Positions 1-64,000 of a stretch of 64,000 bases of DNA are shown here, one piece after another. How positions within the stretch are numbered: position 1 is the first letter of the stretch; every line of letters starts with the position of its first letter. Where the stretch lies: positions 2,809 to 66,808 of the forward strand of contig JAQBQS010000016.1 in NCBI GenBank assembly GCA_028286885.1, written 5' to 3'. Source of the stretch: Patescibacteria group bacterium (GTDB taxonomy: Bacteria; Patescibacteriota; Minisyncoccia; Phycocordibacterales; UBA1006). The notes below the pieces were generated by a model that was not told where the DNA came from, ran no database searches, and saw only the letters and a program-made list of their open reading frames with translations. Made by a program: the position numbers and the translations under genes.

Positions 1-1
1 A

Positions 2-211
2 TGCCAGCAGTATAGTCAGGAAAAGTCTTTATCGGGCCACTTCAGAGTTGTCATCGGAATTGACGAAAAAGATGTGATCTTTCACGATCCTAATGATCTT
101 CTTGAAAATGGCGCGTTACAAAAAATGACTCACGAATCTTTTTTCGAGCTGTGGCAGCCGACAGGGGAAAATGTAACAGGCGGAAGATTCGTTTGGATTT
201 CAAATGAATAA
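2..211 (+). CDS. C-terminal fragment of a papain-like/C39-like peptidase domain protein (5' end outside window)
   Basis: Frame-2 translation ...GHFRVVIGIDEKDVIFHDPNDLLENG...WQP ends at TAA 209-211; resembles the C-terminal core of C39-like cysteine peptidase domains. Confidence 0.35.
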   Translation, partial: CQQYSQEKSLSGHFRVVIGIDEKDVIFHDPNDLLENGALQKMTHESFFELWQPTGENVTGGRFVWISNE

Positions 212-223
212 AACTCAAAACAA

Positions 224-278
224 AAAATCCCTCTTGCCGTGCCGAAGCTTTATGCGAAGGCAGGAGAGGGATTTTTTG
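224..278. terminator. bidirectional rho-independent terminator hairpin
   Basis: aaaaaaTCCCTCTTGCC...GGCAGGAGAGGGAttttttg: long GC stem flanked by A-run and T-run, between convergent genes. Confidence 0.6.
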
Positions 279-290
279 TTTGGATATTAT

Positions 291-737
291 TTATTTCTTC
301 ATTCCATGCGCGCATCCGCATGTTCCGTCTGCGCATTCGTTGCAGTTTCGATGCCCAAATCGGCAGATGCTGTATGCTCCGCATCCTGAAAAGAGGACTG
401 CGATCGCTACTGACAAGAGGAGGAGTGGTGCGAATGACATCTCGATTCCGACAGGACCTGTTACCTTGATGATGGCAACGATCATCGTGATAGCAAGGAG
501 GAACGAGAAGAACTTGCTCCAAAGTCCTAGGATGAGGGACGCTCCTCCCAAAATCTCGATAATGGCGACAAGCCATGCGAAGAAAGCTCCGAATCCGAGT
601 GATGCGAAGAACGCGATCGTTCCGTGCATGTCGTTTAATTTCTGAATTCCTTCGTAGAGAAAGATGACACCGGCTACGAATCTGATGATGAAGAGTCCGA
701 GAGCTGGCGAGTGGAAGTGATGACGAATTGATTTCAT
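291..737 (-). CDS. DoxX-family membrane protein
   Basis: Internal start MKSIRHHFHSPALGLFIIRFVAGVIFLYEGIQKL...; 4 predicted TM helices typical of the DoxX fold; upstream part of the ORF (to 899) is likely untranslated. Confidence 0.55.
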   Translation of the reverse strand: MKSIRHHFHSPALGLFIIRFVAGVIFLYEGIQKLNDMHGTIAFFASLGFGAFFAWLVAIIEILGGASLILGLWSKFFSFLLAITMIVAIIKVTGPVGIEMSFAPLLLLSVAIAVLFSGCGAYSICRFGHRNCNECADGTCGCAHGMKK

Positions 738-862
738 GTGAAAATGGCTAGTGGTTAATAGGACAAGTATATCAGGCTTGAAAAAAATTCCAAACCTGCT
801 ATGATGGAAAAACTTCCGCCTTCGCCCCCTTCGCTTACGCTCAGGGCTACGGCGCGATAAAA

Positions 863-933
863 GCGGTGCTAGTTTAGTGGTAGAATAACTGCCTTCCAAG
901 CAGTGGATCAGGGTTCGATTCCCTGGCGCCGCA
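863..933 (+). tRNA. tRNA-Gly (anticodon TCC)
   Basis: Cloverleaf: acceptor GCGGTGC/GCGCCGC (one GU), anticodon stem CTGC/GCAG with loop CTTCCAA, T-arm CAGGG-TTCGATT-CCCTG, discriminator A; no encoded CCA. Confidence 0.85.
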
Positions 934-2599
934 CAGTAAGAGATTTCTCGTCTAGTTTTTCTTCATTTATCTTGAAAATGAAGGTCAGTTTTGGTGTTCG
1001 ACTAACTATTTCTTCGTATGTCGGAAACTCTTCGAAGAAGAGGCTATAAAGTGTGATCTGTTCTCGCTTATTCTCAATGTTTTCAAGTATTTTTGTAGGG
1101 TGTTCCATTAAATCTTTTGTATTTTTTATAAATTCGTGAATTTGGTCTTCGTTGATATCGAGCTTGTTTCTTTCGTTTTGTGCCCGACTCAGTTCAATAT
1201 GGATACTCTCATACTCCTTTTCGAGGTCGGCTTTTACGATTGGAGAATTTGCAGCTTCAATTGCTCTAAGTTTCAACTGTTTTTGTTCTTTTATTTCGAG
1301 AATGCGCTTGCTTATAAAGTTTGATTTGTCAGCAACAGTACCTTCTTCTCGGCGATATTTATAAACTAAAGCCCTCTCAATTATCGAGATAAATTCATCA
1401 GTAAACTTAATAGTTGCAAGGAAATTATTGAAAGTATCCTCGGCTTCCTTTCGAGGAAAGGCATATCTTTCGTGTTTTCTAGAACAATGATACGCAGGAT
1501 ATTTGTTTCCTAATTTTCCTGTCGAAAAACTTCCCAAAAGTGGTTTGCCACAGAGCGGGCATTTTAAGATATTTTTAAAAGGGAAGTCGGGTCGGAAATC
1601 ATGTCTTTTGTCCAAGAATTTTTCAAGCTTTTGGTCATAAAGAATTTCAAACCTATTTTCTCCAAGAGAATTTATGTAGACCTTGCCACGATTGGCTTTA
1701 TTAAAAATATCCATTGAAACAATCCCATTCCATTTTCCTTTAATAGGAAGGTAGTTTGTCCATTTTTCACAAACTATTCCGCAGTAAATTGGTCTTGTTA
1801 TTATTCTTTGGAGAGTTTTAACTGTAAGTCCGAGCGATTCCGTCTTTCCTGTAATTTTTGTTTTTGAATTATTCCATTTCTTGCGAACTTTTGATTTAAA
1901 TCCCATTGCGTTTATCTTCGAAACAATTTCCTCATCAGAGTAAATACCCTCCGCACGAAGTCTAAACATTTCAGAATAGTATTTACTTCTCTCGGGATCA
2001 GGTTCAAGAATGTATCGTTTCTTCATATCAACGTCCACCTTTTTTGAAACATATCCGTCGTTGGCTGGTCCCATATGATAACCGTCCCTCACCAAAAGAA
2101 TTTGTGCCTCGATAAGCTGTCGAAGGATTCTCTTTCGATCCATTTCCGATCGTTTGACTTCCATTAGCTCGCTCGCCTCGCTTGGGCTTTCTGTAGACCA
2201 CTCATACTTTAAATTATATTTATCAAAGTGGTTTTTTTCTGCCTGAATGATACCAGTAACATCTCGTAATTCAGTTCCGTGTTTTAGTAGTTCCGATTTG
2301 ATCTCGTAATAATTGTCTACTTTTCCGCGTGTCATTCGACTGATTATGCGAATAATAAGGAACTTAACTTTCCCGGGATTGTCCTTTAAAATTTGGATTA
2401 TTTCGTTGTAAACAGGGCGTGATTTTGTTTTTCCGCTAAAAGGCTCCTCGAATACTTTGTTATCAGGGAATAGTGTATATCCGTTGCGGTCGCAGTAATT
2501 TCTTATATCTTGCTCCTGTCCTGCAAGACTATCGCCGCCGACTGCTTGTTTTGCAGTGCTTACGCGCGCATATCCAATTACATAAATTGGCTCATTCAT
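908..2599 (-). CDS. large serine recombinase (integrase); its 3' end overlaps the tRNA-Gly 3' end by 26 nt
   Basis: N-terminal resolvase catalytic motif YARVSTAKQ, recombinase domain, Cys-rich zinc-ribbon CPLCGKPL...YHCSRKH, C-terminal coiled-coil; 563 aa. Confidence 0.85.
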   Translation of the reverse strand: MNEPIYVIGYARVSTAKQAVGGDSLAGQEQDIRNYCDRNGYTLFPDNKVFEEPFSGKTKSRPVYNEIIQILKDNPGKVKFLIIRIISRMTRGKVDNYYEIKSELLKHGTELRDVTGIIQAEKNHFDKYNLKYEWSTESPSEASELMEVKRSEMDRKRILRQLIEAQILLVRDGYHMGPANDGYVSKKVDVDMKKRYILEPDPERSKYYSEMFRLRAEGIYSDEEIVSKINAMGFKSKVRKKWNNSKTKITGKTESLGLTVKTLQRIITRPIYCGIVCEKWTNYLPIKGKWNGIVSMDIFNKANRGKVYINSLGENRFEILYDQKLEKFLDKRHDFRPDFPFKNILKCPLCGKPLLGSFSTGKLGNKYPAYHCSRKHERYAFPRKEAEDTFNNFLATIKFTDEFISIIERALVYKYRREEGTVADKSNFISKRILEIKEQKQLKLRAIEAANSPIVKADLEKEYESIHIELSRAQNERNKLDINEDQIHEFIKNTKDLMEHPTKILENIENKREQITLYSLFFEEFPTYEEIVSRTPKLTFIFKINEEKLDEKSLTVRRQGIEP

Positions 2600-2808
2600 A
2601 AATCTATTTTAACATTATCCGTTTGTTTTGACTCATTTTCAAACCAAATTTTATAAGCTGTATTAACAAATATCATAGAAGCTTCATAAATTTTTTGTAC
2701 CTGAAAATCTGAGAACTTTTTCAGCTCCTCATGAGTAAGTACATTCTTTTTGAATTCTTCCAAGCTCATTATTTTGAGATTAAAATCGAGATAACAAAAA
2801 CGCCCCAA
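2596..2808 (-). CDS. small hypothetical protein, translationally coupled upstream of the recombinase (possible directionality factor)
   Basis: 70-aa ORF overlapping the recombinase start by 4 nt (ATGA); no recognizable motif. Confidence 0.3.
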   Translation of the reverse strand: MGRFCYLDFNLKIMSLEEFKKNVLTHEELKKFSDFQVQKIYEASMIFVNTAYKIWFENESKQTDNVKIDL

Positions 2809-3210
2809 TATAAGGGCTTTTTGTAAGCAAATTACCTGTTCGTAGAAATACGTAGAATTGGTAATTAACTAGGCAAAAAGCCTAACGAATTACCAACTCG
2901 ACGCATTTATTTATCCTGAAGTAAACATATCGTAACTTGTAGATTCATCGGAGATCTCTAGTGTTTTTTAGCCACTTTCTAACTTTTTCTAACCTCCAAA
3001 TGAAACAGGATGAGACATAATCAGGGTAAAATGCAATGTTGATCCGTTTTCTCGATATGATCGCTCCCTGCAATAGTTTTTCGAGAAAACTTTATTAAAT
3101 TATCTGGGGCAATGAACTGACTGACTTTATTATAGCAGTTGTTTTGAAAAAATCACCTCCTAGACATTACAGGATTAAAATAGTACGCTTTCTAACATAA
3201 CCTAATAAAA

Positions 3211-3358
3211 GTAGCCTAAACTCGTCTAACGGCGAGCATGGTGAAAGCAATGTCCAGTCAGACATAAAAAACCCATCATATGGGGTTTGTCTGACTGGCT
3301 GCATTTGGAAACGAATGCAGAGGGCGAAAGTCCTCAACCTATGTGGTGGGCTTTTTGT
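3211..3358 (+). ncRNA. conserved structured RNA motif, copy A (unidentified family)
   Basis: ~88% identical to 23134-23279. Stems CCAGTCAGACA/TGTCTGACTGG and TGCATT/AATGCA are replaced in copy B by CCAGTAAAGAT/ATCTTTACTGG and GTATC/GATAC (compensatory). Invariant hairpin CCCATCATATGGG, GGGC-GAAA-G(t/c)(c/t)C tetraloop hairpin, ends GGGCTTTTTG. Confidence 0.6.
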
Positions 3359-3389
3359 ATCTCATTTATTAGAACAGTCAGACTAATTT

Positions 3390-3728
3390 ATGAAATTTAA
3401 TCCTTTTAAGATAATTTTAAGTGTCGCCAGTCTTATTTTAGCTGGAAGTGTGTTTTATTACTTTATTATTTATTTGCCCTCTGAAAAGCAGATGGAACAT
3501 TTTCGAACCGAACAGGGGAATAGTTTGAGAAACTCGGCATTAAATCATTGTTTTCAGGATGTTCAGTCTGAATATCAAGATGATATGACGAAAAACTGTT
3601 TCCAAGAAGGTTTTGATGATTGCTCCCTGAATCCACATGTTGCAGGAAATATGATAGTTGTTTTGAATAATAAATTACAAGCAGATAAGCAAATTTGTAT
3701 TAAAGAGTACGGGACATGGAATCCATAA
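3390..3728 (+). CDS. small membrane-anchored Cys-containing hypothetical protein
   Basis: N-terminal TM helix ILSVASLILAGSVFYYFIIYL; 112 aa; lies immediately downstream of RNA motif copy A. Confidence 0.4.
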   Translation: MKFNPFKIILSVASLILAGSVFYYFIIYLPSEKQMEHFRTEQGNSLRNSALNHCFQDVQSEYQDDMTKNCFQEGFDDCSLNPHVAGNMIVVLNNKLQADKQICIKEYGTWNP

Positions 3729-3732
3729 TAAA

Positions 3733-3778
3733 AACAGCTTAAAACCCCTAATTTAGGGGTTTTAAGCTGTTTTTATTT
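3733..3778. terminator. rho-independent terminator
   Basis: aaaaacAGCTTAAAACCCCTAAtttaGGGGTTTTAAGCTgttttt perfect hairpin with U-tract. Confidence 0.6.
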
Positions 3779-3871
3779 ACTATTTAGAGTGCCCGTATTG
3801 CCTAACTTTTTCTTACCTTGAAACCTTTTTATTTCGCACTTTTTCGTACCAACATTTTTAATTTAAAGTGC

Positions 3872-4165
3872 CTAACTGGCAACATTAAACTTGATATTTC
3901 TTGTTTTTTCCAAAATATCCAAAGTAGCTTTTACAGAAGAATTAGAAGTATTTTTTAAGATTAGCCTATCGCCGTATTTACTGACCAATGGGCTTAAAAA
4001 TTCATCTCCCCATGATGGAGCGAATGTTAAAATTCCAGAAAAATCCAAAATAAGCTCTTCTGAATCAGAAAAGTTTTTTAATTCAGGTTCAAATGCTGTA
4101 AAAGCTTCTCTTCCTCGATCCCGAAATACCGATGTGTTTCCAAATTTAACTAATTGAATTTCCAT
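3872..4165 (-). CDS. STAS-like (DUF4325-type) small protein
   Basis: 97 aa; ...FSGILTFAPSWGDEFLSPLVSKYG...; resembles STAS-like partners encoded next to GHKL ATPases (by recollection of family features). Confidence 0.4.
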   Translation of the reverse strand: MEIQLVKFGNTSVFRDRGREAFTAFEPELKNFSDSEELILDFSGILTFAPSWGDEFLSPLVSKYGDRLILKNTSNSSVKATLDILEKTRNIKFNVAS

Positions 4166-4183
4166 AATGTTTATTATACTAAG

Positions 4184-4915
4184 CTAATATTTAATATAAG
4201 CAACACAGCCGCGTAACCAACGAACGGCAGGCCTAATATCTAAATTTGAAGAGTCATGTTTAATTTCCAGTTCTGCGTTACCACTTTGAAATCTAAGTCC
4301 GATTAGATTATTTGTTACGACAGTCCTTACAAATTTTAATCCGTTCCCACGAGACTCCTGAGTCCTTCCAGAAACAACCTCGGTAAATGCTGTATTTATA
4401 GCACTACCATCATCTATCAGGTCTGGGAGGGCTTGCCTTAATGTTGTTAAGATCCCTAAGCCTCGGTCAGCGAGCACAACCTCTCTTTTGTCTGTGTCGT
4501 ATGCAAAAAATATGCCTGCTTCGTCTGGCCAGCGACCTAAGTTATGATCGAAAGAGTTTCCTCCAATTTCTCCAGAAACCGATACCACCAAAGAAAATAT
4601 ATCTTCGAGGAGAGGTGATTTCAGAAGCTCTTCTTGAAACTTGCCAAGCTTGGTCTGAAAAACTGCACTATTCTCAGCATATGCATATCTAGGGATGTGC
4701 GGTATTTCTTTTGAGTCAGCAGTTGCCCATTCAAAAGCTGTTTGAAAAAGATTGTTTGGAAAGAACTCCAGATCAATCTTTCTGTAAAATCTATCCCCGC
4801 CAGGTGATTTCCTAACGGCTCGCAATTTTCCACTCTCGTCCCAACGCCTTAGCGTTGTTATTGAGACATTTAAAATTTTTGCTGCCTCCCCTACTGGTAA
4901 TAGTTCATTCTCCAT
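4184..4915 (-). CDS. HTH (MerR/excisionase-type) fused to GHKL-family ATPase (RsbW/SpoIIAB-like kinase fold)
   Basis: N-term LPVGEAAKILNVSITTLRRWDESGKL (HTH_17-like); GHKL N-box GEIGGNSFDH, G1 box DRGLGI, G2 box SRGNGLKF. Confidence 0.5.
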   Translation of the reverse strand: MENELLPVGEAAKILNVSITTLRRWDESGKLRAVRKSPGGDRFYRKIDLEFFPNNLFQTAFEWATADSKEIPHIPRYAYAENSAVFQTKLGKFQEELLKSPLLEDIFSLVVSVSGEIGGNSFDHNLGRWPDEAGIFFAYDTDKREVVLADRGLGILTTLRQALPDLIDDGSAINTAFTEVVSGRTQESRGNGLKFVRTVVTNNLIGLRFQSGNAELEIKHDSSNLDIRPAVRWLRGCVAYIKY

Positions 4916-5078
4916 AATTTAAGGTTATATTTTGAATTATACACTAATTTAGGCAAAAACTTGTGTAATACCTACTCATAATATATGCTAAATCTACTCA
5001 TTGCAACAAACATTGATTTTATACCTTTAATCCCTATAAATTGCAATCTGATTAATAGCTTATAATCAAAACATATTT

Positions 5079-5366
5079 ATGGCAGTAAGAATTACTTGTA
5101 TTAACAAAGATAATGGAAATCATTTAAATCCTCATGCAGGGATAACGCACTTCGGATGGGTAAATGAACAAACCAGGGCTACTGGTAAAAGCACGAAAGC
5201 TGTTATGGTTGATTTTTTGACTAAACAAGGAGGGAAGGCATATGTAAAAGATGCTAGAGGGAATATCGCTTATGTTGGCGTTATTACGAATCATATTCCT
5301 CCATATCTTAGAACCTACGCGGATGGTAAGTGGTCGGATAATTTGCTCAGTTTGGGCGAATGTTAA
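5079..5366 (+). CDS. small conserved hypothetical protein (DUF3892-like)
   Basis: MAVRITCINKDNGNHLNPHAGITHFGWVNE...; 95 aa; family assignment by recollection, low certainty. Confidence 0.3.
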   Translation: MAVRITCINKDNGNHLNPHAGITHFGWVNEQTRATGKSTKAVMVDFLTKQGGKAYVKDARGNIAYVGVITNHIPPYLRTYADGKWSDNLLSLGEC

Positions 5367-5369
5367 TTT

Positions 5370-6104
5370 ATGAAGTTGGTTTTTATTGATGAGACAGATC
5401 GGCAGGCAAGTTCCACAGTCCACGCATTCTTTTCGATTTGTGGGTTGGTTATTGATGAGTCTGAAATTATGGCAACGACAAACGAACTTGAAGAAATTAA
5501 GAAAAAATACAATTTTTCGAATCTAAAGGAATCTAGAAAAAGCGGTCTTTCCGAACAGGAAAAAGTTATTATTTCTACAGAAGTATTTGATTGCCTCAAA
5601 AAACATAACGCATCAATTATTTCAATCGTCTTGGGAGATTTTTCCATGAGCTTTAACATGCCCAAAGATGACCTTTACATGGGAGCAATACAATTCTTGA
5701 TGGAGCGTTTCTGTCTTATTTTAATGAAAGTAAATAGTTGTGGTTTGGCAATATTTGATTGTACAGAAAAGAGATTTGAGAAAAAGCTTAGAGAAAAATT
5801 TTACGAATATATTCAGACTCAAACCGTTCATATGGCTTGGGAGTCAAAACCAAGAGGTCCCATGAGAGATTTCATTCAACCAACTTTATTTTTTGCAGAT
5901 GATGAGCAAAGCATTCTTATTCAAGCGGTTGATCTTATTGCTGTTTCTTTAAACAGTGCGATCGTTAATATTACGCAAAGCAACCCAAAAATCATGGTTG
6001 CAGATCTTCCTTCTGGTAATAAGTTTCTAAACATATACTGGCCACTTTTTGCTTCAAGTTCTTCAGGTAAAGTCGAGGGGTGGGGTGTAAAAGTTTGGGA
6101 TTAA
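5370..6104 (+). CDS. DUF3800-like protein (predicted RNase H-like fold)
   Basis: N-terminal MKLVFIDETD... matches the hydrophobic-DESG start typical of DUF3800; 4-nt intergenic gap to the preceding gene suggests an operon. Confidence 0.4.
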   Translation: MKLVFIDETDRQASSTVHAFFSICGLVIDESEIMATTNELEEIKKKYNFSNLKESRKSGLSEQEKVIISTEVFDCLKKHNASIISIVLGDFSMSFNMPKDDLYMGAIQFLMERFCLILMKVNSCGLAIFDCTEKRFEKKLREKFYEYIQTQTVHMAWESKPRGPMRDFIQPTLFFADDEQSILIQAVDLIAVSLNSAIVNITQSNPKIMVADLPSGNKFLNIYWPLFASSSSGKVEGWGVKVWD

Positions 6105-6297
6105 TCAAATGTTTTATGATGGTTCTACAACCATTAAGGTGTTAGTTTAATATTTACAAAACCATAATAAATTGAATCAATAAGGCTTTTGAGTCAATGA
6201 ATATTTTGTTCTCATTGCGGATAAGACTTCGTTCCATGTTAGAATCATATTCTGCAAGGTGTTCCATTCTAGGGACATGATGCGCACCACTTCGCAA

Positions 6298-6333
6298 AAA
6301 AGCCATTCGTCAAAACGAATGGCTTTTTTGCGA
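6298..6333. terminator. rho-independent terminator
   Basis: aaaaaaGCCATTCGTcaaaACGAATGGCttttttg. Confidence 0.6.
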
Positions 6334-6361
6334 AAAATATGAGTATGCTATAGTAACGAAT

Positions 6362-6934
6362 ATGGAACTTGAAACGCAACGATTAATACTTCGAAAAGGC
6401 AAAAGGGGGGACTGGAAAGACATTGTTGAAGGAGCTTCGGATCTGAATGTTTCAAAGAATATGACCACGGTGCCTCATCCCTATGGCAAGTCCGATGCGG
6501 AGTGGTTTATCAATGACTCGATCAAGAAGTGGAATCAAAAGAAAGGATACTCTTTTTTCATTGAATTGAAATCGGAAAAGAAAGTTATCGGTGTGATGAC
6601 TATCGGCGGGATTAGCGAAACCAACGGCACAGCGACAACGGGTTCTTGGGTTAACAAGAAATATTGGAAAAAAGGATATATCACAGAAGCAAAAATAGCG
6701 GTAAATGATTTTGCTTTCAATATGTTAAAACTTCGACGCCTCAACTCGACCGTTTTTACGGAAAATAAAGCATCAAATGCTACTCAGTCAAAAATGGGTT
6801 ACAAGATGGAAGGAATGAGCCGAAAAGCACAAAGATCCAAATCCACCGGCAAGATTCACGATATTAATATTTACGGACTTCTTAAGGAAGACTGGAAAAA
6901 GGCGAGAAAAAATCTTGTCCGAAAAAGTAAATAA
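6362..6934 (+). CDS. GNAT family N-acetyltransferase (RimJ/RimL-like)
   Basis: METQRLILRKGKRGDWKDIVEGASD... N-terminal pattern and length typical of ribosomal-protein-acetyltransferase-like GNATs. Confidence 0.55.
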   Translation: MELETQRLILRKGKRGDWKDIVEGASDLNVSKNMTTVPHPYGKSDAEWFINDSIKKWNQKKGYSFFIELKSEKKVIGVMTIGGISETNGTATTGSWVNKKYWKKGYITEAKIAVNDFAFNMLKLRRLNSTVFTENKASNATQSKMGYKMEGMSRKAQRSKSTGKIHDINIYGLLKEDWKKARKNLVRKSK

Positions 6935-7710
6935 TGAAACGAATATTCACTCCCTACGAACTCGCGCAACTGGCGAAACACACGATTACGGATTTTGACT
7001 TGGAAAAAATTTCAAAAGGACTCGGCGAAACGTTTTTGGATATTCCCGTTGAATACATAACAGGATTCTGCGAGTTTCGGAAACATGATTTCCAAGTAAG
7101 CCGCGATACCCTGATTCCGAGAATAGAAACGGAAGAAATGATTGATATCGGATTAGAATGCGCAGCGGGTATTCTTGAAAAAAACATCGACAAGAAAACA
7201 ATCGCGTTTGCGGATATCGGAACAGGATCGGGAATTATTGGAATTTCATTCGCAAACGAACTGTCCGAGAAGGGAATCATCACCAAAGGCACTCTGTCGG
7301 ATATTTCGCCAAATGCGCTCGAAATTGCAAAGCAAAACGCAAAGCGCATTCTTGGCGAGGAAAACGATCTCGCATTTTTGGAATCGAATTTGCTCGAGAA
7401 TTTTCCAGTCTCGAAATTTGATATTGTGTTCGCAAATTTACCCTACATTCCATCTGGGAATATGAAGGGCTTGGATTCCTCGGTGAAAGACTTTGAGCCT
7501 GTATCGGCACTCGACGGCGGACCCGACGGATTGGACTTGGTCAGGAAGCTCCTACAGCAGGCTCCTGCATTCTTGAACCAAGATGGCATCGTGATTTTAG
7601 AAGTCGATGATTCGCATCTTGATGCAACTGAATTCTTGGAGAACTTTCATGTCGAGATTAGAAAGGATCAGTTTGGAAACAACCGGTTTTGGATCTTGAA
7701 ATTAAAATAA
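6934..7710 (+). CDS. prmC: release factor glutamine N5-methyltransferase PrmC/HemK
   Basis: SAM-binding DIGTGSGIIGIS and catalytic NLPY(IP) = NPPY-type motif; 258 aa. Confidence 0.7.
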   Translation: MKRIFTPYELAQLAKHTITDFDLEKISKGLGETFLDIPVEYITGFCEFRKHDFQVSRDTLIPRIETEEMIDIGLECAAGILEKNIDKKTIAFADIGTGSGIIGISFANELSEKGIITKGTLSDISPNALEIAKQNAKRILGEENDLAFLESNLLENFPVSKFDIVFANLPYIPSGNMKGLDSSVKDFEPVSALDGGPDGLDLVRKLLQQAPAFLNQDGIVILEVDDSHLDATEFLENFHVEIRKDQFGNNRFWILKLK

Positions 7711-7773
7711 GATGAAACATAAAATCCTCCATATGGAGGATTTTATGCGTGTTTGTGAATCGCAAAAAGGAAA

Positions 7774-8055
7774 CTATTTGACTGCGTCCTTCAAAGCCTT
7801 TGCGGCTCGGAACTTTGGAACGGTTGTCGCTGCAACCTGGACTGTCTCGCCCGTCTTCGGGTTTCGAGCTGTTCGTGCTGCGCGCGCTTTCGCTGAGAAG
7901 ATTCCGAGTCCGGCGAGCGAGACTTCACCTCCTTTTTTCAAAGTTGATGTGATCTCGTCGATAAACATCTGGACAACTTCCTCGGCCTGGACCTTGGTTC
8001 CGCCGATTTTCGCGTGGATCAAATCGGCAAGTGCTGCTTTGTTCATGTTCATAGG
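7774..8055 (-). CDS. hup: HU family DNA-binding protein
   Basis: MNMNKAALADLIHAKIGGTKVQAEEVVQMFIDEITSTLKKGGEVSLAGLGIFSAKARAARTARNPKTGETVQVAATTVPKFRAAKALKDAV classic HU/IHF fold sequence. Confidence 0.85.
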   Translation of the reverse strand, partial: PMNMNKAALADLIHAKIGGTKVQAEEVVQMFIDEITSTLKKGGEVSLAGLGIFSAKARAARTARNPKTGETVQVAATTVPKFRAAKALKDAVK

Positions 8056-8178
8056 AACGTGTGCGTCCGTCCCGCCCGTCGGCGGTTCGGACAAAATGAT
8101 TAGGACTTGTAATTAGCTGATCAGCCTTTTGCTTCCAAAAAGCATAATCATTGTAGCATAAGGGTTTTTAGGGACTAC

Positions 8179-8859
8179 TTGACTATAAACTTTATTTATG
8201 ACATGATGTTTTGGAATAAAACCGTTATAATTGAACATTTTAAACTAAAAGACAAGAATATGGCTATAAGAAATCAAGACAAAACAGTCATTGTAACCTA
8301 CGGGGGAAGCTTGATGAAGGACTATTCGCTCATCAGCGAACGGTGTGAATCAGTTTGTGATGCGGTAGAGCAGAGTGAAACCGATAAAACATACATTATT
8401 TTGGCAGCAGGATTTAATCCCAAGGAAAAAACCAATAAGCCGTTCAAAGAGTTAATGGCGGAAGACATTGAGATTATGCTCGAAGGAAAAAGATATGAGC
8501 GTATCGCCGACGGTATGTCAGCTGATTTAGTCAAAGGAGAGCATCTCGTCAAAATTATGCCGACAGCGGGAAACCATTGGGGGACACTCAAACAGACGGA
8601 GGCGATGCTGCATGAAATAGGCCTTCTGAAAGATGTCAAAACAATTCATGTTGTCATCACCGAGGAAAACATTCCTCAGCTGAAATTTATCTGGCGGCTT
8701 TTTTACAAAGGCGATGCCAAGCTTGAATTCTCCGGCAAGCCGCGCGGCGGAAGAAGCCATTACTACAGGTACGTGCTGGAAAATTTGCGCAAGGTGAGAG
8801 CGCTCCTCTACTGGTTCTTCAAAAAGGATCTGGAGCGAACGCTTGATATCGATGAATGA
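8179..8859 (+). CDS. hypothetical protein
   Basis: 226-aa ORF; start uncertain (internal Met at MAIRNQDK); no confident motif. Confidence 0.3.
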   Translation: MTINFIYDMMFWNKTVIIEHFKLKDKNMAIRNQDKTVIVTYGGSLMKDYSLISERCESVCDAVEQSETDKTYIILAAGFNPKEKTNKPFKELMAEDIEIMLEGKRYERIADGMSADLVKGEHLVKIMPTAGNHWGTLKQTEAMLHEIGLLKDVKTIHVVITEENIPQLKFIWRLFYKGDAKLEFSGKPRGGRSHYYRYVLENLRKVRALLYWFFKKDLERTLDIDE

Positions 8860-8917
8860 TTTTAAACACAATATCCGCACATTGCTGTGCGGATTTTTTA
8901 TTTAAAAAACTTCTAAG

Positions 8918-8965
8918 CCACCACACCAAATTTCCTTTCCTTAAAAAGGAAATTTGGTGTGGTGG
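8918..8965. terminator. long perfect inverted repeat, probable bidirectional terminator
   Basis: CCACCACACCAAATTTCCTTTcctTAAAAAGGAAATTTGGTGTGGTGG (about 21-bp arms) between convergent genes; a second hairpin ATCCGCACAttgcTGTGCGGATtttttt at 8872-8902. Confidence 0.5.
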
Positions 8966-8980
8966 CAAGAAAAAAGCAGC

Positions 8981-9316
8981 TTAGGCTGCTTGGGGTTCGA
9001 GAAAGAGAGGTTCGAGTTCCTTGATCACTCCGCAGAAGAATTTGATTTCCGCCTTCGGAACGTCCGAAACGAATTCGGGATAGCGATTCTTGAATACCTC
9101 GTGGTTTTTCCAGAGAATGGTAATTTTGCCGTAGATGAGGTCGATGTTTTTCGGCGGAATACGTTCTTTGTGCAAGGAGACCAAAGTCTCGATTGTTTTG
9201 ATCCGTTCGCAGAAGCCCAGGTGAATAGGATGCGATCCTGATTTCGAATACGACTCCATTTTCTGGGGCAAGTTTGCGAATACGGCTGTTACAGCAATGA
9301 TATAGTCTTGATTCAT
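8981..9316 (-). CDS. hypothetical protein
   Basis: C-terminal 112 aa of the 8981-9754 ORF from MNQDYIIAVTAVF...; the upstream part overlaps the trmB-like gene in another frame. Confidence 0.3.
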   Translation of the reverse strand: MNQDYIIAVTAVFANLPQKMESYSKSGSHPIHLGFCERIKTIETLVSLHKERIPPKNIDLIYGKITILWKNHEVFKNRYPEFVSDVPKAEIKFFCGVIKELEPLFLEPQAA

Positions 9317-9392
9317 AACAGTATTATTTTGTCTTATGAGCGTACTATTCTGCTTTATTTTTGTAAAGCAAAACGCCCCCGGCGTCCTGGTC

Positions 9393-10169
9393 TTATTGCG
9401 CCTGATTCCATGCGATATCAAACAGCATGCGCATGAACATGGCGATGGATCTGTTGGTAATAATGACTGAATGAAGCCCTTTGTCCCAAACAGTAAGCGC
9501 GACATGGTCCGTCCAAACGGACATTTGCAAGTTGGAATTGAAAATCGCCTTGGGGAGGGCGCGCACTTCGCGGAATTTGATGCGCGCTTCGAGGCGTTCG
9601 TCATCAATATCTGGAAATTCAGGCAAGAGAAGTTTTGTTTTGATTTTCCGTTTGATACGAAGCTCGCGATACTCCTTGAGCCTGTCGCGCGCAACCGTAA
9701 ACCGCTCGGGGTCTCCCGACATGCGCAGTACCTCGCCGCCTTTTTCCTGATCAAGGGATTTCATGAAAACCTTAACAAATCCGTCCTCTCCTTCCAAATG
9801 CTCGATGTCGATCTTTTCGGATTCGCCGCGCAATGCAAACAGGCTGCGCAGTTCCGGCATGACGAGTTCGAGCTCGGACACCTTTTTTCTCGTTTCGAGT
9901 TCCTCATGCTCGAGGAACTTCCGTATCTTTTCAGGATTTTCGACATAGAACACGCGGCGTTTGCCGGAAGCTGTTACGCCAAGAACGCCGCGTTCAACAA
10001 GGCTTTCAACAGCAAGGTGAATAGTCGAGCGGGGGAGTTTTACGCCGCCTGCAATCGCGGCAATGCTCGAGATTCCATTTTGGAACAAGAAAAATACTGC
10101 CTGAATTTGAGCCGAGTCCATGCCGATATTCTTGAGTGACGACTTCAATTGTTTCGGTATTTCGATCAT
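9393..10169 (-). CDS. TrmB-family transcriptional regulator
   Basis: N-terminal wHTH ...QIQAVFFLFQNGISSIAAIAGGVKLPRSTIHLAVESLVERGVL... followed by a TrmB-like C-terminal domain. Confidence 0.55.
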   Translation of the reverse strand: MIEIPKQLKSSLKNIGMDSAQIQAVFFLFQNGISSIAAIAGGVKLPRSTIHLAVESLVERGVLGVTASGKRRVFYVENPEKIRKFLEHEELETRKKVSELELVMPELRSLFALRGESEKIDIEHLEGEDGFVKVFMKSLDQEKGGEVLRMSGDPERFTVARDRLKEYRELRIKRKIKTKLLLPEFPDIDDERLEARIKFREVRALPKAIFNSNLQMSVWTDHVALTVWDKGLHSVIITNRSIAMFMRMLFDIAWNQAQ

Positions 10170-10427
10170 GAAACAAGATTATCACAAGTAGTTTGAAATG
10201 ACAAATTTTTATGACACTTTGTACAAAAAACTATAAAAACCAATGAAATTGCCATTTTTACAGAAATAGGTATCAAAATTACTTGTCAAAACTATTGACT
10301 TTTGTTTGCGCGCGTGATACAATGCTTGCAGGAAGATAAGAAATAATTCTTCGAGTTCTTTCAAATCCGCGAGATTGCATCCCATTCTCGAAAGGACCGT
10401 TCCCGATATCATAACGTTTGGTGGTAT

Positions 10428-10810
10428 TTGGAACAGTCCTTTCGAGGAAATATTAATAAGCGGCAGCGACTATCTGCCAGGGTCCCCGTGCTGAAGCGAT
10501 TTGACTTCAGGGCGGGGGTAATAACTTGGAGATCCCCATCCAGGAATCAGACACTTAACGTAAGTTCCTCTGACCAACCAATCTGGCGGGCAAAAAACCA
10601 TTCTGCGGGAACAGAATGCCAACTCTATAGACAAGGTTACAACCCCTACGTTAAATGAGTTAAAGTTTTTATGTACAGAGCCGCGTTTCTCGGCTCGTCC
10701 TTCCTTCATGTTCCTAACCGGGCGCAGGGACATGAGGGGCGTGATTAGGTCACGCAAGAAGGGAAGATCTTTGCATTGCATTTGCAAAGGAAGAAAATGC
10801 GCGTAATAGG
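10428..10810. other. unassigned GC-richer noncoding region with extensive hairpin potential
   Basis: No convincing ORF (10470-10859 minus ORF looks spurious); several stems e.g. GGGAGAGGT...ACCTCTCCC (10808-10866); RNase P, tmRNA and SRP consensus elements were looked for and not found. Confidence 0.3.
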
Positions 10811-10866
10811 GAGAGGTCTGGCAAAGGGGGCCTAGAGGGTCATCCTGAGGACCGGACACCTCTCCC

Positions 10867-10906
10867 TTTCTATCAGGATCTCGAAGAAATTCGAGGTTCT
10901 GTAGAA
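10867..10906 (+). promoter_or_regulatory. repeated intergenic motif copy 1 (TATCAGGATCTCGAA-loop-TTCGAGGTTCTGTAGAAA)
   Basis: Follows the terminator-like hairpin 10808-10866; internal hairpin CTCGAA-GAAA-TTCGAG; 25 nt upstream of gene 10931. Confidence 0.5.
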
Positions 10907-10930
10907 ATTATTCTTTCAAAAAATATAAAG

Positions 10931-11305
10931 ATGTGCGCATGTAAAAGTCACGAGAATAAGAATGTGAAAATTGAAAAATTTACAATTATTCATCATTCAA
11001 AAACTTTTATTATGCAAAACATGTTAGTTGTTACAGCCGCGGTGGGCAGCTTTTTTTACGAGGGACATGATGATCCGAAGACATTTTTCCTAAGCGTAAA
11101 ACCTGGTGATTCTTCGGAAGAGCTTGTTTCTACGGTAGTGGAAAAGTTGTATCGAGTTTTTCGCCCAGAGGATCTTTCCTTCGGGAATGGCTTCGTTGGG
11201 ATAATCCACGACCTCGATCCCCAGGGCGGCCTGATTCGAGAAATCGAACAGAAGTTTAAAGAGCGTTTGGGTAGGGACGAGATCACCGTTCAGGTGAATG
11301 GGTAA
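10931..11305 (+). CDS. hypothetical protein
   Basis: 124-aa ORF directly downstream of motif copy 1. Confidence 0.35.
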   Translation: MCACKSHENKNVKIEKFTIIHHSKTFIMQNMLVVTAAVGSFFYEGHDDPKTFFLSVKPGDSSEELVSTVVEKLYRVFRPEDLSFGNGFVGIIHDLDPQGGLIREIEQKFKERLGRDEITVQVNG

Positions 11306-11334
11306 TACCAAGTATTGGCGAGAGTTTCTCGCCA

Positions 11335-11376
11335 TTTTTATCAGAGTCTTGAATTTAATTCGAGGTTCTGCAGAAA
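11335..11376 (+). promoter_or_regulatory. repeated intergenic motif copy 2 (TATCAGAGTCTTGAA-loop-TTCGAGGTTCTGCAGAAA)
   Basis: Follows hairpin GGCGAGAGTTTCTCGCC + T-run; stem CTTGAAT/ATTCGAG. Confidence 0.5.
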
Positions 11377-11476
11377 GCACATTCAAACAAAATATAAATA
11401 TACGTGCTGTTGTATCCATGCAAAATTATCTATTCAAAGAGTTGGAATAGAAAAAAACAAAACAAAATTTTGCAAG

Positions 11477-11989
11477 ATGGAAAAAACAGTATCACGACGT
11501 TGTTCGCTTAGGTATTGCAATTCCTCGGTAGTGAGCTCACTTCAAGTGATCCACTACGGTGCCAGCAGGTTTGAGTTTTCAAAGTTTAATCCCATTGCGA
11601 ACCACTTCGGTACGTATGGAATTAAACCGAGAAGCGGCGGTCTTTGGACCTCGCCGGTTAACTCAAATCATTCCTGGAGAGGTTTCTGCGAAGGTGAAGA
11701 TTTCAATCTTCATACCTTGAGTTCGTCTTTTCGCCTCTCGTTTCATGGTTGCGCCAAAATCGCAATCATTGACTCGTACGGGGACTTGGAGAACCTTCCG
11801 ATGAGGAGTTTTCCAAAGTCGATGGCTGAAACCGATGTCGATTGGGAGCTTGTTGCTCGCAATGCAGACGCGGTTTGGCTTACGGCGAAAGGCGAGACGA
11901 GGACGAGGCTTTCGGCCCCGTACTTGTTGAACGGATGGGACTGCGAAACAGTTCTCATCATGAATCCGAATTGCTTCTACCTCGTGTAG
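11477..11989 (+). CDS. hypothetical protein (start moved downstream of motif copy 2)
   Basis: ORF 11315-11989; the first ATG after the motif is at 11477 (MEKTVSRR...); no recognized domain. Confidence 0.3.
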   Translation: MEKTVSRRCSLRYCNSSVVSSLQVIHYGASRFEFSKFNPIANHFGTYGIKPRSGGLWTSPVNSNHSWRGFCEGEDFNLHTLSSSFRLSFHGCAKIAIIDSYGDLENLPMRSFPKSMAETDVDWELVARNADAVWLTAKGETRTRLSAPYLLNGWDCETVLIMNPNCFYLV

Positions 11990-12005
11990 AGCAGTTTGTA
12001 TTCAT

Positions 12006-12026
12006 AGGACAAGGAAACTTGTCCTC
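12006..12026 (+). terminator. terminator hairpin preceding motif copy 3
   Basis: AGGACAAGgaaaCTTGTCCT followed by CTTTA. Confidence 0.45.
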
Positions 12027-12066
12027 TTTATCAGGATCTTGAACACGTTCGAGGTTCTGTAGGGAA
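12024..12066 (+). promoter_or_regulatory. repeated intergenic motif copy 3 (TATCAGGATCTTGAA-loop-TTCGAGGTTCTGTAGGGA)
   Basis: Same conserved flanks as copies 1 and 2; stem CTTGAAC/GTTCGAG. Confidence 0.5.
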
Positions 12067-12094
12067 TATTTGATCACCTAAAAATAAATAACGT

Positions 12095-12301
12095 ATGATA
12101 GCTGATATTTTTGACGAACTGCTTGCAAAAATTACTCCCCAGGAAAGTTGGACGGTAAAAAAGTGGTTTATGCACCGCTACGGAGAAAAAGGCTGCATCA
12201 GGAGAACTAAGACGAGACGCATATCTCTCTTTCGTCCGAACGGCCCGAAGGCGAGGAAGAGAAAGTACCCGCAAGGCCATCATCCGGAAGATATCTTTTA
12301 G
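12095..12301 (+). CDS. small basic hypothetical protein
   Basis: 68-aa ORF downstream of motif copy 3. Confidence 0.25.
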   Translation: MIADIFDELLAKITPQESWTVKKWFMHRYGEKGCIRRTKTRRISLFRPNGPKARKRKYPQGHHPEDIF

Positions 12302-12346
12302 TTTAAGTAAACATACGCAAAGAGCGGTCTCTAAAGACCGCTCTTT

Positions 12347-13879
12347 TTATCTCGCATATTCAATCACTCTATTCTCCCGAATCACCGTTACCTTGATTTC
12401 TCCTGGATAGCGGAGCTCCTGTTCGATGCGGATCGCCATGTTGCGAGCCGTTTCGCGCGCCTGCATGTCGGTTAGGACATCGGGGCTTACGAAGACGCGG
12501 ATTTCGCGGCCGGCTTGGAGGGCGAATGATTTCTCGACGCCTGCAAACGTGTTGACGACTGATTCGAGTTCGCGCAAACGCTTCAAGTAATTCTCGAGCG
12601 TATCGCGGCGCGCGCCCGGGCGTGCGCCTGAAATCTGGTCGCAGACCTGGACGATGACGGCCTCGACGGTTTCGTGCGGCCAGTCATCGTGGTGCGATTT
12701 CATGGCGGTGATGACGCGCGGATCAACGCCGAACTTTTCCAAGATGCGGATGCCGATTTCGATATGCGTCCCTTCAACTTCATGATCCAAAGCTTTCCCG
12801 ATGTCATGGACGAGTCCGGCAATCTTGGCGACCACGGGATCAGCTCCGAGTTCTGTTGCGAGCATCTCGGCCAAATGGGCAACCTCGAGCGAGTGCTGCA
12901 GAACATTTTGTCCGTATGACGTTCGATATTTCAATCGTCCCAAGATGGCGATGACGCGCGGATCCAAGGTATAGATTCCGCATTCGTGAACGGCATCTTC
13001 GCCCGCCTTCTTGACCATCTCATTGATTTCGGATTTTGCCTTCTCGAAGAATTCTTCGATTTTTGCAGGTTGGATGCGTCCGTCCTTGATTAGGTTTTCC
13101 AAGGTTACGCGCGCAACCTGGCGGCGGATCGGATCAAATGAGGAGATAATGATTTCATCAGGCGACTCATCAATAATGAGCTCGACGCCGGTGATTCGCT
13201 CGAACGTTCGGATGTTGCGGCCTTCGCGTCCGATGATTTTTCCTTTGACATCGTCTGATTCGATTTCGACTGACGTTGTCGTCATCTCGTGAGCGGTTGA
13301 ACTCGCGAGGCGCTGGATGGAATTTACCAAGATTTCACGCGCGCGGGATTTGTATTTTTCCTCGCCTGTGATTTCAAGTTTTCGGAGCCTTACCAAGATG
13401 TCCTCCGAGTATTTCGCCTCGGCATCTGCAACGAGAAGATCGCGCGCCTCTTCTCGGGTCATGCCGGCGAGCTTGATGAAATCGGATTCCTGCTTTGCCA
13501 AGTTCTCCGTCGCCTTTTCCTTCAGGATCTGAACCTCGGCAACTTTCTTTTTCAGGTCTTCGTATTCGCGGTCGACATCTGATTGGCGGGCATCGAGCGT
13601 CTTTTCCTTGTTCACCAAAAAGTCGCGCGTTTTCTTGAACTCGGTTTCATGGTCTCGTTCGATGTGGCGGAGCTCGTCGGTTCGCGATAGGGCGCGGCGT
13701 TCAGCATCTTCGACAATGCGCGTCGCGTCTTCGCGTGCGCGGAGCATCAATTCTTTGACGTTGGTCTCGAGGCTTCGCTTCTGGAATCGTGCGACGATTT
13801 TGCGGATGAAGTATCCGAGAAACCCGCCGATGACAAGCGCCGCAAAACATGCGGCAAGGGCAATAATATAGTGGCTCAT
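12347..13879 (-). CDS. rny: ribonuclease Y
   Basis: N-terminal TM helix, long coiled-coil, KH domain (GKIIGREGRNIRTFE) and HD domain (HSLEVAHLAEML...VHDIGKA); 510 aa. Confidence 0.85.
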   Translation of the reverse strand: MSHYIIALAACFAALVIGGFLGYFIRKIVARFQKRSLETNVKELMLRAREDATRIVEDAERRALSRTDELRHIERDHETEFKKTRDFLVNKEKTLDARQSDVDREYEDLKKKVAEVQILKEKATENLAKQESDFIKLAGMTREEARDLLVADAEAKYSEDILVRLRKLEITGEEKYKSRAREILVNSIQRLASSTAHEMTTTSVEIESDDVKGKIIGREGRNIRTFERITGVELIIDESPDEIIISSFDPIRRQVARVTLENLIKDGRIQPAKIEEFFEKAKSEINEMVKKAGEDAVHECGIYTLDPRVIAILGRLKYRTSYGQNVLQHSLEVAHLAEMLATELGADPVVAKIAGLVHDIGKALDHEVEGTHIEIGIRILEKFGVDPRVITAMKSHHDDWPHETVEAVIVQVCDQISGARPGARRDTLENYLKRLRELESVVNTFAGVEKSFALQAGREIRVFVSPDVLTDMQARETARNMAIRIEQELRYPGEIKVTVIRENRVIEYAR

Positions 13880-14075
13880 AAAAATTCAAGGTCGCGCTAA
13901 GAAGTAAAAATCAAAAATAAACCAGAGAGGGAAGAAGTGCTGAATAAAAACAAAATAAGAATTTCCCTATGTTTAAAGTATCAGGAAAAACGCACTTTGT
14001 AAAGAAACTTGACGCCTGCTTGAAAGGATGATACGTTCATTCATGATAAAACTCTTTAAACCAAAATAACTAACC

Positions 14076-14495
14076 ATGAGAAAAGCCGTTAACATTTTTG
14101 CCTGGATCTTAACTACGATCATTCTTTTATCAACATTTTTCTTCGCGGTGGGAATACTTCCCGGGCCTTACGAGATCTGGTCTGTCTACGCTGCCTATGT
14201 GATCAGCTTCGGATTCTGCGTATGGGTGATCACGCGAGAAAACGTAAACGAGGTCGTTATGGTCTCGACGAGCGTTCTCTTCGTACTCCTCATCTGCACG
14301 CCATGGATTTTTCCTGCAGGCGTCCTTTTTGCCGATACTATGGATGACAGAATGACCTCGATGGCATTTTGCTACATGCCCTTCGGATGGTTCGGGATCA
14401 AGAGTCTCGCGTTCATGACGGTGCTTCCGGTAATAGTCGTAAGCATTCTTGATTCATATTGTCACGAATCGTCAAAGTCGGAGGAATTGGCATAG
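14076..14495 (+). CDS. integral membrane hypothetical protein
   Basis: 139 aa with 4 hydrophobic helices. Confidence 0.4.
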   Translation: MRKAVNIFAWILTTIILLSTFFFAVGILPGPYEIWSVYAAYVISFGFCVWVITRENVNEVVMVSTSVLFVLLICTPWIFPAGVLFADTMDDRMTSMAFCYMPFGWFGIKSLAFMTVLPVIVVSILDSYCHESSKSEELA

Positions 14496-14618
14496 CCATT
14501 AAAACAGTCCCTACGGGCTGTTTTTTATTTTGATGGAAGGCAAGTAATATTTGACATTCTAGTTTTGAAATGGTAAATTCATTTCAATATCTTTATTCTT
14601 TCATCAAACATTGAAAAC

Positions 14619-15047
14619 ATGAGAAAAGCATTTATTGCCGGCTTGATGATGTTTATGACGGCAGCGCTGATCGCCCAGAATTCATTTCCGGGAGATCTGG
14701 ACGGTATGGATACTTTACAGTATCCGGCTGCTGCGCCATCAAAGTACGTTCTTCGGATCAAGAATCTTTCTTCCAATGCGGTCTTCGCCATTGCGTTTGC
14801 CTGTACCGCCAATACATTCTATGACGGAGATACGATCGTATTGCAGGAAACATTTTTCAAGGATGCGCCGTCCGCTCAGATGAGCATTTGTCTGGAGACG
14901 GTCGAATTCACGAAAAGCTCGGTCTGCCGAAAAGTCGCCAAGGAAGACACGGCGATCATTTACACGAAATGCGTCATTTTGTCCGGAGGCACGGATCCCA
15001 AGAAGCCGTGGCGGTCATATCATTACACGCGCAACAATTCGGGCTAA
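14619..15047 (+). CDS. secreted hypothetical protein, paralog of 15965-16321
   Basis: Signal peptide; shared motifs YDGDT(I/V)V and YTK(C/M)VI(L/M)(S/R)GG with the 15965 gene. Confidence 0.4.
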   Translation: MRKAFIAGLMMFMTAALIAQNSFPGDLDGMDTLQYPAAAPSKYVLRIKNLSSNAVFAIAFACTANTFYDGDTIVLQETFFKDAPSAQMSICLETVEFTKSSVCRKVAKEDTAIIYTKCVILSGGTDPKKPWRSYHYTRNNSG

Positions 15048-15108
15048 AAGCCTTTGAAATCCCGGTTATGCCGGGATTTTTTATCGGGAAAATGCCGTAT
15101 TGGATACT

Positions 15109-15174
15109 TGACATATTATATATATTATGCTAATGTATAAGAGTATTCTTTTAATAACCGCATAAATCAAAAAA
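15109..15174 (+). promoter_or_regulatory. duplicated promoter/leader (copy 1) with TTGACA -35 and TAAT(G/A)T -10
   Basis: ttgacatattatatatattatgctaatgtataagagtattcttttaataaccgcataaa is about 85% identical to 15897-15964. Confidence 0.45.
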
Positions 15175-15810
15175 ATGAAAAAAGTAATGTTCATCGCTAC
15201 GGCGCTTATCGGCCTTTGTCTTGCATCATGCACCCAATCCCAGAAACAGGATCAAACGGCTGAAACCAAGCCCGCCTGCGACTGCAAAGAAAAGTCATGG
15301 ACACAAGACGGCATCGAATACTCGCAGGTGTGCCTCGAAAACTGCAAGTCGGAAGTCGACAAGGAGCAATTCGACACTCTTGTCAAAAACGGCGTGAGCG
15401 TATACATGCACCGCAAATGGGTCTACGGAGATACGGCTTGGGCTGCTTGGTACATTGACCAGGTGGAAGGCAAGAACGTAACCATCACGCCTCAATCCGA
15501 CCAGGATCTCAGGCGCGAACACATCAGGAATGCCCACAAGGATGGAGATCTGGTAGACGTTTCCTTTTGGGGAGATTCGCTTGCAGGCCCTAAGCACTGG
15601 AACGGAGGCTATTTCAAAATCCGCGTTTACAAGAATCGCTTCGAGATTCCGTGTGTGGACCATAACATGTATCCTGACCTGAGCGTCACGCAGATCGATG
15701 AGATGAATGCATTTCTGGCCAAGTACAGATCCCGCTTCACAGCCATGATGCAGGCCGCATCGGATCCGAAGCTGAAGGACTTCCAAGTCCTGTCGCCATT
15801 TACTCTTTAG
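15175..15810 (+). CDS. lipoprotein, hypothetical
   Basis: Lipobox LCLASC after a signal peptide; 211 aa. Confidence 0.45.
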   Translation: MKKVMFIATALIGLCLASCTQSQKQDQTAETKPACDCKEKSWTQDGIEYSQVCLENCKSEVDKEQFDTLVKNGVSVYMHRKWVYGDTAWAAWYIDQVEGKNVTITPQSDQDLRREHIRNAHKDGDLVDVSFWGDSLAGPKHWNGGYFKIRVYKNRFEIPCVDHNMYPDLSVTQIDEMNAFLAKYRSRFTAMMQAASDPKLKDFQVLSPFTL

Positions 15811-15896
15811 AGAGAATCACATTCCTTTAAAGAAAACCCTTCCAATAAATGGAAGGGTTTTTTATTTTTACACGAAAAAAATAGAGATGGATATAA

Positions 15897-15964
15897 TTTG
15901 ACAATTAACATATATTATGCTAATATAAGAACATATTCTTTTAATAACCACATAAACAAACCAA
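15897..15964 (+). promoter_or_regulatory. duplicated promoter/leader (copy 2)
   Basis: ttgacaattaacatatattatgctaatataagaacatattcttttaataaccacataaa. Confidence 0.45.
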
Positions 15965-16321
15965 ATGAGAAAAGTATTTTTCGCAATCGCAATAATCTCG
16001 GCATTGTTTCTCTCAAGCTGCAATTCCAATGATACGCACAACATGATTCGAGTGATGAACTTAAAAGATCTCGCCGATAAGGAAAATCCCTTGGTATCGC
16101 TCCAGCTCAAATCCGATGCACGGCCCCACTATGATGGAGATACTGTCGTAGTCGGCCAAACGATGTCAGGATTCAGCCTTAACTGCTTCATCGAGACCAA
16201 GCCCGTTGTATTTCCGAAAGGAAAGATGGAAGTACAAGAAGACCAGCTGGTCAGCATGATAACGTATACGAAGATGGTTATCATGAGAGGCGGTGACAAA
16301 ATGCCTTCCGTAAATCTCTAG
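15965..16321 (+). CDS. lipoprotein, paralog of 14619-15047
   Basis: Lipobox FLSSC; shared YDGDTVV and YTKMVIMRGG motifs. Confidence 0.45.
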   Translation: MRKVFFAIAIISALFLSSCNSNDTHNMIRVMNLKDLADKENPLVSLQLKSDARPHYDGDTVVVGQTMSGFSLNCFIETKPVVFPKGKMEVQEDQLVSMITYTKMVIMRGGDKMPSVNL

Positions 16322-16407
16322 TTTGCAAATTATGCAAACGCAAAATCCGAATTCATTTTATGAATTCGGATTTTTTCTTGGCACCTATTTTTAAAAACGC
16401 GCCAAGA

Positions 16408-16989
16408 TTACCGCTTCGTAATCACCTTGTCGGCGATGCCGTACTTTACGGCTTCTTCGCCGTGCATCCAGTAGTTGCGGTCGGCATCTTTTTCGATCTG
16501 CGCCAAGGTCTTGCCTGTATTCTTGGCAAGCATCTTGTAGAGCATCGCCTTGTTTTTCAAGATATGTTCTGCGACGATCGCGATGTCGGACGCCTGGCCC
16601 TCGGTTCCGCCGAGCGGCTGATGGATCATGACTTCGGAGTGGGGAAGGACGAATCGTTTTCCTTTCGCTCCTTCCGACAAGATCATTGCGCCCATGCTCG
16701 CCGCCATGCCGACGCAGATCGTCGAGACGTCGCATTTCAAAAAGTTCATCGTGTCGATGATCGCCATTCCTGCGGTGATGACGCCGCCCGGAGAATTGAT
16801 ATAGAGCGTGATGTCTTTCTTGCTATCGTCGTTTTCAAGGAAGATAAGCTGCGCGATGATGATGTTGGCAATCTCGTCGTCGATCGGACCCGCGAGGAAG
16901 ATAATGCGCTCTTTCAGGAGGCGCGAATAGATATCGTATGCGCGCTCGCCTTGGGATGTTTTTTCGAGGACGGTTGGGATTAAATATGA
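16408..16989 (-). CDS. clpP: ATP-dependent Clp protease proteolytic subunit
   Basis: [33 protein letters not shown]...[12 protein letters not shown]...HSEVMIHQP catalytic Ser/His context; start set at MSYLIP. Confidence 0.85.
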
Positions 16990-17184
16990 CATAGGAATAT
17001 TAGAAATTAGGTTAAGTTCGGATTCCTCCCCTGCGAAGGGGAGGTGCCCGTAGGGCGGAGGGGTATGTTCGGATGTGTCTGAGAATCTGAAAAACCCGCT
17101 ATGACTATAGCACAAAAAGAAGGCCTCGACTGAATTCTTGACATATTTATACATCTCTGATAATATGGATCCCCGACGTTCTTT

Positions 17185-17754
17185 TTGAAAACCGCATCAC
17201 CCAATTTGATTTTTAAACCAAACCAACATATCCAAATGGAAGAAACCAAGCCAACAGCAACGGGGAAATCCCCAAAAGCAACCGTCTTGATCGTGATCCA
17301 CGATCATAACTGCCACAAGCCGAGCAAGAAGCTCTTTGGCGAAGCGGTCGAATTCCTGATCGAAAGGTCGGATGCCGACATCGCGTTCACGACGAATGCA
17401 TACGATCACCACGAACTGGTACTCTCAATCACTCCGGAAGGTTCTACCGAAGGCGCCATGCCTGCGGCCGGAATATTCCAGGAAATCGGAGCGGAGCTCA
17501 GATGGATGGGACGGAGCGACCGCGGCGACGCGCATCTCCTCGACTTCAAGCGTGTTCGCGAACCGCACGTCGCATCAAAGACAAGCCTCGAGTTCAATGC
17601 CCTCAAGCATGCCAGATCGATACGCAACTGCGTGCCCGGCATCATGAAGATCGCCGAACTCAAGTATCAGACTATGAAACTCAACAGCGGCGGAATCCCG
17701 CACATGGTCGTGACCGTGCCTGCTGACAAGAAAGTATTGGAGCTTGTCGAGTAA
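17185..17754 (+). CDS. hypothetical protein
   Basis: 189-aa ORF preceded by a TTGACA-17-TAATAT promoter-like sequence at about 17139-17168; alternative start MEETK at 17236. Confidence 0.3.
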
Positions 17755-17842
17755 CGAAAGTTCAAATCCCAATCAGAGCGTCTCTTAGGAGGCGCTTTTT
17801 ATCTTGACAAAATCCATTTTCGTGATAAACTTTTCGCAAATA

Positions 17843-18391
17843 AAATTACAAATGAATAAACATCTAAAAGCAGCATTTCAACTTTTTGTGCTCTTAGCCG
17901 CTGCGACATGGGTTATTACAATACTCATTGGGGCATATGTGGACCTGTTAAACACCATCAAAGCTGTCTTTCTTATCGCCCTTTCTCGATTCCTCATCCC
18001 GTACGTTGTGGCAATTGCGTTAATAATATTTTCTAAATGGATTTCGGAGAAGAATCAAGAAAAAATTTATACTGTTGCAACAACGCCGGTGATCGTGGTG
18101 CTGATAACCGCTTATCAGCGGGATCTATTTCGGAATCGCATCGGGCATAGCCTTTGCGCTCTCGTTATTTTTTCTCTACGGCATTCCGTATTGCAAAAAG
18201 ATATTTCAGAAAACATAATCGCACATCAAAACGCACCTCGTCAGGTGCGTTTTTTATTTTACCTATTTCAATCCTTCCAAGTATTCAAATGCTTTTGCGT
18301 TCGTCAGAATCTGCGTGACATAGGCGCGTACGCGTTCTTCGGAAACATCCTGCGCGTCCTTGTACATCTCGAGAATCTTCGCAGTCTCTGA
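17843..18391 (+). CDS. possible small membrane protein; 3' part likely not translated (overlaps tig and a terminator)
   Basis: N-terminal hydrophobic helices; the ORF runs through the bidirectional terminator at 18228-18258 and into tig on the opposite strand. Confidence 0.2.
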   Translation, partial: KLQMNKHLKAAFQLFVLLAAATWVITILIGAYVDLLNTIKAVFLIALSRFLIPYVVAIALIIFSKWISEKNQEKIYTVATTPVIVVLITAYQRDLFRNRIGHSLCALVIFSLRHSVLQKDISENIIAHQNAPRQVRFLFYLFQSFQVFKCFCVRQNLRDIGAYAFFGNILRVLVHLENLRSL

Positions 18392-19321
18392 CTGGATTTC
18401 TTCCTGATTAGGTTCAAGCTTCTCGTCTTCTGCAACCTTGTCCAAGATGAGCTGCATCTTCGCGCGCTTCTCGGCGTTGATGCGCCATTCGGCTTTCAAT
18501 GCATCTTCTGTCTTCTCGATTCGTTTCAAGTAATCGTCCATCGTCATGCCCGTCATCGAAATGTCGTAGGCGAACTGCGACATCATCTTGTCGAGTTCGA
18601 TGTCGACCAGGAGATCAGGCAAGTCAATCGAAGCTCCTTCGATAATTCCGTCGATCATGGTAATTCGTTTCTTCTCGTTTTCCTGGCGCGTTTTTTCCTT
18701 CGCCAAGTTTTCGCGAAGCTTCGTCTTGAAATCTTCGACTGATTCGAATGCTCCGAGCGTTTTTACAAACTCATCGTCGAGCGCAGGAAGATCTTTTTCT
18801 TCGATGTTCGCATGGTTGTGATCCGTGTGGTCATGTCCGTGCTCGTGCATCAAATGATGCGCGCGCATCTGGCGGAGTTCCTTGATCGAGCCGTCCACCT
18901 CGTCGTCGGTTACCTCGACTGAAATGGTTTCCTTGTTTGTCGACTTGGCAATTTTTTTGTAATCGCCCAAATCGATTTTCGGAACGACAGCCGTGATCAC
19001 GGAAAATTCCAAGTCGTTGCCCTTGGCAATTTTCTTGATATGGATTTCTGGTCGGCCGATTGCCTCGATCTTATTATCAATAATGACCGTTGGATATGCG
19101 TCGGAAATGGCGAGTTCCGCCATTTGTTCAAGGATGCCCATTTCGCCGACGTGTTTTTCGATCATGTTTGCGGGAACCTTGCCTTCGCGGAATCCGTCGA
19201 TTTTGACGCGGCGGCCGATCGCGGCGATGGCGCGGTCGCGGTAGCTCTCGAATTTTTCAGCAGGAACAGTTCCGCTGATCTCGATGCGGGAACGATCCAA
19301 TGGTTTGATTTCGGGTTTCAT
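18263..19321 (-). CDS. tig: trigger factor
   Basis: MKPEIKPLDRSRIEISGTVPAEKFESYRDRAIAAIGRRVKIDGFREGKVP... N-terminal ribosome-binding and PPIase-like middle domain organization; 352 aa. Confidence 0.8.
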   Translation of the reverse strand: MKPEIKPLDRSRIEISGTVPAEKFESYRDRAIAAIGRRVKIDGFREGKVPANMIEKHVGEMGILEQMAELAISDAYPTVIIDNKIEAIGRPEIHIKKIAKGNDLEFSVITAVVPKIDLGDYKKIAKSTNKETISVEVTDDEVDGSIKELRQMRAHHLMHEHGHDHTDHNHANIEEKDLPALDDEFVKTLGAFESVEDFKTKLRENLAKEKTRQENEKKRITMIDGIIEGASIDLPDLLVDIELDKMMSQFAYDISMTGMTMDDYLKRIEKTEDALKAEWRINAEKRAKMQLILDKVAEDEKLEPNQEEIQSETAKILEMYKDAQDVSEERVRAYVTQILTNAKAFEYLEGLK

Positions 19322-19364
19322 AGTGCGGGTATCGTAGCAGATTTCGAGGAAAATAAAAAGCGCC

Positions 19365-19646
19365 TTAGTTGAGCGCTTTCTTGAGGTTCAGTTTGTTTTC
19401 GAGTTCCCGGACCTTCAAATGAATGAAGAATTTCGAGAAGGCGCCGATCGACGGATCAGCCTCCTGCTTCTTGAGAGTTACAAGCTGGGCCGTCATCTGC
19501 GCGACGGGGTCGGCAGAAGTCTCCGTTGAAACAGTCGTTTCAGGGGCTGAAACGGTTGCATCAGCAGAAATGGTTTCTGCATGAGCATGCGCGGCTCCGA
19601 AGGCTACGATTGCGATGGCAAGGCTAAAAATAGCGAGTTTTTTCAT
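19365..19646 (-). CDS. small secreted hypothetical protein
   Basis: Signal peptide MKKLAIFSLAIAIVAFGAAHAHA; 93 aa. Confidence 0.35.
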   Translation of the reverse strand: MKKLAIFSLAIAIVAFGAAHAHAETISADATVSAPETTVSTETSADPVAQMTAQLVTLKKQEADPSIGAFSKFFIHLKVRELENKLNLKKALN

Positions 19647-19709
19647 AACTCTCTTACTGTACCATGAAACGGGTCGGTTGTCAGGTGAGATGTGGATAAC
19701 AAAAAAACG

Positions 19710-20246
19710 CTATTTAGCGTATTTTTCGTCATAAAGCTTAAATGACTCTTCGATATTTTCGAGCGCCGTCTTCTTGTCATGGATTCCGTTGATCGAAACC
19801 GTTCCTTTCTCGCCCTTCTTGAGCTCCTTGTACGTTTCCCAAAAATGCGTGAACTCTCTCAGGTTGTGCTTGTTGATGTCGGCCAAGTCCTGGATGTCTT
19901 CGAACCGCTTGTCATCCACCGGAACGGCGATGATTTTCGCGTCTGATTCCCCGGTGTCGGTCATATCCATCACCGCTACCGGCCGGACGCGTACCAAGAT
20001 TCCCGGCATGATCGGATAGGTCGTGAGCACGATCACGTCGAGCGCGTCGCCGTCGTGCCATAGCGTCTGCGGAACGAATCCGTAATCGAACGGGTAGGGT
20101 GCCGCGGAATAGTTCGCACGGTCGAGCGCGATCAACCCTGTCTCCTTGTCGATTTCGTATTTGTTGCTCGAACCCTTGGGGATTTCGATAATGACGTTCA
20201 ATTCGTTTGCGCTTGTTCCGCGCGAGATGTCGTGCATGAGATTCAT
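19710..20246 (-). CDS. ppa: inorganic pyrophosphatase
   Basis: ELNVIIEIPKGSSNKYEIDKETGLIALDRANYSAAPYPFDYGFVPQTLWHDGDALDVIVL family I PPase signature; start set at MNLMHDIS. Confidence 0.8.
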   Translation of the reverse strand: MNLMHDISRGTSANELNVIIEIPKGSSNKYEIDKETGLIALDRANYSAAPYPFDYGFVPQTLWHDGDALDVIVLTTYPIMPGILVRVRPVAVMDMTDTGESDAKIIAVPVDDKRFEDIQDLADINKHNLREFTHFWETYKELKKGEKGTVSINGIHDKKTALENIEESFKLYDEKYAK

Positions 20247-20369
20247 ATGGACATTACAGTACCATTTCACAGGCATTCTTGCAAAATTATCAAGAAACAA
20301 GAATGCCTTCTTGGCAAGTTGCCAGATTCCCAATAAGGAGTAGATTGAAATCAAGTAAATCTTTAAAAA

Positions 20370-20810
20370 ATGAAAAGAATATATATGTTGGCAATGCTCG
20401 TCGTCATGACGACGGCTGCCATGGCACAGCACTTTCACGGCAACGGCTTCGCCGTCAGAGGCGGATGGAATGTCAGCTTCGGCGTGAGCCGCGGCCTCGG
20501 ATGGGGAACCAATCCCGGATACTACAACAATTTCGGAAGGTTCGGATGCTCAAGTCCGGTTGTCTATGATTATGGATACAACTACCGGTATACCTATAAT
20601 CCGGGCATCTATCTGACGCCGGCCTATTCCGCTCCGACGGTAATCGTACAACAAGCGGCGCCTGCGTCTGTAGTCATCATCCAGCAGCCTGTCGTGATAC
20701 AGGAATCGAACCCTTGCTATTACATTACCGAGTACCACAAGATCGGTGGGCAACAGGTATACGATGCCAACGGCAATCCGGAATCCCGGCGCGTCCTCCG
20801 ATGTGACTAA
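20370..20810 (+). CDS. secreted Gly/Tyr/Asn-rich hypothetical protein
   Basis: Signal peptide MKRIYMLAMLVVMTTAAMA; 146 aa. Confidence 0.4.
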   Translation: MKRIYMLAMLVVMTTAAMAQHFHGNGFAVRGGWNVSFGVSRGLGWGTNPGYYNNFGRFGCSSPVVYDYGYNYRYTYNPGIYLTPAYSAPTVIVQQAAPASVVIIQQPVVIQESNPCYYITEYHKIGGQQVYDANGNPESRRVLRCD

Positions 20811-20965
20811 TGAGTTTTTTAAAAGATCTGCTTCTTGCGGATCTTTTTTATTTTTGCTAGGATGCGAAGGCGAGATTAAGGCGCGGCGGCCGTAACGGGC
20901 CTCCTTCAGGGCAGTAGCGACCGTATCGGCCGCCGCCCAAACGCCCCACGCTCGCGCCAAAACAA

Positions 20966-21040
20966 TCCCCTGTAGCTCAGCGGTAGAGCAATCGACTGTT
21001 AATCGATTGGTCGTAGGTTCGATCCCTACCGGGGGAGCCA
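20966..21040 (+). tRNA. tRNA-Asn (anticodon GTT), CCA encoded
   Basis: Acceptor TCCCCTG/CGGGGGA, D-arm GCTC-AGCGGTA-GAGC, anticodon stem ATCGA/TCGAT with loop CTGTTAA, T-arm GTAGG-TTCGATC-CCTAC, discriminator G, CCA. Confidence 0.85.
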
Positions 21041-21304
21041 GTTAGGGGTACTAGCAAGTTCTAGTACCAAGTTCCAAGGTTCTCGCATTGTAAACTCTAG
21101 GTTTTTTCCATCTACAAGCGGGTTCTGAATGAGATAATTCACAAAAGCTCTTTTTTCATGTGTATCAGAACTTTCAAAAAGTTCAGTTGCATCATGAGCA
21201 AGATTAAGTATTACGCCTACAGTGATTTTGTAAGTGTGATCTGCTTTTGTGTGCTCATCAAGTTCGATAGAAAGTCGCGCCTGTCGGTCTTTAAGCTGTT
21301 GCAA
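21026..21304 (-). pseudogene. C-terminal remnant of a large serine recombinase, overlapping the tRNA-Asn 3' end
   Basis: 92-aa ORF; ...DTHEKRAFVNYLIQNPLVDGKNLEFTMREP... parallels the C-terminal ...NKREQITLYSLFFEEFPTYEEIVSRTPKLTFIFKINE of the intact recombinase at 908-2599; no catalytic domain upstream; same 3' overlap geometry with a tRNA. Confidence 0.5.
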
Positions 21305-21389
21305 CTTTTTGTCATAGTCGTCAGGGGTAATTCGCCACTCCGATCATATTTCAGCCCGTACCGCTTAAAAGGCTCGTTATTGTGCTACA

Positions 21390-21953
21390 TTGATGAATAT
21401 GCAAGAAGATAAAAGGATCGCTACAATGGAAGCTCTGTATGAGAATTCAAAGAGCTTAATAACATCCGCCGACTCTCTTATAGAGTCAAAAATGCCCGTT
21501 GGGCATGCTTTTGCGCTACTTCAAACAGCTTGTGAGGAAATCGGAAGAATGTTGGCAATTTTACAAATCCTTCAGAGTGTTAAAGTTGAGCTTCCAAGGA
21601 ATAGGCATACTGTTAAGCACTCCCATTTTCTTAGATTTATGTCGATTCAGCCTGTAGGGCATCGACCTTACTTTGAGATCATTTCCGAGATTACTGGCTT
21701 TGAAATCAATCAAGAGAACTCAAAGGACGATGTTGTTCTTGATAAAATTCAGAAGTTTAGAGAGTCTTGCTTATATGTAAACGTTAATTTCGATAACAAT
21801 CATACGATTTCATCCCCAACTGAAGAGAGAATACAAGGTAAGGTTGAGCAGGTAAAGGAGCTAAAAGAAATTCTTGTAAATTATATGAATGGCATGCTTA
21901 AACCACTTATAGAAGCTCACAAAAACGGGAAGACGATATTCTCTAAATCTTAA
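21390..21953 (+). CDS. HEPN-like / AbiV-like protein
   Basis: 187 aa, predicted all-alpha; Rx4H motif (RHTVKH) within LPRNRHTVKH; size and composition resemble AbiV-type HEPN proteins (by recollection). Confidence 0.4.
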   Translation: MMNMQEDKRIATMEALYENSKSLITSADSLIESKMPVGHAFALLQTACEEIGRMLAILQILQSVKVELPRNRHTVKHSHFLRFMSIQPVGHRPYFEIISEITGFEINQENSKDDVVLDKIQKFRESCLYVNVNFDNNHTISSPTEERIQGKVEQVKELKEILVNYMNGMLKPLIEAHKNGKTIFSKS

Positions 21954-21959
21954 GGTCTT

Positions 21960-22925
21960 ATGGAAAATCTAAAATCTAAAAAACAAATACTTTTAACAGG
22001 GGCTGGCTTTTCAAAAAATTTCGGAGGCTTTTTAGCCAAGGAAATGTTCGATGAGATCTATAACAGCGACCATCTTAAAAAGTTTCCAACATTAAGAGAT
22101 AAGCTTCTTGCCACAGGTGATTTTGAGTTTTTTTATGCGGAAGCAATGCTCGATAAAAACCTAACTCCCGAAGAAAAAGGTGCTGTTAAAGCTGCAGTGC
22201 AAGAAGCTTACAATAACCTGGATAAAATCTTTCAGAGCTCTTTTATATCCAATGGTGATTTGCTAATGAGCTGGGGTGATTTTCTAAGTAAAAACTTTTC
22301 TGGTAATGGGTCGGCTGTAGGGTTATTTTTTACTCTCAATCAGGATTTGTTGCTGGAAAGAAGTTTTGGGAATGTTTGCCCTGGAGTCAAGTCATTTAGA
22401 ATGAACGGGCTTGGACAAGCAGATTCATTTTCTTCCTCTCATTCGGTAGTTCTACCACAAGACACTAAAAGGGCAGAGGCAGACATTTTAGTGGGTAACC
22501 TTTCCTATTTTAAGTTACATGGTTCCTATGGGTGGAAATCTTCTGACGGTACAGATCAGATGGTTGTAGGAAGTAATAAGTCAGAGCTGATTGAAAAGGA
22601 GCCGATCCTGAAGCTTTATTTCGATGTTTTTAAGAAGGCTATCGCCGAGGGAAACAAAAATATTTTAATAATAGGGTATGGGTTCAGGGACAAGCATATC
22701 AACGATGTCTTGATGGACGGGGTTGAAAACCATGGATTAAAAATAGTTTGTATAGGTAACTCATCAATAGCTGATGTTATTAAAAAAGCGGAAAATGAAT
22801 ACCCAGAATGCGTACCTTTACTAAGAAGGGTTGATAAGTACTTCCCTTACCCTTTAGAAAGAATCTTAAATAATAATGCAGGAGACACAAGCTTTCGAGA
22901 TAGGATCGAGGAAAATATTCGATAA
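21960..22925 (+). CDS. SIR2-like (defense-type sirtuin) NAD-binding domain protein
   Basis: N-terminal KQILLTGAGFSKNFGG (GAGxS NAD-binding loop) and FTLNQDLLLE (TTNYD-like motif of SIR2_2/ThsA-type domains); 321 aa. Confidence 0.55.
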   Translation: MENLKSKKQILLTGAGFSKNFGGFLAKEMFDEIYNSDHLKKFPTLRDKLLATGDFEFFYAEAMLDKNLTPEEKGAVKAAVQEAYNNLDKIFQSSFISNGDLLMSWGDFLSKNFSGNGSAVGLFFTLNQDLLLERSFGNVCPGVKSFRMNGLGQADSFSSSHSVVLPQDTKRAEADILVGNLSYFKLHGSYGWKSSDGTDQMVVGSNKSELIEKEPILKLYFDVFKKAIAEGNKNILIIGYGFRDKHINDVLMDGVENHGLKIVCIGNSSIADVIKKAENEYPECVPLLRRVDKYFPYPLERILNNNAGDTSFRDRIEENIR

Positions 22926-23026
22926 CCTTAGCAATTCTTAGCATTATTTAGAGAATGTTAGATTTTCATATAATCGCAGATCCATCTTAATACTCCTCCA
23001 ATTAAGGGTTCTGAACTTGCTTACGA

Positions 23027-23036
23027 GGGGGAGCCA
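23027..23036 (+). repeat. 10-bp direct repeat of the tRNA-Asn 3' end (GGGGGAGCCA), putative att-type boundary
   Basis: Exact match to 21031-21040; extended imperfect match taccgGGGGGAGCCAgtta vs tacgagGGGGGAGCCAagta. Confidence 0.4.
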
Positions 23037-23133
23037 AGTATTGACGATTTATCGAATATATTGTAATGAAAAATCACCATATTAATATGGTGATTTTTCA
23101 TTTATGTGCTATAAGATAAATACAACTAAATCA

Positions 23134-23279
23134 GTAGCCTAAACTCTTGAGTGATCGAGAGCATGGTGAAATAAACCCAGTAAAGATTAAAAAACCCATC
23201 ATATGGGGCTATCTTTACTGGTCGTATCTGGAAACGGATACGGAGGGCGAAAGCTCTCACCTATGTGGTGGGCTTTTTG
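23134..23279 (+). ncRNA. conserved structured RNA motif, copy B
   Basis: See copy A (3211-3358); compensatory stem substitutions; ends GGGCTTTTTG. Confidence 0.6.
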
Positions 23280-23423
23280 CTTGAATTATTAGTTTTATAT
23301 TTCGACTATATCTTCTAAGAGAAATTATTTTTTGAGCTAAGCCTATAACTTCTCTTTAGAAATAATTTAACTCGCTTTGATAAGGTAATTTACCTATAAA
23401 AAGCCTTCAGTAAATGCATTTTC

Positions 23424-24425
23424 ATGGAAAAAAATAACAAAAAGAGTTCGTTAGGAAAAATTGTTGCGATTATGTTCTTTAGCGGATTTGTTCTTCTGAT
23501 TGGGTGTCTTGTCTTAGGATTCAAATATGTATGCCGGCACGAGGCATGCTCGATTTCTTCCCAGAAGCCCTATGTGGTTTCCATAAAAACTGAGGAAGGG
23601 AAAGGTGTGCATGTTGAAAATAAAGGATCTATTTTCTCGATTTTTTACAAAGTCCAGAATGGAAACGGACCCGCTGAAGATTTTTTTAACGTTGATACAA
23701 GTAAGTTTGCAATTCAGGACTTGTCAGTCGATTTGGAGAGCCCCTTTTTTAGTTGTTCTCAGCGAAGAGAGAAGAAGATTATATATGTCATTTTAGATGT
23801 TTCGAAATCGGTTGTTCAATCGGCAGGCGAGGACTATTTCAGCAGAGTTACTTCTACCATACAAAATATTTTAGCCTCGGACAGTCTTGAGCCTGGCGAT
23901 CAAATTCGAATTAGATTTATGGGAAATAATAATGACGCGCTTGATAATCTTGATTTTACCGGACCTCGTTTCAAATATTCAGTTCAAAAGAATTCAGTTC
24001 AAAAGAAAATAACTCTTACTCTTACGGATTACTCGCGTGATCATTTAACGAAATGTCAAAATACATCAGGCGCGATTTCTCTAGAAGATGTTATTGGTCA
24101 TATTCAAAGTTCATATGAGAAACGCATCCAAACTCCGGATAATACGACGAATATTTCCGGTTTGTTGAAACAGATATCAAATGAAGTTTCTTTGGAACAG
24201 GAGCGATTTGAATCGGTTCGATACATCATCTTTACGGACGGTGACTCTACTGACGAATACGACGGATGCGATTACTTGTCCGCAGATAAATGCGGAACTG
24301 ACATCAAAAGTCTCAACTTGAATCATGACCTTTCAAATCGCGCGTATGTCATCTGGGTCAAGGATTCGTGGACACAAGGAGTGTTTAGAAAACTATTCGA
24401 CGGCATGTCCGTTAATTTCCAATAG
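23424..24425 (+). CDS. membrane-anchored vWA (von Willebrand factor A) domain protein
   Basis: N-terminal TM helix; MIDAS DxSxS = ILDVSKS; downstream IIFTDGDSTDE typical vWA motif; 333 aa. Confidence 0.5.
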   Translation: MEKNNKKSSLGKIVAIMFFSGFVLLIGCLVLGFKYVCRHEACSISSQKPYVVSIKTEEGKGVHVENKGSIFSIFYKVQNGNGPAEDFFNVDTSKFAIQDLSVDLESPFFSCSQRREKKIIYVILDVSKSVVQSAGEDYFSRVTSTIQNILASDSLEPGDQIRIRFMGNNNDALDNLDFTGPRFKYSVQKNSVQKKITLTLTDYSRDHLTKCQNTSGAISLEDVIGHIQSSYEKRIQTPDNTTNISGLLKQISNEVSLEQERFESVRYIIFTDGDSTDEYDGCDYLSADKCGTDIKSLNLNHDLSNRAYVIWVKDSWTQGVFRKLFDGMSVNFQ

Positions 24426-24428
24426 ATT

Positions 24429-25757
24429 ATGAAATTATTTAATTCTGACTACAACAAAGGATACAGGGCTGCCAAAAGCTATGTGCGGATTATCTCGCTT
24501 CCGAAAGACGTTACAAACAATATCAAGTCGTTTCTTGATTCCGTTTATGTAAGTGCTGTGAGCGGACTTGCCCATATCCTCCAAGAAAATCTCAGCTATG
24601 CGGAAAACAGAATACGAACTATTGAAGTAGAATTGAAATCACTGAAAGATCGTAAAGAAAAACTGATTACGGAAGCAAATCAAATCGACGAGAAAGAAGT
24701 AACGGAACTTTTTTTGGGACAGGCTTCTGAGATCGAAGCCCGGATACAGGAATTTAATAGGAACATCGAACTTCTCAATGATCAGCTCAATGAATTAAAA
24801 AAAGAACACATTCAGGTTTCTTCGAAAGAAAAGCCAGTTGAAAAGACAAATAGCAAATCAGCTAGCTTCATCGGAAGTGTTATTCAAAAGTTACAGGAAT
24901 CAGCAAAAGAGTTTTCTACGATCGGACCCTGGTTTCTTCTGGTTTTGGTTGATTATGGGATTGCAGTTTCGTTTTTTAGTCAATATGCTGAAGGGCAGGG
25001 TTTTCTAGTTGAGGTAGTTGTCGGGTATCTTCTTCCTCTTGCTATAACACTTATTTCGATGGTTGCCATGCATATGGTAATAGATGGAGTGAAAAAACTT
25101 CAGTCCGACGATGCAGCTCCATCCACGGCTATATCAACTGTCGCGGCAGTCGTTATTTTGGCTTTGATTTTCTTCGGAATCCTTTTCATGAGAGTTCTGA
25201 ATGATGGTGACAATCTTGTCATGCAAATCGTCATTTGGGTTCTCTTCGTAGGACTTGTTATCGTAGTTGGATACGAACTTCATAAGAAAGGAAAAAGCCC
25301 TGGTGTCATTATCGAATATCCTGCAAAGATGATCGTATGTACATTAGGTCTCATATGCGGAGCAATTGCATGGCCATTCGAGCAGATCCACAATGTAACA
25401 ACGAAACAGAGAAACATAGGTCCCGAAGCGGAACTTAAGAAGAGTATGGTGTACATCCAAGAGCGCATCAATAACCAATTTGCTGAAAAAGCTAGGCTTG
25501 AAGGAAAGCTTACTAATCTTCCGAGAGAGAAAATGCAGTTTACTTCCACGAATATCGCGATTCTGAGACAGCAGAAGATGAACATGGCTGAGAAGGATAT
25601 TCAAGAAATAGATGCAATCATTTACGATAATCAAGCCGAACTTGTAAAATCAAAAGCAGCCGAAAAATCATTAAAAGATCGTTTGATGGAAATACGAACG
25701 GGATCAAACGATGGCGCCATGAAACAGCTTATGAAAAGATTGAGGCAAAAGTCGTAG
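24429..25757 (+). CDS. coiled-coil / 4-TM / coiled-coil membrane protein
   Basis: Long heptad-like N- and C-terminal segments flanking four hydrophobic helices (GPWFLLVLVDYGIAVSFF..., LLPLAITLISMVAM..., VAAVVILALIFFGILF, IVIWVLFVGLVIVVGY); 4-nt gap after the vWA gene. Confidence 0.45.
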   Translation: MKLFNSDYNKGYRAAKSYVRIISLPKDVTNNIKSFLDSVYVSAVSGLAHILQENLSYAENRIRTIEVELKSLKDRKEKLITEANQIDEKEVTELFLGQASEIEARIQEFNRNIELLNDQLNELKKEHIQVSSKEKPVEKTNSKSASFIGSVIQKLQESAKEFSTIGPWFLLVLVDYGIAVSFFSQYAEGQGFLVEVVVGYLLPLAITLISMVAMHMVIDGVKKLQSDDAAPSTAISTVAAVVILALIFFGILFMRVLNDGDNLVMQIVIWVLFVGLVIVVGYELHKKGKSPGVIIEYPAKMIVCTLGLICGAIAWPFEQIHNVTTKQRNIGPEAELKKSMVYIQERINNQFAEKARLEGKLTNLPREKMQFTSTNIAILRQQKMNMAEKDIQEIDAIIYDNQAELVKSKAAEKSLKDRLMEIRTGSNDGAMKQLMKRLRQKS

Positions 25758-25758
25758 T

Positions 25759-25890
25759 ATGTTTGCGTTCATACTCTTTGCTATTTTCTGTTATGGTATC
25801 TACGAGCTTTTCCGTCATGGAAAAATTGGAATTGCGATATTTCTTATTCTCGCATTCCTAGTTTGGGCGTTCTTCAGCTTTTTGTAAAAA
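25759..25890 (+). CDS. small hydrophobic peptide (43 aa), below the ORF-track cutoff
   Basis: ATG at 25759 one nt after the upstream stop; MFAFILFAIFCYGIYELFRHGKIGIAIFLILAFLVWAFFSFL = two TM-like segments; followed by a terminator hairpin at about 25896-25925. Confidence 0.3.
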
Positions 25891-25975
25891 TACATAAATG
25901 CTTGCAAGTGCAGGCATTTGTTTTGAAACTCAGGTGGTTTATCAAAAATTTAACTCTATATGATAAAGTATTAAT

Positions 25976-26221
25976 ATGAAATTTATCAAAAATATATCCC
26001 TCGGGATTATTGCCCTTCTTGTTGTTTTTGCCATGGCGCATCCGGCCTTTGCGAAATCTTCGTATTATACGAATTCATCGCATGTCAAAGTTCATGTTCC
26101 GACATGGGAACAGCGTGTTCCTGTTGGTGCGACGGCGCAGTGCAGAGATCGGTCTTACAGTTACAGTCAGCATCGTCGCGGGACGTGCTCGGGGCATAAA
26201 GGAGTTGCGAGCTGGCTATAA
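25976..26221 (+). CDS. secreted DUF3761-like protein (paralog of 61222-61473)
   Basis: Signal peptide + CRDRSYSYSQHRRGTCSGHKGVASWL, matching the CxDGxYSxSxHRxGTCSxHGGV-type DUF3761 signature. Confidence 0.5.
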   Translation: MKFIKNISLGIIALLVVFAMAHPAFAKSSYYTNSSHVKVHVPTWEQRVPVGATAQCRDRSYSYSQHRRGTCSGHKGVASWL

Positions 26222-26262
26222 CAAAAAATGCCCTCGAGGGCATTTTTTGTTATAGTGCCTAC

Positions 26263-26823
26263 ATGGCAAAGTTCATACTCCACGGAGGCTTCACTCCCGG
26301 AAACACGCATGAAGACAATAGCGATTTCTATTCTGAAATCCTGAAGGATGCTCCTGAAAATGCACGGATCCTCTTGGTTCTGTTCGCGAAAAGTCCTGAC
26401 CGCTGGGCGGCAGGCGAGGAAAAACTCAAGGTGGAATTCAATAATACCCGCCATGCGGGGAATATTTCATTTGAAGTGGCACAGGAGGATGGATTCATGG
26501 AACAGGTCAGGACTTCGGACGTAATTTATCTGAGCGGAGGAGTCAGCAAAAACCTGCTTGATGTTCTTGAAAAGTTTCCTTCATTTGAAAACGCACTTGC
26601 CGGCAAGACGGTTGCAGGAGAATCAGGGGGTGCAAACGTCCTGGCGAAATTTTTCTACAGCCCGTCGGCGAGCCAGGTGTTCGAAGGTCTTGGAATACTT
26701 GCCGTCAAAATAATTCCTCATTATTCAAAAGAAAAAGAAGGATTGCTTGATAACGTAGGAGAGGGCTTGGAAGAATTGTTCCTGTCGGAATATGCTTACA
26801 AAGTTTTCTATAAGGAATATTAA
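26263..26823 (+). CDS. peptidase S51 (PepE/cyanophycinase-like) family protein
   Basis: ILLVLFA... YLSGGVSKNLL...GESGGA resembles the S51 GxSAG nucleophile region; 186 aa. Confidence 0.4.
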   Translation: MAKFILHGGFTPGNTHEDNSDFYSEILKDAPENARILLVLFAKSPDRWAAGEEKLKVEFNNTRHAGNISFEVAQEDGFMEQVRTSDVIYLSGGVSKNLLDVLEKFPSFENALAGKTVAGESGGANVLAKFFYSPSASQVFEGLGILAVKIIPHYSKEKEGLLDNVGEGLEELFLSEYAYKVFYKEY

Positions 26824-26827
26824 AATT

Positions 26828-27445
26828 ATGAAACCTATCAAAGCCATCTGCTTCGACCTCGACGGAGTTTACTTCACTTCGAAGGGCAAGAATTCCTTCC
26901 ATGAAGCGCTTATAAGCGAATACGGAATATCAAAAGAAGTCGTAGATAATTTCATGTACCGAGGTCCCGAAATGGCAGAGCTTGTTCGCGGACAGATCAG
27001 CAACGAGGATTTTTGGAACAAGCTCCGCGAGGCGACAGGCATTACTGCATCGGATCAGGAATTGTCCGAACGATGGGTGCGCGATTACGAAGTGAATCAG
27101 GATGTCCGCAATGCGGTTTTGAAAGCGAAAGAGCTTGGCTATAAAACATGCGTCTGCACGAACAATAATGCAATCAGATTGCCGATCCTTTCCAAGCGCT
27201 TCAACTTGAATAATGATTTTGACGTTATTGTTTCATCGCACGAGGTCGGACATACAAAGCCCAACAAAGAAATATTCGAAGCACTTATCAGCAGATTGAA
27301 TGTTGAGCCGGAAGAACTTGTCTATTCCGACGATAATCCCGATCGGCTGCAAGGCGCTACGGACTTGGGAATTCGAACCTTCGTCTACGAAAGTTTTGAA
27401 CAATTTCTGACAGACTTGAAAAGTTTTGGAGTCGAGTTGCATTAA
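26828..27445 (+). CDS. HAD-family hydrolase
   Basis: Motif I ICFDLDGVYF at the N-terminus; start set at MKPIKA (track ORF begins 26792). Confidence 0.55.
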   Translation: MKPIKAICFDLDGVYFTSKGKNSFHEALISEYGISKEVVDNFMYRGPEMAELVRGQISNEDFWNKLREATGITASDQELSERWVRDYEVNQDVRNAVLKAKELGYKTCVCTNNNAIRLPILSKRFNLNNDFDVIVSSHEVGHTKPNKEIFEALISRLNVEPEELVYSDDNPDRLQGATDLGIRTFVYESFEQFLTDLKSFGVELH

Positions 27446-27511
27446 GAAAGAAAAAACACCGGCCGGTGTTTTTTCTTTGGCGAGAACAGAAAGTATTCAA
27501 AAGATTATGGA

Positions 27512-28015
27512 TTATTCACCTGTCTCCATCTGCGCCGCTTTCAAGCTTTTCTTCATGGCCGCCGTCAGAACCTTGTCCGCATGCTCTTCCTCGGCAAGCG
27601 TTTCCGAAAGAAGTTTTGCGGCATCAGTAAGTCCGAGCGCTTTGGCTTCCTCGATGGCGGTCATATAGCCGGCCATCTCATAATGCTCGGCATAGCGCGC
27701 GGCACCTGCGATCATGCTGTCCTTGATAGTATCAGGAGCTTCCTGCTTCGTTGCCCACTGGCCGTCTTCGATAATGCCGCGGATTCCCTCGCATGTCGTC
27801 TTGCGGGAACTCGTTCCTAATATTTCGAAAATCTGATCAAGTCGCGCGCTGTGGTTTTTCGTTTCCTCGAGATGGTCCAAGAATCCATGGGCGAGTTCGG
27901 GGTCGGATGATGCCTTTGCAAGTTTCGGTAGCGCCTTTTCAAGTTGCTTTTCGATGTCGTAGAGTGCCTGGATCTTGAGCGTAAATGCTTTTGTCGGAGT
28001 TGTAATCGTTTTCAT
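27512..28015 (-). CDS. ferritin-like DUF892 (YciE/YciF-type) protein
   Basis: ...ALYDIEKQLEKALPKLAKAS...ELAHGFLDHLEETKNHSARLDQIF... four-helix-bundle pattern of the DUF892 family. Confidence 0.45.
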   Translation of the reverse strand: MKTITTPTKAFTLKIQALYDIEKQLEKALPKLAKASSDPELAHGFLDHLEETKNHSARLDQIFEILGTSSRKTTCEGIRGIIEDGQWATKQEAPDTIKDSMIAGAARYAEHYEMAGYMTAIEEAKALGLTDAAKLLSETLAEEEHADKVLTAAMKKSLKAAQMETGE

Positions 28016-28207
28016 AATGTTCTTAATGTGATTAAGCTGGTAATTATGATAGAGACGGGCAGGGGTCCTGCCACTCTTAATTATAACTCCGGCATAAATT
28101 ACTCTTCAAGGGTCCGGTGTGCACTAAAAAAAGCCTGTGAGAGGCTGTACAAAATCTTTCTGCCTTCTTTCCACAAAAAATGCGATCTGTCGGGATCGCA
28201 TCAGAAC

Positions 28208-29536
28208 CTAGCTTTTCTTCCACTTCCATTCCTTCATCGGCCCGTTGATAAATCCGACGAGCCGTTCCGAGAGCGGGGGTTGGAATGCGTAGGGAGCTAC
28301 TTGGTCAATTGAAATTGCGCCGCTGTTTAAATTTCTGACGATGTCTGAAAACTCGGACTCGTGTCGTTTGAAATTGCTGTCGAGCCAAATGACGCCTTGC
28401 GGATCAATATGACAATCGGCTTTCAAAAGCAACGAGTCCCAATCGCAGCTGTCGATGAACGGGAACCAGCACAGTCCGTGAAATGCAATGCCTGATTCCG
28501 AAAGCATGTCTTGAAGCTTTATGCATTCTTGGTACATATATATGAACCAAGAAATCCTGTCCGTAATCGTTCCGCGAATGTTCGTCTCGCTGATCATGAT
28601 CGGCAGCCGGTAACGCTCCGCATATTGCATTGCAACCTGTGCGCAGCCGATCGGCTGTTCGTTCTCTCGCCGGCGCACGCCTGACGGATCGTTTGCATCC
28701 TCGACATATTCGAATTCGCAGTGGGCATAGTAATCAAGTCCCAGCACGTCGATGATTACGGGCGAATGCGCGAAGCTTTCGATTTCCTCGCCGCTCATTC
28801 CTTTCCTGAACTGCTCGTACAATAGATGTTCATGATTTACTCTTCCAAGAAGCAGGTCGAGCAGTTGGAATCTTGTGTTGTTGCGATGTTCGGCGTACGC
28901 TGATGATTTCTCATCGAAGCCCCTGTGATATTCCGATGCATCAATGTAGACATGCGTGCAGCCGCGGTCTCGCAGCACATGACTGATGTCCCTGATCGCG
29001 AACGCCACGTTCCGAAGGCTTTTGTAAAAATGATCATCGTCCGCGTGGAACGGATACCAGATTCCCGCACGTTCGCAGAAAAATGTCGTGACCAAGGGTT
29101 CATTAATAATTGTGTATTTTTTTGCCCAAGGATACCTCGTCAGTAGGTGCTTGATGAAGCGCTCGTAGAGTTTGGGAAATCCGGAATTTGAAAATCCGCC
29201 CACGAGCCATCTTGGAAATGACGTGTGATGCAACGGATCCATGATGGGATCGAGCCCGAGCTCGCGTATCGCGTGCATATAGTTGTCGAGCCATGTCCAA
29301 TCATATCTGCCCGGCGCATATTCAATCCGATGCCAGGGAATTCCTGCACGGAATGTCGAGATTCCCGTTTTAGAGAGCAGTTTCAAATCTTCGGAATAAT
29401 ATTCGTAATGAAGCGTTTCCTCTAAAACGTCGCGCACGCCTTTGCGCGGTTCGCCCCTTTGGATAATGCGTGTTGTTTCAAAGCCTGTAATTATCGGGAA
29501 TGCGGGCTTTTTCTGTGGTGCCGTAGTATGTCTCAT
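28208..29536 (-). CDS. glycoside hydrolase family 1-like (divergent beta-glucosidase fold) protein
   Basis: TIINEP (acid/base Glu NEP motif) and later ISETNI (nucleophile region analogous to ITENG); 442 aa. Confidence 0.45.
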   Translation of the reverse strand: MRHTTAPQKKPAFPIITGFETTRIIQRGEPRKGVRDVLEETLHYEYYSEDLKLLSKTGISTFRAGIPWHRIEYAPGRYDWTWLDNYMHAIRELGLDPIMDPLHHTSFPRWLVGGFSNSGFPKLYERFIKHLLTRYPWAKKYTIINEPLVTTFFCERAGIWYPFHADDDHFYKSLRNVAFAIRDISHVLRDRGCTHVYIDASEYHRGFDEKSSAYAEHRNNTRFQLLDLLLGRVNHEHLLYEQFRKGMSGEEIESFAHSPVIIDVLGLDYYAHCEFEYVEDANDPSGVRRRENEQPIGCAQVAMQYAERYRLPIMISETNIRGTITDRISWFIYMYQECIKLQDMLSESGIAFHGLCWFPFIDSCDWDSLLLKADCHIDPQGVIWLDSNFKRHESEFSDIVRNLNSGAISIDQVAPYAFQPPLSERLVGFINGPMKEWKWKKS

Positions 29537-29709
29537 AATATTTTATTTTAATGGTACTGTTCTTTTTTAACTTATAAAAAGATGGATTTTTTGTCAAGAT
29601 TACTCGCAATTTATTGACATAAATCATTCCAAGTGCTACTTTAATATCAAGATAGTTGTTTAACATGCCAAACTGAACTGTCATTTCTTTACCTTCAATC
29701 CAGTTACTG

Positions 29710-30519
29710 ATGAAAAAATCACTCAGCCTTTTTGTTCTCGCGCTTGCCGGAGGAATATTCTTTTCCTCGTGCAGCAATAATGCCAACAGCTCATCGTATC
29801 AGTCGAGCACTGTCGCTCTCGATACGCCGCCGACCATTTCCCCGATTCCGCAAGAGCACGACAGGGCGAAGCTTTTTCAAAGAATGAGCGCGGCAAGGCG
29901 GTGCGCACTGCGCCTACTCGAAGAATACAAGCGCGATTCTGCCCTGAATCCGCAAATCGAAACAGTCGTAAAGTATGCCACGTTCTATAACGGGGAAATG
30001 CTTCCGGGAAGCACGAACATGGTTTATCATCCGCTTGATTCGTTTCGCACGCCGATGATGGTTGTTGCCGTTGACCCTTCCGGCATAGCAACTGTTAAAG
30101 GGTCAGACGCTTCCGCGGTGCTAATGCTTACTGTCGGGCCGTTTAAAACGGACATGTCGCCTCAAAGCATGAGCATACTAATCAACAGGCAATTGCTTTT
30201 TGAATTCGACACGCTCTATCTGGGTTCCGCACTGATCCACGAGGCCATCCATGTTCTCCAAGGACCTAATCGGGCAAGCATGGGAGACTTAGAGTTTGAG
30301 CCCTACGCGATTCAAACAAGAATACTGAAACATCACTTGTCTGTTGAGCAAAAAAAGATCTACGAACTACATTTGGCGGCACAGAAAAAGCTGCCTTATA
30401 ACGTGGCTCAACTAGACAAAGATAATTCTGGATGGATCACGGAGGTGTTCGGTTCCGCGAACGGATACATCGACAAGTTCGGCTTTGATGTTTACGGAAG
30501 CCGGTGGTACACCCACTGA
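29710..30519 (+). CDS. lipoprotein with HExxH zinc-metallopeptidase motif
   Basis: Lipobox FFSSC; LIHEAIHVLQG contains HEAIH. Confidence 0.4.
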   Translation: MKKSLSLFVLALAGGIFFSSCSNNANSSSYQSSTVALDTPPTISPIPQEHDRAKLFQRMSAARRCALRLLEEYKRDSALNPQIETVVKYATFYNGEMLPGSTNMVYHPLDSFRTPMMVVAVDPSGIATVKGSDASAVLMLTVGPFKTDMSPQSMSILINRQLLFEFDTLYLGSALIHEAIHVLQGPNRASMGDLEFEPYAIQTRILKHHLSVEQKKIYELHLAAQKKLPYNVAQLDKDNSGWITEVFGSANGYIDKFGFDVYGSRWYTH

Positions 30520-30799
30520 CCGTGCTGAACGAAAGGAGATTATCACAAGAATAGCTCCCCCAAACCCGTCGGTTGTCGACGGGTTTTTATTTATCTTCCA
30601 ACGATCTCCACAGCATTTCAAACTTCGCTCGAACAGGTTGAATTTAAGAAGACGGAGCAAGATTGACAAAACGAATTATTATTGATAATGTCAACTCAAT
30701 TATAAGTTCCTTGTCATGGGGAATTATTCGTTGCGTCTTTCTTGCATTTCTTATGCAAGCGGAGATGGTGCGATTTTTTCAAACAATTAAAAAATAACA

Positions 30800-32353
30800 A
30801 TGGAAAAAGCATTACGAGGAGGAAAGGAGCTAGGTCTTCTTGAACTTCAACAACACGCCCAAAAGTTCGGTTATTCCATACCTGAATTCTTTGTATTGCC
30901 AGAAAGTGGCAACGAAGAGGAAATAGCTGGAATTTCCGATCACTTCAACGGCAAGAACGTTATTGTCCGGTCCAATTCTCTTATGGAGAATGCCGAGTTC
31001 GGCTTCGATGGAATCTACAAAACTATCGTTGTCGAAAACTGCAACCTGTCGAAACTCAAAGAAGCATGCAAAGAAGTCTCGGATTCACTGTTCTCCGAAA
31101 CTGCCATCGCATATCGCAGCAAGGCTGGGATTGCGCATGACTCCATAAGAGTAATCGTGCAAAAATTTATCGACCAGAGCGAAACCGGTTCCGGCAAGGA
31201 ACTGAAATATTTCGTTATGGAAACGTCGGTAAACGCTCAAGGTGATATTTCGATTGTAACAGGCAGCGAATACGACTTCGTTAATAGCGGTGCCGATTAC
31301 GAAGAAATGCTGCTTGATAAGGACGGAGAAACAATTATGGCCCCTAACAAATTCCTTCTTTTCGGAACAGAGCGAGTATTAACTAAGCTGCAGCAAATCG
31401 CAGCGGGACTTAATGGAGTATTCGGGCCTGTCTCCTTAGAGGGTTCATGCATCAGGAACAAAGAAACTCGCAATGTAGAAATCTTTTTGTTTCAGCGCAG
31501 GTTGCTGCCGAAAGAAATTTACCATGCGCAGCCGGAAACGGTCCCGGCCAAGTATGCCGACAGGGACATTTTATTCCGCTCAAGTACCTACAGAGGGGCG
31601 GGAAAGCTGGAAAACCTTCCCGTTATCGTGATGCCCGGAATAGACAAGGTGAGCGTTTGGGAAAACGAACTGCGCAGCCGCATCAGCCAATTCAAGTCTG
31701 ATGTGATTCTCTTCGTGCCATCGATGGCATTGGGCGTGCTGAGCGTAAAGATTCTCAATGACTACTCGGTATTGACGGGCGTCAAAGCGATTATCTCCCG
31801 CGAAAAAATCGATTATTCCTCCCACGCATTCAAAGTCGCATCTCTGGCGCGCATTCCGTTTGTCTCGATAGGAGATTTTTCTCGCGTTGAAACCGTTAGC
31901 GCCGGCTCCCTGTTTTTCACTGAAAACGAAGCCGTGTTCTGCATAGACGAGATACGGGATGAATTTAACTTTGTTCGCATCAAAAAGTCCGCTGCGGCAT
32001 CGCTGGCGACATTGCTGAAAAGGAAAGGAATCACGGTAAAATTTTCGGAAGAGGAACGAAAGCTCGGATTTCAGCTCGATCTTAATCATTTTTCGTTTGA
32101 CGAGCTCAAGGTCTCATTCCACAGACTGTTGGAGGACGTTTCCGGGGAGGTATGGCTATTAACCGGAAACGGCGTAAACATAGGCTTCGTGTGCGAGAAC
32201 TCAAAAGGCCACGTCATCAGGTATTCCGGATGGGCCAATTACCTCCACAAGGAAGGGCATATGAGGTTAGACAATTTCGACGAACGTTTTGAAAATAACC
32301 GGATTGAATGGAATCTGATTCAGAAGATCGCCGTGCAGCTTGATGGAGCCTGA
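30800..32353 (+). CDS. PEP-utilizing enzyme N-terminal (PPDK_N-like) domain protein
   Basis: VIVRSNSLMENAEFGFDGIYKT resembles the VRSSA(T/E)EDxxxxSFAGQ nucleotide-binding region of PEP synthase/PPDK; 517 aa. Confidence 0.35.
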   Translation: MEKALRGGKELGLLELQQHAQKFGYSIPEFFVLPESGNEEEIAGISDHFNGKNVIVRSNSLMENAEFGFDGIYKTIVVENCNLSKLKEACKEVSDSLFSETAIAYRSKAGIAHDSIRVIVQKFIDQSETGSGKELKYFVMETSVNAQGDISIVTGSEYDFVNSGADYEEMLLDKDGETIMAPNKFLLFGTERVLTKLQQIAAGLNGVFGPVSLEGSCIRNKETRNVEIFLFQRRLLPKEIYHAQPETVPAKYADRDILFRSSTYRGAGKLENLPVIVMPGIDKVSVWENELRSRISQFKSDVILFVPSMALGVLSVKILNDYSVLTGVKAIISREKIDYSSHAFKVASLARIPFVSIGDFSRVETVSAGSLFFTENEAVFCIDEIRDEFNFVRIKKSAAASLATLLKRKGITVKFSEEERKLGFQLDLNHFSFDELKVSFHRLLEDVSGEVWLLTGNGVNIGFVCENSKGHVIRYSGWANYLHKEGHMRLDNFDERFENNRIEWNLIQKIAVQLDGA

Positions 32354-32397
32354 AAGCTCTTTGAACCGACTCATTCGTGAGCGGTTTTTTATTTCCT

Positions 32398-33321
32398 TCA
32401 ACCAATCCCAAGAAGCTCGGAAAGCTTTTTCTTGGACCGTTCGTACTTGTCTTGTTGATTTGAATACGCGTAGAAGCTCAGGCTTCCGAGTCCGATGTAC
32501 GCCTGGTAGCACAGTACGCGCTTGCGGAAATCGGGAATGTCTTCTTCCTTCAGGTTATGAAAATCCAGATATGCCTGTTCGTAATCGAAATCTTTCGTGA
32601 AGAACTGCATCCATGAGACGTCGTAAAGGAAGTCTCCGTACATCGAGTTCGCCCAGTCGATCACCCCCGTTACTTTTCCGTCCTTGGCCAGCACGTTGTC
32701 AAAGTTGTAATCCGAGTGGACGAGATATCTGACTTCGGGGCAGGCCGGAACCAGCTCCGCGTATTTGCCGTAGGCTTCGTTCCAGAAGTCTTTCTCCAAG
32801 ATGGAATTTTCAAAAAGACTTTCGGCGAATTCATCGACGTCGAGCAAGACGCCTTTCCATGTCTTATGCTTCGCCTTTCCGTCGGCGTCCCAATCGCCGT
32901 ATCCTTCGCTCTCGGATATGTCGGTCTTGTGAACGGAGTCGAGCGTTCCCAAGAGGCTCGGAAGCGACTCGTCGAATTCTTGATCCGAAAGATCTTTGAA
33001 AAGGGAACCTTCGATTTTTTGGGATATCGCGAAATGGTTGCCGTCCGGCAAGGTTCCGATCTCCTTGATTTCCGGAATCGGAAGCGCCGCCGACTTGAAA
33101 TGAACATAAGCGTAGAGGTCTTTCTTGAATGCGCGATCGCCATGCTTGTTTACGCGAAGGATGAGATGTTCTCCGTCGATTGCGAAGCTGAAGGCCTGCG
33201 AGCCTTCGCCCCCTGAAATGGCAGAAAGGTCGGAAACGGGCTTTCCGTAATGAGAAGCTAAAAAAGACTCGGCTTCGTCGAGGCTTACGCGCGTTTTATG
33301 GGTAGATGATGATGTGTCCAT
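32398..33321 (-). CDS. phosphotransferase (APH/choline-kinase-like) family protein
   Basis: Brenner motif HSDYNFDNVL and IDW (DFG-equivalent) in VTGVIDWANS. Confidence 0.55.
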   Translation of the reverse strand: MDTSSSTHKTRVSLDEAESFLASHYGKPVSDLSAISGGEGSQAFSFAIDGEHLILRVNKHGDRAFKKDLYAYVHFKSAALPIPEIKEIGTLPDGNHFAISQKIEGSLFKDLSDQEFDESLPSLLGTLDSVHKTDISESEGYGDWDADGKAKHKTWKGVLLDVDEFAESLFENSILEKDFWNEAYGKYAELVPACPEVRYLVHSDYNFDNVLAKDGKVTGVIDWANSMYGDFLYDVSWMQFFTKDFDYEQAYLDFHNLKEEDIPDFRKRVLCYQAYIGLGSLSFYAYSNQQDKYERSKKKLSELLGIG

Positions 33322-33351
33322 ATGGATTTCTTTTAGAAATAAGAATTGCTT

Positions 33352-33603
33352 TTATCGATGAATGCATCCCGCCCAGCAGCACGGCCGGCGCATACCTTTG
33401 CGCATCTTGTCGAGTCCGACTTCAATGCGGTGGGCGCGGGTCTCTTCCTTCTTTGCGGAAGTAACCCAGCAAATCCATTCGTTGCGGGCCAAGGGAGTTA
33501 TGTCCTGCCATACGTCCTTCACCTTGGAGTCCGAAGCGATAGCCTTCTTGAAATCATTCGGCAGCGTATGGACAGTTCCGTTCGGAAGAGAATTCTTGGT
33601 CAT
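33352..33603 (-). CDS. YdeI/OmpD-associated (OmdA) family protein
   Basis: ...DITPLARNEWICWVTSAKKEETRAHRIE... matches the OmdA domain core. Confidence 0.45.
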   Translation of the reverse strand: MTKNSLPNGTVHTLPNDFKKAIASDSKVKDVWQDITPLARNEWICWVTSAKKEETRAHRIEVGLDKMRKGMRRPCCWAGCIHR

Positions 33604-33669
33604 GGACGCAGTTTAGCAGGAAAAGGCTTTCTTGAAAATTTGTAATAAATGGCATAAGAAAAACAGCCC

Positions 33670-34314
33670 CTACGTCGGGACTGCTTCAAGTACTTCGATC
33701 GCCGTTGTAATCTTGGCAACGAGCGTTTCCATCGTCTCGCTTTGAATCTTGGAAAACATCGGCAGATAGATTGATGTCGTCTCGAGAATCTGGCTGGCTG
33801 CCCATTTCGTCTGGGGAGGAAGCGTGCGCAAGTTGTGCAGGCGGTCGACGGCTTTCAGAATCTGTGCATCCCCATCCTTGGCAAGTTCTGTGATATAGAA
33901 CTGGTACCATTCCTCTTTCGTATGGAAACGGATCTTGTCTTCCGACGGCTTGGTCAATGTCGTAACAAGTTTTGCAACGCGTTCTCCGAAGACGAGCGTG
34001 ATGCGGAACGTTGCAATTCTGATGAACTCGTCATATGAGCCTTTCACGTTTCCGAGAAGCGGCGAATCCTCGCCAACGTCATGTAGGAGAAATGCAATCA
34101 ACAAATCGCGATCATAGATTCCAAGTTCGTCCATGAGGATGATGCATCCAGCGCGAGGGTGTTCGAAATAACGACCACCGAGTTTGCGACTGTGCGTGCG
34201 GTGCGCTTCCTTGGACAAATCGTAGGCGAACATGATCAAGTCGATGTCATGTGCGGACATCTTGCTGATCAGGCGATCCATAAATGTTTGTCGTGTTTCG
34301 TTGATTTTTTTCAT
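33670..34314 (-). CDS. HD-domain phosphohydrolase, (p)ppGpp-hydrolase-like
   Basis: ...AHRTHSRKLGGRYFEHPRAGCIIL...AFLLHDVGEDS: His...HD motif arrangement of RelA/SpoT-type HD domains; 214 aa. Confidence 0.5.
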   Translation of the reverse strand: MKKINETRQTFMDRLISKMSAHDIDLIMFAYDLSKEAHRTHSRKLGGRYFEHPRAGCIILMDELGIYDRDLLIAFLLHDVGEDSPLLGNVKGSYDEFIRIATFRITLVFGERVAKLVTTLTKPSEDKIRFHTKEEWYQFYITELAKDGDAQILKAVDRLHNLRTLPPQTKWAASQILETTSIYLPMFSKIQSETMETLVAKITTAIEVLEAVPT

Positions 34315-34553
34315 ACATGTGTTGGGTTAGAGGTTGTTAATAGAGGGCACCATGTCGGGACTTCTGATTCGTTGCGAGTGTTGTAAGGCCTGCATGCGGT
34401 TGTGATGTTCTGGTTTGCCTTCGTGCAGTAGACCCTTACATCGTCGTCGCAGAACCAATCGTCAGGATCCGGATCGGCAAGCACCTTGTGGAAGGGGCAG
34501 TCCATGCAGTTGCTGATGTTGAGCGTTGCTTGCGGCTGTTGTTTTTCTTGCAT
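34311..34553 (-). CDS. small Cys-rich hypothetical protein
   Basis: 80 aa; CMDCPFHKV...WFCDDDVRVYCTKA...TACRP...WCP; 4-nt overlap with the HD gene. Confidence 0.3.
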   Translation of the reverse strand: MQEKQQPQATLNISNCMDCPFHKVLADPDPDDWFCDDDVRVYCTKANQNITTACRPYNTRNESEVPTWCPLLTTSNPTHV

Positions 34554-34729
34554 AGTTAGTTTTTTTGTTGAAAGAATGGGTTACGTTTTCACTCTAACAG
34601 TAAAAAACAACTTGTAATCAAGAAAAGTACAGTTTTTAGCCGGCGCATTAAAAAACTATTTACTTATATAGGTAGATAAGTTATATTATAAGTATCATTT
34701 TGTAAAAAAACATTTACAAACTATTACTT

Positions 34730-35485
34730 ATGAAATACTTGGAATCATTTAAAAAGCTTGGAATGACAGCCGATCAATCAAAGATCTATGAGGTTTTGGT
34801 TGCAATTCCGCTTGCGCCTGCGCGCATGATCGCGCAGAAAGCTCGCGTGGGCAGGGAGCTGACGTACGTTGTCCTCGGCCAGCTCGAGAATCTCGGACTT
34901 GTTGAGCGTTCAACGCAAGGCAAGATTATCTTGTTTCGCGCCAAGAATCCGCGGACGATTAAAAAACTTGTCGAAGAGAAGGAAGAAGAGGCATCAAGCG
35001 CACACAAAGCCTATCAAGATATCATCGGAAACTTGGTGAGCGATTACAACATGAACCACGGCAAGCCGTTCATTCGGTTTTACGAAGGCCTCGACGGACT
35101 GCAGAAAACATACGAGCATATCTTGAAGCATGCCAAGACGGTGTATGTGATCCGTTCGCTCTTTGATTATGAGCATGCCGAAATTCGGTCTGCGGTCGTT
35201 GCGCAGCTCGAAGCCCAGGCGAAAAAGGGAATCAGATCGTACGTCATCAGTCCGAAGCTCGACCACATGGGCTCTGAAAAAGTGACCCATAACATGACGC
35301 GCAACATCACGCGAAAGGTCGTTCCAAAGGAAAAGCTGACGCTGCCTTCGCAGATCGTGATTTATAACAATACCGTCAGTATTACCTCCATGAAAAAAGA
35401 AATCATTACTACAGTGATTGAAAACGACGATATTGCCCAAACATTCAAGAAGCTGTTCGATTATTTGTGGGAATCGGAAGTTTAA
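34730..35485 (+). CDS. TrmB-family transcriptional regulator
   Basis: N-terminal wHTH MTADQSKIYEVLVAIPLAPARMIAQKARVGRELTYVVLGQLENLGLVERS. Confidence 0.5.
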   Translation: MKYLESFKKLGMTADQSKIYEVLVAIPLAPARMIAQKARVGRELTYVVLGQLENLGLVERSTQGKIILFRAKNPRTIKKLVEEKEEEASSAHKAYQDIIGNLVSDYNMNHGKPFIRFYEGLDGLQKTYEHILKHAKTVYVIRSLFDYEHAEIRSAVVAQLEAQAKKGIRSYVISPKLDHMGSEKVTHNMTRNITRKVVPKEKLTLPSQIVIYNNTVSITSMKKEIITTVIENDDIAQTFKKLFDYLWESEV

Positions 35486-35537
35486 TATAACGACATATAT
35501 TTATTGTTTTACGATAAACTATATGCTACAGTATTCT

Positions 35538-36023
35538 TGTATGAAACAAAAATCAACCCTTTTCCTCAAAGCCGTCATTGTCATCTTTGGTCTTGCCGTG
35601 CTCGCATTGTGCGTTTTTGCCTTGCCGACCCTGTTCCATGGTCCGGTTGCGGCATATCCCGGTATGCCGTATGCCGAAACGTTTATCGGAATCATCATGT
35701 ATGCCGCGGCGATCCCGTTTTACATCGCGCTTTATCAAGGTTTCAAGTTATTAAACTATATCGATGCCAACAAGGCGTTTTCCGAATGGTCCGTCAAATC
35801 CCTCGGAATCATCAAGTACTGCGCGATTGCGGTCAGCGTTTTGTATTTTGGAATGCTGCCATTCCTGTATCCGATGGTCCAAGTCGAGGACTCGCCGGGC
35901 CTCATGCTGTTTGCGACGGTGTTTGCGACCGCGCCGCTCGTGATTGCGGTATTTGCGGCGGTTTTGCAAAAGTTGTTGCGAAGCGCGATTGATCTGAAAT
36001 CAGAGAACGATCTAACCGTTTAA
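35538..36023 (+). CDS. DUF2975-like membrane protein
   Basis: MKQKSTLFLKAVIVIFGLAVLALCVFALP... 4 TM helices; forms the known DUF2975 + XRE-HTH pair with the next gene. Confidence 0.4.
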   Translation, partial: CMKQKSTLFLKAVIVIFGLAVLALCVFALPTLFHGPVAAYPGMPYAETFIGIIMYAAAIPFYIALYQGFKLLNYIDANKAFSEWSVKSLGIIKYCAIAVSVLYFGMLPFLYPMVQVEDSPGLMLFATVFATAPLVIAVFAAVLQKLLRSAIDLKSENDLTV

Positions 36024-36027
36024 TTTT

Positions 36028-36237
36028 ATGGCAATCATCATCAATATCGACGTCATGCTCGCAAAAAGAAAGATGAGCGTTACCGAACTTGCAGAGAGAG
36101 TCGGAATAACCATGGCTAACATTTCGATTCTCAAAAATGCGAAGGCAAAGGCGATTCGGTTATCGACTTTGGAATCTATCTGCCGGGCATTGGAATGCCA
36201 GCCGGGAGACATTTTGGAGTACAAGCCGAATATATAA
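36028..36237 (+). CDS. XRE-family HTH transcriptional regulator (YozG-like)
   Basis: MLAKRKMSVTELAERVGITMANISILKNAKAKAIRLSTLESICRALECQPGDILEY. Confidence 0.6.
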   Translation: MAIIINIDVMLAKRKMSVTELAERVGITMANISILKNAKAKAIRLSTLESICRALECQPGDILEYKPNI

Positions 36238-36255
36238 ATATGCTATCCTAAAAGC

Positions 36256-37029
36256 ATGGAAAAAGAACCTAAAAAGCAAGGGAGAGATTTGATCAAGAAG
36301 GCAACGCTCTTCGTACCGACGATACTTGCCATGCATAATATAGAAGAGGCGAAAACAGTGCCTACACATCTCGATAATATGAATCCGTCGCATAATGAGG
36401 CGGCTTCAACGTACATCGAAAAGAGATCCGAGAAAGATGTTCCCTATCAGGAGGCGCTCGCGGCGCATGGACCTGATTCATTGCATATTGAAAAACAGGA
36501 TACGCATGCACAAGAGGGACAGACCGCAAATAGCAATACAGCTGAGACACACAACCCGCAGCCGGAGAGCACAGCTACAACTCCTGATGTTTCCAAGACG
36601 CCAGAACCTTCCCCTGCGCGAGCTGTTGAATCGCATCCTTCGGTTGAGATTGCTCCAAACGAAGTTCTCGGCTATCTCACGAAAATCATCAAGAAGGAGC
36701 TTCCGTTTATCTGCAAGCTCAAGGACATAACCGTCGAAGGATCCGACAACGGCAACAGCCTCAAGATCAAAGTCGTCGTCGGAGCTTTTGGAACAGAAGC
36801 GACCTATACGGGAGATTTGATAGGAAACAAAACTCTTGCCATCCAAAACGGTGTGCTTTTGCCGCAATCTGCCGAAAATACAGCAGGAAACACCGTCAGG
36901 TCCAAGCTCGCAAAAGCGCTCGAAGAACTTACGCGCCAGCTCAAGGAAAAGTACACAGGATCGCATCCGGGCTCGATTGCCGGACTTACGACAAGGGACG
37001 GAAAGCTCGCGATTGATTTTGAAAAATAA
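36256..37029 (+). CDS. hypothetical protein with low-complexity acidic/Thr-Pro-rich middle region
   Basis: 257-aa ORF. Confidence 0.3.
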   Translation: MEKEPKKQGRDLIKKATLFVPTILAMHNIEEAKTVPTHLDNMNPSHNEAASTYIEKRSEKDVPYQEALAAHGPDSLHIEKQDTHAQEGQTANSNTAETHNPQPESTATTPDVSKTPEPSPARAVESHPSVEIAPNEVLGYLTKIIKKELPFICKLKDITVEGSDNGNSLKIKVVVGAFGTEATYTGDLIGNKTLAIQNGVLLPQSAENTAGNTVRSKLAKALEELTRQLKEKYTGSHPGSIAGLTTRDGKLAIDFEK

Positions 37030-37118
37030 AAAAGCTAATTTGAAAAGAAAACGCTCGGGATTTTCCTTGAGCGTTTTCTTGTTCCTAAGGGAGGCAACGT
37101 TTGTGTTATGATTTAATC

Positions 37119-37679
37119 ATGAATAAAAAAACCGGCGGAGTTATTATCGCACTATTAGTAATCCTGATCGCGCTTGTTGCGTACGGGGTATTCAAGCCTA
37201 AACAGGTCAGTGTAAGTCCGGTTTTTGATGTTCCGACACAGGAAACGCCTATGATTCCCGCACAGCCGCAGACAGCTACCATTGTAGCTCCCTCTACTCC
37301 GTCCGCCGCAATTGCGCAAAACGCAAAGTTGTACAAAGCTTCGGGATTCTCGTTTCAATACGACAAGGACGCGACAGTCGAAGTTCAGTCGTATTCGTCA
37401 GGCTCCCTGTTTTATAACGTCTTCAAAGTCGGCGGCGTCATGGAATGGACGAGGTTGTTCAATGAAAAAATTACGTCATACGAATCATTCTGCGGTCCCG
37501 GAAATCCTACTCACACGTTTATCGCCAACAACAAGACATTTACCTACTGCGATTCGAGAGGCGAGCCGGGACGAACCTATTTCTACGAGAAAAACGGCAA
37601 GACCGTCATGATCAGCACGCAGGGAACCAACGGAAAGGCGTATTCCAACATCATTCCGGAATCTGTAGAGATAGATTAA
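37119..37679 (+). CDS. membrane-anchored extracytoplasmic hypothetical protein
   Basis: N-terminal TM helix GGVIIALLVILIALVAYGVF; start set at MNKKTGG. Confidence 0.35.
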   Translation: MNKKTGGVIIALLVILIALVAYGVFKPKQVSVSPVFDVPTQETPMIPAQPQTATIVAPSTPSAAIAQNAKLYKASGFSFQYDKDATVEVQSYSSGSLFYNVFKVGGVMEWTRLFNEKITSYESFCGPGNPTHTFIANNKTFTYCDSRGEPGRTYFYEKNGKTVMISTQGTNGKAYSNIIPESVEID

Positions 37680-37712
37680 GTTATTTATTCAAATTAAGAT
37701 CATTACATTCTT

Positions 37713-38618
37713 ATGCAAAAAATCATTCCTCATCTTTGGTTCGACAAGGAAGCCAAAGAAGCCGCAGAGTTTTACGTTTCCGTTTTCCCCGATTCGAAAA
37801 TCACGTCCGCAACCGTTTTGCACAACACTCCTTCGGGCGATTGCGACATGCTGTCGTTTGATTTGTGGGGATATTCGTTCATGGCGATCAGCGCGGGACC
37901 GATCTTCAAACTCAATCCGTCGATTTCGTTCATGGTTAATTTTGATCCGTCGCGCGATCCTGACGCCGCGAAGCATCTTGGTGAAATGTGGGAGAAATTA
38001 TCCGAAGGAGGAAAGGCACTCATGCCTCTCGGCGAATATCCGTTCAGCAAGAAATACGGATGGATACAGGACAGATATGGCGTGACGTGGCAGCTCATTC
38101 TGACGAATCCGAATGGCGAGCCTCGTCCGAATATTGTACCCTCGATCATGTTTGTCGGCGACAACACAGGCAAGGCGGAAGCCGCGACTTATTTCTACAT
38201 GTCGGTGTTCAAGGATTCAAAGCGCGGAACGCTTGCGCATTATCCCGCGGGAATGAAGCCTGATCCGGAAAGCTCGGTAATGTTTACGGACTTCCAGATC
38301 CTCGGCCAGTGGTTTGCCGCAATGGACAGCGGACGAAATCATGATTTCAAATTGAACGAAGCGATTTCATTCTTGGTAAATTGCGAAACGCAGGAAGAAA
38401 TCGATTACTACTGGGACAAGCTGTCCAATGTGCCCGAATCCGAGATGTGCGGATGGTGCAAGGACGCGTACGGATTGTCATGGCAGATTAATCCGGCCAT
38501 CATGAACGAGATTTTCAAAAACGGGACCGAGGAACAGATTGCTCGCGTTACCCAGGCATTCTTGAAAATGAAGAAATTCGATCTCGCGGAGATTGAGCGC
38601 GCTTATCGAGAAGGGTAG
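37713..38618 (+). CDS. tandem VOC-family (PhnB-like / 3-demethylubiquinone-9 3-methyltransferase-domain) protein
   Basis: MQKIIPHLWFDKEAKEAAEFYVSVFPDSKI... typical PhnB-like start, repeated in the second half (NIVPSIMFVGDNTGKAEAATYFYMSVFKDS). Confidence 0.55.
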   Translation: MQKIIPHLWFDKEAKEAAEFYVSVFPDSKITSATVLHNTPSGDCDMLSFDLWGYSFMAISAGPIFKLNPSISFMVNFDPSRDPDAAKHLGEMWEKLSEGGKALMPLGEYPFSKKYGWIQDRYGVTWQLILTNPNGEPRPNIVPSIMFVGDNTGKAEAATYFYMSVFKDSKRGTLAHYPAGMKPDPESSVMFTDFQILGQWFAAMDSGRNHDFKLNEAISFLVNCETQEEIDYYWDKLSNVPESEMCGWCKDAYGLSWQINPAIMNEIFKNGTEEQIARVTQAFLKMKKFDLAEIERAYREG

Positions 38619-38693
38619 ATATAAACTCTTGACAATATATTTTAAATATGATATATCAGTCAGGTAAGTTATTTAAAAACAAAATAAACCAAT

Positions 38694-39068
38694 ATGAACT
38701 TAAACCCGCAAACAATCAACATTTTTGTCCTAAGGAAAGGATTCTACGAGGCGGTCATATCGACCAAGGATGACATCAGCCGCAGCCATGAAGAAAAACT
38801 GACGCTCGAGCTCGAATCTGCAAAACCGTGGAAGCGCGGCCTTCACTCGGGCCAGTTCGGTTCCTTCAGCGCCCCAAACGAAGAGATACCAAAGTACAAT
38901 GATGATGACTATTACTTCCTCAACATTAAGGATATCTTAGGAGAGAAGAAACCTATTTATCTGGCGCTCGAAAAGCAGCATGTAGAAGATGGAGGCGAGC
39001 ACTTCGCGAGCGATATCAGAAGTTCTCTGGGAAACCATAGGTCAAGAATGCTTCTCTTTGTGGACTAA
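38694..39068 (+). CDS. hypothetical protein
   Basis: 124-aa ORF; followed by two terminator hairpins at about 39091-39122 and 39137-39172. Confidence 0.3.
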   Translation: MNLNPQTINIFVLRKGFYEAVISTKDDISRSHEEKLTLELESAKPWKRGLHSGQFGSFSAPNEEIPKYNDDDYYFLNIKDILGEKKPIYLALEKQHVEDGGEHFASDIRSSLGNHRSRMLLFVD

Positions 39069-39170
39069 AAGCTGATGCAACAAACAGAAACCCTTGCTTT
39101 TCAAGCGAGGGTTTTTTATTTGCATTTCCAAATTAAAAAACGCACAAGACAATCCTTGTGCGTTTGTGTT

Positions 39171-40412
39171 TTACAGGAAGGTGAACTTGCCGTTCTCGTA
39201 GATGACCACCTTTGATCCGTCTTCGAGCGTAGCCGTCACCTTGCGATTGGCGGTGCTTATGATGTCGGTATGGACTTTCAGGCATTTGTTGAAGCCTCTT
39301 TCTTCCCATTCCTCGTCGCTTACATTGATGATCGGACCGTTGAGCGTATCATGGTACGACATGCCTACGGCGATGTGGGTGTTTCCGAACTCGCCTCCGA
39401 TGTTTTCATCGTAGAGCGTCACGGCCATGAATTTTTCGATTTGCGAGTGCCTGCTGTCAGTGAGCGAGAATTCGCCGAGCTTATTGGCTCCTTCGTTCGC
39501 GATCATTTGCAGGAGCGCGTCTTGGTTTTCCGTCGCGGTTGCCTGGGTGATGACGCCGTTTTTGAAATAGAGTTCGATGCCCGAGATGCGGTTGCCTGAC
39601 CAATAGAGCGGCTGGTTGAACCTGATCCAGCCTTCCGTGCCGCGCCAATCCGGCGAGGTGAAGACCTCGAAGCTCGGGATGTTTTTCCCGCTGCCCGCGT
39701 TCCATTTCCGGTCGGAACCGATCTTGATCTTCAGATCGGCGTCCTCGCCTTCGATATGCACCCACTGGATTTTCATGTCGGTGAGCTTTTGCTTTACCTC
39801 GGACATTTCTACTTGCAGGCGCTTCCATGTGCCGACAGGATCTTCATCCTTGAGGTAGCAGGCCTTGATGATCTGGTCCCAGTACTCTTCTGTCGACATG
39901 CCGGCTTCTTTTGCCATGGACTCGCTTCCATAGAGGCAGAGCGTCCAGTCCTGTTTGCCTTCGGCTTCTTTTTCCTGGCGCCACTTCATGAAGGGGGATG
40001 CCACGCTTGATAGTTTCGCAACTTTCTCGGCAGGCAGCCCTTCTGTGTTGTGGACGTCCGGCTCGCAGATGATGAACATGATATGATCGGCCTCGTCGCA
40101 GACGCCTTTCCATACCTTGTTTGCGAAAAATCCGAGCTGCTCGTCGCTTCCGAGCTCGATGAGCTCACGCGAAAGACCGTAGCGGCCGATCTCGTTCGGC
40201 AGGTAGCTTGTGATCGCATTTCCCCCCGATCTCCATATTTCCTTCAAAACGGCCATGAAAAGCGGCTTGGTATATTCGCATCCGGAAAGCCAGACGGTTT
40301 CGCCGGGCTTGAGGCCTTTGCCTCCGCCCATGGCATAGTGCACCATGACCTTGGCATATTTATCAAGAATGTCTTGGTCGGGAGTGTAAGCACCCAGTAG
40401 TTGTTTCTGCAT
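39171..40412 (-). CDS. aminopeptidase, M29 (AmpS/aminopeptidase T)-like
   Basis: 413 aa; N-terminal ...YAKVMVHYAMGGGKGLKPGETVWLSG... pattern of M29 thermophilic-metalloprotease family. Confidence 0.5.
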   Translation of the reverse strand: MQKQLLGAYTPDQDILDKYAKVMVHYAMGGGKGLKPGETVWLSGCEYTKPLFMAVLKEIWRSGGNAITSYLPNEIGRYGLSRELIELGSDEQLGFFANKVWKGVCDEADHIMFIICEPDVHNTEGLPAEKVAKLSSVASPFMKWRQEKEAEGKQDWTLCLYGSESMAKEAGMSTEEYWDQIIKACYLKDEDPVGTWKRLQVEMSEVKQKLTDMKIQWVHIEGEDADLKIKIGSDRKWNAGSGKNIPSFEVFTSPDWRGTEGWIRFNQPLYWSGNRISGIELYFKNGVITQATATENQDALLQMIANEGANKLGEFSLTDSRHSQIEKFMAVTLYDENIGGEFGNTHIAVGMSYHDTLNGPIINVSDEEWEERGFNKCLKVHTDIISTANRKVTATLEDGSKVVIYENGKFTFL

Positions 40413-40503
40413 TGTTATTTGTTTTTGGTTAAGAATTCATATGCGGTTGTATCATTCTAAAATAATAAAGTCAACATATAGTGCGGGTCATTTCAGAATT
40501 CAT

Positions 40504-41094
40504 CTAACCATCATTGATATCAGGATGAAGCTCCCTGATATTGCCGTTTTGCAAATGGCTTAATGCCTTAAGGTACGCCGCGTAATCTTCTTTGGAAAAA
40601 GTAACGAGAAAGCCGGAATGATTATTCTGCAGATGCTGGTATTCTTCGCGAAAATGTTCGAAGTCCCTCTCCATCTCGTCAAAAAACCACGTTACGATGA
40701 TCAGCATTTCCTCGCGGGTCTTCTTGTCGGTTTCATTTTTTTGAAACACGCCAAAAACGGATTTGAACGAAGAGAGAACGAATATTGTATGTTGCTGCGA
40801 GCTCAATTCGGCGAGCTTGGCCCGGTATTTGGCCATAGACGGAATATCGTCCGCGTCGCTGTTCATTTCGGAAAGAGTTTCTTGGCTCGGAGAAAACAAG
40901 TCTTCAAATCCAATCGTTTCGAATGTCGCGTTTTCGAATTTGCCGCTCTCTGCCATCGCTTTCAGCAAAGCATCATTCGCAATCTCCGAAACCATCGTGC
41001 AAAAACCGGCGCGGCTTATTTTCCGCGCGATCGTGCTTATTACCAAAGGATCAGTGCGTTCCTGATTATTTTTAGGACCGATCCATTCTTTCAT
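40504..41094 (-). CDS. hypothetical protein
   Basis: 196-aa ORF. Confidence 0.3.
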   Translation of the reverse strand: MKEWIGPKNNQERTDPLVISTIARKISRAGFCTMVSEIANDALLKAMAESGKFENATFETIGFEDLFSPSQETLSEMNSDADDIPSMAKYRAKLAELSSQQHTIFVLSSFKSVFGVFQKNETDKKTREEMLIIVTWFFDEMERDFEHFREEYQHLQNNHSGFLVTFSKEDYAAYLKALSHLQNGNIRELHPDINDG

Positions 41095-41206
41095 TGAGTT
41101 GATGATACCACGCGGAAATCAGATTTCATAAATCGCACTATTGACTTAATCAGAAAATATGCTATTCTTGCATCGATTTGTATTTTTGAAAATTAAATAA
41201 AAAAGA

Positions 41207-42283
41207 ATGGCAGATTTTGAAGAAATTAAAAAAGCTATAGAAGAGAAAAGATTTGTTCCAGCAAAGCCTAAGGAAAGACCAAATGAAAAAGAAGTAGAGA
41301 TCATCAAAAGTCTTGATGAGGCAAAAAAGTTAAGAACAACAAAAAAAGCTGACGGCAACGGATATGTTTTCGTAAACGGAAACAGACCTGCCGAGATCGA
41401 ACTCTATACGCTTGGCATGAATCCATCGGGCAATAAATATCCCAGTATTATCAAAGATTTGGGCTCCCTCGTATTTCCTCCTCAAACGATCATTTGCGGA
41501 GAGATAGCATTTGAGGTCGATGGGAAGCAGAGGCGCTCCGAAATAGGGAGGATCAACAGCTCTGGGTTAAAAAATGCGTTGAGGCTTCAGGAGTCCAAGG
41601 AAATCATTCCCGAGCTTTTCCTATTCAATCCATTAATGTGGAACGGCAAAGACATTACTAACTGGTCGTATGACGACCGTTTCGAATGCCTTGCCGAACA
41701 TCTTGCGAAGAAACGTTTTGATTACGTCAAACTGATCGAACTTTTAAAATGCTCATTGGCTGATGCCCGCGCAATGGCAAAAGAAAAAGAATGGGAAGGC
41801 CTTGTTTTGGCCGATGCAGAATCCATGACCGGTTTTTCTATCAAGGAAACAGCGGATGAGGATGCACCAATTCCGCGGACGAAAGGCCTTTGGAAAGACA
41901 AAGAAGGATTACTTCTTGATTTCGTCGCGTATGACGTTAGGTTCAGTACTGCAAAATCTCGCCTCGGTGCAATAAAGGATTTCAAAATCGGCATCATCGA
42001 TCCGTTTACGAAAGAGATCATTCCTTGCGGGAATTGCGGAAAGCTTCGAGTGTCGGATGCCTTTGCATATGCTGATCCGAAAAAGCTACCTGTAGCCGTC
42101 GAGGTTAGATTTGAGATGTGGTCACATAACGGTGTCCCGCTCACTGCAAGCGTCGAACGCATTCGCGAACCAAAAGACAAGCATTACACACAGTGCTTTG
42201 CGTCAGAAGAAGACATGGCGGAAATTCTTTTCAAGAATACAAGAAAGAGAATCCCTCTCTCATCGATCAAACCGAAAAAGTAA
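41207..42283 (+). CDS. small ATP-dependent DNA/RNA ligase-like nucleotidyltransferase
   Basis: Motif I KADGNGY (KxDG), motif III IICGEIAF, motif V WEGLVLAD (EGlvlK-like); 358 aa. Confidence 0.4.
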   Translation: MADFEEIKKAIEEKRFVPAKPKERPNEKEVEIIKSLDEAKKLRTTKKADGNGYVFVNGNRPAEIELYTLGMNPSGNKYPSIIKDLGSLVFPPQTIICGEIAFEVDGKQRRSEIGRINSSGLKNALRLQESKEIIPELFLFNPLMWNGKDITNWSYDDRFECLAEHLAKKRFDYVKLIELLKCSLADARAMAKEKEWEGLVLADAESMTGFSIKETADEDAPIPRTKGLWKDKEGLLLDFVAYDVRFSTAKSRLGAIKDFKIGIIDPFTKEIIPCGNCGKLRVSDAFAYADPKKLPVAVEVRFEMWSHNGVPLTASVERIREPKDKHYTQCFASEEDMAEILFKNTRKRIPLSSIKPKK

Positions 42284-42384
42284 CACTTACATCCTCTGGT
42301 ACGCCAGGGGATTTTTCTTTGTAAGATTTGATCTTTTAATGCATACTGCTCGGCATAAACCCTTCGCCTAAAAAATATTACCCC

Positions 42385-43395
42385 TTGCTTGACGCCGTGC
42401 GCATATTCGCGGCGTTTTGGGTGATGAATTTCCATTATTTCGGCGAGATTGGAATATCCAATAGTGTCACATGGTACCGGTATGGAAATCTTGGCGTGCA
42501 GCTCTTTTTCATCGTCAGCGGATTCGTAATCGTCCAGTCGCTCGAAGGCAAAACGTTCAAGGAATTTGCGAAGGGCAGATTCGTGCGCCTGTTTCCGCTG
42601 TTTTGGTTTTTGTGCACGATTACGTTTTTGCTCACTCTTGTCGTGCCCTATGCGGATCATGTGAACATTGGCGGATACCTGACGAACATGACCATGCTTC
42701 CGGATCTTATCAATAAGTTTTCGCACGGCACTCTGGTCGATGCGTCGTACTGGACGCTGACGGTTGAACTTTTATTCTACGTTGGCATCGGATTATTTTG
42801 CTCGTTGTTTTCTTATAAAAATATTCGCATCTTTTTGGGCGGATGGCTTCTTGTCAGTATTGCTGCGTTTGCGTTTCATGCGGATCAGAACTTTTACGTA
42901 AAGCTGCTGTTGGTTCGCCATGCGTCCTATTTCATCTTCGGAAGCTCCCTTGCGTTGATTGCGACGAAGCATGCTAAGAATGCTTTTGAAAAGTATTTCG
43001 ATTGGATGTTATTGGGCGGGAGTGCCTTATACTCTCTGGTTATCAATACAGTCGCCATTCCTCCGTATATAAACGTAAATTCGCACGACAGCATTATTGT
43101 CACATGTCTTCTTATTATATTCTTTGCGGGAATTCCGCTTCTGGTCTATGTGTCGTCACGAATAAAAAATAAAAATATGATTGGATGGCTTGCGCTTCTC
43201 GGCGGGCTGACGTATCCGGTGTACTTGCTGCACCAACGAATCGGAACGCTCGCTATTAATTATTTCACGGGCAGGTTTGCCGTTTCTCGCACTGTGTTTG
43301 TCATTTTGTTTGAAGTCATCGTCATCCTTCTTGCATACGTGATCTATCGCCAAGACAAAAAAGTGCGCGCGTGGCTCGGCAAAAAAATCGGCTAG
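42385..43395 (+). CDS. acyltransferase 3 family membrane protein
   Basis: Multi-TM; ...AVRIFAAFWVMNFHYFGE... typical acyltransferase_3 start; N-terminus may extend upstream. Confidence 0.45.
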   Translation: MLDAVRIFAAFWVMNFHYFGEIGISNSVTWYRYGNLGVQLFFIVSGFVIVQSLEGKTFKEFAKGRFVRLFPLFWFLCTITFLLTLVVPYADHVNIGGYLTNMTMLPDLINKFSHGTLVDASYWTLTVELLFYVGIGLFCSLFSYKNIRIFLGGWLLVSIAAFAFHADQNFYVKLLLVRHASYFIFGSSLALIATKHAKNAFEKYFDWMLLGGSALYSLVINTVAIPPYINVNSHDSIIVTCLLIIFFAGIPLLVYVSSRIKNKNMIGWLALLGGLTYPVYLLHQRIGTLAINYFTGRFAVSRTVFVILFEVIVILLAYVIYRQDKKVRAWLGKKIG

Positions 43396-43471
43396 AGGAT
43401 TTGCAATTCTCGCAATTTGATTGTATGATCACTCGTGAGTTTTTTCTTGTATAACCAAATAATTAAACAGC

Positions 43472-44794
43472 ATGAAGACAAAAGTCCTCGTTATTGGTGC
43501 CGACGGGCGCGCAGACGCGCTGGCACGCCAAGCAAGCCTTGGAATCCATTTTTCACATCTGTACGCATTGCCCGGCAATCCGGGAACCAAGCGATGGGCG
43601 ACAACCATCAGCGGTTCGATAACTGATTTCGTAGCCATCGAAAAGGAATGCCTCAAGCACGGCATCACGACGATCGTAGTCGGTCCGGAAGATCCGCTTG
43701 TAAAAGGCATCTCGGAGTATTTTGCAGCCAGCCAATCGTCTGCCCATATCAAAATCGTGGGACCATCTGCCAAGAATGCAAAGATCGAAGGCAGCAAGGC
43801 GCATGCGAAACAATTTATGGATCGCCACGGCATACCGACAGCGCCTTTCCAGATTTTCAAGGAAGACCAGCTGGAACTGGCCAAGCTGTACATCGAACAG
43901 CTGACTGTATTTCCTACTGTCATCAAGGCCGACGGCCTGGCTGCAGGAAAGGGAGTCCTCATCTGTCATACGCCCGAAGAAGCGCTTGCGGCAGTAGAAG
44001 GCATGCTCTCCGGTGCCAAGTTCGGCGATGCGGGAAAGACGATCGTCGTCGAGGAATTCCTTCCGGGAAAAGAAAGCTCGTTCATCGTCATCACTGACGG
44101 AACGGGCGCGTGGAAACTTCTGCCTTTGGCACGCGATTACAAACGCGCGGGCGTTGGCGACACAGGTCTCAACACAGGCGGCATGGGTGTCATCTCGACG
44201 CCGTCTCTCGTGACGGAATCATTCAAGCAGATTGTCACTGAACGCGTCATCGAGCCTACGATCCAAGGATTTATCGCCGATGGAACTCCCTACAAAGGAT
44301 TCCTTTACATTCAGCTCATGGAAGTAGAGGGACAACCGTTTGTTGTCGAGTACAACTGCCGCCTGGGAGATCCTGAAACGGAAGGCATCCTGCCTCTGAT
44401 CAAGAGCGACTTCAGCGAACTTCTCGCGGCGTGCGCAAACGGAACTCTCAAGTATACGAACCTGGAATTCCATGAAGAATGTTCGGCTGTGATCGCGATT
44501 GTTTCAGGAGGCTATCCCGGGGACTTCGAGAAAGACAAGAAGATCATGATTAATAAGTATGCGATCGGCCGCATCGGATGCAACATTTTCTTCGCAGGCG
44601 CGAAAGAGGAACATGGCGAACTTGTTACAAGCGGCGGCAGGGTTCTGTATCTGCAGGCCAATGCCCCTACTCTCAAGGAAGCGTTGAACCGCTGCTATGA
44701 AGCTGCCAAGCATGTCTTCTTCGACAATATGTACTTCCGTACCGACATCGGCGCCGAGGTGCTTGCGCTTGAAGCGATCGGACAGGAAGCATAA
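43472..44794 (+). CDS. purD: phosphoribosylamine--glycine ligase
   Basis: MKTKVLVIGADGRADALA... ATP-grasp PurD architecture; 440 aa. Confidence 0.85.
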   Translation: MKTKVLVIGADGRADALARQASLGIHFSHLYALPGNPGTKRWATTISGSITDFVAIEKECLKHGITTIVVGPEDPLVKGISEYFAASQSSAHIKIVGPSAKNAKIEGSKAHAKQFMDRHGIPTAPFQIFKEDQLELAKLYIEQLTVFPTVIKADGLAAGKGVLICHTPEEALAAVEGMLSGAKFGDAGKTIVVEEFLPGKESSFIVITDGTGAWKLLPLARDYKRAGVGDTGLNTGGMGVISTPSLVTESFKQIVTERVIEPTIQGFIADGTPYKGFLYIQLMEVEGQPFVVEYNCRLGDPETEGILPLIKSDFSELLAACANGTLKYTNLEFHEECSAVIAIVSGGYPGDFEKDKKIMINKYAIGRIGCNIFFAGAKEEHGELVTSGGRVLYLQANAPTLKEALNRCYEAAKHVFFDNMYFRTDIGAEVLALEAIGQEA

Positions 44795-44894
44795 TGAGCA
44801 TCTTCGAATCCGCCTTAACCGGTGGATTTTTTAATGGCATTATCCGACCTCATGGCATTTTACCCCCGCTCCTTTTCGTGATAGCATCAATGGT

Positions 44895-47501
44895 ATGAAT
44901 CTCAATCCTAAAAACTGGTTCGAACTCCAGCAGAAGCGCAAGGCGGTGCGGGCGGACTTGGCCAAGGAAACCGGCATGCGATCCTCCGAGGCTCTCGACA
45001 AAAGCGCGGAAGCCGACGGCATGAACGACCTTCTCGGTGCAATTGCGAGCGGAAACCTCGCGAATGTTTCGCTCGACACCGGAGCCGTCGACGGCGTCGC
45101 AAAATCGGAATATGTCAGGCATCTGCAGGAAACGCTGCGGCAATTGAACGAGGAAGCCGAGAAGTTCGGCCCGGTGACCGAAGAGTCGGTCGAAACCTAC
45201 CGCCAGCAGTCAGGCGAGCATTACGCCTATAAGAAAGTGAACCAGGAACTGCTGAAGCTCGACACTCTGCGCGAGGAGACGGACCGCGCGATTTTCGAAA
45301 TTTTGAAAAACGGCAAGGGCGAAGGCTTTACGCGCATGGACGAAGCGAAGCTCGCCGAGTACGAGAAGATCAAGGGCGCGATCACGAACCGGACGGCGTC
45401 GCTCGAACAGAATCCGGAAACGGCGCTGTTCGTGCGCATGCACACGCTCGACTCGTACCACGATCAGCTCGTCAAGGAAAACTACATCGAGACGCCGTCG
45501 CGAACGGAATACATCGACTGGATCAAGGACCAGATGAAGAACCACCGCGCGGTGCTTCTTGAAGGCGCGACGGGAACCGGAAAAACGGAGCTTCTGATCC
45601 ATACGTCAAAGTCGCTTCTCGGCAAGAACAATCCCGAGATATTGGCCGGAAATCCGCACGTTACGAAATACGATCTCTTGGGAAGCCAGGGATTGGAATC
45701 CGACGAGCATGGAACGAAAACCGTCGACAAGCCTGGATGCCTGCCGCGAGCGATGAAGGACGGCAACCTGCTGATCCTCGACGAGATGAACCAGATCGAA
45801 ACCAAGGTCCGATTCGCGCTCAAGCCGTTTTACCGCTACTCGGGAGTCCGCGGCGGCGAGGTTTCCGTCGAAGGCGTGAACTATCCGGTCAACGACGGAT
45901 TCCTGATCGCGGCTACCGCGAACCTCAAGAGCGAAAAGCACAAGGACCGCTTCGACCTGGACGCGGCCGAGTCGCGCGTATTCGCGATGAAGCGCATCGA
46001 GTACCCTCCGCAAAACGAGCTGTACGACATGGCGCTCGCGGCGCTCCGCAGGAACGACGGAACGTACCTCGTCTCCGAAGGTTCGGCGAAATCGACGCTG
46101 AAGTATCTGGTGGACGCGGCGCGCGACATTCAGGAAGGCTACGAGAAAGCGCTGTCCGCGGGATTTGACCCGTCATCCGGAAAGAAGACGTCGCTTGAAA
46201 AAGCGGTGCTCGATCCCGGCGAATTCATGGCAATGGTCAAGTCGTACACGGCATCCTACGCGTCCGGAAAAACATTCGAGGACCACATCGACGCGCGATT
46301 GGCCGATTTCGTCGCCAAAGGATCGTACCCGGAAAAAGACCGCGTGCTTCTCGCGAAAATTCTGACGTCGAAGGGATTCCTCTTGAAAAACTTTGATCCC
46401 GAAATGCTCCATTTGACGGACGACACGCTGCGAGATTCCCTTGCCCAGTGGCCGATGCCGGCGCAAGACACCCTTGTCCGCGAGCGCGGCACGATGACGG
46501 AACGCGAAGCGGCGATGCTCGATCCGTACGAACTGCGCAAGGAAATGATCGCGAAAACGACCGACAGCTTCGTCGGTATGATTCCCGAGGAAGAAAAGCA
46601 GATGATCCTCAACGCGGCGGAGCGCGGCATCAATTATCTCGAAGCCAAGGAAGCGATCGGGAAAGAAAATTTCCTCGGTCCCGACGAGATCAAGTTCCGA
46701 TTCTCGATCGACGTCAAGAACGCTCCGAAGGTTCCGTTTTCAAAACAGGAACTCATGGACGCGAAAAAGCTCGGCCAGCAGCTGGTTCTGTACGTCGACA
46801 AGACGAAAGACGGCAAGCCCCTGACGATTTCCGCCATGCGCGAGCAGACGAAAAACAAGACGAGCCAGGCAACCGGACTCTTCGCGGACGGCGACGATTA
46901 TTTCAAGAACAACGGGCTTGATCAGGAAACGCCGCGCGTCGGCTGGCGCCTGACTTCCAAGGAGTGCCTGCCGAATTCGGAAAACAAGAACTATTTCGGA
47001 CAGACGCAGGTTGCCGTCGATTACTTGAAAAACGAAGTCTTCAAGGGAACTAAAATTCCCAAGGAATACGCCGAAGCGTTCGACGAATGGGAAGCGGTCA
47101 AGAAAACGAATCTCAAGGAGCAGTCCGAATCGGGCGACAGCGCGAAATGGATGGCCGCGTCGCAGCAGCTCGCGAATCTCAAGATTACGCAGCTGACCCG
47201 CGAGCGATTGTCCGAAGTCATGTACCGCCTCGCGATTCAGGAATCGAAAAACAAAGAGCGTTTGCTCGATTCCGCGGGCCGCACGGTCTACTATACGTGG
47301 ACGAGCTCCCGTGGTTCCGATGGCGACTTGGCTCTCGCCGGCCGCTTCGATTCCGACGGCGTGGATGTGTGCGCGGGTGGGAGCCGAGGGATTCCGGCTC
47401 GCGCATCGGGGTTTGTCTCTCTCGCAGTTGAATTTAGGATATCAGGAATTTTTGAATCATGCGGAACAAACCGCCCGGATAGGGCGGTTTGTGGCGAATG
47501 A
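44895..47501 (+). CDS. AAA+ ATPase (AAA_5/MoxR-like) with long C-terminal extension ending in a DGR variable region; VR is frameshifted as assembled
   Basis: Walker A GATGTGKT, Walker B LLILDEMN; C-terminal ...YYTWTSSRGSDGDLALAGRFDSDGVDV... overlaps VR; in the TR-matching frame the protein would end ...IGVCLSRS* at 47431. Confidence 0.6.
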   Translation: MNLNPKNWFELQQKRKAVRADLAKETGMRSSEALDKSAEADGMNDLLGAIASGNLANVSLDTGAVDGVAKSEYVRHLQETLRQLNEEAEKFGPVTEESVETYRQQSGEHYAYKKVNQELLKLDTLREETDRAIFEILKNGKGEGFTRMDEAKLAEYEKIKGAITNRTASLEQNPETALFVRMHTLDSYHDQLVKENYIETPSRTEYIDWIKDQMKNHRAVLLEGATGTGKTELLIHTSKSLLGKNNPEILAGNPHVTKYDLLGSQGLESDEHGTKTVDKPGCLPRAMKDGNLLILDEMNQIETKVRFALKPFYRYSGVRGGEVSVEGVNYPVNDGFLIAATANLKSEKHKDRFDLDAAESRVFAMKRIEYPPQNELYDMALAALRRNDGTYLVSEGSAKSTLKYLVDAARDIQEGYEKALSAGFDPSSGKKTSLEKAVLDPGEFMAMVKSYTASYASGKTFEDHIDARLADFVAKGSYPEKDRVLLAKILTSKGFLLKNFDPEMLHLTDDTLRDSLAQWPMPAQDTLVRERGTMTEREAAMLDPYELRKEMIAKTTDSFVGMIPEEEKQMILNAAERGINYLEAKEAIGKENFLGPDEIKFRFSIDVKNAPKVPFSKQELMDAKKLGQQLVLYVDKTKDGKPLTISAMREQTKNKTSQATGLFADGDDYFKNNGLDQETPRVGWRLTSKECLPNSENKNYFGQTQVAVDYLKNEVFKGTKIPKEYAEAFDEWEAVKKTNLKEQSESGDSAKWMAASQQLANLKITQLTRERLSEVMYRLAIQESKNKERLLDSAGRTVYYTWTSSRGSDGDLALAGRFDSDGVDVCAGGSRGIPARASGFVSLAVEFRISGIFESCGTNRPDRAVCGE
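47304..47428 (+). repeat. DGR variable repeat (VR)
   Basis: 125 nt matching TR 47696-47818; all 16 substitutions fall at TR adenines, plus a 2-nt length difference (VR TGCGCG vs TR AACA). Confidence 0.85.
47469..47497 (+). other. GC hairpin downstream of VR (DGR homing-associated stem-loop)
   Basis: ACAAACCGCCC-ggata-GGGCGGTTTGT about 40 nt after the VR 3' end, position typical of the hairpin/cruciform that enhances DGR retrohoming. Confidence 0.5.
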
Positions 47502-47695
47502 AAGTGTGCTAGAATGATCCGCACCGGGAATGCGAAGGCATCAATGATGCCTTTCCCCGAAACATACATTACTGCTTGCCTTCCTCTTCGCGCGAGTATT
47601 TCGACAGCCGCGGCGCGCGCGAAAAAATGACATCCTCGACCTTCTTATGATAATTAAGAACGAAGAAGAACTGACCCGGACGGGGGAAGGCAACA

Positions 47696-47818
47696 AGCTC
47701 CCGTGATTCCGATGGCAACTTGGCTCTCGCCGGCAACTTCGATTCCGACGGCGTGAATGTGAACAGGTGGAAGCCGAGGAATTCCGACTCGAACATCGGG
47801 GTTTGTCTCTCTCGAAGT
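47696..47818 (+). repeat. DGR template repeat (TR)
   Basis: Adenine-rich counterpart of VR, with AAC codons at the variable positions; shared 3' IMH-like end CATCGGGGTTTGTCTCTCTCG. Confidence 0.85.
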
Positions 47819-47837
47819 GATAACATGTCAAACGAAA

Positions 47838-47880
47838 ACGGAGCGGGCCCTTCAGGGCCGCGCTCCGTTTTCACTCTCTA
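47838..47880. terminator. GC hairpin with flanking A- and T-runs just 3' of TR and 3' of avd
   Basis: aaaacGGAGCGGGCCCttcaGGGCCgCGCTCCgtttt. Confidence 0.5.
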
Positions 47881-48184
47881 TTTTTTTAATCCAACCGCCG
47901 ATGATTTTTCCAAGTTCCGCCAAGTGTTCCGAGAGGATCACATGCGCCCGGTCGGGAAGGCATTTCGCGTCGTTTGCGATGCGCAGCCGAAGCTGGATGC
48001 TTTTGAGTTCGACGTCGATTTTATTAACCAGCAACAACTGGCTTGCACCCTTCTTGGACCGCGCGAGCATTCCCATCTCGAGCGCTTCGAAGGCCTTGGG
48101 GATGATCGGAAGTCCGAGGGCGTACCGGTCGAATTTTGGCATTTTGCCTACATACATATGCAACGCGACAATGAACTTGCACAT
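47852..48184 (-). CDS. avd: DGR accessory variability determinant (Avd)-like four-helix-bundle protein
   Basis: 110 aa: MCKFIVALHMYVGKMPKFDRYALGLP...HVILSEHLAELGKIIGGWIKKIESE; resembles bAvd (…SIPRKHG… and …LIAEVGRILGSWIARV…); it is the 3' end of the long antisense ORF 47852-50584. Confidence 0.5.
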   Translation of the reverse strand: MCKFIVALHMYVGKMPKFDRYALGLPIIPKAFEALEMGMLARSKKGASQLLLVNKIDVELKSIQLRLRIANDAKCLPDRAHVILSEHLAELGKIIGGWIKKIESENGARP

Positions 48185-48216
48185 TTTGGCCGCGAAAGCG
48201 CTCGACGCCAAAATTC

Positions 48217-48230
48217 GGGGGGGGGGGGGG
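48217..48230. repeat. homopolymeric G14 tract between divergent avd and RT starts
   Basis: aaattcGGGGGGGGGGGGGGtgattcag. Confidence 0.8.
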
Positions 48231-49279
48231 TGATTCAGGACACCTATTCTAACATCATCTCGCTCAAAAACTTGTTCACCGCGTGGAAGGAATTTATCAT
48301 CGGCAAGAAAAATAAAGCGGACGTTCTTGAATTCGGCACGATGTACGAGCAGGAATTGATCGCGCTCCACGCTTCGCTCGATCTCGGACGGTATTCGCAC
48401 GGCGGCTACCACGCGTTCATGGTCTGCGATCCGAAGCGCAGATCGATCAACAAGGCCCGGGTGCGCGACCGCGTTTTGCATCACGCGATCCACAGGCTTC
48501 TCGTTCCGATATTCGAGCCCGGGTTCATTTTCGATTCCTATTCGTCGAGAAAAGCCAAAGGCGTCCATGCGGCGCGCGAGCGATTCCGCGAATTCGCGCG
48601 CGTGCTGTCGCGGAACAATACGAAAACAGTCTGGGTTCTCAAATGCGACATCAGGAAATTTTTCGATTCGGTCGACCATGCGGTTCTTATGGGCCTTCTC
48701 GCGCGCAGGCTGAAGTGCCCGCGGACGCTCGCGCTTCTCGGCAATATCATCCGAAGCTACGACTCCGGCGCGGGGAAGGGAATACCGCTCGGCAACCTGA
48801 CAAGCCAGCTGTTTTCGAACGTCTACATGGATCCGTTCGACCAGTTCATGAAAAGGATCGTCCGCGCGAAATGCTATATAAGGTACGCGGACGATTTCGT
48901 GATCCTTTCCCGCGACCGCGACTATTTGGCACGCCTGATTCCGACGATCAACGCCTTCCTGGACAAAGACCTCAAGCTCCGGATGCATCCGAACAAAGTC
49001 GAGATCAAGAAATGGCATTCCGGAATCGATTTTCTGGGGGCGACGATGTTCCCGCATTTTCGCGTTCTGCGCACCAAGACCAAAAGGCGCGCGTTCAGAA
49101 AAATCAGGAAGAACATTATTTTTTACAAGAACGGACTCATCCAATACGAGGATCTTGTTTCGATCATCCGTTCGTATCTGGGAATCATGCAGCACGTGGA
49201 CTCGTTCGGCGTCAGGCGAGACCTCTTGTCGATGATCAGGAGCATGGGATCCGCAGGTGTGGAATTCTCGAAATTGTGA
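48230..49279 (+). CDS. DGR reverse transcriptase
   Basis: RT motifs IRKFFDSVDH (motif 2), IPLGNLTSQLFSNVYMDPFD (DGR-specific [I/L]GxxxSQ in place of QGxxxSP), YADDFVIL (YxDD); about 349 aa from the GTG at 48230; the track ORF starts upstream at 47720 inside TR. Confidence 0.8.
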   Translation: MIQDTYSNIISLKNLFTAWKEFIIGKKNKADVLEFGTMYEQELIALHASLDLGRYSHGGYHAFMVCDPKRRSINKARVRDRVLHHAIHRLLVPIFEPGFIFDSYSSRKAKGVHAARERFREFARVLSRNNTKTVWVLKCDIRKFFDSVDHAVLMGLLARRLKCPRTLALLGNIIRSYDSGAGKGIPLGNLTSQLFSNVYMDPFDQFMKRIVRAKCYIRYADDFVILSRDRDYLARLIPTINAFLDKDLKLRMHPNKVEIKKWHSGIDFLGATMFPHFRVLRTKTKRRAFRKIRKNIIFYKNGLIQYEDLVSIIRSYLGIMQHVDSFGVRRDLLSMIRSMGSAGVEFSKL

Positions 49280-49291
49280 TAGTCTTGGCAC

Positions 49292-51319
49292 ATGAAAGGC
49301 CCCGTTTTCAAGATCGAACAACAAGACGCCGGCGATAAAAACGCGAAGCAAGAAGGCAAAGCCGCCCGGGTATTTGAGACCCATAAGGACTTTTTCGCCA
49401 ATTACACGAAACACGGCAACTTGGAAATCAAGCCCGCAACCGACGCGGGACTTGAAACGTCGGCGATCGATTTGTCGGATCCGAAGCGTCCGAAAATATT
49501 CCTCCACGACGATTTTCTCGAGGAAAAAAGCGGCGGAAGCGACATCGCGGGACTGTGGGCCGCGTCGCACGAGTGCGAGCATCTCGTGGAACTTTTGGGG
49601 CTCTTGAACGAAAAGGACGGGCCGGGAATCTGGCGCGACCGGCAGGCGGCGATCGATGCCGATCCGAGCTTGCACATTCTGGACAATTGCCTGGACGACG
49701 TGAAAATGAACCGAAGCGTCGTTGCGAAGGCTCCGGTCACGCGCGGCAGCTTCCATGAAATTTACGACAAGAAGCTTTTTGCGGACACGGATTTTACCAA
49801 GATCCCGAAACATCTGCAGTTTGCGTACGCGTTGCTGAACGAAGACCCGATCAACGGAGGGCGCGCGTGCACCGTTTCGCCCGACGTGCGCCAGGAAATT
49901 ACGCGCCTCCGGGCCGTTCAAAACGGGCAAAAGCAAAATTTGTTCAACTTCATGACCAATCCCGATGTCGGAATGAAGGACCGCCTGAAGCTGCAGGAAA
50001 TGTTTTTCGAGCCGGTCTATAAAAAATTCAAGCGGGACGACGACAAGAATTGGGAGCCGCCCAAAGACGGCGACAAGAAAGAAGGCGAGGGAAGCCCCGA
50101 TCAGAATCAAGGACAGCAAGGCGAAGGGCAGGATCAAGAAGGCGGCCAGCCTCCAAAGTCCCAAGACCAAAAACCTTCCGGCGACGGAAAAGGCAAGCCG
50201 GAGAAAAAAGAAGGTCCGTCCGAAAACGGCGATCCGAAAGATTCCGAATCCGAACCCGGAGACGGCAAGAAAACGGATGAAAAATACAAGGAGCTCTACG
50301 ACAAGTTCAACGAGGCGATGAAGCAGGCCGTCCCGAAAGATCTCGAGGAAAAAGCCGTCGAGGAATTCATCGACAACAAATCCGATCGGAAAAGCTACGA
50401 GGAGCAATCGCTCGAAGCGTACGCGCTCGCCGAAGGCGTGACGGTCGAAGATTTGAAAGGCTATCGCCGCTACATCGACCGCGTCGAGGAATTGCGCAAT
50501 CCCGAGACCGACGAACTGCTGATCGAGGAAATCCGCAACATTTTCCGCCGCATCATCGCCGAGCGCACCGCAAAGCTGCCGCAATCTAAAATGCCGCAGA
50601 GCGAAGGCGTCACGATCCGGTTTCCCGCCCAGGCCGTCGTCCAGACCAAAGCCGGAAATCCCGAACCCGAAGTCTGGCAGACGATCGAAGAGAAGGAGGC
50701 GGTCAAGGAATTGATCGGCAAGTTCGACGTGACGCTGGTGTGCGACCGGTCCCGCTCCATGGGTTCAGGCGGAAAACTGGAAGCCCAGCGGACGACGTCG
50801 GCTCTGGTTTTGGAAGCTTTGCGCGAGTTCGGCACGGACCTCGAGGACGCGGCGGCGGATTTGGAATCGAATCTCGAAATCAGGACGGAAGTTTGGTCGT
50901 TCGGCGACGACGCGCAGTGCGAACTTTTGAAAGCACTGTCTCCGACGCTCTCCGAAAAAGAACGGGTGCTCGTCTATCAGAAGCTGTCGCAGGTGCCCGG
51001 AAACTCGACCAAGGATTACCAGACCCTCGAAAAGCTGCTGAAGAGTTTGGACCCGAAAGATCTGGACGCGATCGCCGAGAAGAAGCTGCGCAAAATCGTC
51101 TTTGTCGTTTCCGACGGCGAGAGCAGCGACGTCGCCGCAACGAAACGGATTCTCGCGAAGCTTCGCGAAAAAGGAATTCTCGTCTACGGAATCGGCGTCA
51201 CGAACGAAGCGCGATCGATCGAGACGACCTATGCGCCCTCCGGCCGCGTCTGTCCCGACCAGAACCAGCTCCCGGTTGTCATGGGCGAACTCTTGAAAGA
51301 GCAGCTGGAGACCGTCTGA
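49292..51319 (+). CDS. vWA-domain protein (MoxR-partner type) with acidic/Gln/Gly-rich low-complexity linker
   Basis: MIDAS VCDRSRSMGSGGK (DxSxS), later IVFVVSDGESSDV; 675 aa; sits where the vWA partner of a MoxR-type ATPase is expected. Confidence 0.6.
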   Translation: MKGPVFKIEQQDAGDKNAKQEGKAARVFETHKDFFANYTKHGNLEIKPATDAGLETSAIDLSDPKRPKIFLHDDFLEEKSGGSDIAGLWAASHECEHLVELLGLLNEKDGPGIWRDRQAAIDADPSLHILDNCLDDVKMNRSVVAKAPVTRGSFHEIYDKKLFADTDFTKIPKHLQFAYALLNEDPINGGRACTVSPDVRQEITRLRAVQNGQKQNLFNFMTNPDVGMKDRLKLQEMFFEPVYKKFKRDDDKNWEPPKDGDKKEGEGSPDQNQGQQGEGQDQEGGQPPKSQDQKPSGDGKGKPEKKEGPSENGDPKDSESEPGDGKKTDEKYKELYDKFNEAMKQAVPKDLEEKAVEEFIDNKSDRKSYEEQSLEAYALAEGVTVEDLKGYRRYIDRVEELRNPETDELLIEEIRNIFRRIIAERTAKLPQSKMPQSEGVTIRFPAQAVVQTKAGNPEPEVWQTIEEKEAVKELIGKFDVTLVCDRSRSMGSGGKLEAQRTTSALVLEALREFGTDLEDAAADLESNLEIRTEVWSFGDDAQCELLKALSPTLSEKERVLVYQKLSQVPGNSTKDYQTLEKLLKSLDPKDLDAIAEKKLRKIVFVVSDGESSDVAATKRILAKLREKGILVYGIGVTNEARSIETTYAPSGRVCPDQNQLPVVMGELLKEQLETV

Positions 51320-51521
51320 TTTCTTGGGTAAGGGATGCGGATAAAATAAGCAAGAATAAAAGCCTTTCGATTGGATCGAAAGGCTTTTTTGTTGAGGCTC
51401 TGCTTCCTCGAGGCTCACCGTTTAGTATTTATTTGTCAAGTACTCTTGATTAAGCCTTTAATTGCAAAGGAATGCTCCCCATGGTACTGTTTGCAAAATC
51501 ATTCACTCTTAAAACAACATA

Positions 51522-52487
51522 ATGATACAACTCATCAACGCTATTTTTGTCATGGGCTGGTATATCGGCGCCGGACTTTTTGTACTGCAGTCGTACAAGC
51601 TCTATAAATCCAAGGATGCAAACGGCGTTTCGATAATCGCAGCCGTCGGATTTTTTATTCTCAATCTCAATTCGAGCTTCTGGATGTATTTCCATCACGA
51701 GTATCTGACGATCATCGGAACGATGGGAATCGCGCTTGCCAACTTGGCCAATGCAATCCTTGCGTGGAACTACGGAGGAAGGCCAAAGTACGACGCCGTT
51801 ATTTTTGATCTGGACGGAACAATTTTTGACACGCAGACGCCTGTTCATGCGACGGCCGAATGCAGCATCCTCGCGACCCATGGAATTATTCTTGAACCGG
51901 CAGAAATTTCGGAGCGCTTCGCGGGCATGTCCACGCTCAAAGTCTTCAAGGATCTCGCGCCGCATCTTGACGAACATGAACTCTTCGACCAGAAGTGGAA
52001 CATGATACGCGAGATGCTCGAATCGAAGCATCCTGAACCGATTAAAGGGATGGACCGACTGCTCGCGCATCTGCGACTCAAGAAAACATTGACTGCCGTC
52101 GCGTCTGCATCACCTCGGTGGTACATCGAACTCATGATGAAGAAAAATATCGGCAAGCGCATTTCCGAAGCGGTAGGTCCTGTTTTCAGAGATACGCCGC
52201 TCGGATATTATTTCCAGCAGAATTATGTTTCAGCCGACGAAGTCGAGAATCCAAAGCCGGCACCCGATGTATTCCTAGAAGCCGCAAAACGTCTCGGTGT
52301 CGATCCTCAAAGATGTCTCGTCATCGGCGACGGCATGTCGGACGTTCGTGGCGGAACGGCTGCGGGGATGGATGTCATCTTCTTGGGCAAGGCGAGCGAA
52401 GAACTTGAAAAGCTTGATAATGTCATTTCATTTTCAAACAGCGAGGACTTGGTTTCGTATCTGATCAAGCAGAAGAATTTCTTTTGA
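51522..52487 (+). CDS. HAD-family hydrolase with N-terminal 3-TM segment
   Basis: AVIFDLDGTIFDT motif I, ...VIGDGMSDVRGG motif IV; about 85 aa of N-terminal hydrophobic helices. Confidence 0.5.
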   Translation: MIQLINAIFVMGWYIGAGLFVLQSYKLYKSKDANGVSIIAAVGFFILNLNSSFWMYFHHEYLTIIGTMGIALANLANAILAWNYGGRPKYDAVIFDLDGTIFDTQTPVHATAECSILATHGIILEPAEISERFAGMSTLKVFKDLAPHLDEHELFDQKWNMIREMLESKHPEPIKGMDRLLAHLRLKKTLTAVASASPRWYIELMMKKNIGKRISEAVGPVFRDTPLGYYFQQNYVSADEVENPKPAPDVFLEAAKRLGVDPQRCLVIGDGMSDVRGGTAAGMDVIFLGKASEELEKLDNVISFSNSEDLVSYLIKQKNFF

Positions 52488-52577
52488 AAGCAAATCACAC
52501 TGGAAGGTGTGATTTTTTATTTGGAAAGTAAAAAACTGCGCTCGCCGTGAAGGCTGCGCAGTTTGAATGCTGGATGA

Positions 52578-54161
52578 TTATTCAAATTCAGTGGTAGCAG
52601 GGGGCTTGGGAGTGTAATCCCAGAACACCCTGTTGACCAGCGTATGCTTGGTAATCTCGTTCGTGATTCTCTCCATCACGTGCGGCGCCAGATACATGGG
52701 CTTGACCGTCATGAAGTCCGACGTGGTGATCGGACGAACGATGATGGAATAGGCGAGCGATCTCGCGTCTCCTTTGACTCCCGTTGTCTTGGTTCCGTCG
52801 AGCGCGACAACCAGCTGCGATATCTCATCGTAGCAGTTCTCATCTTTGAGGATCGCGGTGACGATCTTGTCAGCCCATTGGACCGTCTTGATCAGGTTTC
52901 GCGTTGCCGGTATGCCAAGAATGCGCAGATACAGTCCCGGTCCCGGAAAGGGTTTCCGTTCCGCGATCATCGCGTCAAGGTTGAGGCTGCGCGCGATGGC
53001 GCGGATCTCATGCTTGAAGAGATGAGACAGCGGTTCGACCTTCGGTATCGAGAAGTCCACGATGTTGTGGTGCGACTTGATCAAGGCGGATTTTCCTTTC
53101 TTTCCCGACTCGATCAAATCCGTTGCGAGCGTTCCCTGGATCATGTGGGTGATCCGGTATTTTGAAATGATCCGTTCGAATGTCTCGCGATAGGCCTTCA
53201 TGAATCGCTTGCGCTTTTCTTCGGGATCGGTCGCCTTGCCGATGGTTTTAAGAAACCGGCTGCTTGCCTTGACGACATTGATCGGGATCCCCGCCCGCGC
53301 CATGGTGGCTTGGACTTCTTCGATCTCGCCTTCTCTCATCCCGCCGTGATCAATGATGAACGAGACGAGGTTGTCGCCCATGATAGGCGCCAAGATGGCG
53401 GCGAGCGTCGTGGAATCAACTCCTCCGCTTAAGCCGAGGAGTGCGCGACCGCCGCCGACCTCTGTCAGAACGTGGTTTCTTATTTCATCGATCGCGTTTT
53501 CGGAATTCCAGTCAGGGACGCATTTTGCAATACCTGCGAAATTTTTCAGGATCGAGTTGTCATCGTCGGTTTGGATAACCTCGGGATGAAACTGGAGCGC
53601 GATAATTTTTCCGAGAGGTGAAATGATTCCCTCGATGACTTTTCCTCCGTCCGTTCCTGATGATGCGATTTCTTCGAATCCGTTTGGAAGATTTGCAACG
53701 ATGTCGCCGTGGCTTGTCCACGCGTTCAAATGCGTTTGGAGATCTGCAAAAATCCGTTCTTCGTTGTTGATGCGGATTTTCATCGGGCCGTAGCCTTTCT
53801 GATCCGTATTTCCTTTTTGCACCGATGAAGAATCTAAAAGGTGTGCAATGAGCTGCATGCCGTAGCAGATGCCGAGGACGTAGTAGTCGCCGTTTAAAAG
53901 TTCTACGGGAATGGTCGGCGCATTCTCGTCGTAGACGCTCGCGTTTCCTCCGGAGAGGATGAGCGCTTTCGGAGAATTTTCTGCCAGGCATTCTTTCAGT
54001 TTTTCAGGGCTTGTGATAACCGATCTGAATCCGAGAAGCGCAAGAGTCCTTGCGATGATGGTCGTGTACTGCGAGCCGAAATCGATAATGACGAATTGTG
54101 GTTTATTCATGTTGTTAATGTTTGTTTGCGCGAGCGTATCATTGTTTTGGAACAGTGTCAA
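52578..54161 (-). CDS. guaA: GMP synthase (glutamine-hydrolyzing)
   Basis: GATase domain FVIIDFGSQYTTIIARTLALLGF...GICYGMQL; ATP-PPase domain SGGVDSTTLAAIL; 527 aa. Confidence 0.85.
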   Translation of the reverse strand: MTLFQNNDTLAQTNINNMNKPQFVIIDFGSQYTTIIARTLALLGFRSVITSPEKLKECLAENSPKALILSGGNASVYDENAPTIPVELLNGDYYVLGICYGMQLIAHLLDSSSVQKGNTDQKGYGPMKIRINNEERIFADLQTHLNAWTSHGDIVANLPNGFEEIASSGTDGGKVIEGIISPLGKIIALQFHPEVIQTDDDNSILKNFAGIAKCVPDWNSENAIDEIRNHVLTEVGGGRALLGLSGGVDSTTLAAILAPIMGDNLVSFIIDHGGMREGEIEEVQATMARAGIPINVVKASSRFLKTIGKATDPEEKRKRFMKAYRETFERIISKYRITHMIQGTLATDLIESGKKGKSALIKSHHNIVDFSIPKVEPLSHLFKHEIRAIARSLNLDAMIAERKPFPGPGLYLRILGIPATRNLIKTVQWADKIVTAILKDENCYDEISQLVVALDGTKTTGVKGDARSLAYSIIVRPITTSDFMTVKPMYLAPHVMERITNEITKHTLVNRVFWDYTPKPPATTEFE

Positions 54162-54202
54162 TTAATTAAAATGCGGATCCGTAATTATGGTATTCTTCTA
54201 TC

Positions 54203-54823
54203 ATGAAAAAACTTCCCTCAGATTTCAAAGAGCTTTCTTCAAATCCGGAACTCTGGAACGAGGTCATGGAATACAATTGTTCGTCAGGAACCTACGAACA
54301 ATGGGAAGGAAAGAGAAAATTCATCGCGGGTGCGATCAACGGCGACGGCACAATATTGGATATCGGGTGCGCGGGCGGAATGTTTTTGAAGTCTCTTCAA
54401 AACTGGTCGCAGTTTGAACTTGTTCCGTATGGAATCGATATCGACGAATCGTACATCGAAGCCGCAAAGAATCTGTTTCCGGAATGTCCGGATCATTTCG
54501 CCGTGCGCGGACTCGCGGATGCGGGAAACCTCGCATCGGCTGGACTTCCCGAGCGTTACGACTTCGTATATGTCAGCGTCATCTACAACGTAAAATGGGT
54601 TGAATTTATCAAGAATACGCTGTTGCCGATGGCCAAGAAGCGACTGGTTCTTGGATTTTATGCGCCGAATAAATTCGAGTTCGAAAGCGAAGGATGGAAA
54701 CAGGAGCGCGCATGGCTTGCCGAGATTATCCAAAGCCTTAAGGATGCAGGTTTGGAATGCTCGGAACCCGTATTTAATCCTGACAGGTTCAACCAGTCGT
54801 ATGTCTGGATCGACAAGGAATAG
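54203..54823 (+). CDS. class I SAM-dependent methyltransferase
   Basis: ILDIGCAGGMF glycine-rich SAM-binding motif. Confidence 0.5.
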   Translation: MKKLPSDFKELSSNPELWNEVMEYNCSSGTYEQWEGKRKFIAGAINGDGTILDIGCAGGMFLKSLQNWSQFELVPYGIDIDESYIEAAKNLFPECPDHFAVRGLADAGNLASAGLPERYDFVYVSVIYNVKWVEFIKNTLLPMAKKRLVLGFYAPNKFEFESEGWKQERAWLAEIIQSLKDAGLECSEPVFNPDRFNQSYVWIDKE

Positions 54824-54912
54824 GGCAGCGGGATACTTGACTTTTAAGCATATATATGCTATCGTTGCTTTGACAGCATTTTATAGTTCACTCATAAAAT
54901 CCAATAAATAAT

Positions 54913-55539
54913 ATGTATTCAGCAAAGCAAAAATTCTGGACAATATTTCTTGCGTACCTTTGTTACAAAATCGAGAAGAAGGTTCAGAACCTCGAAGACG
55001 TGAAGTATGTTCTTCCTATCTGGAATGAGCTCGGTCCTAAAATCATGGAACAATGGCTAAACTCAGGCGACATTTTTCCGGAACATCACCATCAGACGTA
55101 TCTTCATTTTAATTATGGAGGCACATATAACGGCACGATTTTTGGCAAGGTGTTCGGCGAGAAGCTGGAAGAAGCCTACGGCCAGCACGTCATATCGCCA
55201 GGGATGAGAGATGTCTCAATCAAATTTGAGACTGACATCGCCCCGTTTCCTGAACGTGAAAAGAATCTGTACGAGAATCTCCGTCTTGAAATCAGGGAAG
55301 ACGATCGTGTCACCCAGTTCAGTGAAAACGGCGGATTCGCTGCATATTACGACATCCCGCATATGACTACGGTCATGACGGAGTCAAAAAAGGAAGCATT
55401 CAGGGAAGGCTGCAAAACCAGCTTCAACGATGACTTCATGGATTTCTTCGAGAAGAACATCGGTCTCGAGTTTGAAAAGGCACTGATCTTCTTCTGTGAT
55501 GTAATTCCCAGAAGACTGAAGCAGGAAGTTCCTGCTTAA
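54913..55539 (+). CDS. hypothetical protein
   Basis: 208-aa ORF; followed by a bidirectional terminator CCACCCTCTCTAgcaaTGGAGAGGGTGttttt at about 55548-55580. Confidence 0.3.
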   Translation: MYSAKQKFWTIFLAYLCYKIEKKVQNLEDVKYVLPIWNELGPKIMEQWLNSGDIFPEHHHQTYLHFNYGGTYNGTIFGKVFGEKLEEAYGQHVISPGMRDVSIKFETDIAPFPEREKNLYENLRLEIREDDRVTQFSENGGFAAYYDIPHMTTVMTESKKEAFREGCKTSFNDDFMDFFEKNIGLEFEKALIFFCDVIPRRLKQEVPA

Positions 55540-55607
55540 AACATTCGCCACCCTCTCTAGCAATGGAGAGGGTGTTTTTTACTTTCAAATAAAAGAGCCT
55601 TTTAAGG

Positions 55608-56570
55608 CTAATTTATCATTGCACCCATATTCTGCCTAAAGGTTATTCTATCCCTTCCTTTTACAATTCCTCCCATGAGAGTGTTGGCGACTACCTTACC
55701 GCCGGGTTCTATGGTTATTATCCCTCCCATCAGTTTGTCGAGAATAAGCGTAACGCCTGACTTCACTGTAACCATTCCGCCCATAATTTTATTGATGGTT
55801 ACGGTCCCGGTTCCGTTAAGTACGGTGTTTCCTCCCATTATCTTGTCCAAGCTTGGTGACGTACTAGCATCAATCGTTTTACTACCCATAGCTTCGGAAT
55901 AATTTCCCTGTGAAGAGGAAGTAAACGTTGAAGAATAGGTTGTTGATTTGCCGTAGGATACGTCTCCGGACGACGTCTGCGTTGTTTTTATTTTCCCCTT
56001 TTCAAATGTGATAGCCGAGGTGCCATTCATATCGAAACTGGTTGCTCCGAACACGATCGATCCTCCCGTGCGGACCGGCTGGGGCACGCCCGCATCTTGG
56101 GCCATTTTTTCGGAAATCGGTTTTTTGTTGGAATCGAAATAGTGCACCTGTCCGTCCTTGATCAGGACATAGACAGTGGCATTTGGAGCTCCTTCGCGGT
56201 TCGGCTCCCGTCTCGGCTCTTCTTTCCTTTCGCGCCGAGGCTCCTCTCTGGTTGCTTCCTGTTTCGGCGGATTTGCGAGTATTTTTTCAATTTTGTCGAG
56301 CATCACTGCCTGATCTGAATTGTTCTCTACGAGAACAGCTTGGATCGCCAACAGAAGGGGCGTCAGTTGTGCCTGCATAGAGGGCCGTTTCTCGTATTCA
56401 TCGGTAACGAGATCAGTTGCTTGGTAAATGTATGCGACGCGCTTGCGAAGTTCTTCGGGGAGCCTGTCTTGGTGAAGACGCTTCCAAAAGAGTCTTCGGA
56501 ATTCTTTCATGCTGAAGTCTTCCATATTATTCTTCGGTTGGCCGAAATTTGAATCGCCTGGCATTTTCAT
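55608..56570 (-). CDS. hypothetical protein with C-terminal (L/I)MGG beta-repeat region (bactofilin-like?)
   Basis: Five repeats ...KIMGGNTV..., KIMGGMVTV, KLMGGIITI, TLMGGIVKG, QNMGAMIN. Confidence 0.3.
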   Translation of the reverse strand: MKMPGDSNFGQPKNNMEDFSMKEFRRLFWKRLHQDRLPEELRKRVAYIYQATDLVTDEYEKRPSMQAQLTPLLLAIQAVLVENNSDQAVMLDKIEKILANPPKQEATREEPRRERKEEPRREPNREGAPNATVYVLIKDGQVHYFDSNKKPISEKMAQDAGVPQPVRTGGSIVFGATSFDMNGTSAITFEKGKIKTTQTSSGDVSYGKSTTYSSTFTSSSQGNYSEAMGSKTIDASTSPSLDKIMGGNTVLNGTGTVTINKIMGGMVTVKSGVTLILDKLMGGIITIEPGGKVVANTLMGGIVKGRDRITFRQNMGAMIN

Positions 56571-56677
56571 GGTTCCACTATACGCGAGGAACGGATGCTT
56601 GGAAAGTTCTCTTGACTTTATTTGATTATAATGTCATTATAATCCCGAGAATAATTCAAAACCAAAATCAAAACAGA

Positions 56678-56830
56678 TGAAAAGAATACTATGTACATAC
56701 ATCGTGCTTGCCATTCTGGCTTCGGGATGTTCGACGGGCTATCGTCCGTACGGAAAGGCGAAACAGCAAAAGGCATTTGAGAGCTATCAAAGAAGCGAAA
56801 AGCGCAGGAATGCGCATTCAGGCAGATGAT
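56678..56830 (+). CDS. small lipoprotein (50 aa, entericidin-like size), below ORF-track cutoff
   Basis: MKRILCTYIVLAILASGCSTGYRPYGKAKQQKAFESYQRSEKRRNAHSGR; lipobox LASGC; followed by the terminator AAAGCCGGTaaaAGCCGGTTTTTCTTTT. Confidence 0.35.
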
Positions 56831-56948
56831 CCAAAGGAATGTTTTTAAAGCCGGTAAAAGCCGGTTTTTCTTTTGAACAAAGTCTTGACTTAAATTGTTT
56901 ATTATGTCACTATAACCTCGAAACATATTTAACAACCAAATAAAAAAC

Positions 56949-57503
56949 ATGAAGAAAATAACAAACCTTCAGATCGCCCTCTGGATGGAATTGCTTCCGG
57001 CAGAGGTTTCCGGAATGATACGCCAGAGCAATGAAGATGATCTGGTGAAATTTCTAAAAGGGGACTCGGTCGATACGCTGTTGCTTCTCGATATATGCAA
57101 AGAAGGAGTTGCACAATCCTACGCAGCGGAACTGCAGCTTGTAGAAATGCTCCCTGCATTCTTGGAGCAGGAAAAGAAACTCACAGCGCAGGTTGCGGAA
57201 CTGAAATTCGGCATACCTCATCCGGACGAAAAATTTTGGAACACTGGATGTGGCTTGGTCAAACTGCTCTGCGAGACATGCAAAGTAAAAGAATGGAACA
57301 CTGCCGGAGGTCATAAAGTCGCTAGTCTCTTCGAGACAAAAGATTTTTATGTTGAGTTTCAGCCAACATGGATAAGTATGGTCGTAGGAGGCGGAATATT
57401 CTTCAAACCTCCAACTTCAAAACTTGGGCTCCTAGAAATTCTCGTAGCCGTAGAGAATTTGAAAGAGCTCGGAATGACGGGAATAAGACAGCGAGGAAAC
57501 TAA
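56949..57503 (+). CDS. hypothetical protein
   Basis: 184-aa ORF. Confidence 0.3.
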   Translation: MKKITNLQIALWMELLPAEVSGMIRQSNEDDLVKFLKGDSVDTLLLLDICKEGVAQSYAAELQLVEMLPAFLEQEKKLTAQVAELKFGIPHPDEKFWNTGCGLVKLLCETCKVKEWNTAGGHKVASLFETKDFYVEFQPTWISMVVGGGIFFKPPTSKLGLLEILVAVENLKELGMTGIRQRGN

Positions 57504-57559
57504 CTTTTTCAAACCAATCACAAACGTGTGATTGGTTTTTTATTTTTCTTCAAATTGGT

Positions 57560-58060
57560 ATGATGAAGCATATGCCAAACATCAACGTAACCCCGTTCCT
57601 CTGGTTCAACGACAACGCCGAGGAGGCCGTGAACCTGTACATGTCGCTGTTCCCAAACTCAAAACTTGTCAGCATTGCCAAGTATCCAGACACATTCCCA
57701 AGTCCGTCGATGGCCGGAAAAGTTCTGACAGCAGTCTTTGAGTTAAACGGTCGCGAATTCCGCGCAATGGACGCGGGTCCGCACGCGGAGTTTACCGATG
57801 CAATCTCGCTTCAGGTTGATGTCGATACCCAAGAAGAAGTCGACCATTTGTGGAACGGGCTGACTGCGAACGGCGGAGCTGAAAGCCGGTGCGGATGGTG
57901 CAAAGACAAGTTCGGCGTTTCTTGGCAGATCATTCCAAGAATGCTGCCAAAGCTTATCGGAGATTCTGACCGCGAAAAGTCAGCGCGCGCCATGGCTGCG
58001 ATGATGACGATGGGCAAGATCGACATTGCCAAGATTCAGGCGGCGTACGACGGGCAGTAA
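57560..58060 (+). CDS. VOC-family PhnB-like protein
   Basis: MMKHMPNINVTPFLWFNDNAEEAVNLYMSLFPNSK...CGWCKDKFGVSWQI, same family as 37713-38618. Confidence 0.55.
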   Translation: MMKHMPNINVTPFLWFNDNAEEAVNLYMSLFPNSKLVSIAKYPDTFPSPSMAGKVLTAVFELNGREFRAMDAGPHAEFTDAISLQVDVDTQEEVDHLWNGLTANGGAESRCGWCKDKFGVSWQIIPRMLPKLIGDSDREKSARAMAAMMTMGKIDIAKIQAAYDGQ

Positions 58061-58072
58061 GCCCGTTTTGTT

Positions 58073-58546
58073 TTGGAAAGCTGGTATACTTCTAGCATGA
58101 ACGAACAACTTCCCGCGAATAATCCGATCGAGAGCCTTGAGAAAAGGAAAGAGAGAAAGGAGAAACTGCGTCTCGAGATAACGTCTTTTGCCGCGGAGAT
58201 CATCGCAAGCGGCGAGACATTTCCGTTTCCCGGGCTCGACAATGAAACGTATGTGAAATGGAAGGAAAGCGAAGAATTCATCCCTTCGGAATTTGCTTTC
58301 ACTTCGATCGACGAGATTCTTGAAAAATTCAAAACCGAGGGAATGAAGCTTTCTCTCGGCGACGTATATCCCGCGGATGCGAAGCATAACGGTGCGGTCT
58401 ATGTCCTGCCGGTTTCAAGCACGAGCGTGAAAGAGGACGGATTGCTTTTGAAAAAGATAATCATCGACGGGTCGGCAGATCCTCGCATTAAAAATCTTTT
58501 CTCGAAGGTCGAAGAATATGAGAAAATAAATGTAAGAGCTGACTAG
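58073..58546 (+). CDS. hypothetical protein
   Basis: 157-aa ORF. Confidence 0.3.
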   Translation: MESWYTSSMNEQLPANNPIESLEKRKERKEKLRLEITSFAAEIIASGETFPFPGLDNETYVKWKESEEFIPSEFAFTSIDEILEKFKTEGMKLSLGDVYPADAKHNGAVYVLPVSSTSVKEDGLLLKKIIIDGSADPRIKNLFSKVEEYEKINVRAD

Positions 58547-58552
58547 TTTTCT

Positions 58553-58948
58553 ATGCAATCAAAAAATAAACTTATTGGCGTGAGCATTCTGTCGCTTGTC
58601 ATCGGGGTTCTCATAGGTTGGCTGATCTGGCACGGAGTTTCTTCAAGTCAGAGTGATCATATGACAACCCATGTTATGCCGGACGGTACCGTTATGAATC
58701 AAGATGGCAGCATGGCTATGCAGATGGACGCTATGACGAACGGGCTTGCCGGCAAAATCGGCGACGAGTTCGACCGCGCATTCCTGACAGAAATGATTGC
58801 TCATCACGAAGGGGCTGTTGCAATGGCGAACCTCGTTCTCAAAAATTCCAAGCGTCCGGAAATGATCGCGTTTGCGCACCGCATTATCGACGCGCAAAGC
58901 GGCGAAATTATCCAGATGAAGGAATGGCTGGCGCAGTGGTATCGTTAA
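58553..58948 (+). CDS. DUF305 family protein
   Basis: Signal/TM N-terminus; FDRAFLTEMIAHHEGAVAMA and KRPEMIAFAHRIIDAQSGEIIQMKEWL match the DUF305 repeat. Confidence 0.5.
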   Translation: MQSKNKLIGVSILSLVIGVLIGWLIWHGVSSSQSDHMTTHVMPDGTVMNQDGSMAMQMDAMTNGLAGKIGDEFDRAFLTEMIAHHEGAVAMANLVLKNSKRPEMIAFAHRIIDAQSGEIIQMKEWLAQWYR

Positions 58949-59348
58949 TTGGATAAATATAAAAATCCCTTTTTGGGATTTTTATATTTCAAGAAAAGCT
59001 TTATTGTAATTCTTCGTCTTGGTTGGAATCATCAGCATCCGAAGACGATGATGCTTGAGAATTTTCATTTTGTTCAGATGGATGATATCCGTTTGGATGG
59101 TCTGTTCGTCGTTCTTCGTCAGTCATTGAATCATTTCGCCTCTCTCCGTTCATAGTTGTATTCATAAAATGCAATAAAATAACCTGATAAGAATTCGACT
59201 CGAAAGTGTGGCGCGCCACACTTTCATTGTAAATCCCTTTTTAATCAGTGTCAGGAGGGACGGTGGATAAAAAAGCGGATTAAAATCCTTTTAAAAATAA
59301 AGGCTTAATATGGAGTTTCTCTTCGTACGTTCGTGCTAGAATTGGCTC

Positions 59349-60014
59349 ATGAATATTTTCGAACGACTTTGTTACAAGTTGCCGAGGGCGTTACAAAGTC
59401 TTGTTACGTTTCGCGCGATCGCGTGGTATTTGCTCGCCGTTGCCGCAACGTACGCGATCGTCATGTTCGGACTCGATGCGAACTATTTTATGTGGGCACA
59501 GACGAGTTCGCTCTACGGATTTTTCTCGCTCGCGGGATTCCTTGGATTTTTTATTCCGTTTTTCATCTTCCTTATATTTTTGGTTGTCGGATCAGTAACG
59601 AAAAACAAGCGCACGATGATGGCCGCATGGATGTCGGCGCAGGCGGGAATACTCGGCTTCGGGCTTTCATCATTCGTCAAGATTTTCACGGGGCGCATCC
59701 AGCCGCCGCACGGAATCGTTTCGAATGTTTTGCAAGTAAGCCACGGGTTCCGGTTCGGGATTCTCGAAGGCGGAGTCTTCTGGGGCTGGCCGTCATCGCA
59801 CACGGCGACCGCATTCGCGATTTCAGTTGCGATCGCTGTCTATTACAAGGACAAGAAATGGCTCGGCGTCATCGCAATCTTGTATGCGCTCTATATCGGC
59901 ATCGGCGCGTCGATGAGTTTTCATTGGCTTTCCGACGTTGTTGCGGGACTTATCTTGGGATGCGTGATCGGGGTTGCGGCGGGAAGGAATTTTCGAGAAA
60001 GTAAGAAATTATAG
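59349..60014 (+). CDS. PAP2-family phosphatase
   Basis: Motifs K..TGRIQPP (KxxxxxxRP-like), WPSSHTATAF (PSGH), SFHWLSDVVAG (SRxxxxxHxxxD-like); 6 TM. Confidence 0.55.
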   Translation: MNIFERLCYKLPRALQSLVTFRAIAWYLLAVAATYAIVMFGLDANYFMWAQTSSLYGFFSLAGFLGFFIPFFIFLIFLVVGSVTKNKRTMMAAWMSAQAGILGFGLSSFVKIFTGRIQPPHGIVSNVLQVSHGFRFGILEGGVFWGWPSSHTATAFAISVAIAVYYKDKKWLGVIAILYALYIGIGASMSFHWLSDVVAGLILGCVIGVAAGRNFRESKKL

Positions 60015-60147
60015 TTGACAAGAAAACGCCTGAAGGGAGAGATAACGAGTTAGAAAATATCTTTTCATTAATAAAAGTAATATAAATATTCAAAAACAGC
60101 GATTTCCAAATCGCTGTTTTTATGTTACTGTAATTTCGTACCCCATA

Positions 60148-60292
60148 GACCTTAGAATGCTCACCTTTCCCGAAGGATGGCTGCTTTTATTATCTGTTAT
60201 TGATAAACAAGGGCAGTCGAGTTCCGTAACAGGACCTCTTTCGGGAGGAGCACTGTCTATGGGGTACAGCTCGGCTGCCCCTTTTTGTTTTG
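60148..60292 (+). other. nested inverted-repeat element in the 5' region of gene 60340 (riboswitch/attenuator-like RNA or MITE-like element)
   Basis: Perfect 13-bp terminal inverted repeats GTACCCCATAGAC (60148-60160) and GTCTATGGGGTAC (60254-60266); inner stems TTTCCCGAAGG/CCTCTTTCGGGAGG; alternative stem GGGCAGTCGAG/CTCGGCTGCCC followed by CCTTTTTGTTTTG. Confidence 0.35.
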
Positions 60293-60339
60293 TTCGAAAT
60301 GAAAATGCGCGAGCTATTACTTAATTAGTTTTTCGTATT

Positions 60340-61083
60340 ATGTTTGCGATTTTTGGATGGGGAAGAAAATCAAAAAGTTGGCTCCTGCCGGACGGCAGCC
60401 ATGTCCTGGCTTATTGGCGTTATTTTCATATATTTTGGTGTCCTCTTGCATTTAACATTAAATGGCATTTGGTCGGTGATAATCGTTCCGAAGACAAGGT
60501 AATTACTCATGAAAAAGTAAAAGAACTGATGCCACACAATACTCCCGACTTGAATGCTTGGCAGCGATACGGGCTTCTCATGGCGGCGGGAGTTTGCATT
60601 CTTATAGCAATCATTTCCGGAGCAACATCCCAAGACACATCTTTTGCATCTTCCAACGCTCAGCAGAGCCAAGCTTCCTACAACTCACTTCCGACCGGTA
60701 CAGTTCTTTTGAAGTTGCCTAGTTATTTTGAAGGAAGTGGAAGGTTTACTATTAAAAACGGCACCAGTGACGATGCAGTTGTAAAACTTGTAGATAATTC
60801 TGCCAATACGTCCATATATTCGGTATATTTAAAGGCGAATAGTAATTATACAGTTGAAAGTATTTTAGATGGGAATTATAAAGTCATATTTACTTCGGGT
60901 AAGAATTGGGATGCGAGCAGTAACAAGTTTCTCGTGAGTCCTGATTATGAGAAGTTTGAAGATATTCTTAATTTTGAAACTACAGACGATCAGTTGACGC
61001 ATTATTCGTTGACTCTCAACCCAGTAGTAGGGGGTACTGCTGAAACTGCTACGATTAATCCATCAGAATTTAATAGTTATTGA
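60340..61083 (+). CDS. membrane-anchored extracytoplasmic hypothetical protein
   Basis: 247-aa ORF with an internal TM helix (YGLLMAAGVCILIAIISGA); the real start may be later. Confidence 0.3.
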   Translation: MFAIFGWGRKSKSWLLPDGSHVLAYWRYFHIFWCPLAFNIKWHLVGDNRSEDKVITHEKVKELMPHNTPDLNAWQRYGLLMAAGVCILIAIISGATSQDTSFASSNAQQSQASYNSLPTGTVLLKLPSYFEGSGRFTIKNGTSDDAVVKLVDNSANTSIYSVYLKANSNYTVESILDGNYKVIFTSGKNWDASSNKFLVSPDYEKFEDILNFETTDDQLTHYSLTLNPVVGGTAETATINPSEFNSY

Positions 61084-61221
61084 TTATCGTAATTACTCTT
61101 TCTTCCTGGCCTGGTTTTTTATACAGTCCGATGGTATATAGTATCTATGTCTTGTTTTCTTCTCTCGACAGTTTAATGCAAGAACTTAATAATCAATTCG
61201 AAGTAAGAAGCATTATTTGAA

Positions 61222-61473
61222 ATGAAAAAAATTCTCAGAAATCTTGTAATCGGAATGGCTGCATTTGTTGTCGCATTCGCAATGGCGAGTCCGGCATTCG
61301 CATCCAAATCGTATTACTACACGAATTCGTCGCACAACCGCGTTCATGTTCCTACATATCAGAACACGGTTCCGGCAGGAGCTTCGGCGCATTGCCGCGA
61401 CGGATCGTACAGCTATAGCCAGCATCGACGCGGGACATGTTCCGGGCATCATGGAGTTGCGTCGTGGTTATAA
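61222..61473 (+). CDS. secreted DUF3761-like protein (paralog of 25976-26221)
   Basis: Signal peptide + CRDGSYSYSQHRRGTCSGHHGVASWL; followed by the terminator AAAAAATCCTGCCCATGCAGGGTTTTTTG. Confidence 0.5.
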   Translation: MKKILRNLVIGMAAFVVAFAMASPAFASKSYYYTNSSHNRVHVPTYQNTVPAGASAHCRDGSYSYSQHRRGTCSGHHGVASWL

Positions 61474-61570
61474 TATCTAAAACAAAAAATCCTGCCCATG
61501 CAGGGTTTTTTGCCAGCTGTTTTCTTGACAAAAATTTCCAATTCAAGTACGGTGTTTTAAAATCACAACA

Positions 61571-62209
61571 ATGAATAGAAAGAAGCATATATTCTTCGAT
61601 TTCGACGGAATGAAATTCGATACGATACCCAAGCAAGTTGAATATCTGAACCAGCGTTACGGGCTGAACCTCACGGTTGACGATCATACGGACGGACTTT
61701 TTCTCGATGAAATCCTGAACAAGCATCTTCCCGCTGATAAGCACGTGACTCGGATCGATGCCTATCGCGACGTTTCAAAGTATTTCCTCGAGTCGCATGA
61801 GTGGCACGAGGGCATCATGCCGATGGAAGGAATGGCTGAAACGCTCGAAGCGTTATCCAAGGAGTATGTTCTTTGGACCGTAACGGCGCGCCAGATAGGC
61901 GGGATAGATGTCATCAAGCAGGTGCTCGACAGGCACGTGCCCAACTGCATCGAGGATATCCATTGCGTATGGAGGTACCAGGATGGAGATTTCAAGGCCG
62001 TTAGCAAGCGAGAATTCATCGAAAGTATCGACGGAGAAAAAGTCGGGTTTCTCGATGATTCGCCGTCGGAAGTGGAGCAGATTCAGGACATCGTTCCGTC
62101 ATGGCTCTTCGATCCGACCGGCAAGCATGACTCGAATACGAAAATCAAGAATCGCGTGCGCAGCTGGAGGGAGATCAAGGGCCTATTCCTCAAAAACCCA
62201 GACAATTAA
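61571..62209 (+). CDS. HAD-like hydrolase (5'-nucleotidase-like)
   Basis: N-terminal IFFDFDGM motif I. Confidence 0.45.
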   Translation: MNRKKHIFFDFDGMKFDTIPKQVEYLNQRYGLNLTVDDHTDGLFLDEILNKHLPADKHVTRIDAYRDVSKYFLESHEWHEGIMPMEGMAETLEALSKEYVLWTVTARQIGGIDVIKQVLDRHVPNCIEDIHCVWRYQDGDFKAVSKREFIESIDGEKVGFLDDSPSEVEQIQDIVPSWLFDPTGKHDSNTKIKNRVRSWREIKGLFLKNPDN

Positions 62210-62274
62210 TACAACCCGCTCGAAAGGGCGGTTTTTTATTTTCTAAAAGATCCAGTATGTGTTAATGTCATTGC

Positions 62275-63177
62275 ATGTGGCAGCTCTACGTCTTGGGATC
62301 GCTCTTCGCGTCCGCAACTGAAAACGTGATCGAGAAGGCTTCGATCATCAAAAATATTGCCGTTGATTTTTTCATCGCGTCATTCTGGCGGCCTTTTCTT
62401 TTCTTCGTCGTGACGGCATTGATCGGGATTATCGGCGTTGTCGGTCCGCTTCACTTTTCGTTTCATTGGACAATCTTGCTTCTTGCTCCTTTTGGGGCGA
62501 CAGCGTCGTTGTTTTACACCTACACGCTCAAGCATGTGGAAATTACGAATGCTTCCGCGATCGCATATGCGGCGCCGATCGTATTTTTATTCATCGATTC
62601 GAAAATCTTCCATAACGGATTTCCGTTTGCCGTGGTCGCCGGAATTTTCCTTTTGGTTCTCGGAGGAATCGGTTTCTCTCTTGATGCGACGACGAGAAAA
62701 CTAAAGTCCGAACTGACGCCGAAGGTATGGGGAATCCTGCTGTTCGGATTGGTTTGGACGGGCTTTGAAGCGTACGCGTTCAAATATTTAAACAGTATCC
62801 AAGGAGTAAACGGCGTCAGCTTCTTCGCAAGCATGTGGCTTCTTGTCTCGGCAATTCTCTTCGTCGTTGTCATCGCGAAAGGGAAAGCGAACCTTCTTGC
62901 CAGCAAGGCGACATTCGCATACGTGAAGCAGTCCCTGATGAGCAAGACGCTCGACGCGACAAGCACGGTACTGTGGGCTCAGGCGATTGCATTTGCAACG
63001 GTTGCCCAAGTCAGCGCGCTCGATGCGCTCTATCCGCTGATCATCTTTGCAATGGCGGCTATCGTGCAGGGAATCTTCCGCGTGAAGCTCGACGAGAAAT
63101 TGGACCGGCGTCATGTCTTCTTGAAGATAATTGCGACGATTATGCTGGTTGCCGGAGCGTTTCTGATCGGCGCGTAA
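62275..63177 (+). CDS. EamA/DMT-superfamily transporter
   Basis: 10 predicted TM helices in two homologous halves. Confidence 0.5.
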   Translation: MWQLYVLGSLFASATENVIEKASIIKNIAVDFFIASFWRPFLFFVVTALIGIIGVVGPLHFSFHWTILLLAPFGATASLFYTYTLKHVEITNASAIAYAAPIVFLFIDSKIFHNGFPFAVVAGIFLLVLGGIGFSLDATTRKLKSELTPKVWGILLFGLVWTGFEAYAFKYLNSIQGVNGVSFFASMWLLVSAILFVVVIAKGKANLLASKATFAYVKQSLMSKTLDATSTVLWAQAIAFATVAQVSALDALYPLIIFAMAAIVQGIFRVKLDEKLDRRHVFLKIIATIMLVAGAFLIGA

Positions 63178-63265
63178 TTTTTGAAAAAATTCCGCAATAG
63201 ATACATGGCCGCATTTTTATCGAACATGCTAAAATGGCCATACTAACAATTAACCAACCAAACCT

Positions 63266-63658
63266 ATGAATCCAGTCGTCCATTTTGAAATGCCCTATGA
63301 AGATCGCGATCGTGCCAGCACTTTTTACGAGAAGACATTCGGCTGGAAGATGAACAAGCTCGGCGCGGACATGGGCGATTACGTCGTCGCGCATACCGGT
63401 GAGACCGATGAGAAGAATATGCTGAAAGTACCTAACATGATCAACGGCGGATTTTGGAACAAGACGATGAGTCCCGCAACTGCTGTGCCGTCAGTCGTCA
63501 TTGCCGTTACCGACATGGACAAGGCGGTTGCGGACGTGAAGGCAAATGGCGGAACAATGCTCGGCGAACCGCAGGAGATTCCGGGCGTCGGACTTCACGC
63601 AGGATTTACCGATACCGAAGGCAACCGCGTAAGCTTGCTCAAGCCGAACCAGATGTAA
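63266..63658 (+). CDS. VOC/glyoxalase-family protein
   Basis: MNPVVHFEMPYEDRDRASTFYEKTFGWKM...VTDMDKAVADVKANGGTMLGEPQEIPGVG. Confidence 0.55.
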   Translation: MNPVVHFEMPYEDRDRASTFYEKTFGWKMNKLGADMGDYVVAHTGETDEKNMLKVPNMINGGFWNKTMSPATAVPSVVIAVTDMDKAVADVKANGGTMLGEPQEIPGVGLHAGFTDTEGNRVSLLKPNQM

Positions 63659-63746
63659 AACCCGAAAGGGTTTTTATTCTTGACAAATTATCATTAAAAA
63701 GTATAATCCTTCTTAATATTTCTTAACTAAACTAAATAATCAATCA

Positions 63747-64000
63747 TGAACGGCGGAATATTTTTTAACGGAAAAGCGGTAGGTATCTTGGGATGCTGCG
63801 TATTGGCATTGGGTCTTCTTGTATGTACTACGATCTGGAGCGATAAAACGTCTGATTATAATCCATCCTATGAGAATCGTGGCGGAAAAATCGCGAAGCT
63901 GTACATCGAAAACGGATGCAGAGTCGCCCTGGTGCAGGACAAAGTCGATACTCTTCAGTATATGAAACTGTCTTCATGCGATCAGACATTCGGAGACGTC
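63747..64000 (+). CDS. partial membrane-anchored protein (3' end outside window)
   Basis: MNGGIFFNGKAVGILGCCVLALGLLVC... runs to the window end. Confidence 0.3.

Follow-up and report, generated by a model that had tools for sequence, protein, structure and literature searches.

Integrative elements that are driven by large serine recombinases (LSRs) and target tRNA genes are common in Patescibacteria, and the tycheposons of Prochlorococcus use either tyrosine or large serine recombinases. Tycheposon-like islands integrate at the 3' end of a tRNA gene, keep their recombinase beside the tRNA, carry variable cargo of an adaptive or defensive kind and decay into islands, features that they share with the locus described here. 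For its two cargo genes, the closest counterparts are found among abortive-infection systems. Lactococcal AbiV is a toxin-antitoxin system of type III consisting of the HEPN RNase AbiV1 and the RNA abiV2; the 201-aa protein, whose motif residues are R91/H97, cleaves rRNA, and the required abiV2 RNA is encoded immediately upstream of it (bioRxiv 10.1101/2024.05.05.592566). SIR2 NADases serve as abortive-infection effectors in lactococcal AbiH, ThsA, DSR1/2 and SPARSA, and AbiH, like the SIR2 gene reported here, is a single SIR2-fold gene on integrated elements (PMC13064643).

The locus lies in a stretch of 64,000 nucleotides from a Patescibacteria (CPR) bacterium (assembly GCA_028286885.1, contig JAQBQS010000016.1), hereafter the window, and is a defence island of an ordinary kind in which one association is new. 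We consider it probable that an immobilised LSR remnant sits at tRNA-Asn, that the AbiV-like and SIR2 proteins encoded next to it are autonomous effectors and neighbours by chance, and that this island is embedded in, or borders on, a larger low-GC region. The relevant features are as follows:

20966-21040, forward strand: tRNA-Asn(GTT), the presumed integration target (ARAGORN; Rfam tRNA, 70.8 bits)
21002-21331, reverse strand: C-terminal remnant of an LSR gene, with an ORF of 92 aa at 21026-21304 and homology over the wider range
21111-21389, forward strand: leader preceding the AbiV-like gene; it runs antisense to the remnant and includes a promoter-like site (21111-21138)
21390-21953, forward strand: gene for an AbiV-like HEPN protein of 187 aa (Pfam HEPN_AbiV, NCBIfam TIGR04498, Rx4H)
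21960-22925, forward strand: gene for a short SIR2 protein (321 aa) that stands alone and is predicted to hydrolyse NAD+; it starts 6 nt after the stop of the AbiV-like gene
23027-23036, forward strand: second copy of GGGGGAGCCA, repeating in direct orientation the 10 nt that end tRNA-Asn
23065-23102, no strand assigned: perfect 19-bp palindrome with flanking T/A runs, its arms 100% complementary with 0 nt between them
23136-23258, forward strand: LOOT RNA (Rfam RF03000), 92.6 bits against a gathering score of 46.4, full length (1-121)
23424-25757, forward strand: two low-GC ORFs after the LOOT RNA, with only sub-threshold Pfam and PADLOC matches
863-3335: sister element, comprising tRNA-Gly (863-934, forward), an intact LSR gene (908-2599, reverse, 563 aa) and a LOOT RNA (3213-3335, forward)

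The first-pass annotation had described the reverse-strand ORF at 21026-21304 as a serine-recombinase remnant overlapping the 3' end of tRNA-Asn, and both statements hold: the ORF covers the last 15 nt of the tRNA, and a phmmer search returned 995 matches among 1.84 billion representatives. The full-length relatives P0160, P0165, P0192, P0200 and P0233 (492-519 aa) combine Resolvase, Recombinase and Zn_ribbon_recom domains, and in P0221 (501 aa; Resolvase and Recombinase) only the Zn ribbon match is missing. All of the alignment between full-length LSRs and the 92-aa ORF falls within their last ~90-110 residues. By tblastn, residues 401-513 of P0160 correspond to 21331->21002 with 53% identity, and the frame of the remnant runs on through the tRNA (...WLPR*GSNLRPID, against ...LRGQDSNLRPIDYI in P0160); the 3' half of tRNA-Asn doubles as recombinase coding sequence on the opposite strand, and the triplet complementary to the recombinase stop codon in the window belongs to the T-stem of the tRNA. 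About 400 residues are absent from the N-terminal side, among them every catalytic and DNA-binding domain, and a profile search found no Resolvase catalytic domain, Recombinase domain or zinc ribbon. Because only the C-terminal extension is left, we regard the ORF as an LSR remnant rather than a functional member of the family. A resemblance between its tail and the C-terminal end of the intact LSR at 908-2599 had also been proposed, which proved incorrect (best BLASTP E = 6): the remnant and this LSR belong to different LSR subfamilies, which are ~22% identical and in the N-terminal domains only.

The earlier assignment of the remnant to a family of recombinases whose genes end inside tRNA genes is supported by relatives elsewhere. 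P0160 lies directly against the 3' exon of a tRNA-Asn(GTT) that is split by an intron (locus L088), a P0192-like LSR overlaps tRNA-Asn(GTT) (L135), and other LSRs overlap tRNA-Gln, tRNA-Glu and tRNA-Gly likewise. The same geometry does occur twice in the window, as previously stated, since the LSR gene at 908-2599 shares 27 nt with tRNA-Gly, in a region that is low in GC from ~900 to ~7000. In such elements the recombinase gene runs antisense into the tRNA, with its last 9-17 codons templated by the tRNA 3' half, and the element would therefore supply a replacement tRNA 3' end on integration. Short C-terminal LSR stubs are also present in loci L164-L167, which were checked as possible tRNA scars and have no detectable tRNA.

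That the locus is a degraded integrative element at tRNA-Asn is supported by the hallmarks of a tRNA-integrated island: an integrase, here a remnant, next to the tRNA 3' end, accessory cargo, and atypical composition, with a GC content of 0.33-0.42 over 21.0-26.0 kb against 0.45-0.55 in the flanks. When the proteins on either flank (20370-20810 and 26263-26823) were looked up by exact match, no other contigs and no empty site were returned; as no empty-site genome was found, we infer the integration, its boundaries and the order of events. A deletion or replacement would have taken out the ~400 N-terminal recombinase codons, and with their loss self-excision by the island's own enzyme would have been lost as well. 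Two co-oriented defence-type genes, probably co-transcribed, fill the slot on the recombinase N-terminal side, and the island would lie in, or abut, a larger low-GC variable region headed by the LOOT RNA gene and a membrane-protein gene. Compared with tycheposon-like islands, the locus differs in that the LSR ORF reads through the tRNA 3' half, in its CPR host, in the LOOT RNA that is frequently associated with the CPR elements, and in its att sites, which are putative here.

The first of the two defence-type genes had been predicted to encode a HEPN/AbiV-type protein with an Rx4H motif. Both curated cut-offs are passed, that of Pfam HEPN_AbiV (PF18728) with 52.7 bits against 27.1 over profile positions 5-145 of 155, and that of NCBIfam TIGR04498 (AbiV_defense) with 52.3 bits against 27, and the motif RHTVKH corresponds to R71-x4-H76; NCBI calls a 175-aa protein from a start at 21426 and names it AbiV. 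The position of R71/H76 is consistent with that of the lactococcal R91/H97, given an apparently shorter N-terminus. Relatives were not found: a word-indexed search of 5.8 billion clusters retrieved the protein itself alone, tblastn against plasmids gave nothing, phmmer against the PDB gave nothing relevant, and there was no PADLOC match. A single-sequence AF2 model reached a pLDDT of 60.7, with values below 50 for residues 63-118, the motif region, and Foldseek on this low-confidence model yielded no match at E <= 0.001, the HEPN structures 1wol, 7bxo and 6m6u appearing at E = 0.4-2.

Like lactococcal AbiV, the protein (187 versus 201 aa) matches both curated profiles and has its Rx4-6H motif in a position consistent with the lactococcal one, and a non-coding leader of ~250-350 nt occupies the place of abiV2. 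Unlike it, the protein is very divergent, its leader is antisense to a recombinase remnant, a SIR2 gene follows 6 nt after, and the host is a CPR bacterium. The promoter-like match at 21111-21138 agrees at 9/12 positions, with TG, and the region 21041-21395 upstream of the gene has a fold z-score of -2.2; by analogy, the leader may be the slot in which an antitoxin RNA of the lactococcal abiV2 type would lie. As a member of the AbiV family the HEPN protein would be a metal-independent RNase, and RNA from its own upstream leader would restrain it as in the lactococcal system.

The SIR2-like nature of the second protein, proposed earlier from its motifs, was confirmed by Pfam SIR2_2 (36.6 bits against a cut-off of 24.5), which is the sole domain of the 321 residues; PADLOC Aga_SIR2 matches at 1.6e-14 over the SIR2 core, residues 123-272, only. 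The motifs quoted at the time fall on invariant columns: in a 33-sequence family alignment T13 G14 A15 G16, T125 L126 N127 Q128 D129 and H187 do not vary, and the invariant motifs of the family read TGAG, TLNQD, KLHGSYGW and GYGFxDxHIN. The AF2 model has a pLDDT of 91, its top Foldseek match is the E. coli SIR2 protein of SIR2-HerA (5e-10), and profile matches in the PDB include 8yhx (1e-13) and 8j4u (1.4e-11). SIR2-HerA (Nezha; 8sxx, 8sub, 8su9, 8j4u, 8yhx, 8w9l) thus provides the best profile and structural matches; FT.N.D, HGS..W and GYGF.D.HIN are common to both, and an NAD+-consuming effector role is expected. The two are nevertheless distinct, with 321 versus ~380-430 aa, an identity of ~15-18%, a TM-score of ~0.55-0.6, and 40.3 bits for the locus protein against a cut-off of 500 for NCBIfam SIR2_antiphage (NF042942). 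No HerA/ATPase domain was found among the scanned window neighbours of the gene, and HerA is absent from the families listed as most frequent among the tight neighbours at homologous SIR2 loci. With its catalytic Asn, Asp and His intact, this HerA-less SIR2 protein would deplete NAD+ when triggered. It also differs from the other SIR2 effectors: it has no Pfam AbiH match, neither the SLOG domain nor the TIR partner of Thoeris ThsA, no long sensor domain as in DSR (321 versus >1000 aa), and, in place of the Argonaute partner of SPARSA, an AbiV-like gene and a LOOT RNA as neighbours.

Homologues of the SIR2 protein form 1100 clusters with a patchy distribution over CPR bacteria, Nitrospira, Deltaproteobacteria, Legionella, Paraburkholderia and archaea. 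They recur as cargo of other LSR elements (L004/L009, L040 and L013), and in L013 the SIR2 gene lies between the tRNA and a LOOT RNA, together with a CBASS-like SMODS+Cap15 and a DpnII restriction-modification system. The family behaves like a defence-island gene.

Both LOOT RNAs of the window had escaped the first-pass annotation. The second copy, past the intact LSR gene of the sister element, scores 81.3 bits against 46.4 over model positions 1-121, so that both match the full RF03000 model well above the gathering score. At the tRNA-Asn locus the RNA is followed by a terminator-like hairpin (23256-23272) and by the two ORFs, the first encoding 333 aa with an N-terminal membrane anchor and the second 442 aa whose sequence shows a coiled coil along with hydrophobic segments; both probably belong to the same variable region. 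Among the proteins encoded after LOOT RNAs we found no homology to one another. LSR gene density is ~5 times higher in 75 further LOOT loci than in control loci. The Rfam entry describes LOOT as an sRNA-type gene only, and the searchable open literature holds nothing on its function or on a recombinase link; likewise, we found no earlier report there of the association of LOOT with LSRs or with downstream membrane-protein genes, both of which are first observed here. Two ideas about the RNA were rejected. Guidance of the recombinase to the tRNA is, at the resolution of this comparison, not reflected in complementarity (cognate versus non-cognate 12.7 versus 12.7 sense, 12.8 versus 13.5 antisense), and a native position of LOOT downstream of tRNAs, with elements inserting between the two, finds no LSR-free LOOT locus with a tRNA just upstream.

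How far the element extends depends on the weight given to the 10-nt repeat. The repeat is real and above chance, GGGGGAGCCA occurring exactly twice in the window (21031-21040 and 23027-23036) where 0.03 occurrences are expected, and in 5 kb of Markov-1 sequence its recurrence has P = 0.001 when exactly the terminal 10-mer is required, P = 0.03 when any 10-mer from the final 30 nt of the tRNA is allowed and P = 0.16 when the 10-mer may come from anywhere in the tRNA, which we read as modestly non-random (P ~0.03). The ~18-nt extension proposed for it was not borne out, as it needs an indel and gains no score, and no repeat longer than 10 nt was found. Of the ~2-kb bracket drawn earlier, what stands is the repeat, with its modest significance, followed by a terminator-like palindrome; the boundary itself is uncertain, with low GC continuing to ~26 kb. 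The copy at 23027-23036 may be what is left of the original 3' end of the tRNA after its displacement (attR), and the palindrome could be the original tRNA-Asn terminator: it begins 28 nt past the repeat and would terminate the tRNA transcript, whereas a terminator scan found none after the present tRNA-Asn at 21040. It is conceivable, if less probable than a wider island, that the element spans exactly 2.0 kb from the tRNA 3' end to the repeat and that everything from the LOOT RNA onward is native chromosome or an older, separate island, as the best tRNA-3'-end-like relics upstream of LOOT in L098 and L138 (-389 and -149 nt) would also suggest. Against this stand the low GC beyond the repeat, the enrichment of LOOT beside LSR genes, the lack of an LSR-free LOOT locus with a tRNA directly upstream, and so of an empty tRNA-LOOT site, and the mobile-element and defence genes that carry on past LOOT in L013 and L088. 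Moreover, the tRNA-Gly sister element has no comparable repeat, the best relics lie downstream of LOOT in L163 and L146, and a search of eight related elements for a consistent tRNA-3'-end repeat (attR) gave best matches on either side of LOOT that never rose above shuffled controls. The LOOT RNA might instead be a functional part of LSR elements, where it could, for example, regulate how the recombinase is expressed or how integration and excision proceed, which would make the island a degenerate RNA-plus-recombinase element. LOOT does lie beside both LSR loci of the window and in L088, a locus reached via its LSR and not via LOOT, an LSR is carried by 24 of 75 further LOOT loci compared with 9 of 80 control loci, and the RNA is usually found on the LSR N-terminal side, divergent, at only 173-222 nt in L123, L133 and L140. 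We nevertheless think this unlikely, given that an LSR is missing from many LOOT loci whose flanks extend over several kb, that the LOOT-LSR distance ranges from 0.17 to 5.4 kb in variable orientation, that conservation is confined to a ~170-nt RNA module and that LOOT has no cognate complementarity to the target tRNA. A same-strand ORF directly follows LOOT in 44 of 55 loci, and 30 of these 44 ORFs encode a signal peptide or membrane anchor; the RNA therefore fits a leader or small RNA of the cargo better than one of the recombinase.

Whether the two effector genes form one system can be judged from the SIR2 homologues. The first-pass annotation had suggested a HEPN and SIR2 two-gene defence system, which our results do not support: the AbiV-like protein has no relatives, and across 63 homologous loci no SIR2 partner is conserved. 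All of these loci have full flanks; in 31 of them no gene on the same strand lies within 50 nt of SIR2, and in the remaining 32 the neighbours are unrelated, including DUF4238, DUF4145, AbiU2, DUF2726, DpnII, AAA_15, PycTM and NERD. An obligate abortive-infection system, in which one protein senses or regulates and the other is the effector, or in which a single trigger governs two effectors, would agree with the arrangement of the genes on the same strand, 6 nt apart and with no terminator between them, and a tightly coupled or overlapping upstream gene accompanies SIR2 in 26 of the 63 homologues (~40%). The overlap with SIR2 amounts to 8 nt for DUF4145 (L006 and L081) and to 4 nt for DUF4238 (L004), and AbiU2 lies 11 nt downstream in L002; such coupling of HEPN- or defence-type genes to SIR2 could mean a modular 'X + SIR2' design. 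However, the combination of AbiV and SIR2 was found only here and on a 2.1-kb contig, the sole return of the SIR2 look-up, where an identical SIR2 protein is encoded beside a HEPN_AbiV gene. Half of the homologues stand alone, the partners of the others belong to no common family, and the partner of lactococcal AbiV is an RNA, not a second protein (bioRxiv 10.1101/2024.05.05.592566). An obligate pair thus seems improbable to us, and we judge the AbiV-like and SIR2 proteins to be autonomous abortive-infection effectors that happen to adjoin. A weaker suggestion is that the short SIR2 proteins form a modular effector family with interchangeable upstream HEPN-type sensors such as AbiV, AbiU2 and DUF4145. 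That neither gene serves in defence, with SIR2 working as a deacylase in housekeeping and the HEPN protein as a toxin-antitoxin or RNA-processing factor of an ordinary type, we consider very unlikely: both folds include non-defence members and sirtuins appear among the weaker Foldseek matches of SIR2, but in sequence as in structure its top matches are SIR2 proteins of antiphage systems rather than sirtuins. The family is, in addition, patchy across phyla, its neighbours are restriction-modification systems, CBASS, AbiU2, DUF4238 and PycTM, and the locus itself is part of an island that is low in GC and retains a piece of an integrase gene.

Patescibacteria are poorly charted as regards their defence systems and mobile elements, and the locus documents serine-recombinase elements whose gene lies partly on the complementary strand of the target tRNA. 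It also brings to light a large family of short, HerA-less SIR2 proteins, predicted NADases that range from CPR bacteria to archaea and that, if they are autonomous effectors, would be among the smallest SIR2 defence genes. For the LOOT RNA we have provided the first genomic-context clues, namely that it adjoins serine recombinases that target tRNAs and that genes for secreted or membrane proteins follow directly after it, and both links offer a testable handle on an RNA without a proposed role. There is a small chance that LOOT is a working part of widespread tRNA-targeting LSR elements in CPR bacteria, where it would control recombinase or cargo expression or mark the cargo slot that, at this locus, holds the AbiV-like and SIR2 genes.

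The following features lie in the island at tRNA-Asn or next to it:

20966-21040, + strand, tRNA-Asn(GTT), called by ARAGORN and Rfam
21026-21304, - strand, 92-aa stub ORF of a large serine recombinase (LSR), overlapping the 3' end of tRNA-Asn by 15 nt
21390-21953, + strand, AbiV-like ORF (Pfam HEPN_AbiV and NCBIfam TIGR04498)
21960-22925, + strand, SIR2 ORF (Pfam SIR2_2), starting 6 nt past the AbiV stop
23136-23258, + strand (the tRNA strand), LOOT RNA, a structured RNA (Rfam RF03000, 92.6 bits)

A Pfam search with the stub gave no match, but searching 1.84 billion representatives exhaustively with phmmer returned 995. Full-length relatives of 492-519 aa (P0160, P0165, P0192, P0200 and P0233) carry Resolvase, Recombinase and Zn_ribbon_recom domains, and P0221 (501 aa) carries Resolvase and Recombinase, with only the Zn ribbon match missing. 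All of these align to the stub solely via their final 90-110 residues; residues 401-513 of P0160, for instance, correspond to window 21331 to 21002 at 53% identity (tblastn). Judged by these alignments, the stub is therefore the C-terminal end of an LSR from which about 400 residues have gone. Among its 150 best relatives (P0121-P0270), 135 are shorter than 260 aa and 131 have a Met start, so that C-terminal-only LSR stubs seem common. One of them (L164) adjoins housekeeping genes (NDK, formyltransferase) and another (L167) has a frameshifted appearance; no tRNA was detected in the short stub contigs L164-L167.

The first-pass annotation had taken the stub for a recombinase remnant because its tail was said to mirror the C-terminus of the intact LSR encoded elsewhere in the window. 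We find no such similarity (best BLASTP E = 6). This LSR belongs to a sister island at tRNA-Gly (908-7000; GC 0.31-0.39):

863-934, + strand, tRNA-Gly(TCC), called by ARAGORN and Rfam
908-2599, - strand, intact LSR of 563 aa with Resolvase, Recombinase and Zn-ribbon domains
3213-3335, + strand (the tRNA strand), LOOT RNA (RF03000, 81.3 bits)

It matches the full-length family of the stub in the N-terminal domains only, at about 22% identity, and by this comparison is of a different subfamily. The proposed family of related elements thus holds in that the LSR-on-tRNA layout recurs, whereas the two copies in the window are merely distant relatives. Cargo of the sister island includes a DUF4325 (STAS-like) gene adjoining a MerR-HTH protein, as well as DUF3892 and DUF3800.

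Translated past the stub's stop codon, the minus strand reads ...ASTPNWLPR*GSNLRPID; P0160 ends in ...LRGQDSNLRPIDYI and P0192 in ...WLPGLDSNQRPSG, and the complement of the tRNA-Asn T-arm encodes 'DSNLRP'. The TAG stop of the stub is the complement of CTA in the T-stem of the host tRNA, where L088, the locus encoding P0160, has CTG and hence Q. In L088 the P0160 ORF (10001-11548) stops exactly at the intron/3'-exon junction of a group I intron (Intron_gpI, 11549-11795, Rfam), and the flanking exons (within 11501-11900, - strand) form a tRNA with anticodon GTT (tRNA-Asn). The entire tRNA-Asn 3' exon at this locus doubles as recombinase coding sequence. Intron-split tRNA-Asn genes have recently been reported in Patescibacteria (PMC13011429). 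At a further locus (L135), a P0192-like LSR likewise overlaps tRNA-Asn(GTT). From these two cases we conclude, at the level of sequence, that the stub's LSR family targets tRNA-Asn, its ORF continuing through the 3' half of the tRNA. The same kind of overlap is seen for other LSRs neighbouring LOOT RNAs, at tRNA-Gln and tRNA-Glu, and for the window LSR at tRNA-Gly.

The AbiV-like protein scores 52.7 bits against HEPN_AbiV (cut-off 27.1), covering nearly the full profile, and 52.3 against TIGR04498 (cut-off 27); NCBI also annotates it as AbiV. Its motif RHTVKH corresponds to R71-x4-H76, and the catalytic residues of lactococcal AbiV (201 aa) are R91 and H97 (bioRxiv 10.1101/2024.05.05.592566). 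A word-indexed search of 5.8 billion clusters retrieved only the protein itself, and there was no plasmid tblastn, PADLOC or PDB sequence match. AlphaFold run on the single sequence gave a poor model (pLDDT 60.7), with which Foldseek was uninformative. In the 350 nt 5' of the gene, antisense to the stub, no ORF is convincing; a promoter-like site lies at 21111-21138, and the predicted folding is modestly better than that of shuffles (z = -2.2). By position, this leader would be the expected site for an abiV2-like RNA.

The SIR2 protein matches many PADLOC SIR2 models, with Aga_SIR2 on top (1.6e-14), and belongs to a large family whose members stand alone and measure about 330 aa. At E <= 0.001 this family numbers 1100 clusters, and its motifs TGAGF..NFGG, FTLNQD, KLHGSYGW and GYGFxDxHIN are invariant. 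The family is patchily distributed, occurring in CPR phyla, Nitrospira, Deltaproteobacteria, Elusimicrobia, Legionella, Paraburkholderia, Methanoperedens, ANME-2 and Methanosarcina. An AlphaFold model built with the family alignment (pLDDT 91) is closest in Foldseek to SIR2 subunits of SIR2-HerA/Nezha (8sxx, 5e-10, TM about 0.55-0.6), followed by the SPARSA SIR2 and only after that by sirtuins; a PDB profile search concurs (8yhx, 1e-13; 8j4u/8su9, 1.4e-11). SIR2 proteins of the SIR2-HerA type assemble into dodecamers. Unlike SIR2-HerA, however, the window SIR2 has no HerA among the neighbours scanned, and its 40 bits against the NCBIfam SIR2_antiphage equivalog fall far short of the 500 cut-off.

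The two cargo genes had been proposed to form a HEPN plus SIR2 defence pair. We compared SIR2 contexts among homologues retrieved by exact look-up and 80 loci from named genomes, counting same-strand ORFs within 50 nt as tight neighbours of 63 complete copies with flanks. No tight neighbour was present in 31 of the 63, while 20 had one upstream only, six downstream only and six on both sides. These neighbours comprise DUF2726, DUF4145, DUF559, DUF4238, DpnII, AAA_15/AAA_21, PycTM, NERD, AbiU2 and HTH proteins, and no family was common to them. HEPN-type neighbours recur in a minority, namely AbiU2 (in L002 and beside L006) and a DUF4145 overlapping SIR2 (L006, L081); AbiV paired with SIR2 was seen only here and on one 2.1-kb contig, where an identical SIR2 protein adjoins a HEPN_AbiV gene. 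As a conserved two-gene unit the pair is thus unsupported. With half of the copies standing alone and the remaining neighbours scattered, we conclude that SIR2 most likely functions autonomously as a defence-island gene, accompanied by an independent gene of abortive-infection type, the AbiV-like one. A modular 'X+SIR2' design is a less likely alternative.

The general picture of an integrative element with defence cargo is borne out elsewhere. LSR genes are present in 9 of the 80 SIR2 loci; the order is LSR, small ORFs with a SAM riboswitch, and DUF4238-SIR2 in L004/L009, and SIR2, LSR, tRNA in L040. A Saccharibacteria locus (L013, 1-12262) carries, in this order, a tRNA, SMODS and Cap15 (CBASS-like), an LSR, an N6_N4 methylase with DpnII, SIR2 and LOOT, followed by a membrane protein and a ParB-methylase. 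The riboswitch of L004 (RF00162, 4218-4328, 69 bits) lies within the LSR-bearing island, 5' of the small ORFs and DUF4238-SIR2.

The element may end at either of two places on its right side. A direct repeat of the last 10 nt of the tRNA had been taken as its boundary, and this 10-mer, GGGGGAGCCA, indeed occurs in the window only at the tRNA-Asn end and at 23027-23036; extending it to about 18 nt, as claimed, requires an indel and brings no gain in score. Simulated over 5 kb of Markov-1 sequence, the exact terminal 10-mer has a probability of 0.001; if any 10-mer from the final 30 nt of the tRNA is allowed, this becomes 0.03, and with the whole tRNA 0.16. The element could be 2.0 kb long, ending at an attR relic next to a variable region of greater age. 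In favour of such a relic, the sequence 28 nt past the repeat (23065-23102) is a perfect 19-bp palindrome with T runs, which would suit the tRNA well as a terminator; a terminator scan found none directly after the present tRNA-Asn. However, GC of 0.33-0.42 persists to about 26.0 kb, against 0.45-0.55 on either side, and the sister island is similarly GC-poor between 0.9 and about 7 kb, yet has no comparable repeat. Moreover, the best tRNA-end matches in eight related elements score like shuffled controls, some lying before LOOT and some after it, and past LOOT both L013 and L088 still carry mobile-element and defence genes. Look-up of flanking proteins found no empty site, and the locus could also be one island of about 5 kb.

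Two further repeats were observed in this region. A 33-nt direct repeat, 79% identical (23355-23387 and 25938-25970), brackets a two-gene block (23424-25757), with its copies just 5' of ORFs with hydrophobic leaders (23424, 25976); this could reflect duplication of a promoter/RBS region or mark the edge of a cassette. The ORF at 20370-20810, just upstream of tRNA-Asn, contains 13 nt, AGGGTTCGATTCC, that match the T-arm of tRNA-Gly exactly (20702-20714, - strand; blastn-short E = 0.03), a match that could be chance or a tRNA-fragment relic.

Both LOOT copies in the window sit on the N-terminal side of the LSR or stub. LOOT also occurs at 7861-7979 in L006 (in L006/L007 beside DUF4145-SIR2, AbiU2 and a tyrosine integrase), at 7218-7341 in L013 and at 7824-7939 (- strand) in L088, about 2 kb from the LSR P0160. 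A pattern built from these copies retrieved two IMG/VR and 73 metagenome loci (L089-L163) with 64 distinct LOOT sequences. LSRs are present in 24 of these 75 loci, about 1 per 18 kb, compared to about 1 per 91 kb in the SIR2 control loci. The LSR start lies 0.17-5.4 kb from LOOT, mostly divergently, with LOOT on the strand of the target tRNA; of the 29 loci with 2.5 kb or more available upstream, about 16 by our reading have an antisense LSR there, with its N-terminus toward LOOT at a distance of 0.17-4.5 kb. Wherever the contig is long enough, the C-terminal end of the LSR falls on a tRNA encoded on the same strand as LOOT (L092, L098/L115, L138, L146, L163), and in a few loci the orientation is reversed (L090/L109, L135/L126, L148). 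No LSR-free LOOT locus has a tRNA directly upstream, so that LOOT is not simply native to tRNA flanks.

Conservation between loci is confined to about -30 to +145 around LOOT, and complementarity to the target tRNA gave no cognate signal. A same-strand ORF starts about 140-400 nt past the LOOT start in 44 of 55 distinct loci, among them:

window 3390-3728, post-LOOT ORF
window 23424-24425, post-LOOT ORF
L013 7400-7834, post-LOOT ORF
L088 7005-7781, - strand, post-LOOT ORF

An N-terminal signal peptide or membrane anchor is found in 30 of the 44, versus 20% of control ORFs, and no homology was detected among the post-LOOT proteins. A role of LOOT as leader or regulator of secreted-protein cargo would fit. 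In L152, LOOT is followed some 400 nt later by another LOOT-like copy (blastn 79% over 92 nt to the LOOT of L145), which suggests tandem LOOT genes in some genomes. The searchable literature contains only passing mentions of LOOT, which is absent from the main-text discussion of its discovery paper.

In the history we propose, an LSR element would have entered tRNA-Asn, replacing the 3' half of the tRNA with a copy that doubles as the end of the element's recombinase gene; later loss of about 1.2 kb of this gene, with the junction between 21332 and 21389, would have fixed the element. Its cargo slot would hold an AbiV-type HEPN RNase, probably kept in check by the leader RNA of its gene, together with an SIR2 NADase that lacks HerA, the two probably co-transcribed from the leader promoter or by tRNA read-through and presumably acting independently as abortive-infection effectors against phages. 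The sequence comparisons show the family assignments, the truncation, the geometry, the absence of a conserved partner and the repeated occurrence of LOOT; the activities, their regulation, the antiphage role and the history are deduced from these. The first reading of the locus as a decayed tRNA island with defence genes was real and mostly correct, except for the conserved two-gene system, and the locus is in itself an ordinary object of this kind. What goes beyond the routine is an LSR family written onto tRNA 3' halves, a short SIR2 family, and a previously unremarked association of LOOT with LSRs.

Follow-up and report, generated by a model that had tools for sequence, protein, structure and literature searches.

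A vWA membrane protein and a coiled-coil polytopic membrane protein form a conserved gene pair of Patescibacteria with a possible role at the cell surface

A 64,000-nucleotide stretch of DNA (hereafter, the window) from the MAG of a Patescibacteria group bacterium encodes, side by side, a vWA membrane protein (A) and a coiled-coil polytopic membrane protein (B). The two genes were adjacent and tightly spaced in 13 of the 13 distinct lineages recovered, a small sample with many loci on short contigs, and they therefore constitute an obligate two-gene module. The pair has so far been found in Patescibacteria alone, and its architecture matches no described system. The reading that we favour, possible rather than probable and with its functional step drawn from gene neighbourhood alone, is that A-B forms a complex of the cell envelope that binds a ligand outside the cytoplasm and is linked to extracellular nuclease activity, and that it is present in the window as island cargo. 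Patescibacteria account for much of bacterial diversity, are attached to other microbes and cannot make their own nucleotides; to our knowledge, only a minor part of their surface machinery has been characterized. A-B is a concrete candidate for their host-interaction or DNA-scavenging equipment, because it is conserved and lineage-restricted, its vWA domain is probably surface-exposed, B carries an invariant carboxylate buried in the membrane and secreted nucleases recur beside the pair. A caveat on its importance is its rarity: an exhaustive HMM search found only 44 clusters of the B family among 1.84 billion representatives.

Across the loci read, A and B overlap by up to 8 nt or are up to 14 nt apart. 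In the window, the gap is 3 nt, rather than the 4 nt given by the first-pass annotation. The genes upstream of distant B members were also of the A type (hhalign 99.8% and 96%). The sole GTDB genome match belonged to Candidatus Paceibacterota. A phage or prophage origin was rejected, as no relatives of A-B were present in IMG/VR or among the INPHARED phages.

Gene A (23424–24425, plus strand; taken from the ORF list) encodes a type II membrane protein of 333 aa. A K-rich, cytoplasmic N-terminus is followed by a single TM helix (aa 13–31, nt 23460–23516) devoid of conserved charged residues, a small beta domain (aa 51–91) and a vWA domain (aa 118–333, nt 23775–24422). The latter has the Rossmann-like alpha/beta vWA fold; an inserted beta hairpin and the small domain before it are extra features of A. 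The MIDAS motif DxSxS (23796–23810, plus strand) reads D125-V-S127-K-S129, within LDVSKS, and the TDG motif (FTDG; 24234–24242) corresponds to T271-D272-G273. All these motif residues (D125, S127, S129 and T271-D272-G273), as well as T179, which is probably the MIDAS threonine, were invariant in an alignment of 8 sequences, and DxSxS and (T/N)DG were also kept in the distant A-type proteins of L014, L015, L017 and L019. In A-type proteins, DxSxS lies about 100 aa past the single TM helix and the N-terminus is inside. A is a single-pass membrane protein with a vWA domain and an intact MIDAS motif; the first-pass annotation had recognized an N-terminal TM helix and a vWA domain with LDVSKS and FTDG in this 333-aa protein, and its coordinates were confirmed and the motifs found to be family-invariant. 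We infer that the vWA domain faces outward because the N-terminus is K-rich, distant homologues carry at this place a CxxC...CxxC zinc ribbon, which is cytoplasmic, and four Cys are conserved in the ectodomain.

Gene B (24429–25757, plus strand) encodes, as indicated by the ORF, the AF2 model (pLDDT 76.5, pTM 0.34) and hydropathy, an all-helical polytopic membrane protein of 442 aa. An N-terminal coiled coil (aa 32–133, nt 24522–24827) and a long C-terminal helix (aa 332–424, nt 25422–25700) enclose a hydrophobic block of five helices (aa 165–317, nt 24921–25379). Of the earlier description of this protein, the flanking coiled coils held, but not the four TM helices, since hydropathy gives five conserved hydrophobic helices (aa 165–183, 196–214, 235–253, 263–281 and 299–317), all separated by short loops. 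Most relatives of B have a sixth, N-terminal hydrophobic helix. The presence of five TM helices predicts that the C-terminal coiled coil is outside; the K/R-rich segment after TM5 suggests that it is inside.

The middle of TM1 in B is occupied by a family-invariant acidic residue, D175 (codon 24951–24953, plus strand). Among 29 divergent members, 26 have D at this position and 3 have E, and the next residue is Y, F or W in 28. Conservation in the TM helices extends to Pro203, Thr207 and Pro298. The invariant carboxylate is a hint of ion coupling, something for which a purely passive scaffold would have no use, and is thus a point against the reading that we favour. B ends with the motif I-R-T-G-S-N-D-G-A (aa 422–430; 25692–25718, plus strand), for which the family consensus is [LI]-R-x-G-S-[DN]-[DE]-[GA]; G425 was conserved in 29/29 members, S426 in 24/29 and R423 in 21/29.

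The statement of the first-pass annotation that this architecture corresponds to no system that can be named was borne out. Neither A nor B had a significant Pfam match, A had no PADLOC match, and no sequence or fold relative of B was found in the PDB. The PADLOC matches of B (LmuB, JetC and DndD; best E 2.5e-5, 21.7 bits) covered the coiled-coil segment only, and B is the basis of a protein family that Pfam, PADLOC and the PDB do not contain. The literature on DUF4407, DUF6804 and Patescibacteria vWA proteins with nucleases yielded nothing relevant. DUF4407, which shares TM helices and coiled coil with B, was the sole Pfam family matched by more than two B members (4/29, best E 7e-4). Membership was rejected with a score of 17.7 bits as compared with a gathering score of 31.3 bits and a match limited to the coiled-coil segment in the one member inspected; the match is a compositional similarity. 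Comparison of B with the type III secretion translocator IpaB and the ClyA-family toxins AhlB and MakA revealed generic helical hairpins, with large rmsd and TM-scores of 0.16 or less, and the five strongly hydrophobic 19-residue helices of B are typical of a resident integral membrane protein, unlike a soluble toxin.

Closest to A are BatA and BatB of the Bacteroides aerotolerance operon and the vWA adhesins of pili (GBS104, PitA, Mfa5 and S. sanguinis PilB). Yet the Bat operon comprises partners (MoxR AAA+ ATPase, DUF58 and TPR proteins) none of which surrounds A-B in the window or at related loci, and A lacks the sortase signal and the pilin module of the pilus adhesins. Furthermore, B, the constant partner of A, has no counterpart in either.

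A likeness of another kind links A-B to ZorA/ZorB of Zorya and to MotAB, ExbBD, TolQR and GldLM, which also combine a polytopic coiled-coil subunit with a single-pass subunit bearing an extracytoplasmic domain. This two-gene arrangement, the acidic mid-TM1 residue found in 29/29 B members, an intramembrane invariant carboxylate being common to A-B and ZorAB/MotAB-type stators, and the conserved Pro203, Thr207 and Pro298 would fit an ion-driven envelope machine like the MotAB, ExbBD, GldLM and ZorAB stators, in which proton flow via the carboxylate of B would power work passed through the coiled coils to A. We consider this quite improbable. When B was compared with ZorA and MotA, as the first-pass annotation had suggested, no sequence or fold similarity was detected: A and B had no match to MotA_ExbB (PF01618) or to PADLOC ZorA/ZorB at E ≤ 1, none of the 29 B-family members matched MotA_ExbB, ZorA or ZorB at E ≤ 0.01, and the fold of the TM domain did not resemble those of solved stators. 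Unlike in stators, it is the polytopic subunit of A-B that bears the carboxylate, no conserved charge being present in the TM helix of A, and the five TM helices of B are joined by short loops, whereas MotA and ExbB have large cytoplasmic domains. The gene order is the reverse of zorAB, ZorC and ZorD genes are absent, and A has no peptidoglycan-binding domain, its ectodomain being vWA and not OmpA-like.

Among the 10 lineages with readable flanks, 6 had genes for secreted SNase nucleases directly adjoining A-B. These SNases carry a signal peptide or a TM anchor, and two of them an Excalibur domain. Some are located upstream and others downstream, the latter on either strand, and this variable position argues for selection on the linkage. 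An adjacent SNase was absent from the window and from three other lineages (L002, L010 and L004-type), and there is none anywhere in the 64 kb of the window. The other neighbours are also surface or membrane proteins: 3 lineages have DUF6804 membrane proteins at the flanks of A-B, L019 has secreted proteases of the Trypsin_2 and S8 types, and two-TM proteins occur in L002 and L010. The presence of a secreted SNase beside A-B in most relatives makes the pair look like cell-surface equipment rather than phage defence.

According to the reading that we favour, B would serve as a membrane platform or transducer for A, and the complex, using the MIDAS site, would bind its ligand at the cell surface and work together with the secreted SNase-type nucleases encoded beside the pair in most relatives. 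DNA or material of the host surface would probably be caught or retained in this way, to be degraded outside the cell and then taken up by these epibionts, which are auxotrophic for nucleotides. The window copy would have been acquired horizontally, as cargo of a recombinase island, now decayed, at a tRNA-Asn; it lacks the usual nuclease partner and has a lineage-specific 42-aa ORF appended. A bolder version, in which A-B is an ion-coupled envelope machine of a kind not recognized before and specific to Patescibacteria, is a long shot. The mid-membrane carboxylate of B would serve to turn ion flow into motion of the coiled coils, and this motion would drive or gate the extracellular vWA subunit, together with the secreted nuclease encoded beside it, for attachment to host bacteria and the harvest of their DNA. 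If true, A-B would be a dedicated feeding device of episymbionts, unrelated in sequence and fold to known stators.

We also weighed a function of A-B in the service of a mobile element, be it surface or entry exclusion or the cell–cell contact needed for the transfer of an integrative element. Large serine recombinases are adjacent to A-B in L002 and L010, a tyrosine integrase and an ArdC-N-like gene are near the pair in L019, a recombinase remnant is present in the window, and the pair is adjacent to tRNA genes in the window, in L004-type loci and in L014, all of which would agree with such a role. However, no conjugation gene (relaxase, coupling protein or VirB4) was seen in any A-B locus, the L004-type and L016 copies have ordinary genes around them and no recombinase within flanks of up to 10 kb, and the linkage to SNase and DUF6804 holds with or without a recombinase nearby. 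We therefore give this explanation little credence. As to the possibility, raised in the first-pass annotation, that orthologues reside in core-genome contexts with housekeeping roles, no such contexts were found; they are variable, by tRNA genes or recombinases.

The window copy is in a 4.9-kb low-GC island (GC 0.33–0.42 over 21040–25970, as compared with about 0.50–0.55 outside). Its left boundary is a tRNA-Asn (GTT; 20966–21040, plus strand; ARAGORN, Rfam tRNA 70.8 bits), at which GC falls from 0.53 to 0.42. A 92-aa ORF (21026–21304, minus strand), whose 3' end overlaps that of the tRNA, is the C-terminal remnant of a recombinase-family gene; in tblastn it matched 'recombinase family protein' genes on Legionella and Neochlamydia plasmids (E 4e-8 and 7e-6), plasmid annotations being the sole basis of this identity. 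BLASTP detected no similarity of this ORF to the serine recombinase that is intact in the window or to the recombinases of L002 and L010, and the idea that it is their paralogue was dropped. The same geometry is seen in the first island of the window, where a recombinase (908–2599, minus strand) abuts a tRNA-Gly (863–934). The compositional break, the tRNA flank and the recombinase gene are those of a genomic island, in line with the location proposed by the first-pass annotation. As the recombinase is truncated, the element is probably immobile.

Within the island, A-B is preceded by a HEPN(AbiV)-SIR2 gene pair (21390–21953 and 21960–22925, plus strand), which lies outside the A-B module. Its identity was supported by Pfam (HEPN_AbiV, E 6.8e-14; SIR2_2, E 5.8e-9) and by PADLOC SIR2 models (down to E 1.6e-14). 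This adjacency, on which the first-pass annotation had based its suggestion of a defence function, is the sole support in the window for the idea that A-B is a membrane-acting anti-phage module of the abortive-infection type. The surface vWA domain would then sense phage or envelope perturbation, and B would oligomerize via its coiled coils and depolarize or permeabilize the membrane. Such a function would be consistent with the low-GC, tRNA-flanked island shared with HEPN-SIR2, with the mobile and variable contexts of other copies (serine recombinases, transposase, tyrosine integrase), with the rare and patchy distribution of the family, as for many defence systems, and with the weak resemblance of a 162-aa protein upstream of the pair in L010 to 2TM effectors and holins. 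If this is correct, no defence module relying on a vWA membrane sensor would have been defined in Patescibacteria before A-B.

The defence explanation nevertheless appears unlikely to us. The HEPN-SIR2 adjacency is specific to the window: neither HEPN nor SIR2 was seen beside A-B in the 12 other lineages, where SNases and DUF6804 recur instead. The recurrent partner, a secreted SNase with a signal peptide, cannot act on intracellular phage DNA. PADLOC gave no real match for A or B, and, at E ≤ 0.001, nothing significant for 10 neighbour proteins at four other loci (L002, L007, L010 and L014), save one marginal 2TM match; the phage collections contained no relatives. Finally, HEPN-SIR2 and A-B are separate units in the window. 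A 12-bp inverted repeat (23070–23097) follows the HEPN-SIR2 pair, and the interval up to gene A comprises this hairpin, a LOOT sRNA gene and the LOOT terminator.

The RNA motif noticed upstream of A in the first-pass annotation turned out to be a bona fide LOOT RNA (RF03000). This copy, B, extends with its 3' hairpin over 23136–23272 (plus strand; RNA 23136–23258, hairpin 23256–23272 plus CTTTTTG) and scored 92.6 bits in Rfam against a gathering score of 46.4, covering model positions 1–121 of 121. Copy A, at 3213–3335, was also full-length (positions 1–121 of 121; 81.3 bits against the same gathering score of 46.4). The two copies differ by paired changes in their stems and have an identical closing hairpin. 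LOOT copy B, located between SIR2 and gene A, is an sRNA gene in its own right, with its own terminator-like hairpin; this hairpin, together with the lack of any LOOT match at the other A-B loci, led us to discard the idea that LOOT is an obligate partner of A-B or regulates it in cis.

B is followed in the window, after 1 nt as previously stated, by a small ORF (25759–25887, plus strand) with two hydrophobic helices. The first-pass annotation had described it as a 43-aa peptide missing from the ORF track and the third gene of the unit. It in fact encodes 42 aa (43 codons with the stop) and is annotated in GenBank as JWM20_870. This ORF, a singleton cluster, had no PADLOC match and no Pfam match, even at E ≤ 10, and was absent after B in every other A-B locus, so it was dismissed as a conserved third subunit and the unit as a three-gene one. 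It was likewise dismissed as a DUF6804 fragment, tblastn with DUF6804 proteins having found no match in the window. The ORF either is an accessory gene particular to this lineage or arose by chance, and it stands outside the conserved module.

The small ORF is followed by a 12-bp hairpin with UUUUG (25894–25926, stem 25894–25921, plus strand; RNAfold −16 kcal/mol), likely the intrinsic terminator of the A-B-(42-aa ORF) unit. The hairpin is where a terminator had been announced, but its z-score is only −1.75 and it was not among the calls of a consensus terminator scan. A repeat search identified an imperfect 33-nt direct repeat (left copy 23355–23387, plus strand; right copy 25938–25970; 79% identity, spacing 2583). 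Its two copies bracket the A-B-42-aa ORF unit exactly and may be the mark of a cassette insertion, or have arisen by chance in AT-rich DNA.

Three open reading frames, all in the ORF list, lie head-to-tail on the plus strand, as the first-pass annotation had described: gene A (23424..24425), encoding a 333-aa vWA membrane protein, gene B (24429..25757), encoding a 442-aa coiled-coil polytopic membrane protein, and a small ORF (25759..25887) of 42 aa rather than the 43 aa given there. The gap between B and the small ORF is 1 nt, as reported, and that between A and B is 3 nt rather than 4 nt. All three proteins have exact GenBank entries, the hypothetical proteins JWM20_868, _869 and _870, from a MAG labelled 'Patescibacteria group bacterium'; the small ORF, said to be missing from the ORF annotation, is therefore annotated there. 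The terminator proposed after the unit corresponds to a 12-bp hairpin followed by UUUUG (25894-25926), but its z-score is modest (-1.75) and a consensus terminator scan did not list it. The A-B unit appears to be transcribed apart from both the upstream HEPN-SIR2 genes and the LOOT RNA (RF03000). A perfect 15-nt tandem duplication within gene A (ATTCAGTTCAAAAGA twice, window 23977-24006) encodes SVQKNSVQKK; the corresponding stretch of homologues is equally long (DIAKNSVQKK, for example).

Twenty-five related loci, belonging to 13 distinct lineages, were read, their ORFs being classed by BLASTP against reference sets. An A-type gene was present directly 5' of B in 13/13 lineages, the distant upstream genes being recognized as A-type by hhalign (99.8% and 96%), and the spacing ranged from an 8-nt overlap up to 14 nt. 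Because of this constant order and tight spacing, A and B form an obligate pair, probably translationally coupled, and constitute a conserved two-protein membrane module. The proposal of a three-gene unit was not borne out: the 42-aa ORF was absent after B in all other loci, where the third position was either empty or held an SNase (a secreted nuclease), a DUF6804 protein or a two-TM protein of 186 aa.

One subunit of the module is a vWA/MIDAS protein. Pfam VWA was matched by five of the eight A-family members (best E 9.2e-6; E 0.031 for the window protein alone), and D125-x-S127-x-S129, T179, T271-D272-G273 and four cysteines are invariant in the family. Within the vWA superfamily, A is both divergent and new. 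Hydropathy indicated a single TM helix (aa 13-31) preceded by a K-rich N-terminus. The distant A-type proteins (408-420 aa) have a longer N-terminal region (50-60 residues), then one TM helix and, about 100 residues on, the DxSxS motif; two of them carry an N-terminal CxxC...CxxC zinc ribbon. This N-terminal ribbon, the charge distribution and the conserved cysteines would put the vWA domain on the outer side of the cytoplasmic membrane.

The AF2 model of B (pLDDT 76.5, pTM 0.34) is all-helical. It consists of a hairpin of helices or coiled coil spanning aa 32-133, a set of five hydrophobic helices between aa 143 and 328, a 93-residue helix (aa 332-424) and a short terminal helix. Since the five segments were strongly hydrophobic in 29/29 divergent relatives, the earlier count of four TM helices was too low. 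Most relatives possess an extra TM helix at the N-terminus, preceded by no basic residues and followed by several, which argues that the first coiled coil is cytoplasmic. Subsequent loops alternate between net-negative and net-positive, the pattern expected of real TM helices, and TM5 is followed by a K/R-rich segment. Among the 29 members, an acidic residue is found mid-TM1 (D in 26, E in 3) beside an aromatic one (28/29); conservation was also seen at F183 (27/29), P203 (20/29), T207 (23/29), R255 (21/29), F273 (29/29), P298 (28/29), E318 (21/29) and a C-terminal motif, [LI]-R-x-G-S-[DN]-[DE]-[GA], whose glycine, G425, is present in 29/29. The invariant TM1 carboxylate suggests that B does more than anchor A.

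We considered the possibility that this carboxylate serves an ion-coupled, stator-like mechanism. The analogy is attractive, yet neither MotA, ExbB, TolQ, GldL nor ZorA appeared in any match list for B (Pfam, PADLOC, PDB profile, Foldseek), and every test of membership among known stators that was run came out negative, including the ZorA/MotA-like fold comparison suggested earlier, for which the low-pTM monomer model was a weak query. A stator-like role would thus be improbable. In Pfam and PADLOC, B gave sub-threshold coiled-coil matches only; its profile, run against PDB sequences, picked up only coiled coils or chance hits to GPCRs, with E 0.004 at best; and Foldseek with that same weak query returned nothing at E<=1e-3, with a TM-score never above 0.27.

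A word-indexed search of 5.8 billion proteins yielded two relatives of B (seven with a profile) and eight of A, and an exhaustive HMM search of 1.84 billion representatives retrieved 44 B clusters, whose full-length members almost all measure 430-515 aa. Relatives were also present on three further metagenome contigs and in a single GTDB species genome, that of a Candidatus Paceibacterota MAG; IMG/VR contigs and phage records had none. The B family is real but rare, and the organisms named for it are all Patescibacteria. It is an undescribed family and, as the first-pass annotation had supposed of the architecture, neither B nor the A-B(-SNase) arrangement matched anything in the libraries or literature covered. 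Its newness is one by elimination, an absence from catalogues with no new mechanism demonstrated. In its favour, A-B is well supported as a membrane module and restricted in lineage, its invariant features are suggestive and its link to nucleases can be tested; this is tempered by its rarity, its uncharacterised function and a clade full of hypothetical proteins.

An SNase gene (PF00565) directly adjoined the pair in 6/10 lineages with readable flanks, and each of these nucleases had a signal peptide or TM anchor, two also having an Excalibur calcium-binding domain. The gene lay upstream in loci L001 and L019, downstream on the same strand in L011-13/L016, L014 and L017/18, and downstream on the opposite strand in L015; because the linkage survives such rearrangements, it suggests that A-B and SNase are functionally connected. 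DUF6804 small membrane proteins followed the pair in three lineages. In the whole 64-kb window, neither an SNase nor a DUF6804 gene was found. The vWA domain, the co-encoded SNases, DUF6804 and the secreted proteases of L019 all seem to point to the outer face of the membrane. We tentatively favour the view that A-B is a surface ligand-capture or adhesion complex, which would act with extracellular nucleases. This reading suits the lifestyle of Patescibacteria, which dwell on other cells and depend on imported nucleotides.

In L019 (GCA_042218065.1 contig, 1-9335), a distant-lineage A-B pair closes a run of same-strand genes. Among their products are a 432-aa SNase, secreted proteases of the Trypsin_2 and subtilisin (S8) types, a DUF805 membrane protein and a 244-aa protein, with a zinc ribbon and a TM segment, that bears a weak resemblance to the A N-terminus. 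The run has the appearance of a gene cluster for degradative enzymes that are exported.

In the window, the pair lies in a low-GC stretch (~21040 to ~25970; GC 0.33-0.42 versus about 0.50-0.55 outside) that starts on the left at tRNA-Asn (20966-21040). From left to right come a 92-aa ORF, HEPN-SIR2, an inverted repeat, LOOT, a spacer, A, B and the small ORF. The 92-aa ORF (21026..21304, minus strand), whose 3' end overlaps the tRNA, resembles the C-terminal part of plasmid genes annotated 'recombinase family protein' (E 4e-8), with no match to the window's intact recombinase. The HEPN(AbiV-type) and SIR2_2 genes (21390-22925) are 6 nt apart and make a candidate defence pair of two genes. Many of the SIR2 models in PADLOC matched the SIR2 protein, best of all a pAgo-associated one (E 1.6e-14); the HEPN protein, whose exact sequence as called was absent from the protein collection, had no PADLOC hit. 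A 12-bp inverted repeat (23070-23097) precedes LOOT (23136-23258), which an AT-rich spacer of about 150 nt separates from gene A. At the right-hand GC boundary exactly stands a DUF3761 gene (25976-26221; 81 aa, signal-peptide-like N-terminus, E 1.3e-19).

Island location, together with a patchy, mobile distribution, would be in keeping with the defence module first hypothesized for A-B. However, the HEPN-SIR2 adjacency invoked for it is seen in no locus but this window, the LOOT sRNA gene and terminator-like hairpins part the two units, and the partner that recurs elsewhere is an exported nuclease, so we hold a defensive role to be rather unlikely. PADLOC found no match among ten neighbour proteins (L002, L007, L010, L014) save for a marginal one to the '2TM effector' model (E 9.5e-4). 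It came from a 162-aa membrane protein of L010 (113-601), encoded directly upstream of A, which in Pfam gave likewise marginal matches to Saf_2TM and to holins (E 0.04-0.05). In L002 and L010 the pair is flanked by large serine recombinases; L019 has a tyrosine integrase and an ArdC-N-like gene a short way downstream of it; and in L004-type loci and L014 there are tRNA genes close by. That A-B serves the mobile element itself, in exclusion or transfer, is a very doubtful alternative to surface capture.

A second island (~900-6100; GC 0.34-0.38) has a like plan, with a tRNA-Gly (863-934), a LOOT copy and an intact 563-aa large serine recombinase (908..2599, minus strand) whose 3' end overlaps that of the tRNA. 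Its other genes are uncharacterised (3390..3728; 3872..4165 and 4184..4915, minus strand; 5079..5366; 5370..6104). Because the A-B island is low in GC, tRNA-flanked and provided with a recombinase remnant, and because a second island shares its plan, the pair is in this genome island cargo, that of a decayed integrative element. The remnant at tRNA-Asn has the geometry of the recombinase at tRNA-Gly, which suggests that such elements insert at the 3' ends of tRNA genes and restore these ends.

An imperfect 33-nt direct repeat (23355-23387 and 25938-25970; 79% identity, spacing 2583 nt) brackets A, B and the 42-aa ORF exactly, and a third, partial copy (25982-26001) lies within the first codons of the DUF3761 gene. 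This gene shares an MKF start with the small secreted-protein gene directly after LOOT in the second island. From these repeats and the common MKF start, the unit may be a cassette whose insertion parted LOOT from such a gene; the repeat could also be due to chance in AT-rich DNA.

The two full-length LOOT RNAs (3213-3335, 81.3 bits; 23136-23258, 92.6 bits) are 82% identical over 250 nt, with paired changes in stems, and end in a common terminator-like hairpin (CCTATGTGGTGGG, then CTTTTTG). Each lies in a tRNA-started low-GC island, upstream of and on the same strand as a membrane-anchored protein gene, and integrative elements of this type may be marked by LOOT or have it as a component.

Follow-up and report, generated by a model that had tools for sequence, protein, structure and literature searches.

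A complete DGR in a Patescibacteria genome targets the lectin-like end of a midasin/MoxR-type ATPase that has a vWA partner

The locus described here occupies positions 44,895-51,319 of a window of 64,000 nt, which is the whole stretch of DNA analysed and corresponds to forward-strand positions 2,809 to 66,808 of contig JAQBQS010000016.1 (assembly GCA_028286885.1). It is a genuine, complete DGR in a Patescibacteria (CPR) genome, rewriting the lectin-like tail of a midasin/MoxR-type ATPase. A VR/TR pair, an Avd gene and the gene of a DGR-type RT are all present, as had been proposed in an earlier reading of the letters alone (the sequence-only reading), and the gene content of the cassette is limited to the ATPase target, avd, the RT and a vWA protein (Table 1). 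Two longer ORFs, one of 910 aa on the minus strand (47852-50584) and one of 519 aa running from the TR into the RT, were rejected as artefacts of open frames in GC-rich DNA, only their avd and RT portions, respectively, being genes.

Table 1. Features of the DGR locus, in window coordinates
Feature	Positions	Strand	Remarks
Cassette extent	44894..51309	+	homology with closest relative, L097 (4564-11042), 72.5% identity, one colinear block
DGR target gene	44895..47431	+	intact product 844 aa; assembled ORF runs to 47501 (868 aa) through a +2 frameshift
AAA+ core	45501..45962	+	residues ~203-356; Walker A GATGTGKT, Walker B ILDEMN, sensor-1 N343
C-terminal VR-bearing module	46647..47431	+	residues 585-844; modelled CLec/FGE-type fold with helical insert
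VR	47301..47428	+	128 nt; encodes final 42 residues of intact target; 19 codons with TR adenines
+2 nt insertion (TG) in VR relative to TR	47368..47369	+	adjoins TR codon AAC; frameshifts target
GC-rich hairpin 3' of VR/IMH	47457..47501	+	20-nt arms, 5-nt loop; z = -3.2
Sigma-70-like promoter match	47627..47654	+	ATGACA-16-GATAAT, 10/12, consensus match only; ~40 nt upstream of TR
TR	47693..47818	+	126 nt; 27 adenines; six in-frame AAC/AAT codons
Strong hairpin directly 3' of TR, then T-run	47834..47872		z = -8.8
avd accessory gene	47852..48184	-	110 aa from ATG 48184; strand opposite to TR and RT
G14 homopolymer	48217..48230	+	between divergent avd and RT; last G is first base of candidate RT GTG
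DGR RT	48230..49279	+	349 aa from GTG 48230; frame also open upstream to ATG 48158
vWA partner	49292..51319	+	675 aa: N-terminal HExxH domain, charged low-complexity linker, helical region, C-terminal vWA/MIDAS
HECEH motif	49568..49582	+	residues 93-97, N-terminal domain of vWA partner
vWA domain	50726..51208	+	residues 479-639; MIDAS D485, S487, S489, T573, D608

The target protein, which a Patescibacteria MAG already lists as hypothetical, matches Pfam AAA_5 (7.9e-10) and carries Walker A (GATGTGKT) and Walker B (LLILDEMN) motifs, a sensor 1 and an arginine finger. Among the residues of the ATPase family there are seven that are invariant (T226, G227, K230, T231, D296, E297 and N343, with the pattern GxTGTGKT), and R352 and R361 are nearly so. 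When compared with the PDB, the family profile retrieved the AAA modules of midasin at the top (1e-40), followed by NorQ (2.9e-11) and CbbQ (1.7e-8), so that the absence of an AAA+ fold, which had been named as a possible objection, can be dismissed. Midasin, NorQ and CbbQ each work with a vWA/MIDAS domain. A scan of genome contigs with the ATPase alignment was dominated by the Walker A pattern and gave 6 loci.

The C-terminal module of the target is modelled as a CLec/FGE fold, the end of which is encoded by the VR, in line with the C-type-lectin-like scaffold for which a check had been suggested; Pfam and NCBIfam gave no match for this module. Among 30 related loci there are 29 whose ATPase ORF ends with the VR, and many related loci carry additional small VR targets.

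The VR and the TR are a direct repeat pair in which every one of the 15 substitutions is at a TR adenine, so that 15 of the TR's 27 adenines are affected (~1e-10 by chance), and the limits first proposed for the pair, 47304-47428 and 47696-47818, are refined here to 47301-47428 and 47693-47818. Adenine specificity is also found in 861 of the 922 TR/VR mismatches of 57 pairs from related loci. The TR serves as the unvarying master copy for the 42 codons at the end of the target gene, and the theoretical diversity of the VR amounts to 3.5e14. In one related locus (L015) that holds two copies of the module, these are identical at the VR and give no evidence of diversification.

The +2 insertion puts the final 43 residues of the 868-aa ORF in the wrong frame. 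Once repaired, the target has 844 aa and ends at a stop codon (47429-47431) directly after the VR. The VR-bearing ATPase of the sequence-only reading is upheld in its AAA_5 match and Walker motifs and corrected in its length. Through the insertion the CLec fold also loses its conserved GV..SR end. Among 57 TR/VR pairs of relatives (first related loci, census loci and L097) only one, that of L077, is gapped, and in L097, the closest relative, the VR has 126 nt, the same length as its own TR. VR indels are known and usually adjoin AAC (PMC5758913). The frameshifted allele is probably either a product of slippage during retrohoming, which could be overwritten by the next homing event, or an assembly artefact. 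An independent assembly ends exactly at the VR, leaving the insertion uncovered, and this break is compatible with VR heterogeneity but no proof of it. A search for an empty site or for a second assembly of the VR returned two contigs of the same run only, which end at the VR and at the poly-G tract.

In the target, the VR occupies the C-terminal end of the predicted CLec fold, and an IMH region and a hairpin come after it; the hairpin is an optional element, seen behind just 13% of related VRs. Behind the TR, a significant hairpin occurs in 43% of related cases; the one in the window extends into the 3' end of avd, which is convergent, and probably terminates transcription in both directions and forms the end of the TR RNA. 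The Avd-like gene noted in the earlier reading is present on the minus strand, and its product matches Pfam bAvd above cut-off (2.8e-13) and NCBIfam DivGenRetAVD below it (3.3e-14, 53 bits vs a cut-off of 80); an exact look-up of Avd with five alternative starts gave no match. In related loci avd lies on the opposite strand in 48 of 48 cases.

The RT contains the expected IPLGNLTSQ and YADD motifs and matches RVT_1 (3e-23). Its best PDB match is the 328-aa solved RT 8ub7 (1.5e-43), which we take to be the Bordetella phage bRT, whereas group II intron RTs match at 3.7e-20 and retron RTs at 1e-4 or weaker, and full-length matches were obtained to phage DGR RTs, including those of Bordetella phages and ANMV-1, with 31-38% identity. 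Judged from these comparisons the RT is classed as DGR-type, being far closer to 8ub7 and the phage DGR RTs than to the group II intron or retron RTs with which it might have grouped.

Immediately 3' of the RT lies, as predicted, a 675-aa protein with a DxSxS MIDAS motif (DRSRS at residues 485-489), which matches Pfam VWA at 1.4e-7; this match is found in eight of eight family members (best 1.6e-12), and the MIDAS residues are invariant or nearly so across the family. In its N-terminal domain, for which Pfam and NCBIfam gave no match, H93, E94 and H97 of the HExxH motif are conserved in 49 of 49 family members. Sequence comparison of the vWA partner with the PDB returned generic vWA/integrin I-domains only, and a match to CobT was discounted, as it falls in the low-complexity linker. 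In a hydropathy scan neither the target nor the vWA partner showed a membrane segment or a signal peptide (maximum KD19 0.92 and 0.72, respectively), and both proteins look cytoplasmic from their sequences.

To recruit relatives from metagenomes, we scanned with an alignment of the N-domain of the vWA partner. In 65 of 80 related metagenome loci, the vWA gene is accompanied by the ATPase and/or the RT; the other 15 end on the relevant side, save one (L069, with 1.5 kb upstream and 4.2 kb downstream), which may be a true exception to the vWA-ATPase pairing. All seven fully informative loci (7/7) contain ATPase, RT and vWA, and two gene orders keep these genes together: the order of the window, ATPase(VR)-TR-avd-RT-vWA, recurs in 50 loci, and vWA-ATPase-DGR is found in 13. 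Partial arrangements also occur, one locus (L021) having kept VR and TR without avd or RT, and two (L015 and L088) showing ATPase-module-vWA without a DGR, in each case within the sequence available. Wherever enough context is available, the vWA gene accompanies the ATPase and the DGR, and it can be regarded as their genuine partner; the three are found in company in hundreds of loci of CPR type. The MoxR-vWA pairing and the synteny anticipated in the sequence-only reading are both borne out, and the vWA gene is not commonly found without the ATPase wherever context suffices among the 80 loci.

The homology with the closest relative (~6.4 kb) covers exactly the ATPase through the vWA gene and stops at the end of the latter. 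The flanks in L097 are unlike those of the window and include transposase and integrase genes, whereas the cassette in the window is flanked by the housekeeping genes purD, HAD hydrolase and guaA. The GC content of the locus is 55.7%, and not 58-60% as first stated, against 45.0% in the rest of the window and 46-47% in the 10-kb flanks; the housekeeping neighbours have 49-53%, so the offset is real but smaller than first claimed. Horizontal acquisition, already suspected on grounds of composition, is supported by this discrete block shared with L097 in other flanks more than by GC. The idea that two LOOT-RNA regions are duplicated islands was rejected, as the sequence they have in common is the RNA itself only.

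The basic design of the locus is already in the literature, an ATPase-target DGR being known for CPR bacteria. AAA-ATPase/CLec is the commonest architecture of CPR DGR targets according to Paul 2017, as cited in Doré 2024 (PMC10907252), where a role of such targets in signal transduction is considered possible. The standard order in CPR DGRs is TR-(avd)-RT, with an architecture B3 and a VR class UVR4 that has midasin-like targets (Wu 2018, PMC5758913), and CPR DGR targets are without membrane domains and usually without recognisable domains (Roux 2021, PMC8144416). Nothing essential differs between the CPR AAA-ATPase/CLec DGRs (PMC10907252, PMC5758913) and the locus in the window, which share a CPR host, the lack of membrane domains and adenine-specific TR/VR differences. 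The locus likewise agrees with the UVR4/B3 group (PMC5758913) in TR-(avd)-RT layout, reverse-strand avd, midasin-like N-terminal part and C-terminal VR, although Wu 2018 left the fold of the UVR4 VR undecided (PMC5758913), whereas the module in the window is modelled as CLec/FGE-like. In the papers compared here (PMC5758913 and PMC10907252), a linked vWA/HExxH protein, a discrete ATPase-to-vWA cassette and a poly-G tract are not mentioned; judged by these, the vWA/HExxH partner seems to be under-described.

Linkage of a DGR with MoxR and vWA genes was also described in other phyla (Kaur 2020, PMC7159879). These ternary conflict systems of multicellular bacteria (PMC7159879, PMC10907252) and the locus in the window are alike in combining a MoxR-clade ATPase, a vWA/MIDAS protein and a DGR whose diversified domain is of the CLec/FGS type, and the logic proposed for them is likewise that of a variable sensor with an ATP-driven transducer. 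However, their variable CLec is fused to the vWA protein or is a separate target, whereas in the window it is fused to the ATPase, and they include a third component (VMAP, iSTAND, FtsH or beta-propeller) and recognisable effectors (peptidase, TIR and others) that the cassette is without; Pfam and PADLOC found no VMAP, inactive STAND, FtsH or vWA-fused beta-propeller in the cassette. Their hosts are cyanobacteria, proteobacteria and similar, and their RTs belong to DGR clade 5, against clade 2 for CPR (PMC7159879, PMC10907252).

By sequence, the AAA+ core has its nearest solved relatives in the NorQ/NorD, CbbQ/CbbO and midasin systems. The vWA partner resembles the NorD/CbbO/midasin layout in its C-terminal vWA with a full MIDAS, charged flexible linker and preceding helical region, but has no sequence similarity to these proteins outside the vWA and has its own HExxH N-domain, while the ATPase differs from NorQ, CbbQ and midasin by a long N-terminal region and the hypervariable CLec tail. 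The module has 7-14% identity to Mtd (Bordetella phage BPP-1), TvpA (Treponema denticola) and TaqVP, which are surface or tail-fibre proteins, and is distinguished from them by its helical insert and its fusion to a cytoplasmic ATPase.

We consider it reasonably probable that the locus is a self-contained CPR cassette of ~6.4 kb in which a TR-(avd)-RT DGR is coupled to a two-protein ATPase/vWA machine, likely a sensor in intracellular conflict or defence. In such a machine the TR would be transcribed alone, from ~47655 to the hairpin at 47834-47872, and its RNA would be copied by RT and Avd into adenine-mutagenised cDNA that replaces the VR, giving up to ~1e14 variants of the lectin-like surface. 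By analogy with NorQ, CbbQ and midasin, the ATPase would form a ring displaying the variable CLec domains as ligand sensors, on which the vWA partner could dock, so that its MIDAS, and possibly a zincin-like HExxH site, may act on the bound protein. The ATPase and the vWA partner would together make up a programmable, ATP-driven device for recognition and remodelling (or cleavage), whose most likely role would be that of an intracellular conflict or defence sensor. This biological role is a conjecture, because no recognised effector domain or defence-system model matched the cassette, and PADLOC returned nothing meaningful for the ATPase, Avd or the vWA partner. The sequence-only reading had left open a programmable sensor, adhesion or defence module; of these, adhesion is unlikely given that the target and the vWA partner are without signal peptide or membrane segment.

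The same observation bears on the suggestion that an episymbiotic CPR bacterium attaches to its hosts by means of the variable protein, which would then be a surface adhesin or receptor-binding protein like the classical DGR targets. We regard this as very unlikely, since the hydropathy maxima reveal no hydrophobic segment, the N-terminal fusion is to an ATPase that needs cytoplasmic ATP, and CPR targets are without membrane domains (Roux 2021, PMC8144416); that the diversified gene encodes an AAA_5 ATPase, unlike a classical surface receptor, had already been recognised. Cytoplasmic-looking proteins together with the behaviour of a mobile cassette point to an intracellular ATP-driven recognition machine rather than to a surface adhesin. 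A housekeeping assembly chaperone like NorQ/NorD or CbbQ/CbbO, whose client range is widened by the DGR and which has no role in defence, would account for the closest solved AAA+ relatives being MIDAS-using assembly or remodelling factors, for the lack of a match to defence models and for the housekeeping flanks in the window. It is nevertheless improbable, as the cassette is a discrete, mobile-looking block in varied contexts (including the integrase and transposase genes of L097) with a GC offset, its hypervariable binding surface suggests arms-race targets and not a fixed client, and extra small VR targets occur in many loci.

About equally improbable is a decaying locus, in which the target, with its frameshifted VR, is a pseudogene and the DGR no longer operates. 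The loss of the GV..SR end of the CLec fold, the rarity of gapped VRs in relatives (1/57) and the existence of partial relatives (L021 with VR and TR but neither avd nor RT, L015 and L088 with no DGR in view) are in keeping with decay, but RT, Avd, TR, IMH region and both hairpins are intact and all other ORFs of the cassette are open; moreover, active retrohoming is known to give rise to AAC-adjoining frameshift indels (PMC5758913), which a subsequent event overwrites, and the independent assembly that stops at the VR leaves room for an artefact. That only chance has placed the vWA gene beside the DGR and the ATPase would be hard to answer from the window, where adjacency by itself proves no functional link. 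This reading is effectively refuted already by the co-occurrence in 65 of 80 loci, the seven informative loci with all three genes, the two gene orders that both keep them together and the homology block with L097 that stops exactly at the end of the vWA gene.

CPR bacteria are unusually DGR-rich, and the locus and its relatives give the question of what their DGR targets do a testable form; the locus also names candidate functional residues in the Walker A and B, MIDAS and HExxH motifs. More tentatively, and with considerable doubt, the conflict or defence sensor proposed above could be extended to a "split midasin", an undescribed programmable two-protein system with a DGR-diversified CLec sensor on the AAA+ ring itself and an obligate partner bearing MIDAS and a new zincin-like HExxH domain as effector, carried on a mobile 6.4-kb island and having its hypermutation toggled by poly-G slippage. 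If phase-variable, the poly-G tract before the RT would provide a simple switch for controlled hypermutation; G-runs of 6-12 were found in 12 of 51 related loci, compared with 1.1% of control segments.

A real and complete DGR occupies positions 44895-51319, comprising a TR/VR pair, avd, RT, an ATPase target and a vWA partner, with the long ORFs of interest all on the plus strand save one. A sequence-only reading had outlined this element correctly, and the direct repeats, the Avd-like gene, the LGNLTSQ and YADD motifs of the RT and the DxSxS-bearing vWA protein that it described were all borne out. Base-by-base comparison of the two repeats revealed 15 substitutions, each at a different one of the 27 adenines in the downstream copy (chance about 1e-10), which identifies the downstream copy as TR and the upstream copy as VR. 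The theoretical diversity of the VR reaches up to 3.5e14 protein variants.

Features of the DGR locus and LOOT RNAs in the window
Feature	Position	Strand	Details
LOOT RNA	3213-3335		Rfam RF03000, 81 bits
LOOT RNA	23136-23258		Rfam RF03000, 93 bits
Target ATPase	44895-47431	+	VR at C-terminus
VR	47301-47428	+	128 nt, upstream copy of direct repeat pair
GC-rich hairpin after VR	47457-47501		z = -3.2
Sigma-70-like promoter match	40 nt upstream of TR		consensus match
TR	47693-47818	+	126 nt, downstream copy of direct repeat pair, 27 adenines
Hairpin and T-run directly 3' of TR	47834-47872		z = -8.8; overlaps 3' end/stop of avd (convergent gene)
avd	47852-48184	-	bAvd 2.8e-13
G14 run	48217-48230	+	short divergent avd-RT intergenic region, just upstream of RT start
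RT	48230-49279	+	RVT_1 3e-23; IPLGNLTSQ and YADD motifs
vWA partner	49292-51319	+	675 aa; C-terminal vWA domain, VWA 1.4e-7; DRSRS
HExxH motif of partner	residues 93-97		HECEH, N-terminal domain

The VR also holds two extra bases, TG at 47368-47369, adjoining the TR codon AAC, and because of this insertion the 868-aa ORF is out of frame over its last 43 residues. The ATPase and its VR end, as first described, stand, but the length of 868 aa does not: removal of TG gives an intact target of 844 aa ending ...RGWEPRDSGSRIGVCLSRS, with the stop codon (47429-47431) directly after the VR and an end that equals the TR translation at every residue except the adenine-templated codons. In the assembled allele the shifted frame costs the protein its terminal G...SR segment, which is nearly invariant. 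Slippage during retrohoming may have produced this frameshifted VR; alternatively, it may stem from faulty assembly. Indels have been described in 7% of DGRs, 11 of 25 being frameshifting and 74% adjoining AAC (Wu et al., PMC5758913), and one of 57 TR/VR pairs from related loci is gapped. In an independent assembly of run SRR13312974 the sequence stops after the first 12 nt of the VR and starts again just past the poly-G tract, so that the TG insertion is not spanned.

The candidate GTG start codon of RT begins with the last G of the poly-G tract, at which the independent assembly likewise breaks; since the RT frame is open further upstream, to an ATG at 48158, the tract could form part of the coding sequence. 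The tract may switch RT (and avd) by slipped-strand phase variation, or alternatively it may be just an assembly-prone homopolymer. Strand-specific runs of G6 to G12 were found in 12 of 51 related loci, about a quarter, versus 1.1% of random segments of the same length (L005, 12591-12599; L007, 697-706; L031, L042, L043, L061, L065, L077, L085 and others), and the avd-RT intergenic regions contained no comparable C-run, C-runs there never exceeding 3.

The closest solved structure to the RT is 8ub7, a 328-aa reverse transcriptase matched at 1.5e-43 over nearly the full length, from a series that we take to be the Bordetella phage bRT complex. Group II intron RTs matched more weakly (3.7e-20) and retron RTs more weakly still (no better than 1e-4), in line with the DGR type first assigned. 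In a separate comparison, phage RTs, including those of Bordetella phages, archaeal virus ANMV-1 and crAss-like phages, were 31-38% identical to the RT across 93-97% of its length. The order TR-(avd)-RT corresponds to architecture B3 of Wu et al. 2018, found in 90% of CPR (Patescibacteria) DGRs (PMC5758913). Two longer ORFs were rejected as open-frame artefacts of the GC-rich stretch: one of 910 aa (47852-50584, minus strand), in which only the 3' 110 codons have support as a gene (avd), and one of 519 aa (47720-49279, plus strand), in which only the 3' 349 codons do (RT). Because of such ORFs automatic annotation may miss avd; no sequence record was found for any of five possible start variants of Avd.

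The hairpin after the TR, far stronger than that after the VR, is probably a bidirectional terminator delimiting a short TR RNA, and together with the promoter match the hairpins suggest that the TR has a short transcript of its own. Among 37 related TRs, 43% are followed by a significant hairpin. L002, L005 and L016 likewise carry a hairpin just past their TRs.

In the target, residues 220-311 match AAA_5 (Pfam), and a 22-member family profile matched midasin AAA modules (1e-40 overall), NorQ (2.9e-11), CbbQ (1.7e-8) and McrB (only 5e-4). The family shows no variation at Walker A, Walker B or sensor 1. The core is thus placed in the MoxR-type AAA+ branch that works with a vWA/MIDAS domain; the earlier AAA_5 and MoxR labels hold (midasin/NorQ/CbbQ), but the McrB likeness is weak. 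No Pfam family covers the C-terminal part. A structure model of residues 585-844 in the repaired frame, built from a 58-sequence alignment, was very confident (pLDDT 96.7, pTM 0.93); Foldseek returned nothing significant for it, and its sub-significance list consists almost entirely of FGE, EgtB, PvdO, Mtd and TvpA. By this model the VR sits in a CLec (C-type-lectin-like)/FGE-type fold, the kind of scaffold that structure prediction had been proposed to test for, and the 19 codons with TR adenines map to its last three strands and tail. Both target and partner lack signal peptides and hydrophobic segments and are therefore probably cytoplasmic.

Across 49 of 49 members of the partner family, H93, E94 and H97 of the HExxH motif are invariant, together with N132, D136, H174 and Q176; conservation extends to the MIDAS residues. 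Between the HExxH domain and the helical and vWA part runs a charged low-complexity linker (residues ~246-335), which resembles the charged linkers of the MoxR-vWA systems of Kaur et al. (PMC7159879). The family comprises 339 clusters at 50% identity (E <= 1e-30).

In the first relatives, the genes for ATPase, RT and vWA remain linked, arranged in one of two orders, and some have the CLec module as a separate gene between ATPase and vWA. For a census, metagenome contigs were scanned with the partner N-domain, and in the best 80 of 130 confirmed loci every ORF was scored with profiles of the five proteins. All seven fully informative loci contained ATPase, RT and vWA; ATPase and/or RT occurred in 65 of the 80, the other 15 being truncated, with L069 a possible exception. 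The vWA gene was thus not commonly found without the ATPase, and the synteny anticipated earlier, with RT immediately upstream of vWA as in the window, was recovered in 50 loci; the order vWA-ATPase-DGR was seen in 13. Avd lay on the opposite strand in 48 of 48 cases, adenine-biased TR/VR pairs numbered 57 in 37 loci (861 of 922 mismatches at TR adenines), and a VR closed the ATPase ORF in 29 of 30. As judged from these sequences, the vWA protein is a real partner of the ATPase and DGR.

A second small VR target lies just downstream of vWA in 10 of 23 census loci; the window has none there and carries a HAD-family hydrolase gene. A second, sometimes a third, VR under the same TR was seen in L011, L040, L043, L048, L051, L062, L066, L070, L083, L089, L090 and L093, the extra VR typically lying at the end of a small, separate gene for a CLec module just past vWA. 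L015 has the order ATPase, CLec module, vWA, second CLec module; its module genes (8001-8921 and 11022-11942, 921 nt each) differ by a single base, with identical VR regions, and its 12 kb contain no RT, avd or TR, so that it is either a recent duplication without diversification or served by a DGR acting from elsewhere. L021 keeps an adenine-biased VR and TR (2042-2622; 15 of 16 mismatches at A), with vWA 236 nt past the TR and no avd or RT between, and has either lost its RT or is served in trans.

The closest relative, L097 (vWA 73% identical), aligns with the window in one colinear block at 72.5% identity (44894-51309 versus 4564-11042), from the ATPase start codon to the end of vWA, and the two share nothing outside it. 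The L097 flanks differ from those of the window, with a transposase and a phage-type integrase just upstream. The locus has 55.7% GC, versus 45.0% in the rest of the window and 49-53% in neighbouring housekeeping genes. This discrete block, the differing flanks and the GC offset together support the view that the cassette was acquired as one unit, in line with the horizontal acquisition first proposed, although GC on its own argues less strongly than the 58-60% then claimed. The host on record for the target protein is a Patescibacteria MAG. Family members also occur in bins labelled uncultured Bdellovibrionales bacterium (L005), Xanthobacteraceae MAG (P0083) and Omnitrophica MAG (P0090), which could be mis-binned CPR contigs or real spread outside Patescibacteria.

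Beside the parts, their conservation and their linkage, which are observed, we infer a mode of action in which RT and Avd would copy the TR RNA, inserting bases at random across from adenines, the cDNA would replace the VR, and an ATPase ring would display the variable lectin-like domains; the partner would dock on this ring, its MIDAS and perhaps its HExxH site acting on anything caught by the CLec domain. An earlier proposal by Doré et al. is that the CPR ATPase could transduce signals sensed by its C-terminal region (PMC10907252). We prefer an intracellular conflict or defence role for the cassette, which no effector or defence model directly backs.

The basic design is already known for CPR DGRs: AAA-ATPase/CLec fusions are the commonest CPR target architecture according to PMC10907252, which cites Paul 2017, and Wu et al. 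2018 described the CPR VR class UVR4 with midasin-matching targets and the B3 layout (PMC5758913). In the DGR-MoxR-vWA systems of multicellular bacteria the CLec domain is on the vWA protein and a third component is present (PMC7159879, PMC10907252); the window has neither feature and thus falls outside that class, but probably works along similar lines. In the literature examined, in which Paul 2017 is represented by a citing paper, CPR DGR loci are nowhere described with a partner of the vWA or HExxH kind. The value of the locus is as a mechanistic handle, with an apparently obligate vWA/HExxH partner, a probable cytoplasmic location and a seemingly mobile cassette.

Elsewhere in the window, each LOOT RNA has a tRNA gene about 2.2 kb upstream (863-933 and 20966-21037) and sits in a low-GC block (35-39% GC; ~1001-7000 and 21001-26000). 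Duplicated islands were rejected for these regions, the common sequence being the RNA alone (79% identity, 152 nt). A 320-aa ORF (55608-56570, minus strand), unconnected with the DGR cassette, has a C-terminal half made up of repeated (K/T)(I/L)MGG(x) units, a pattern that points to a repeat protein of the beta-helix or bactofilin-like type.
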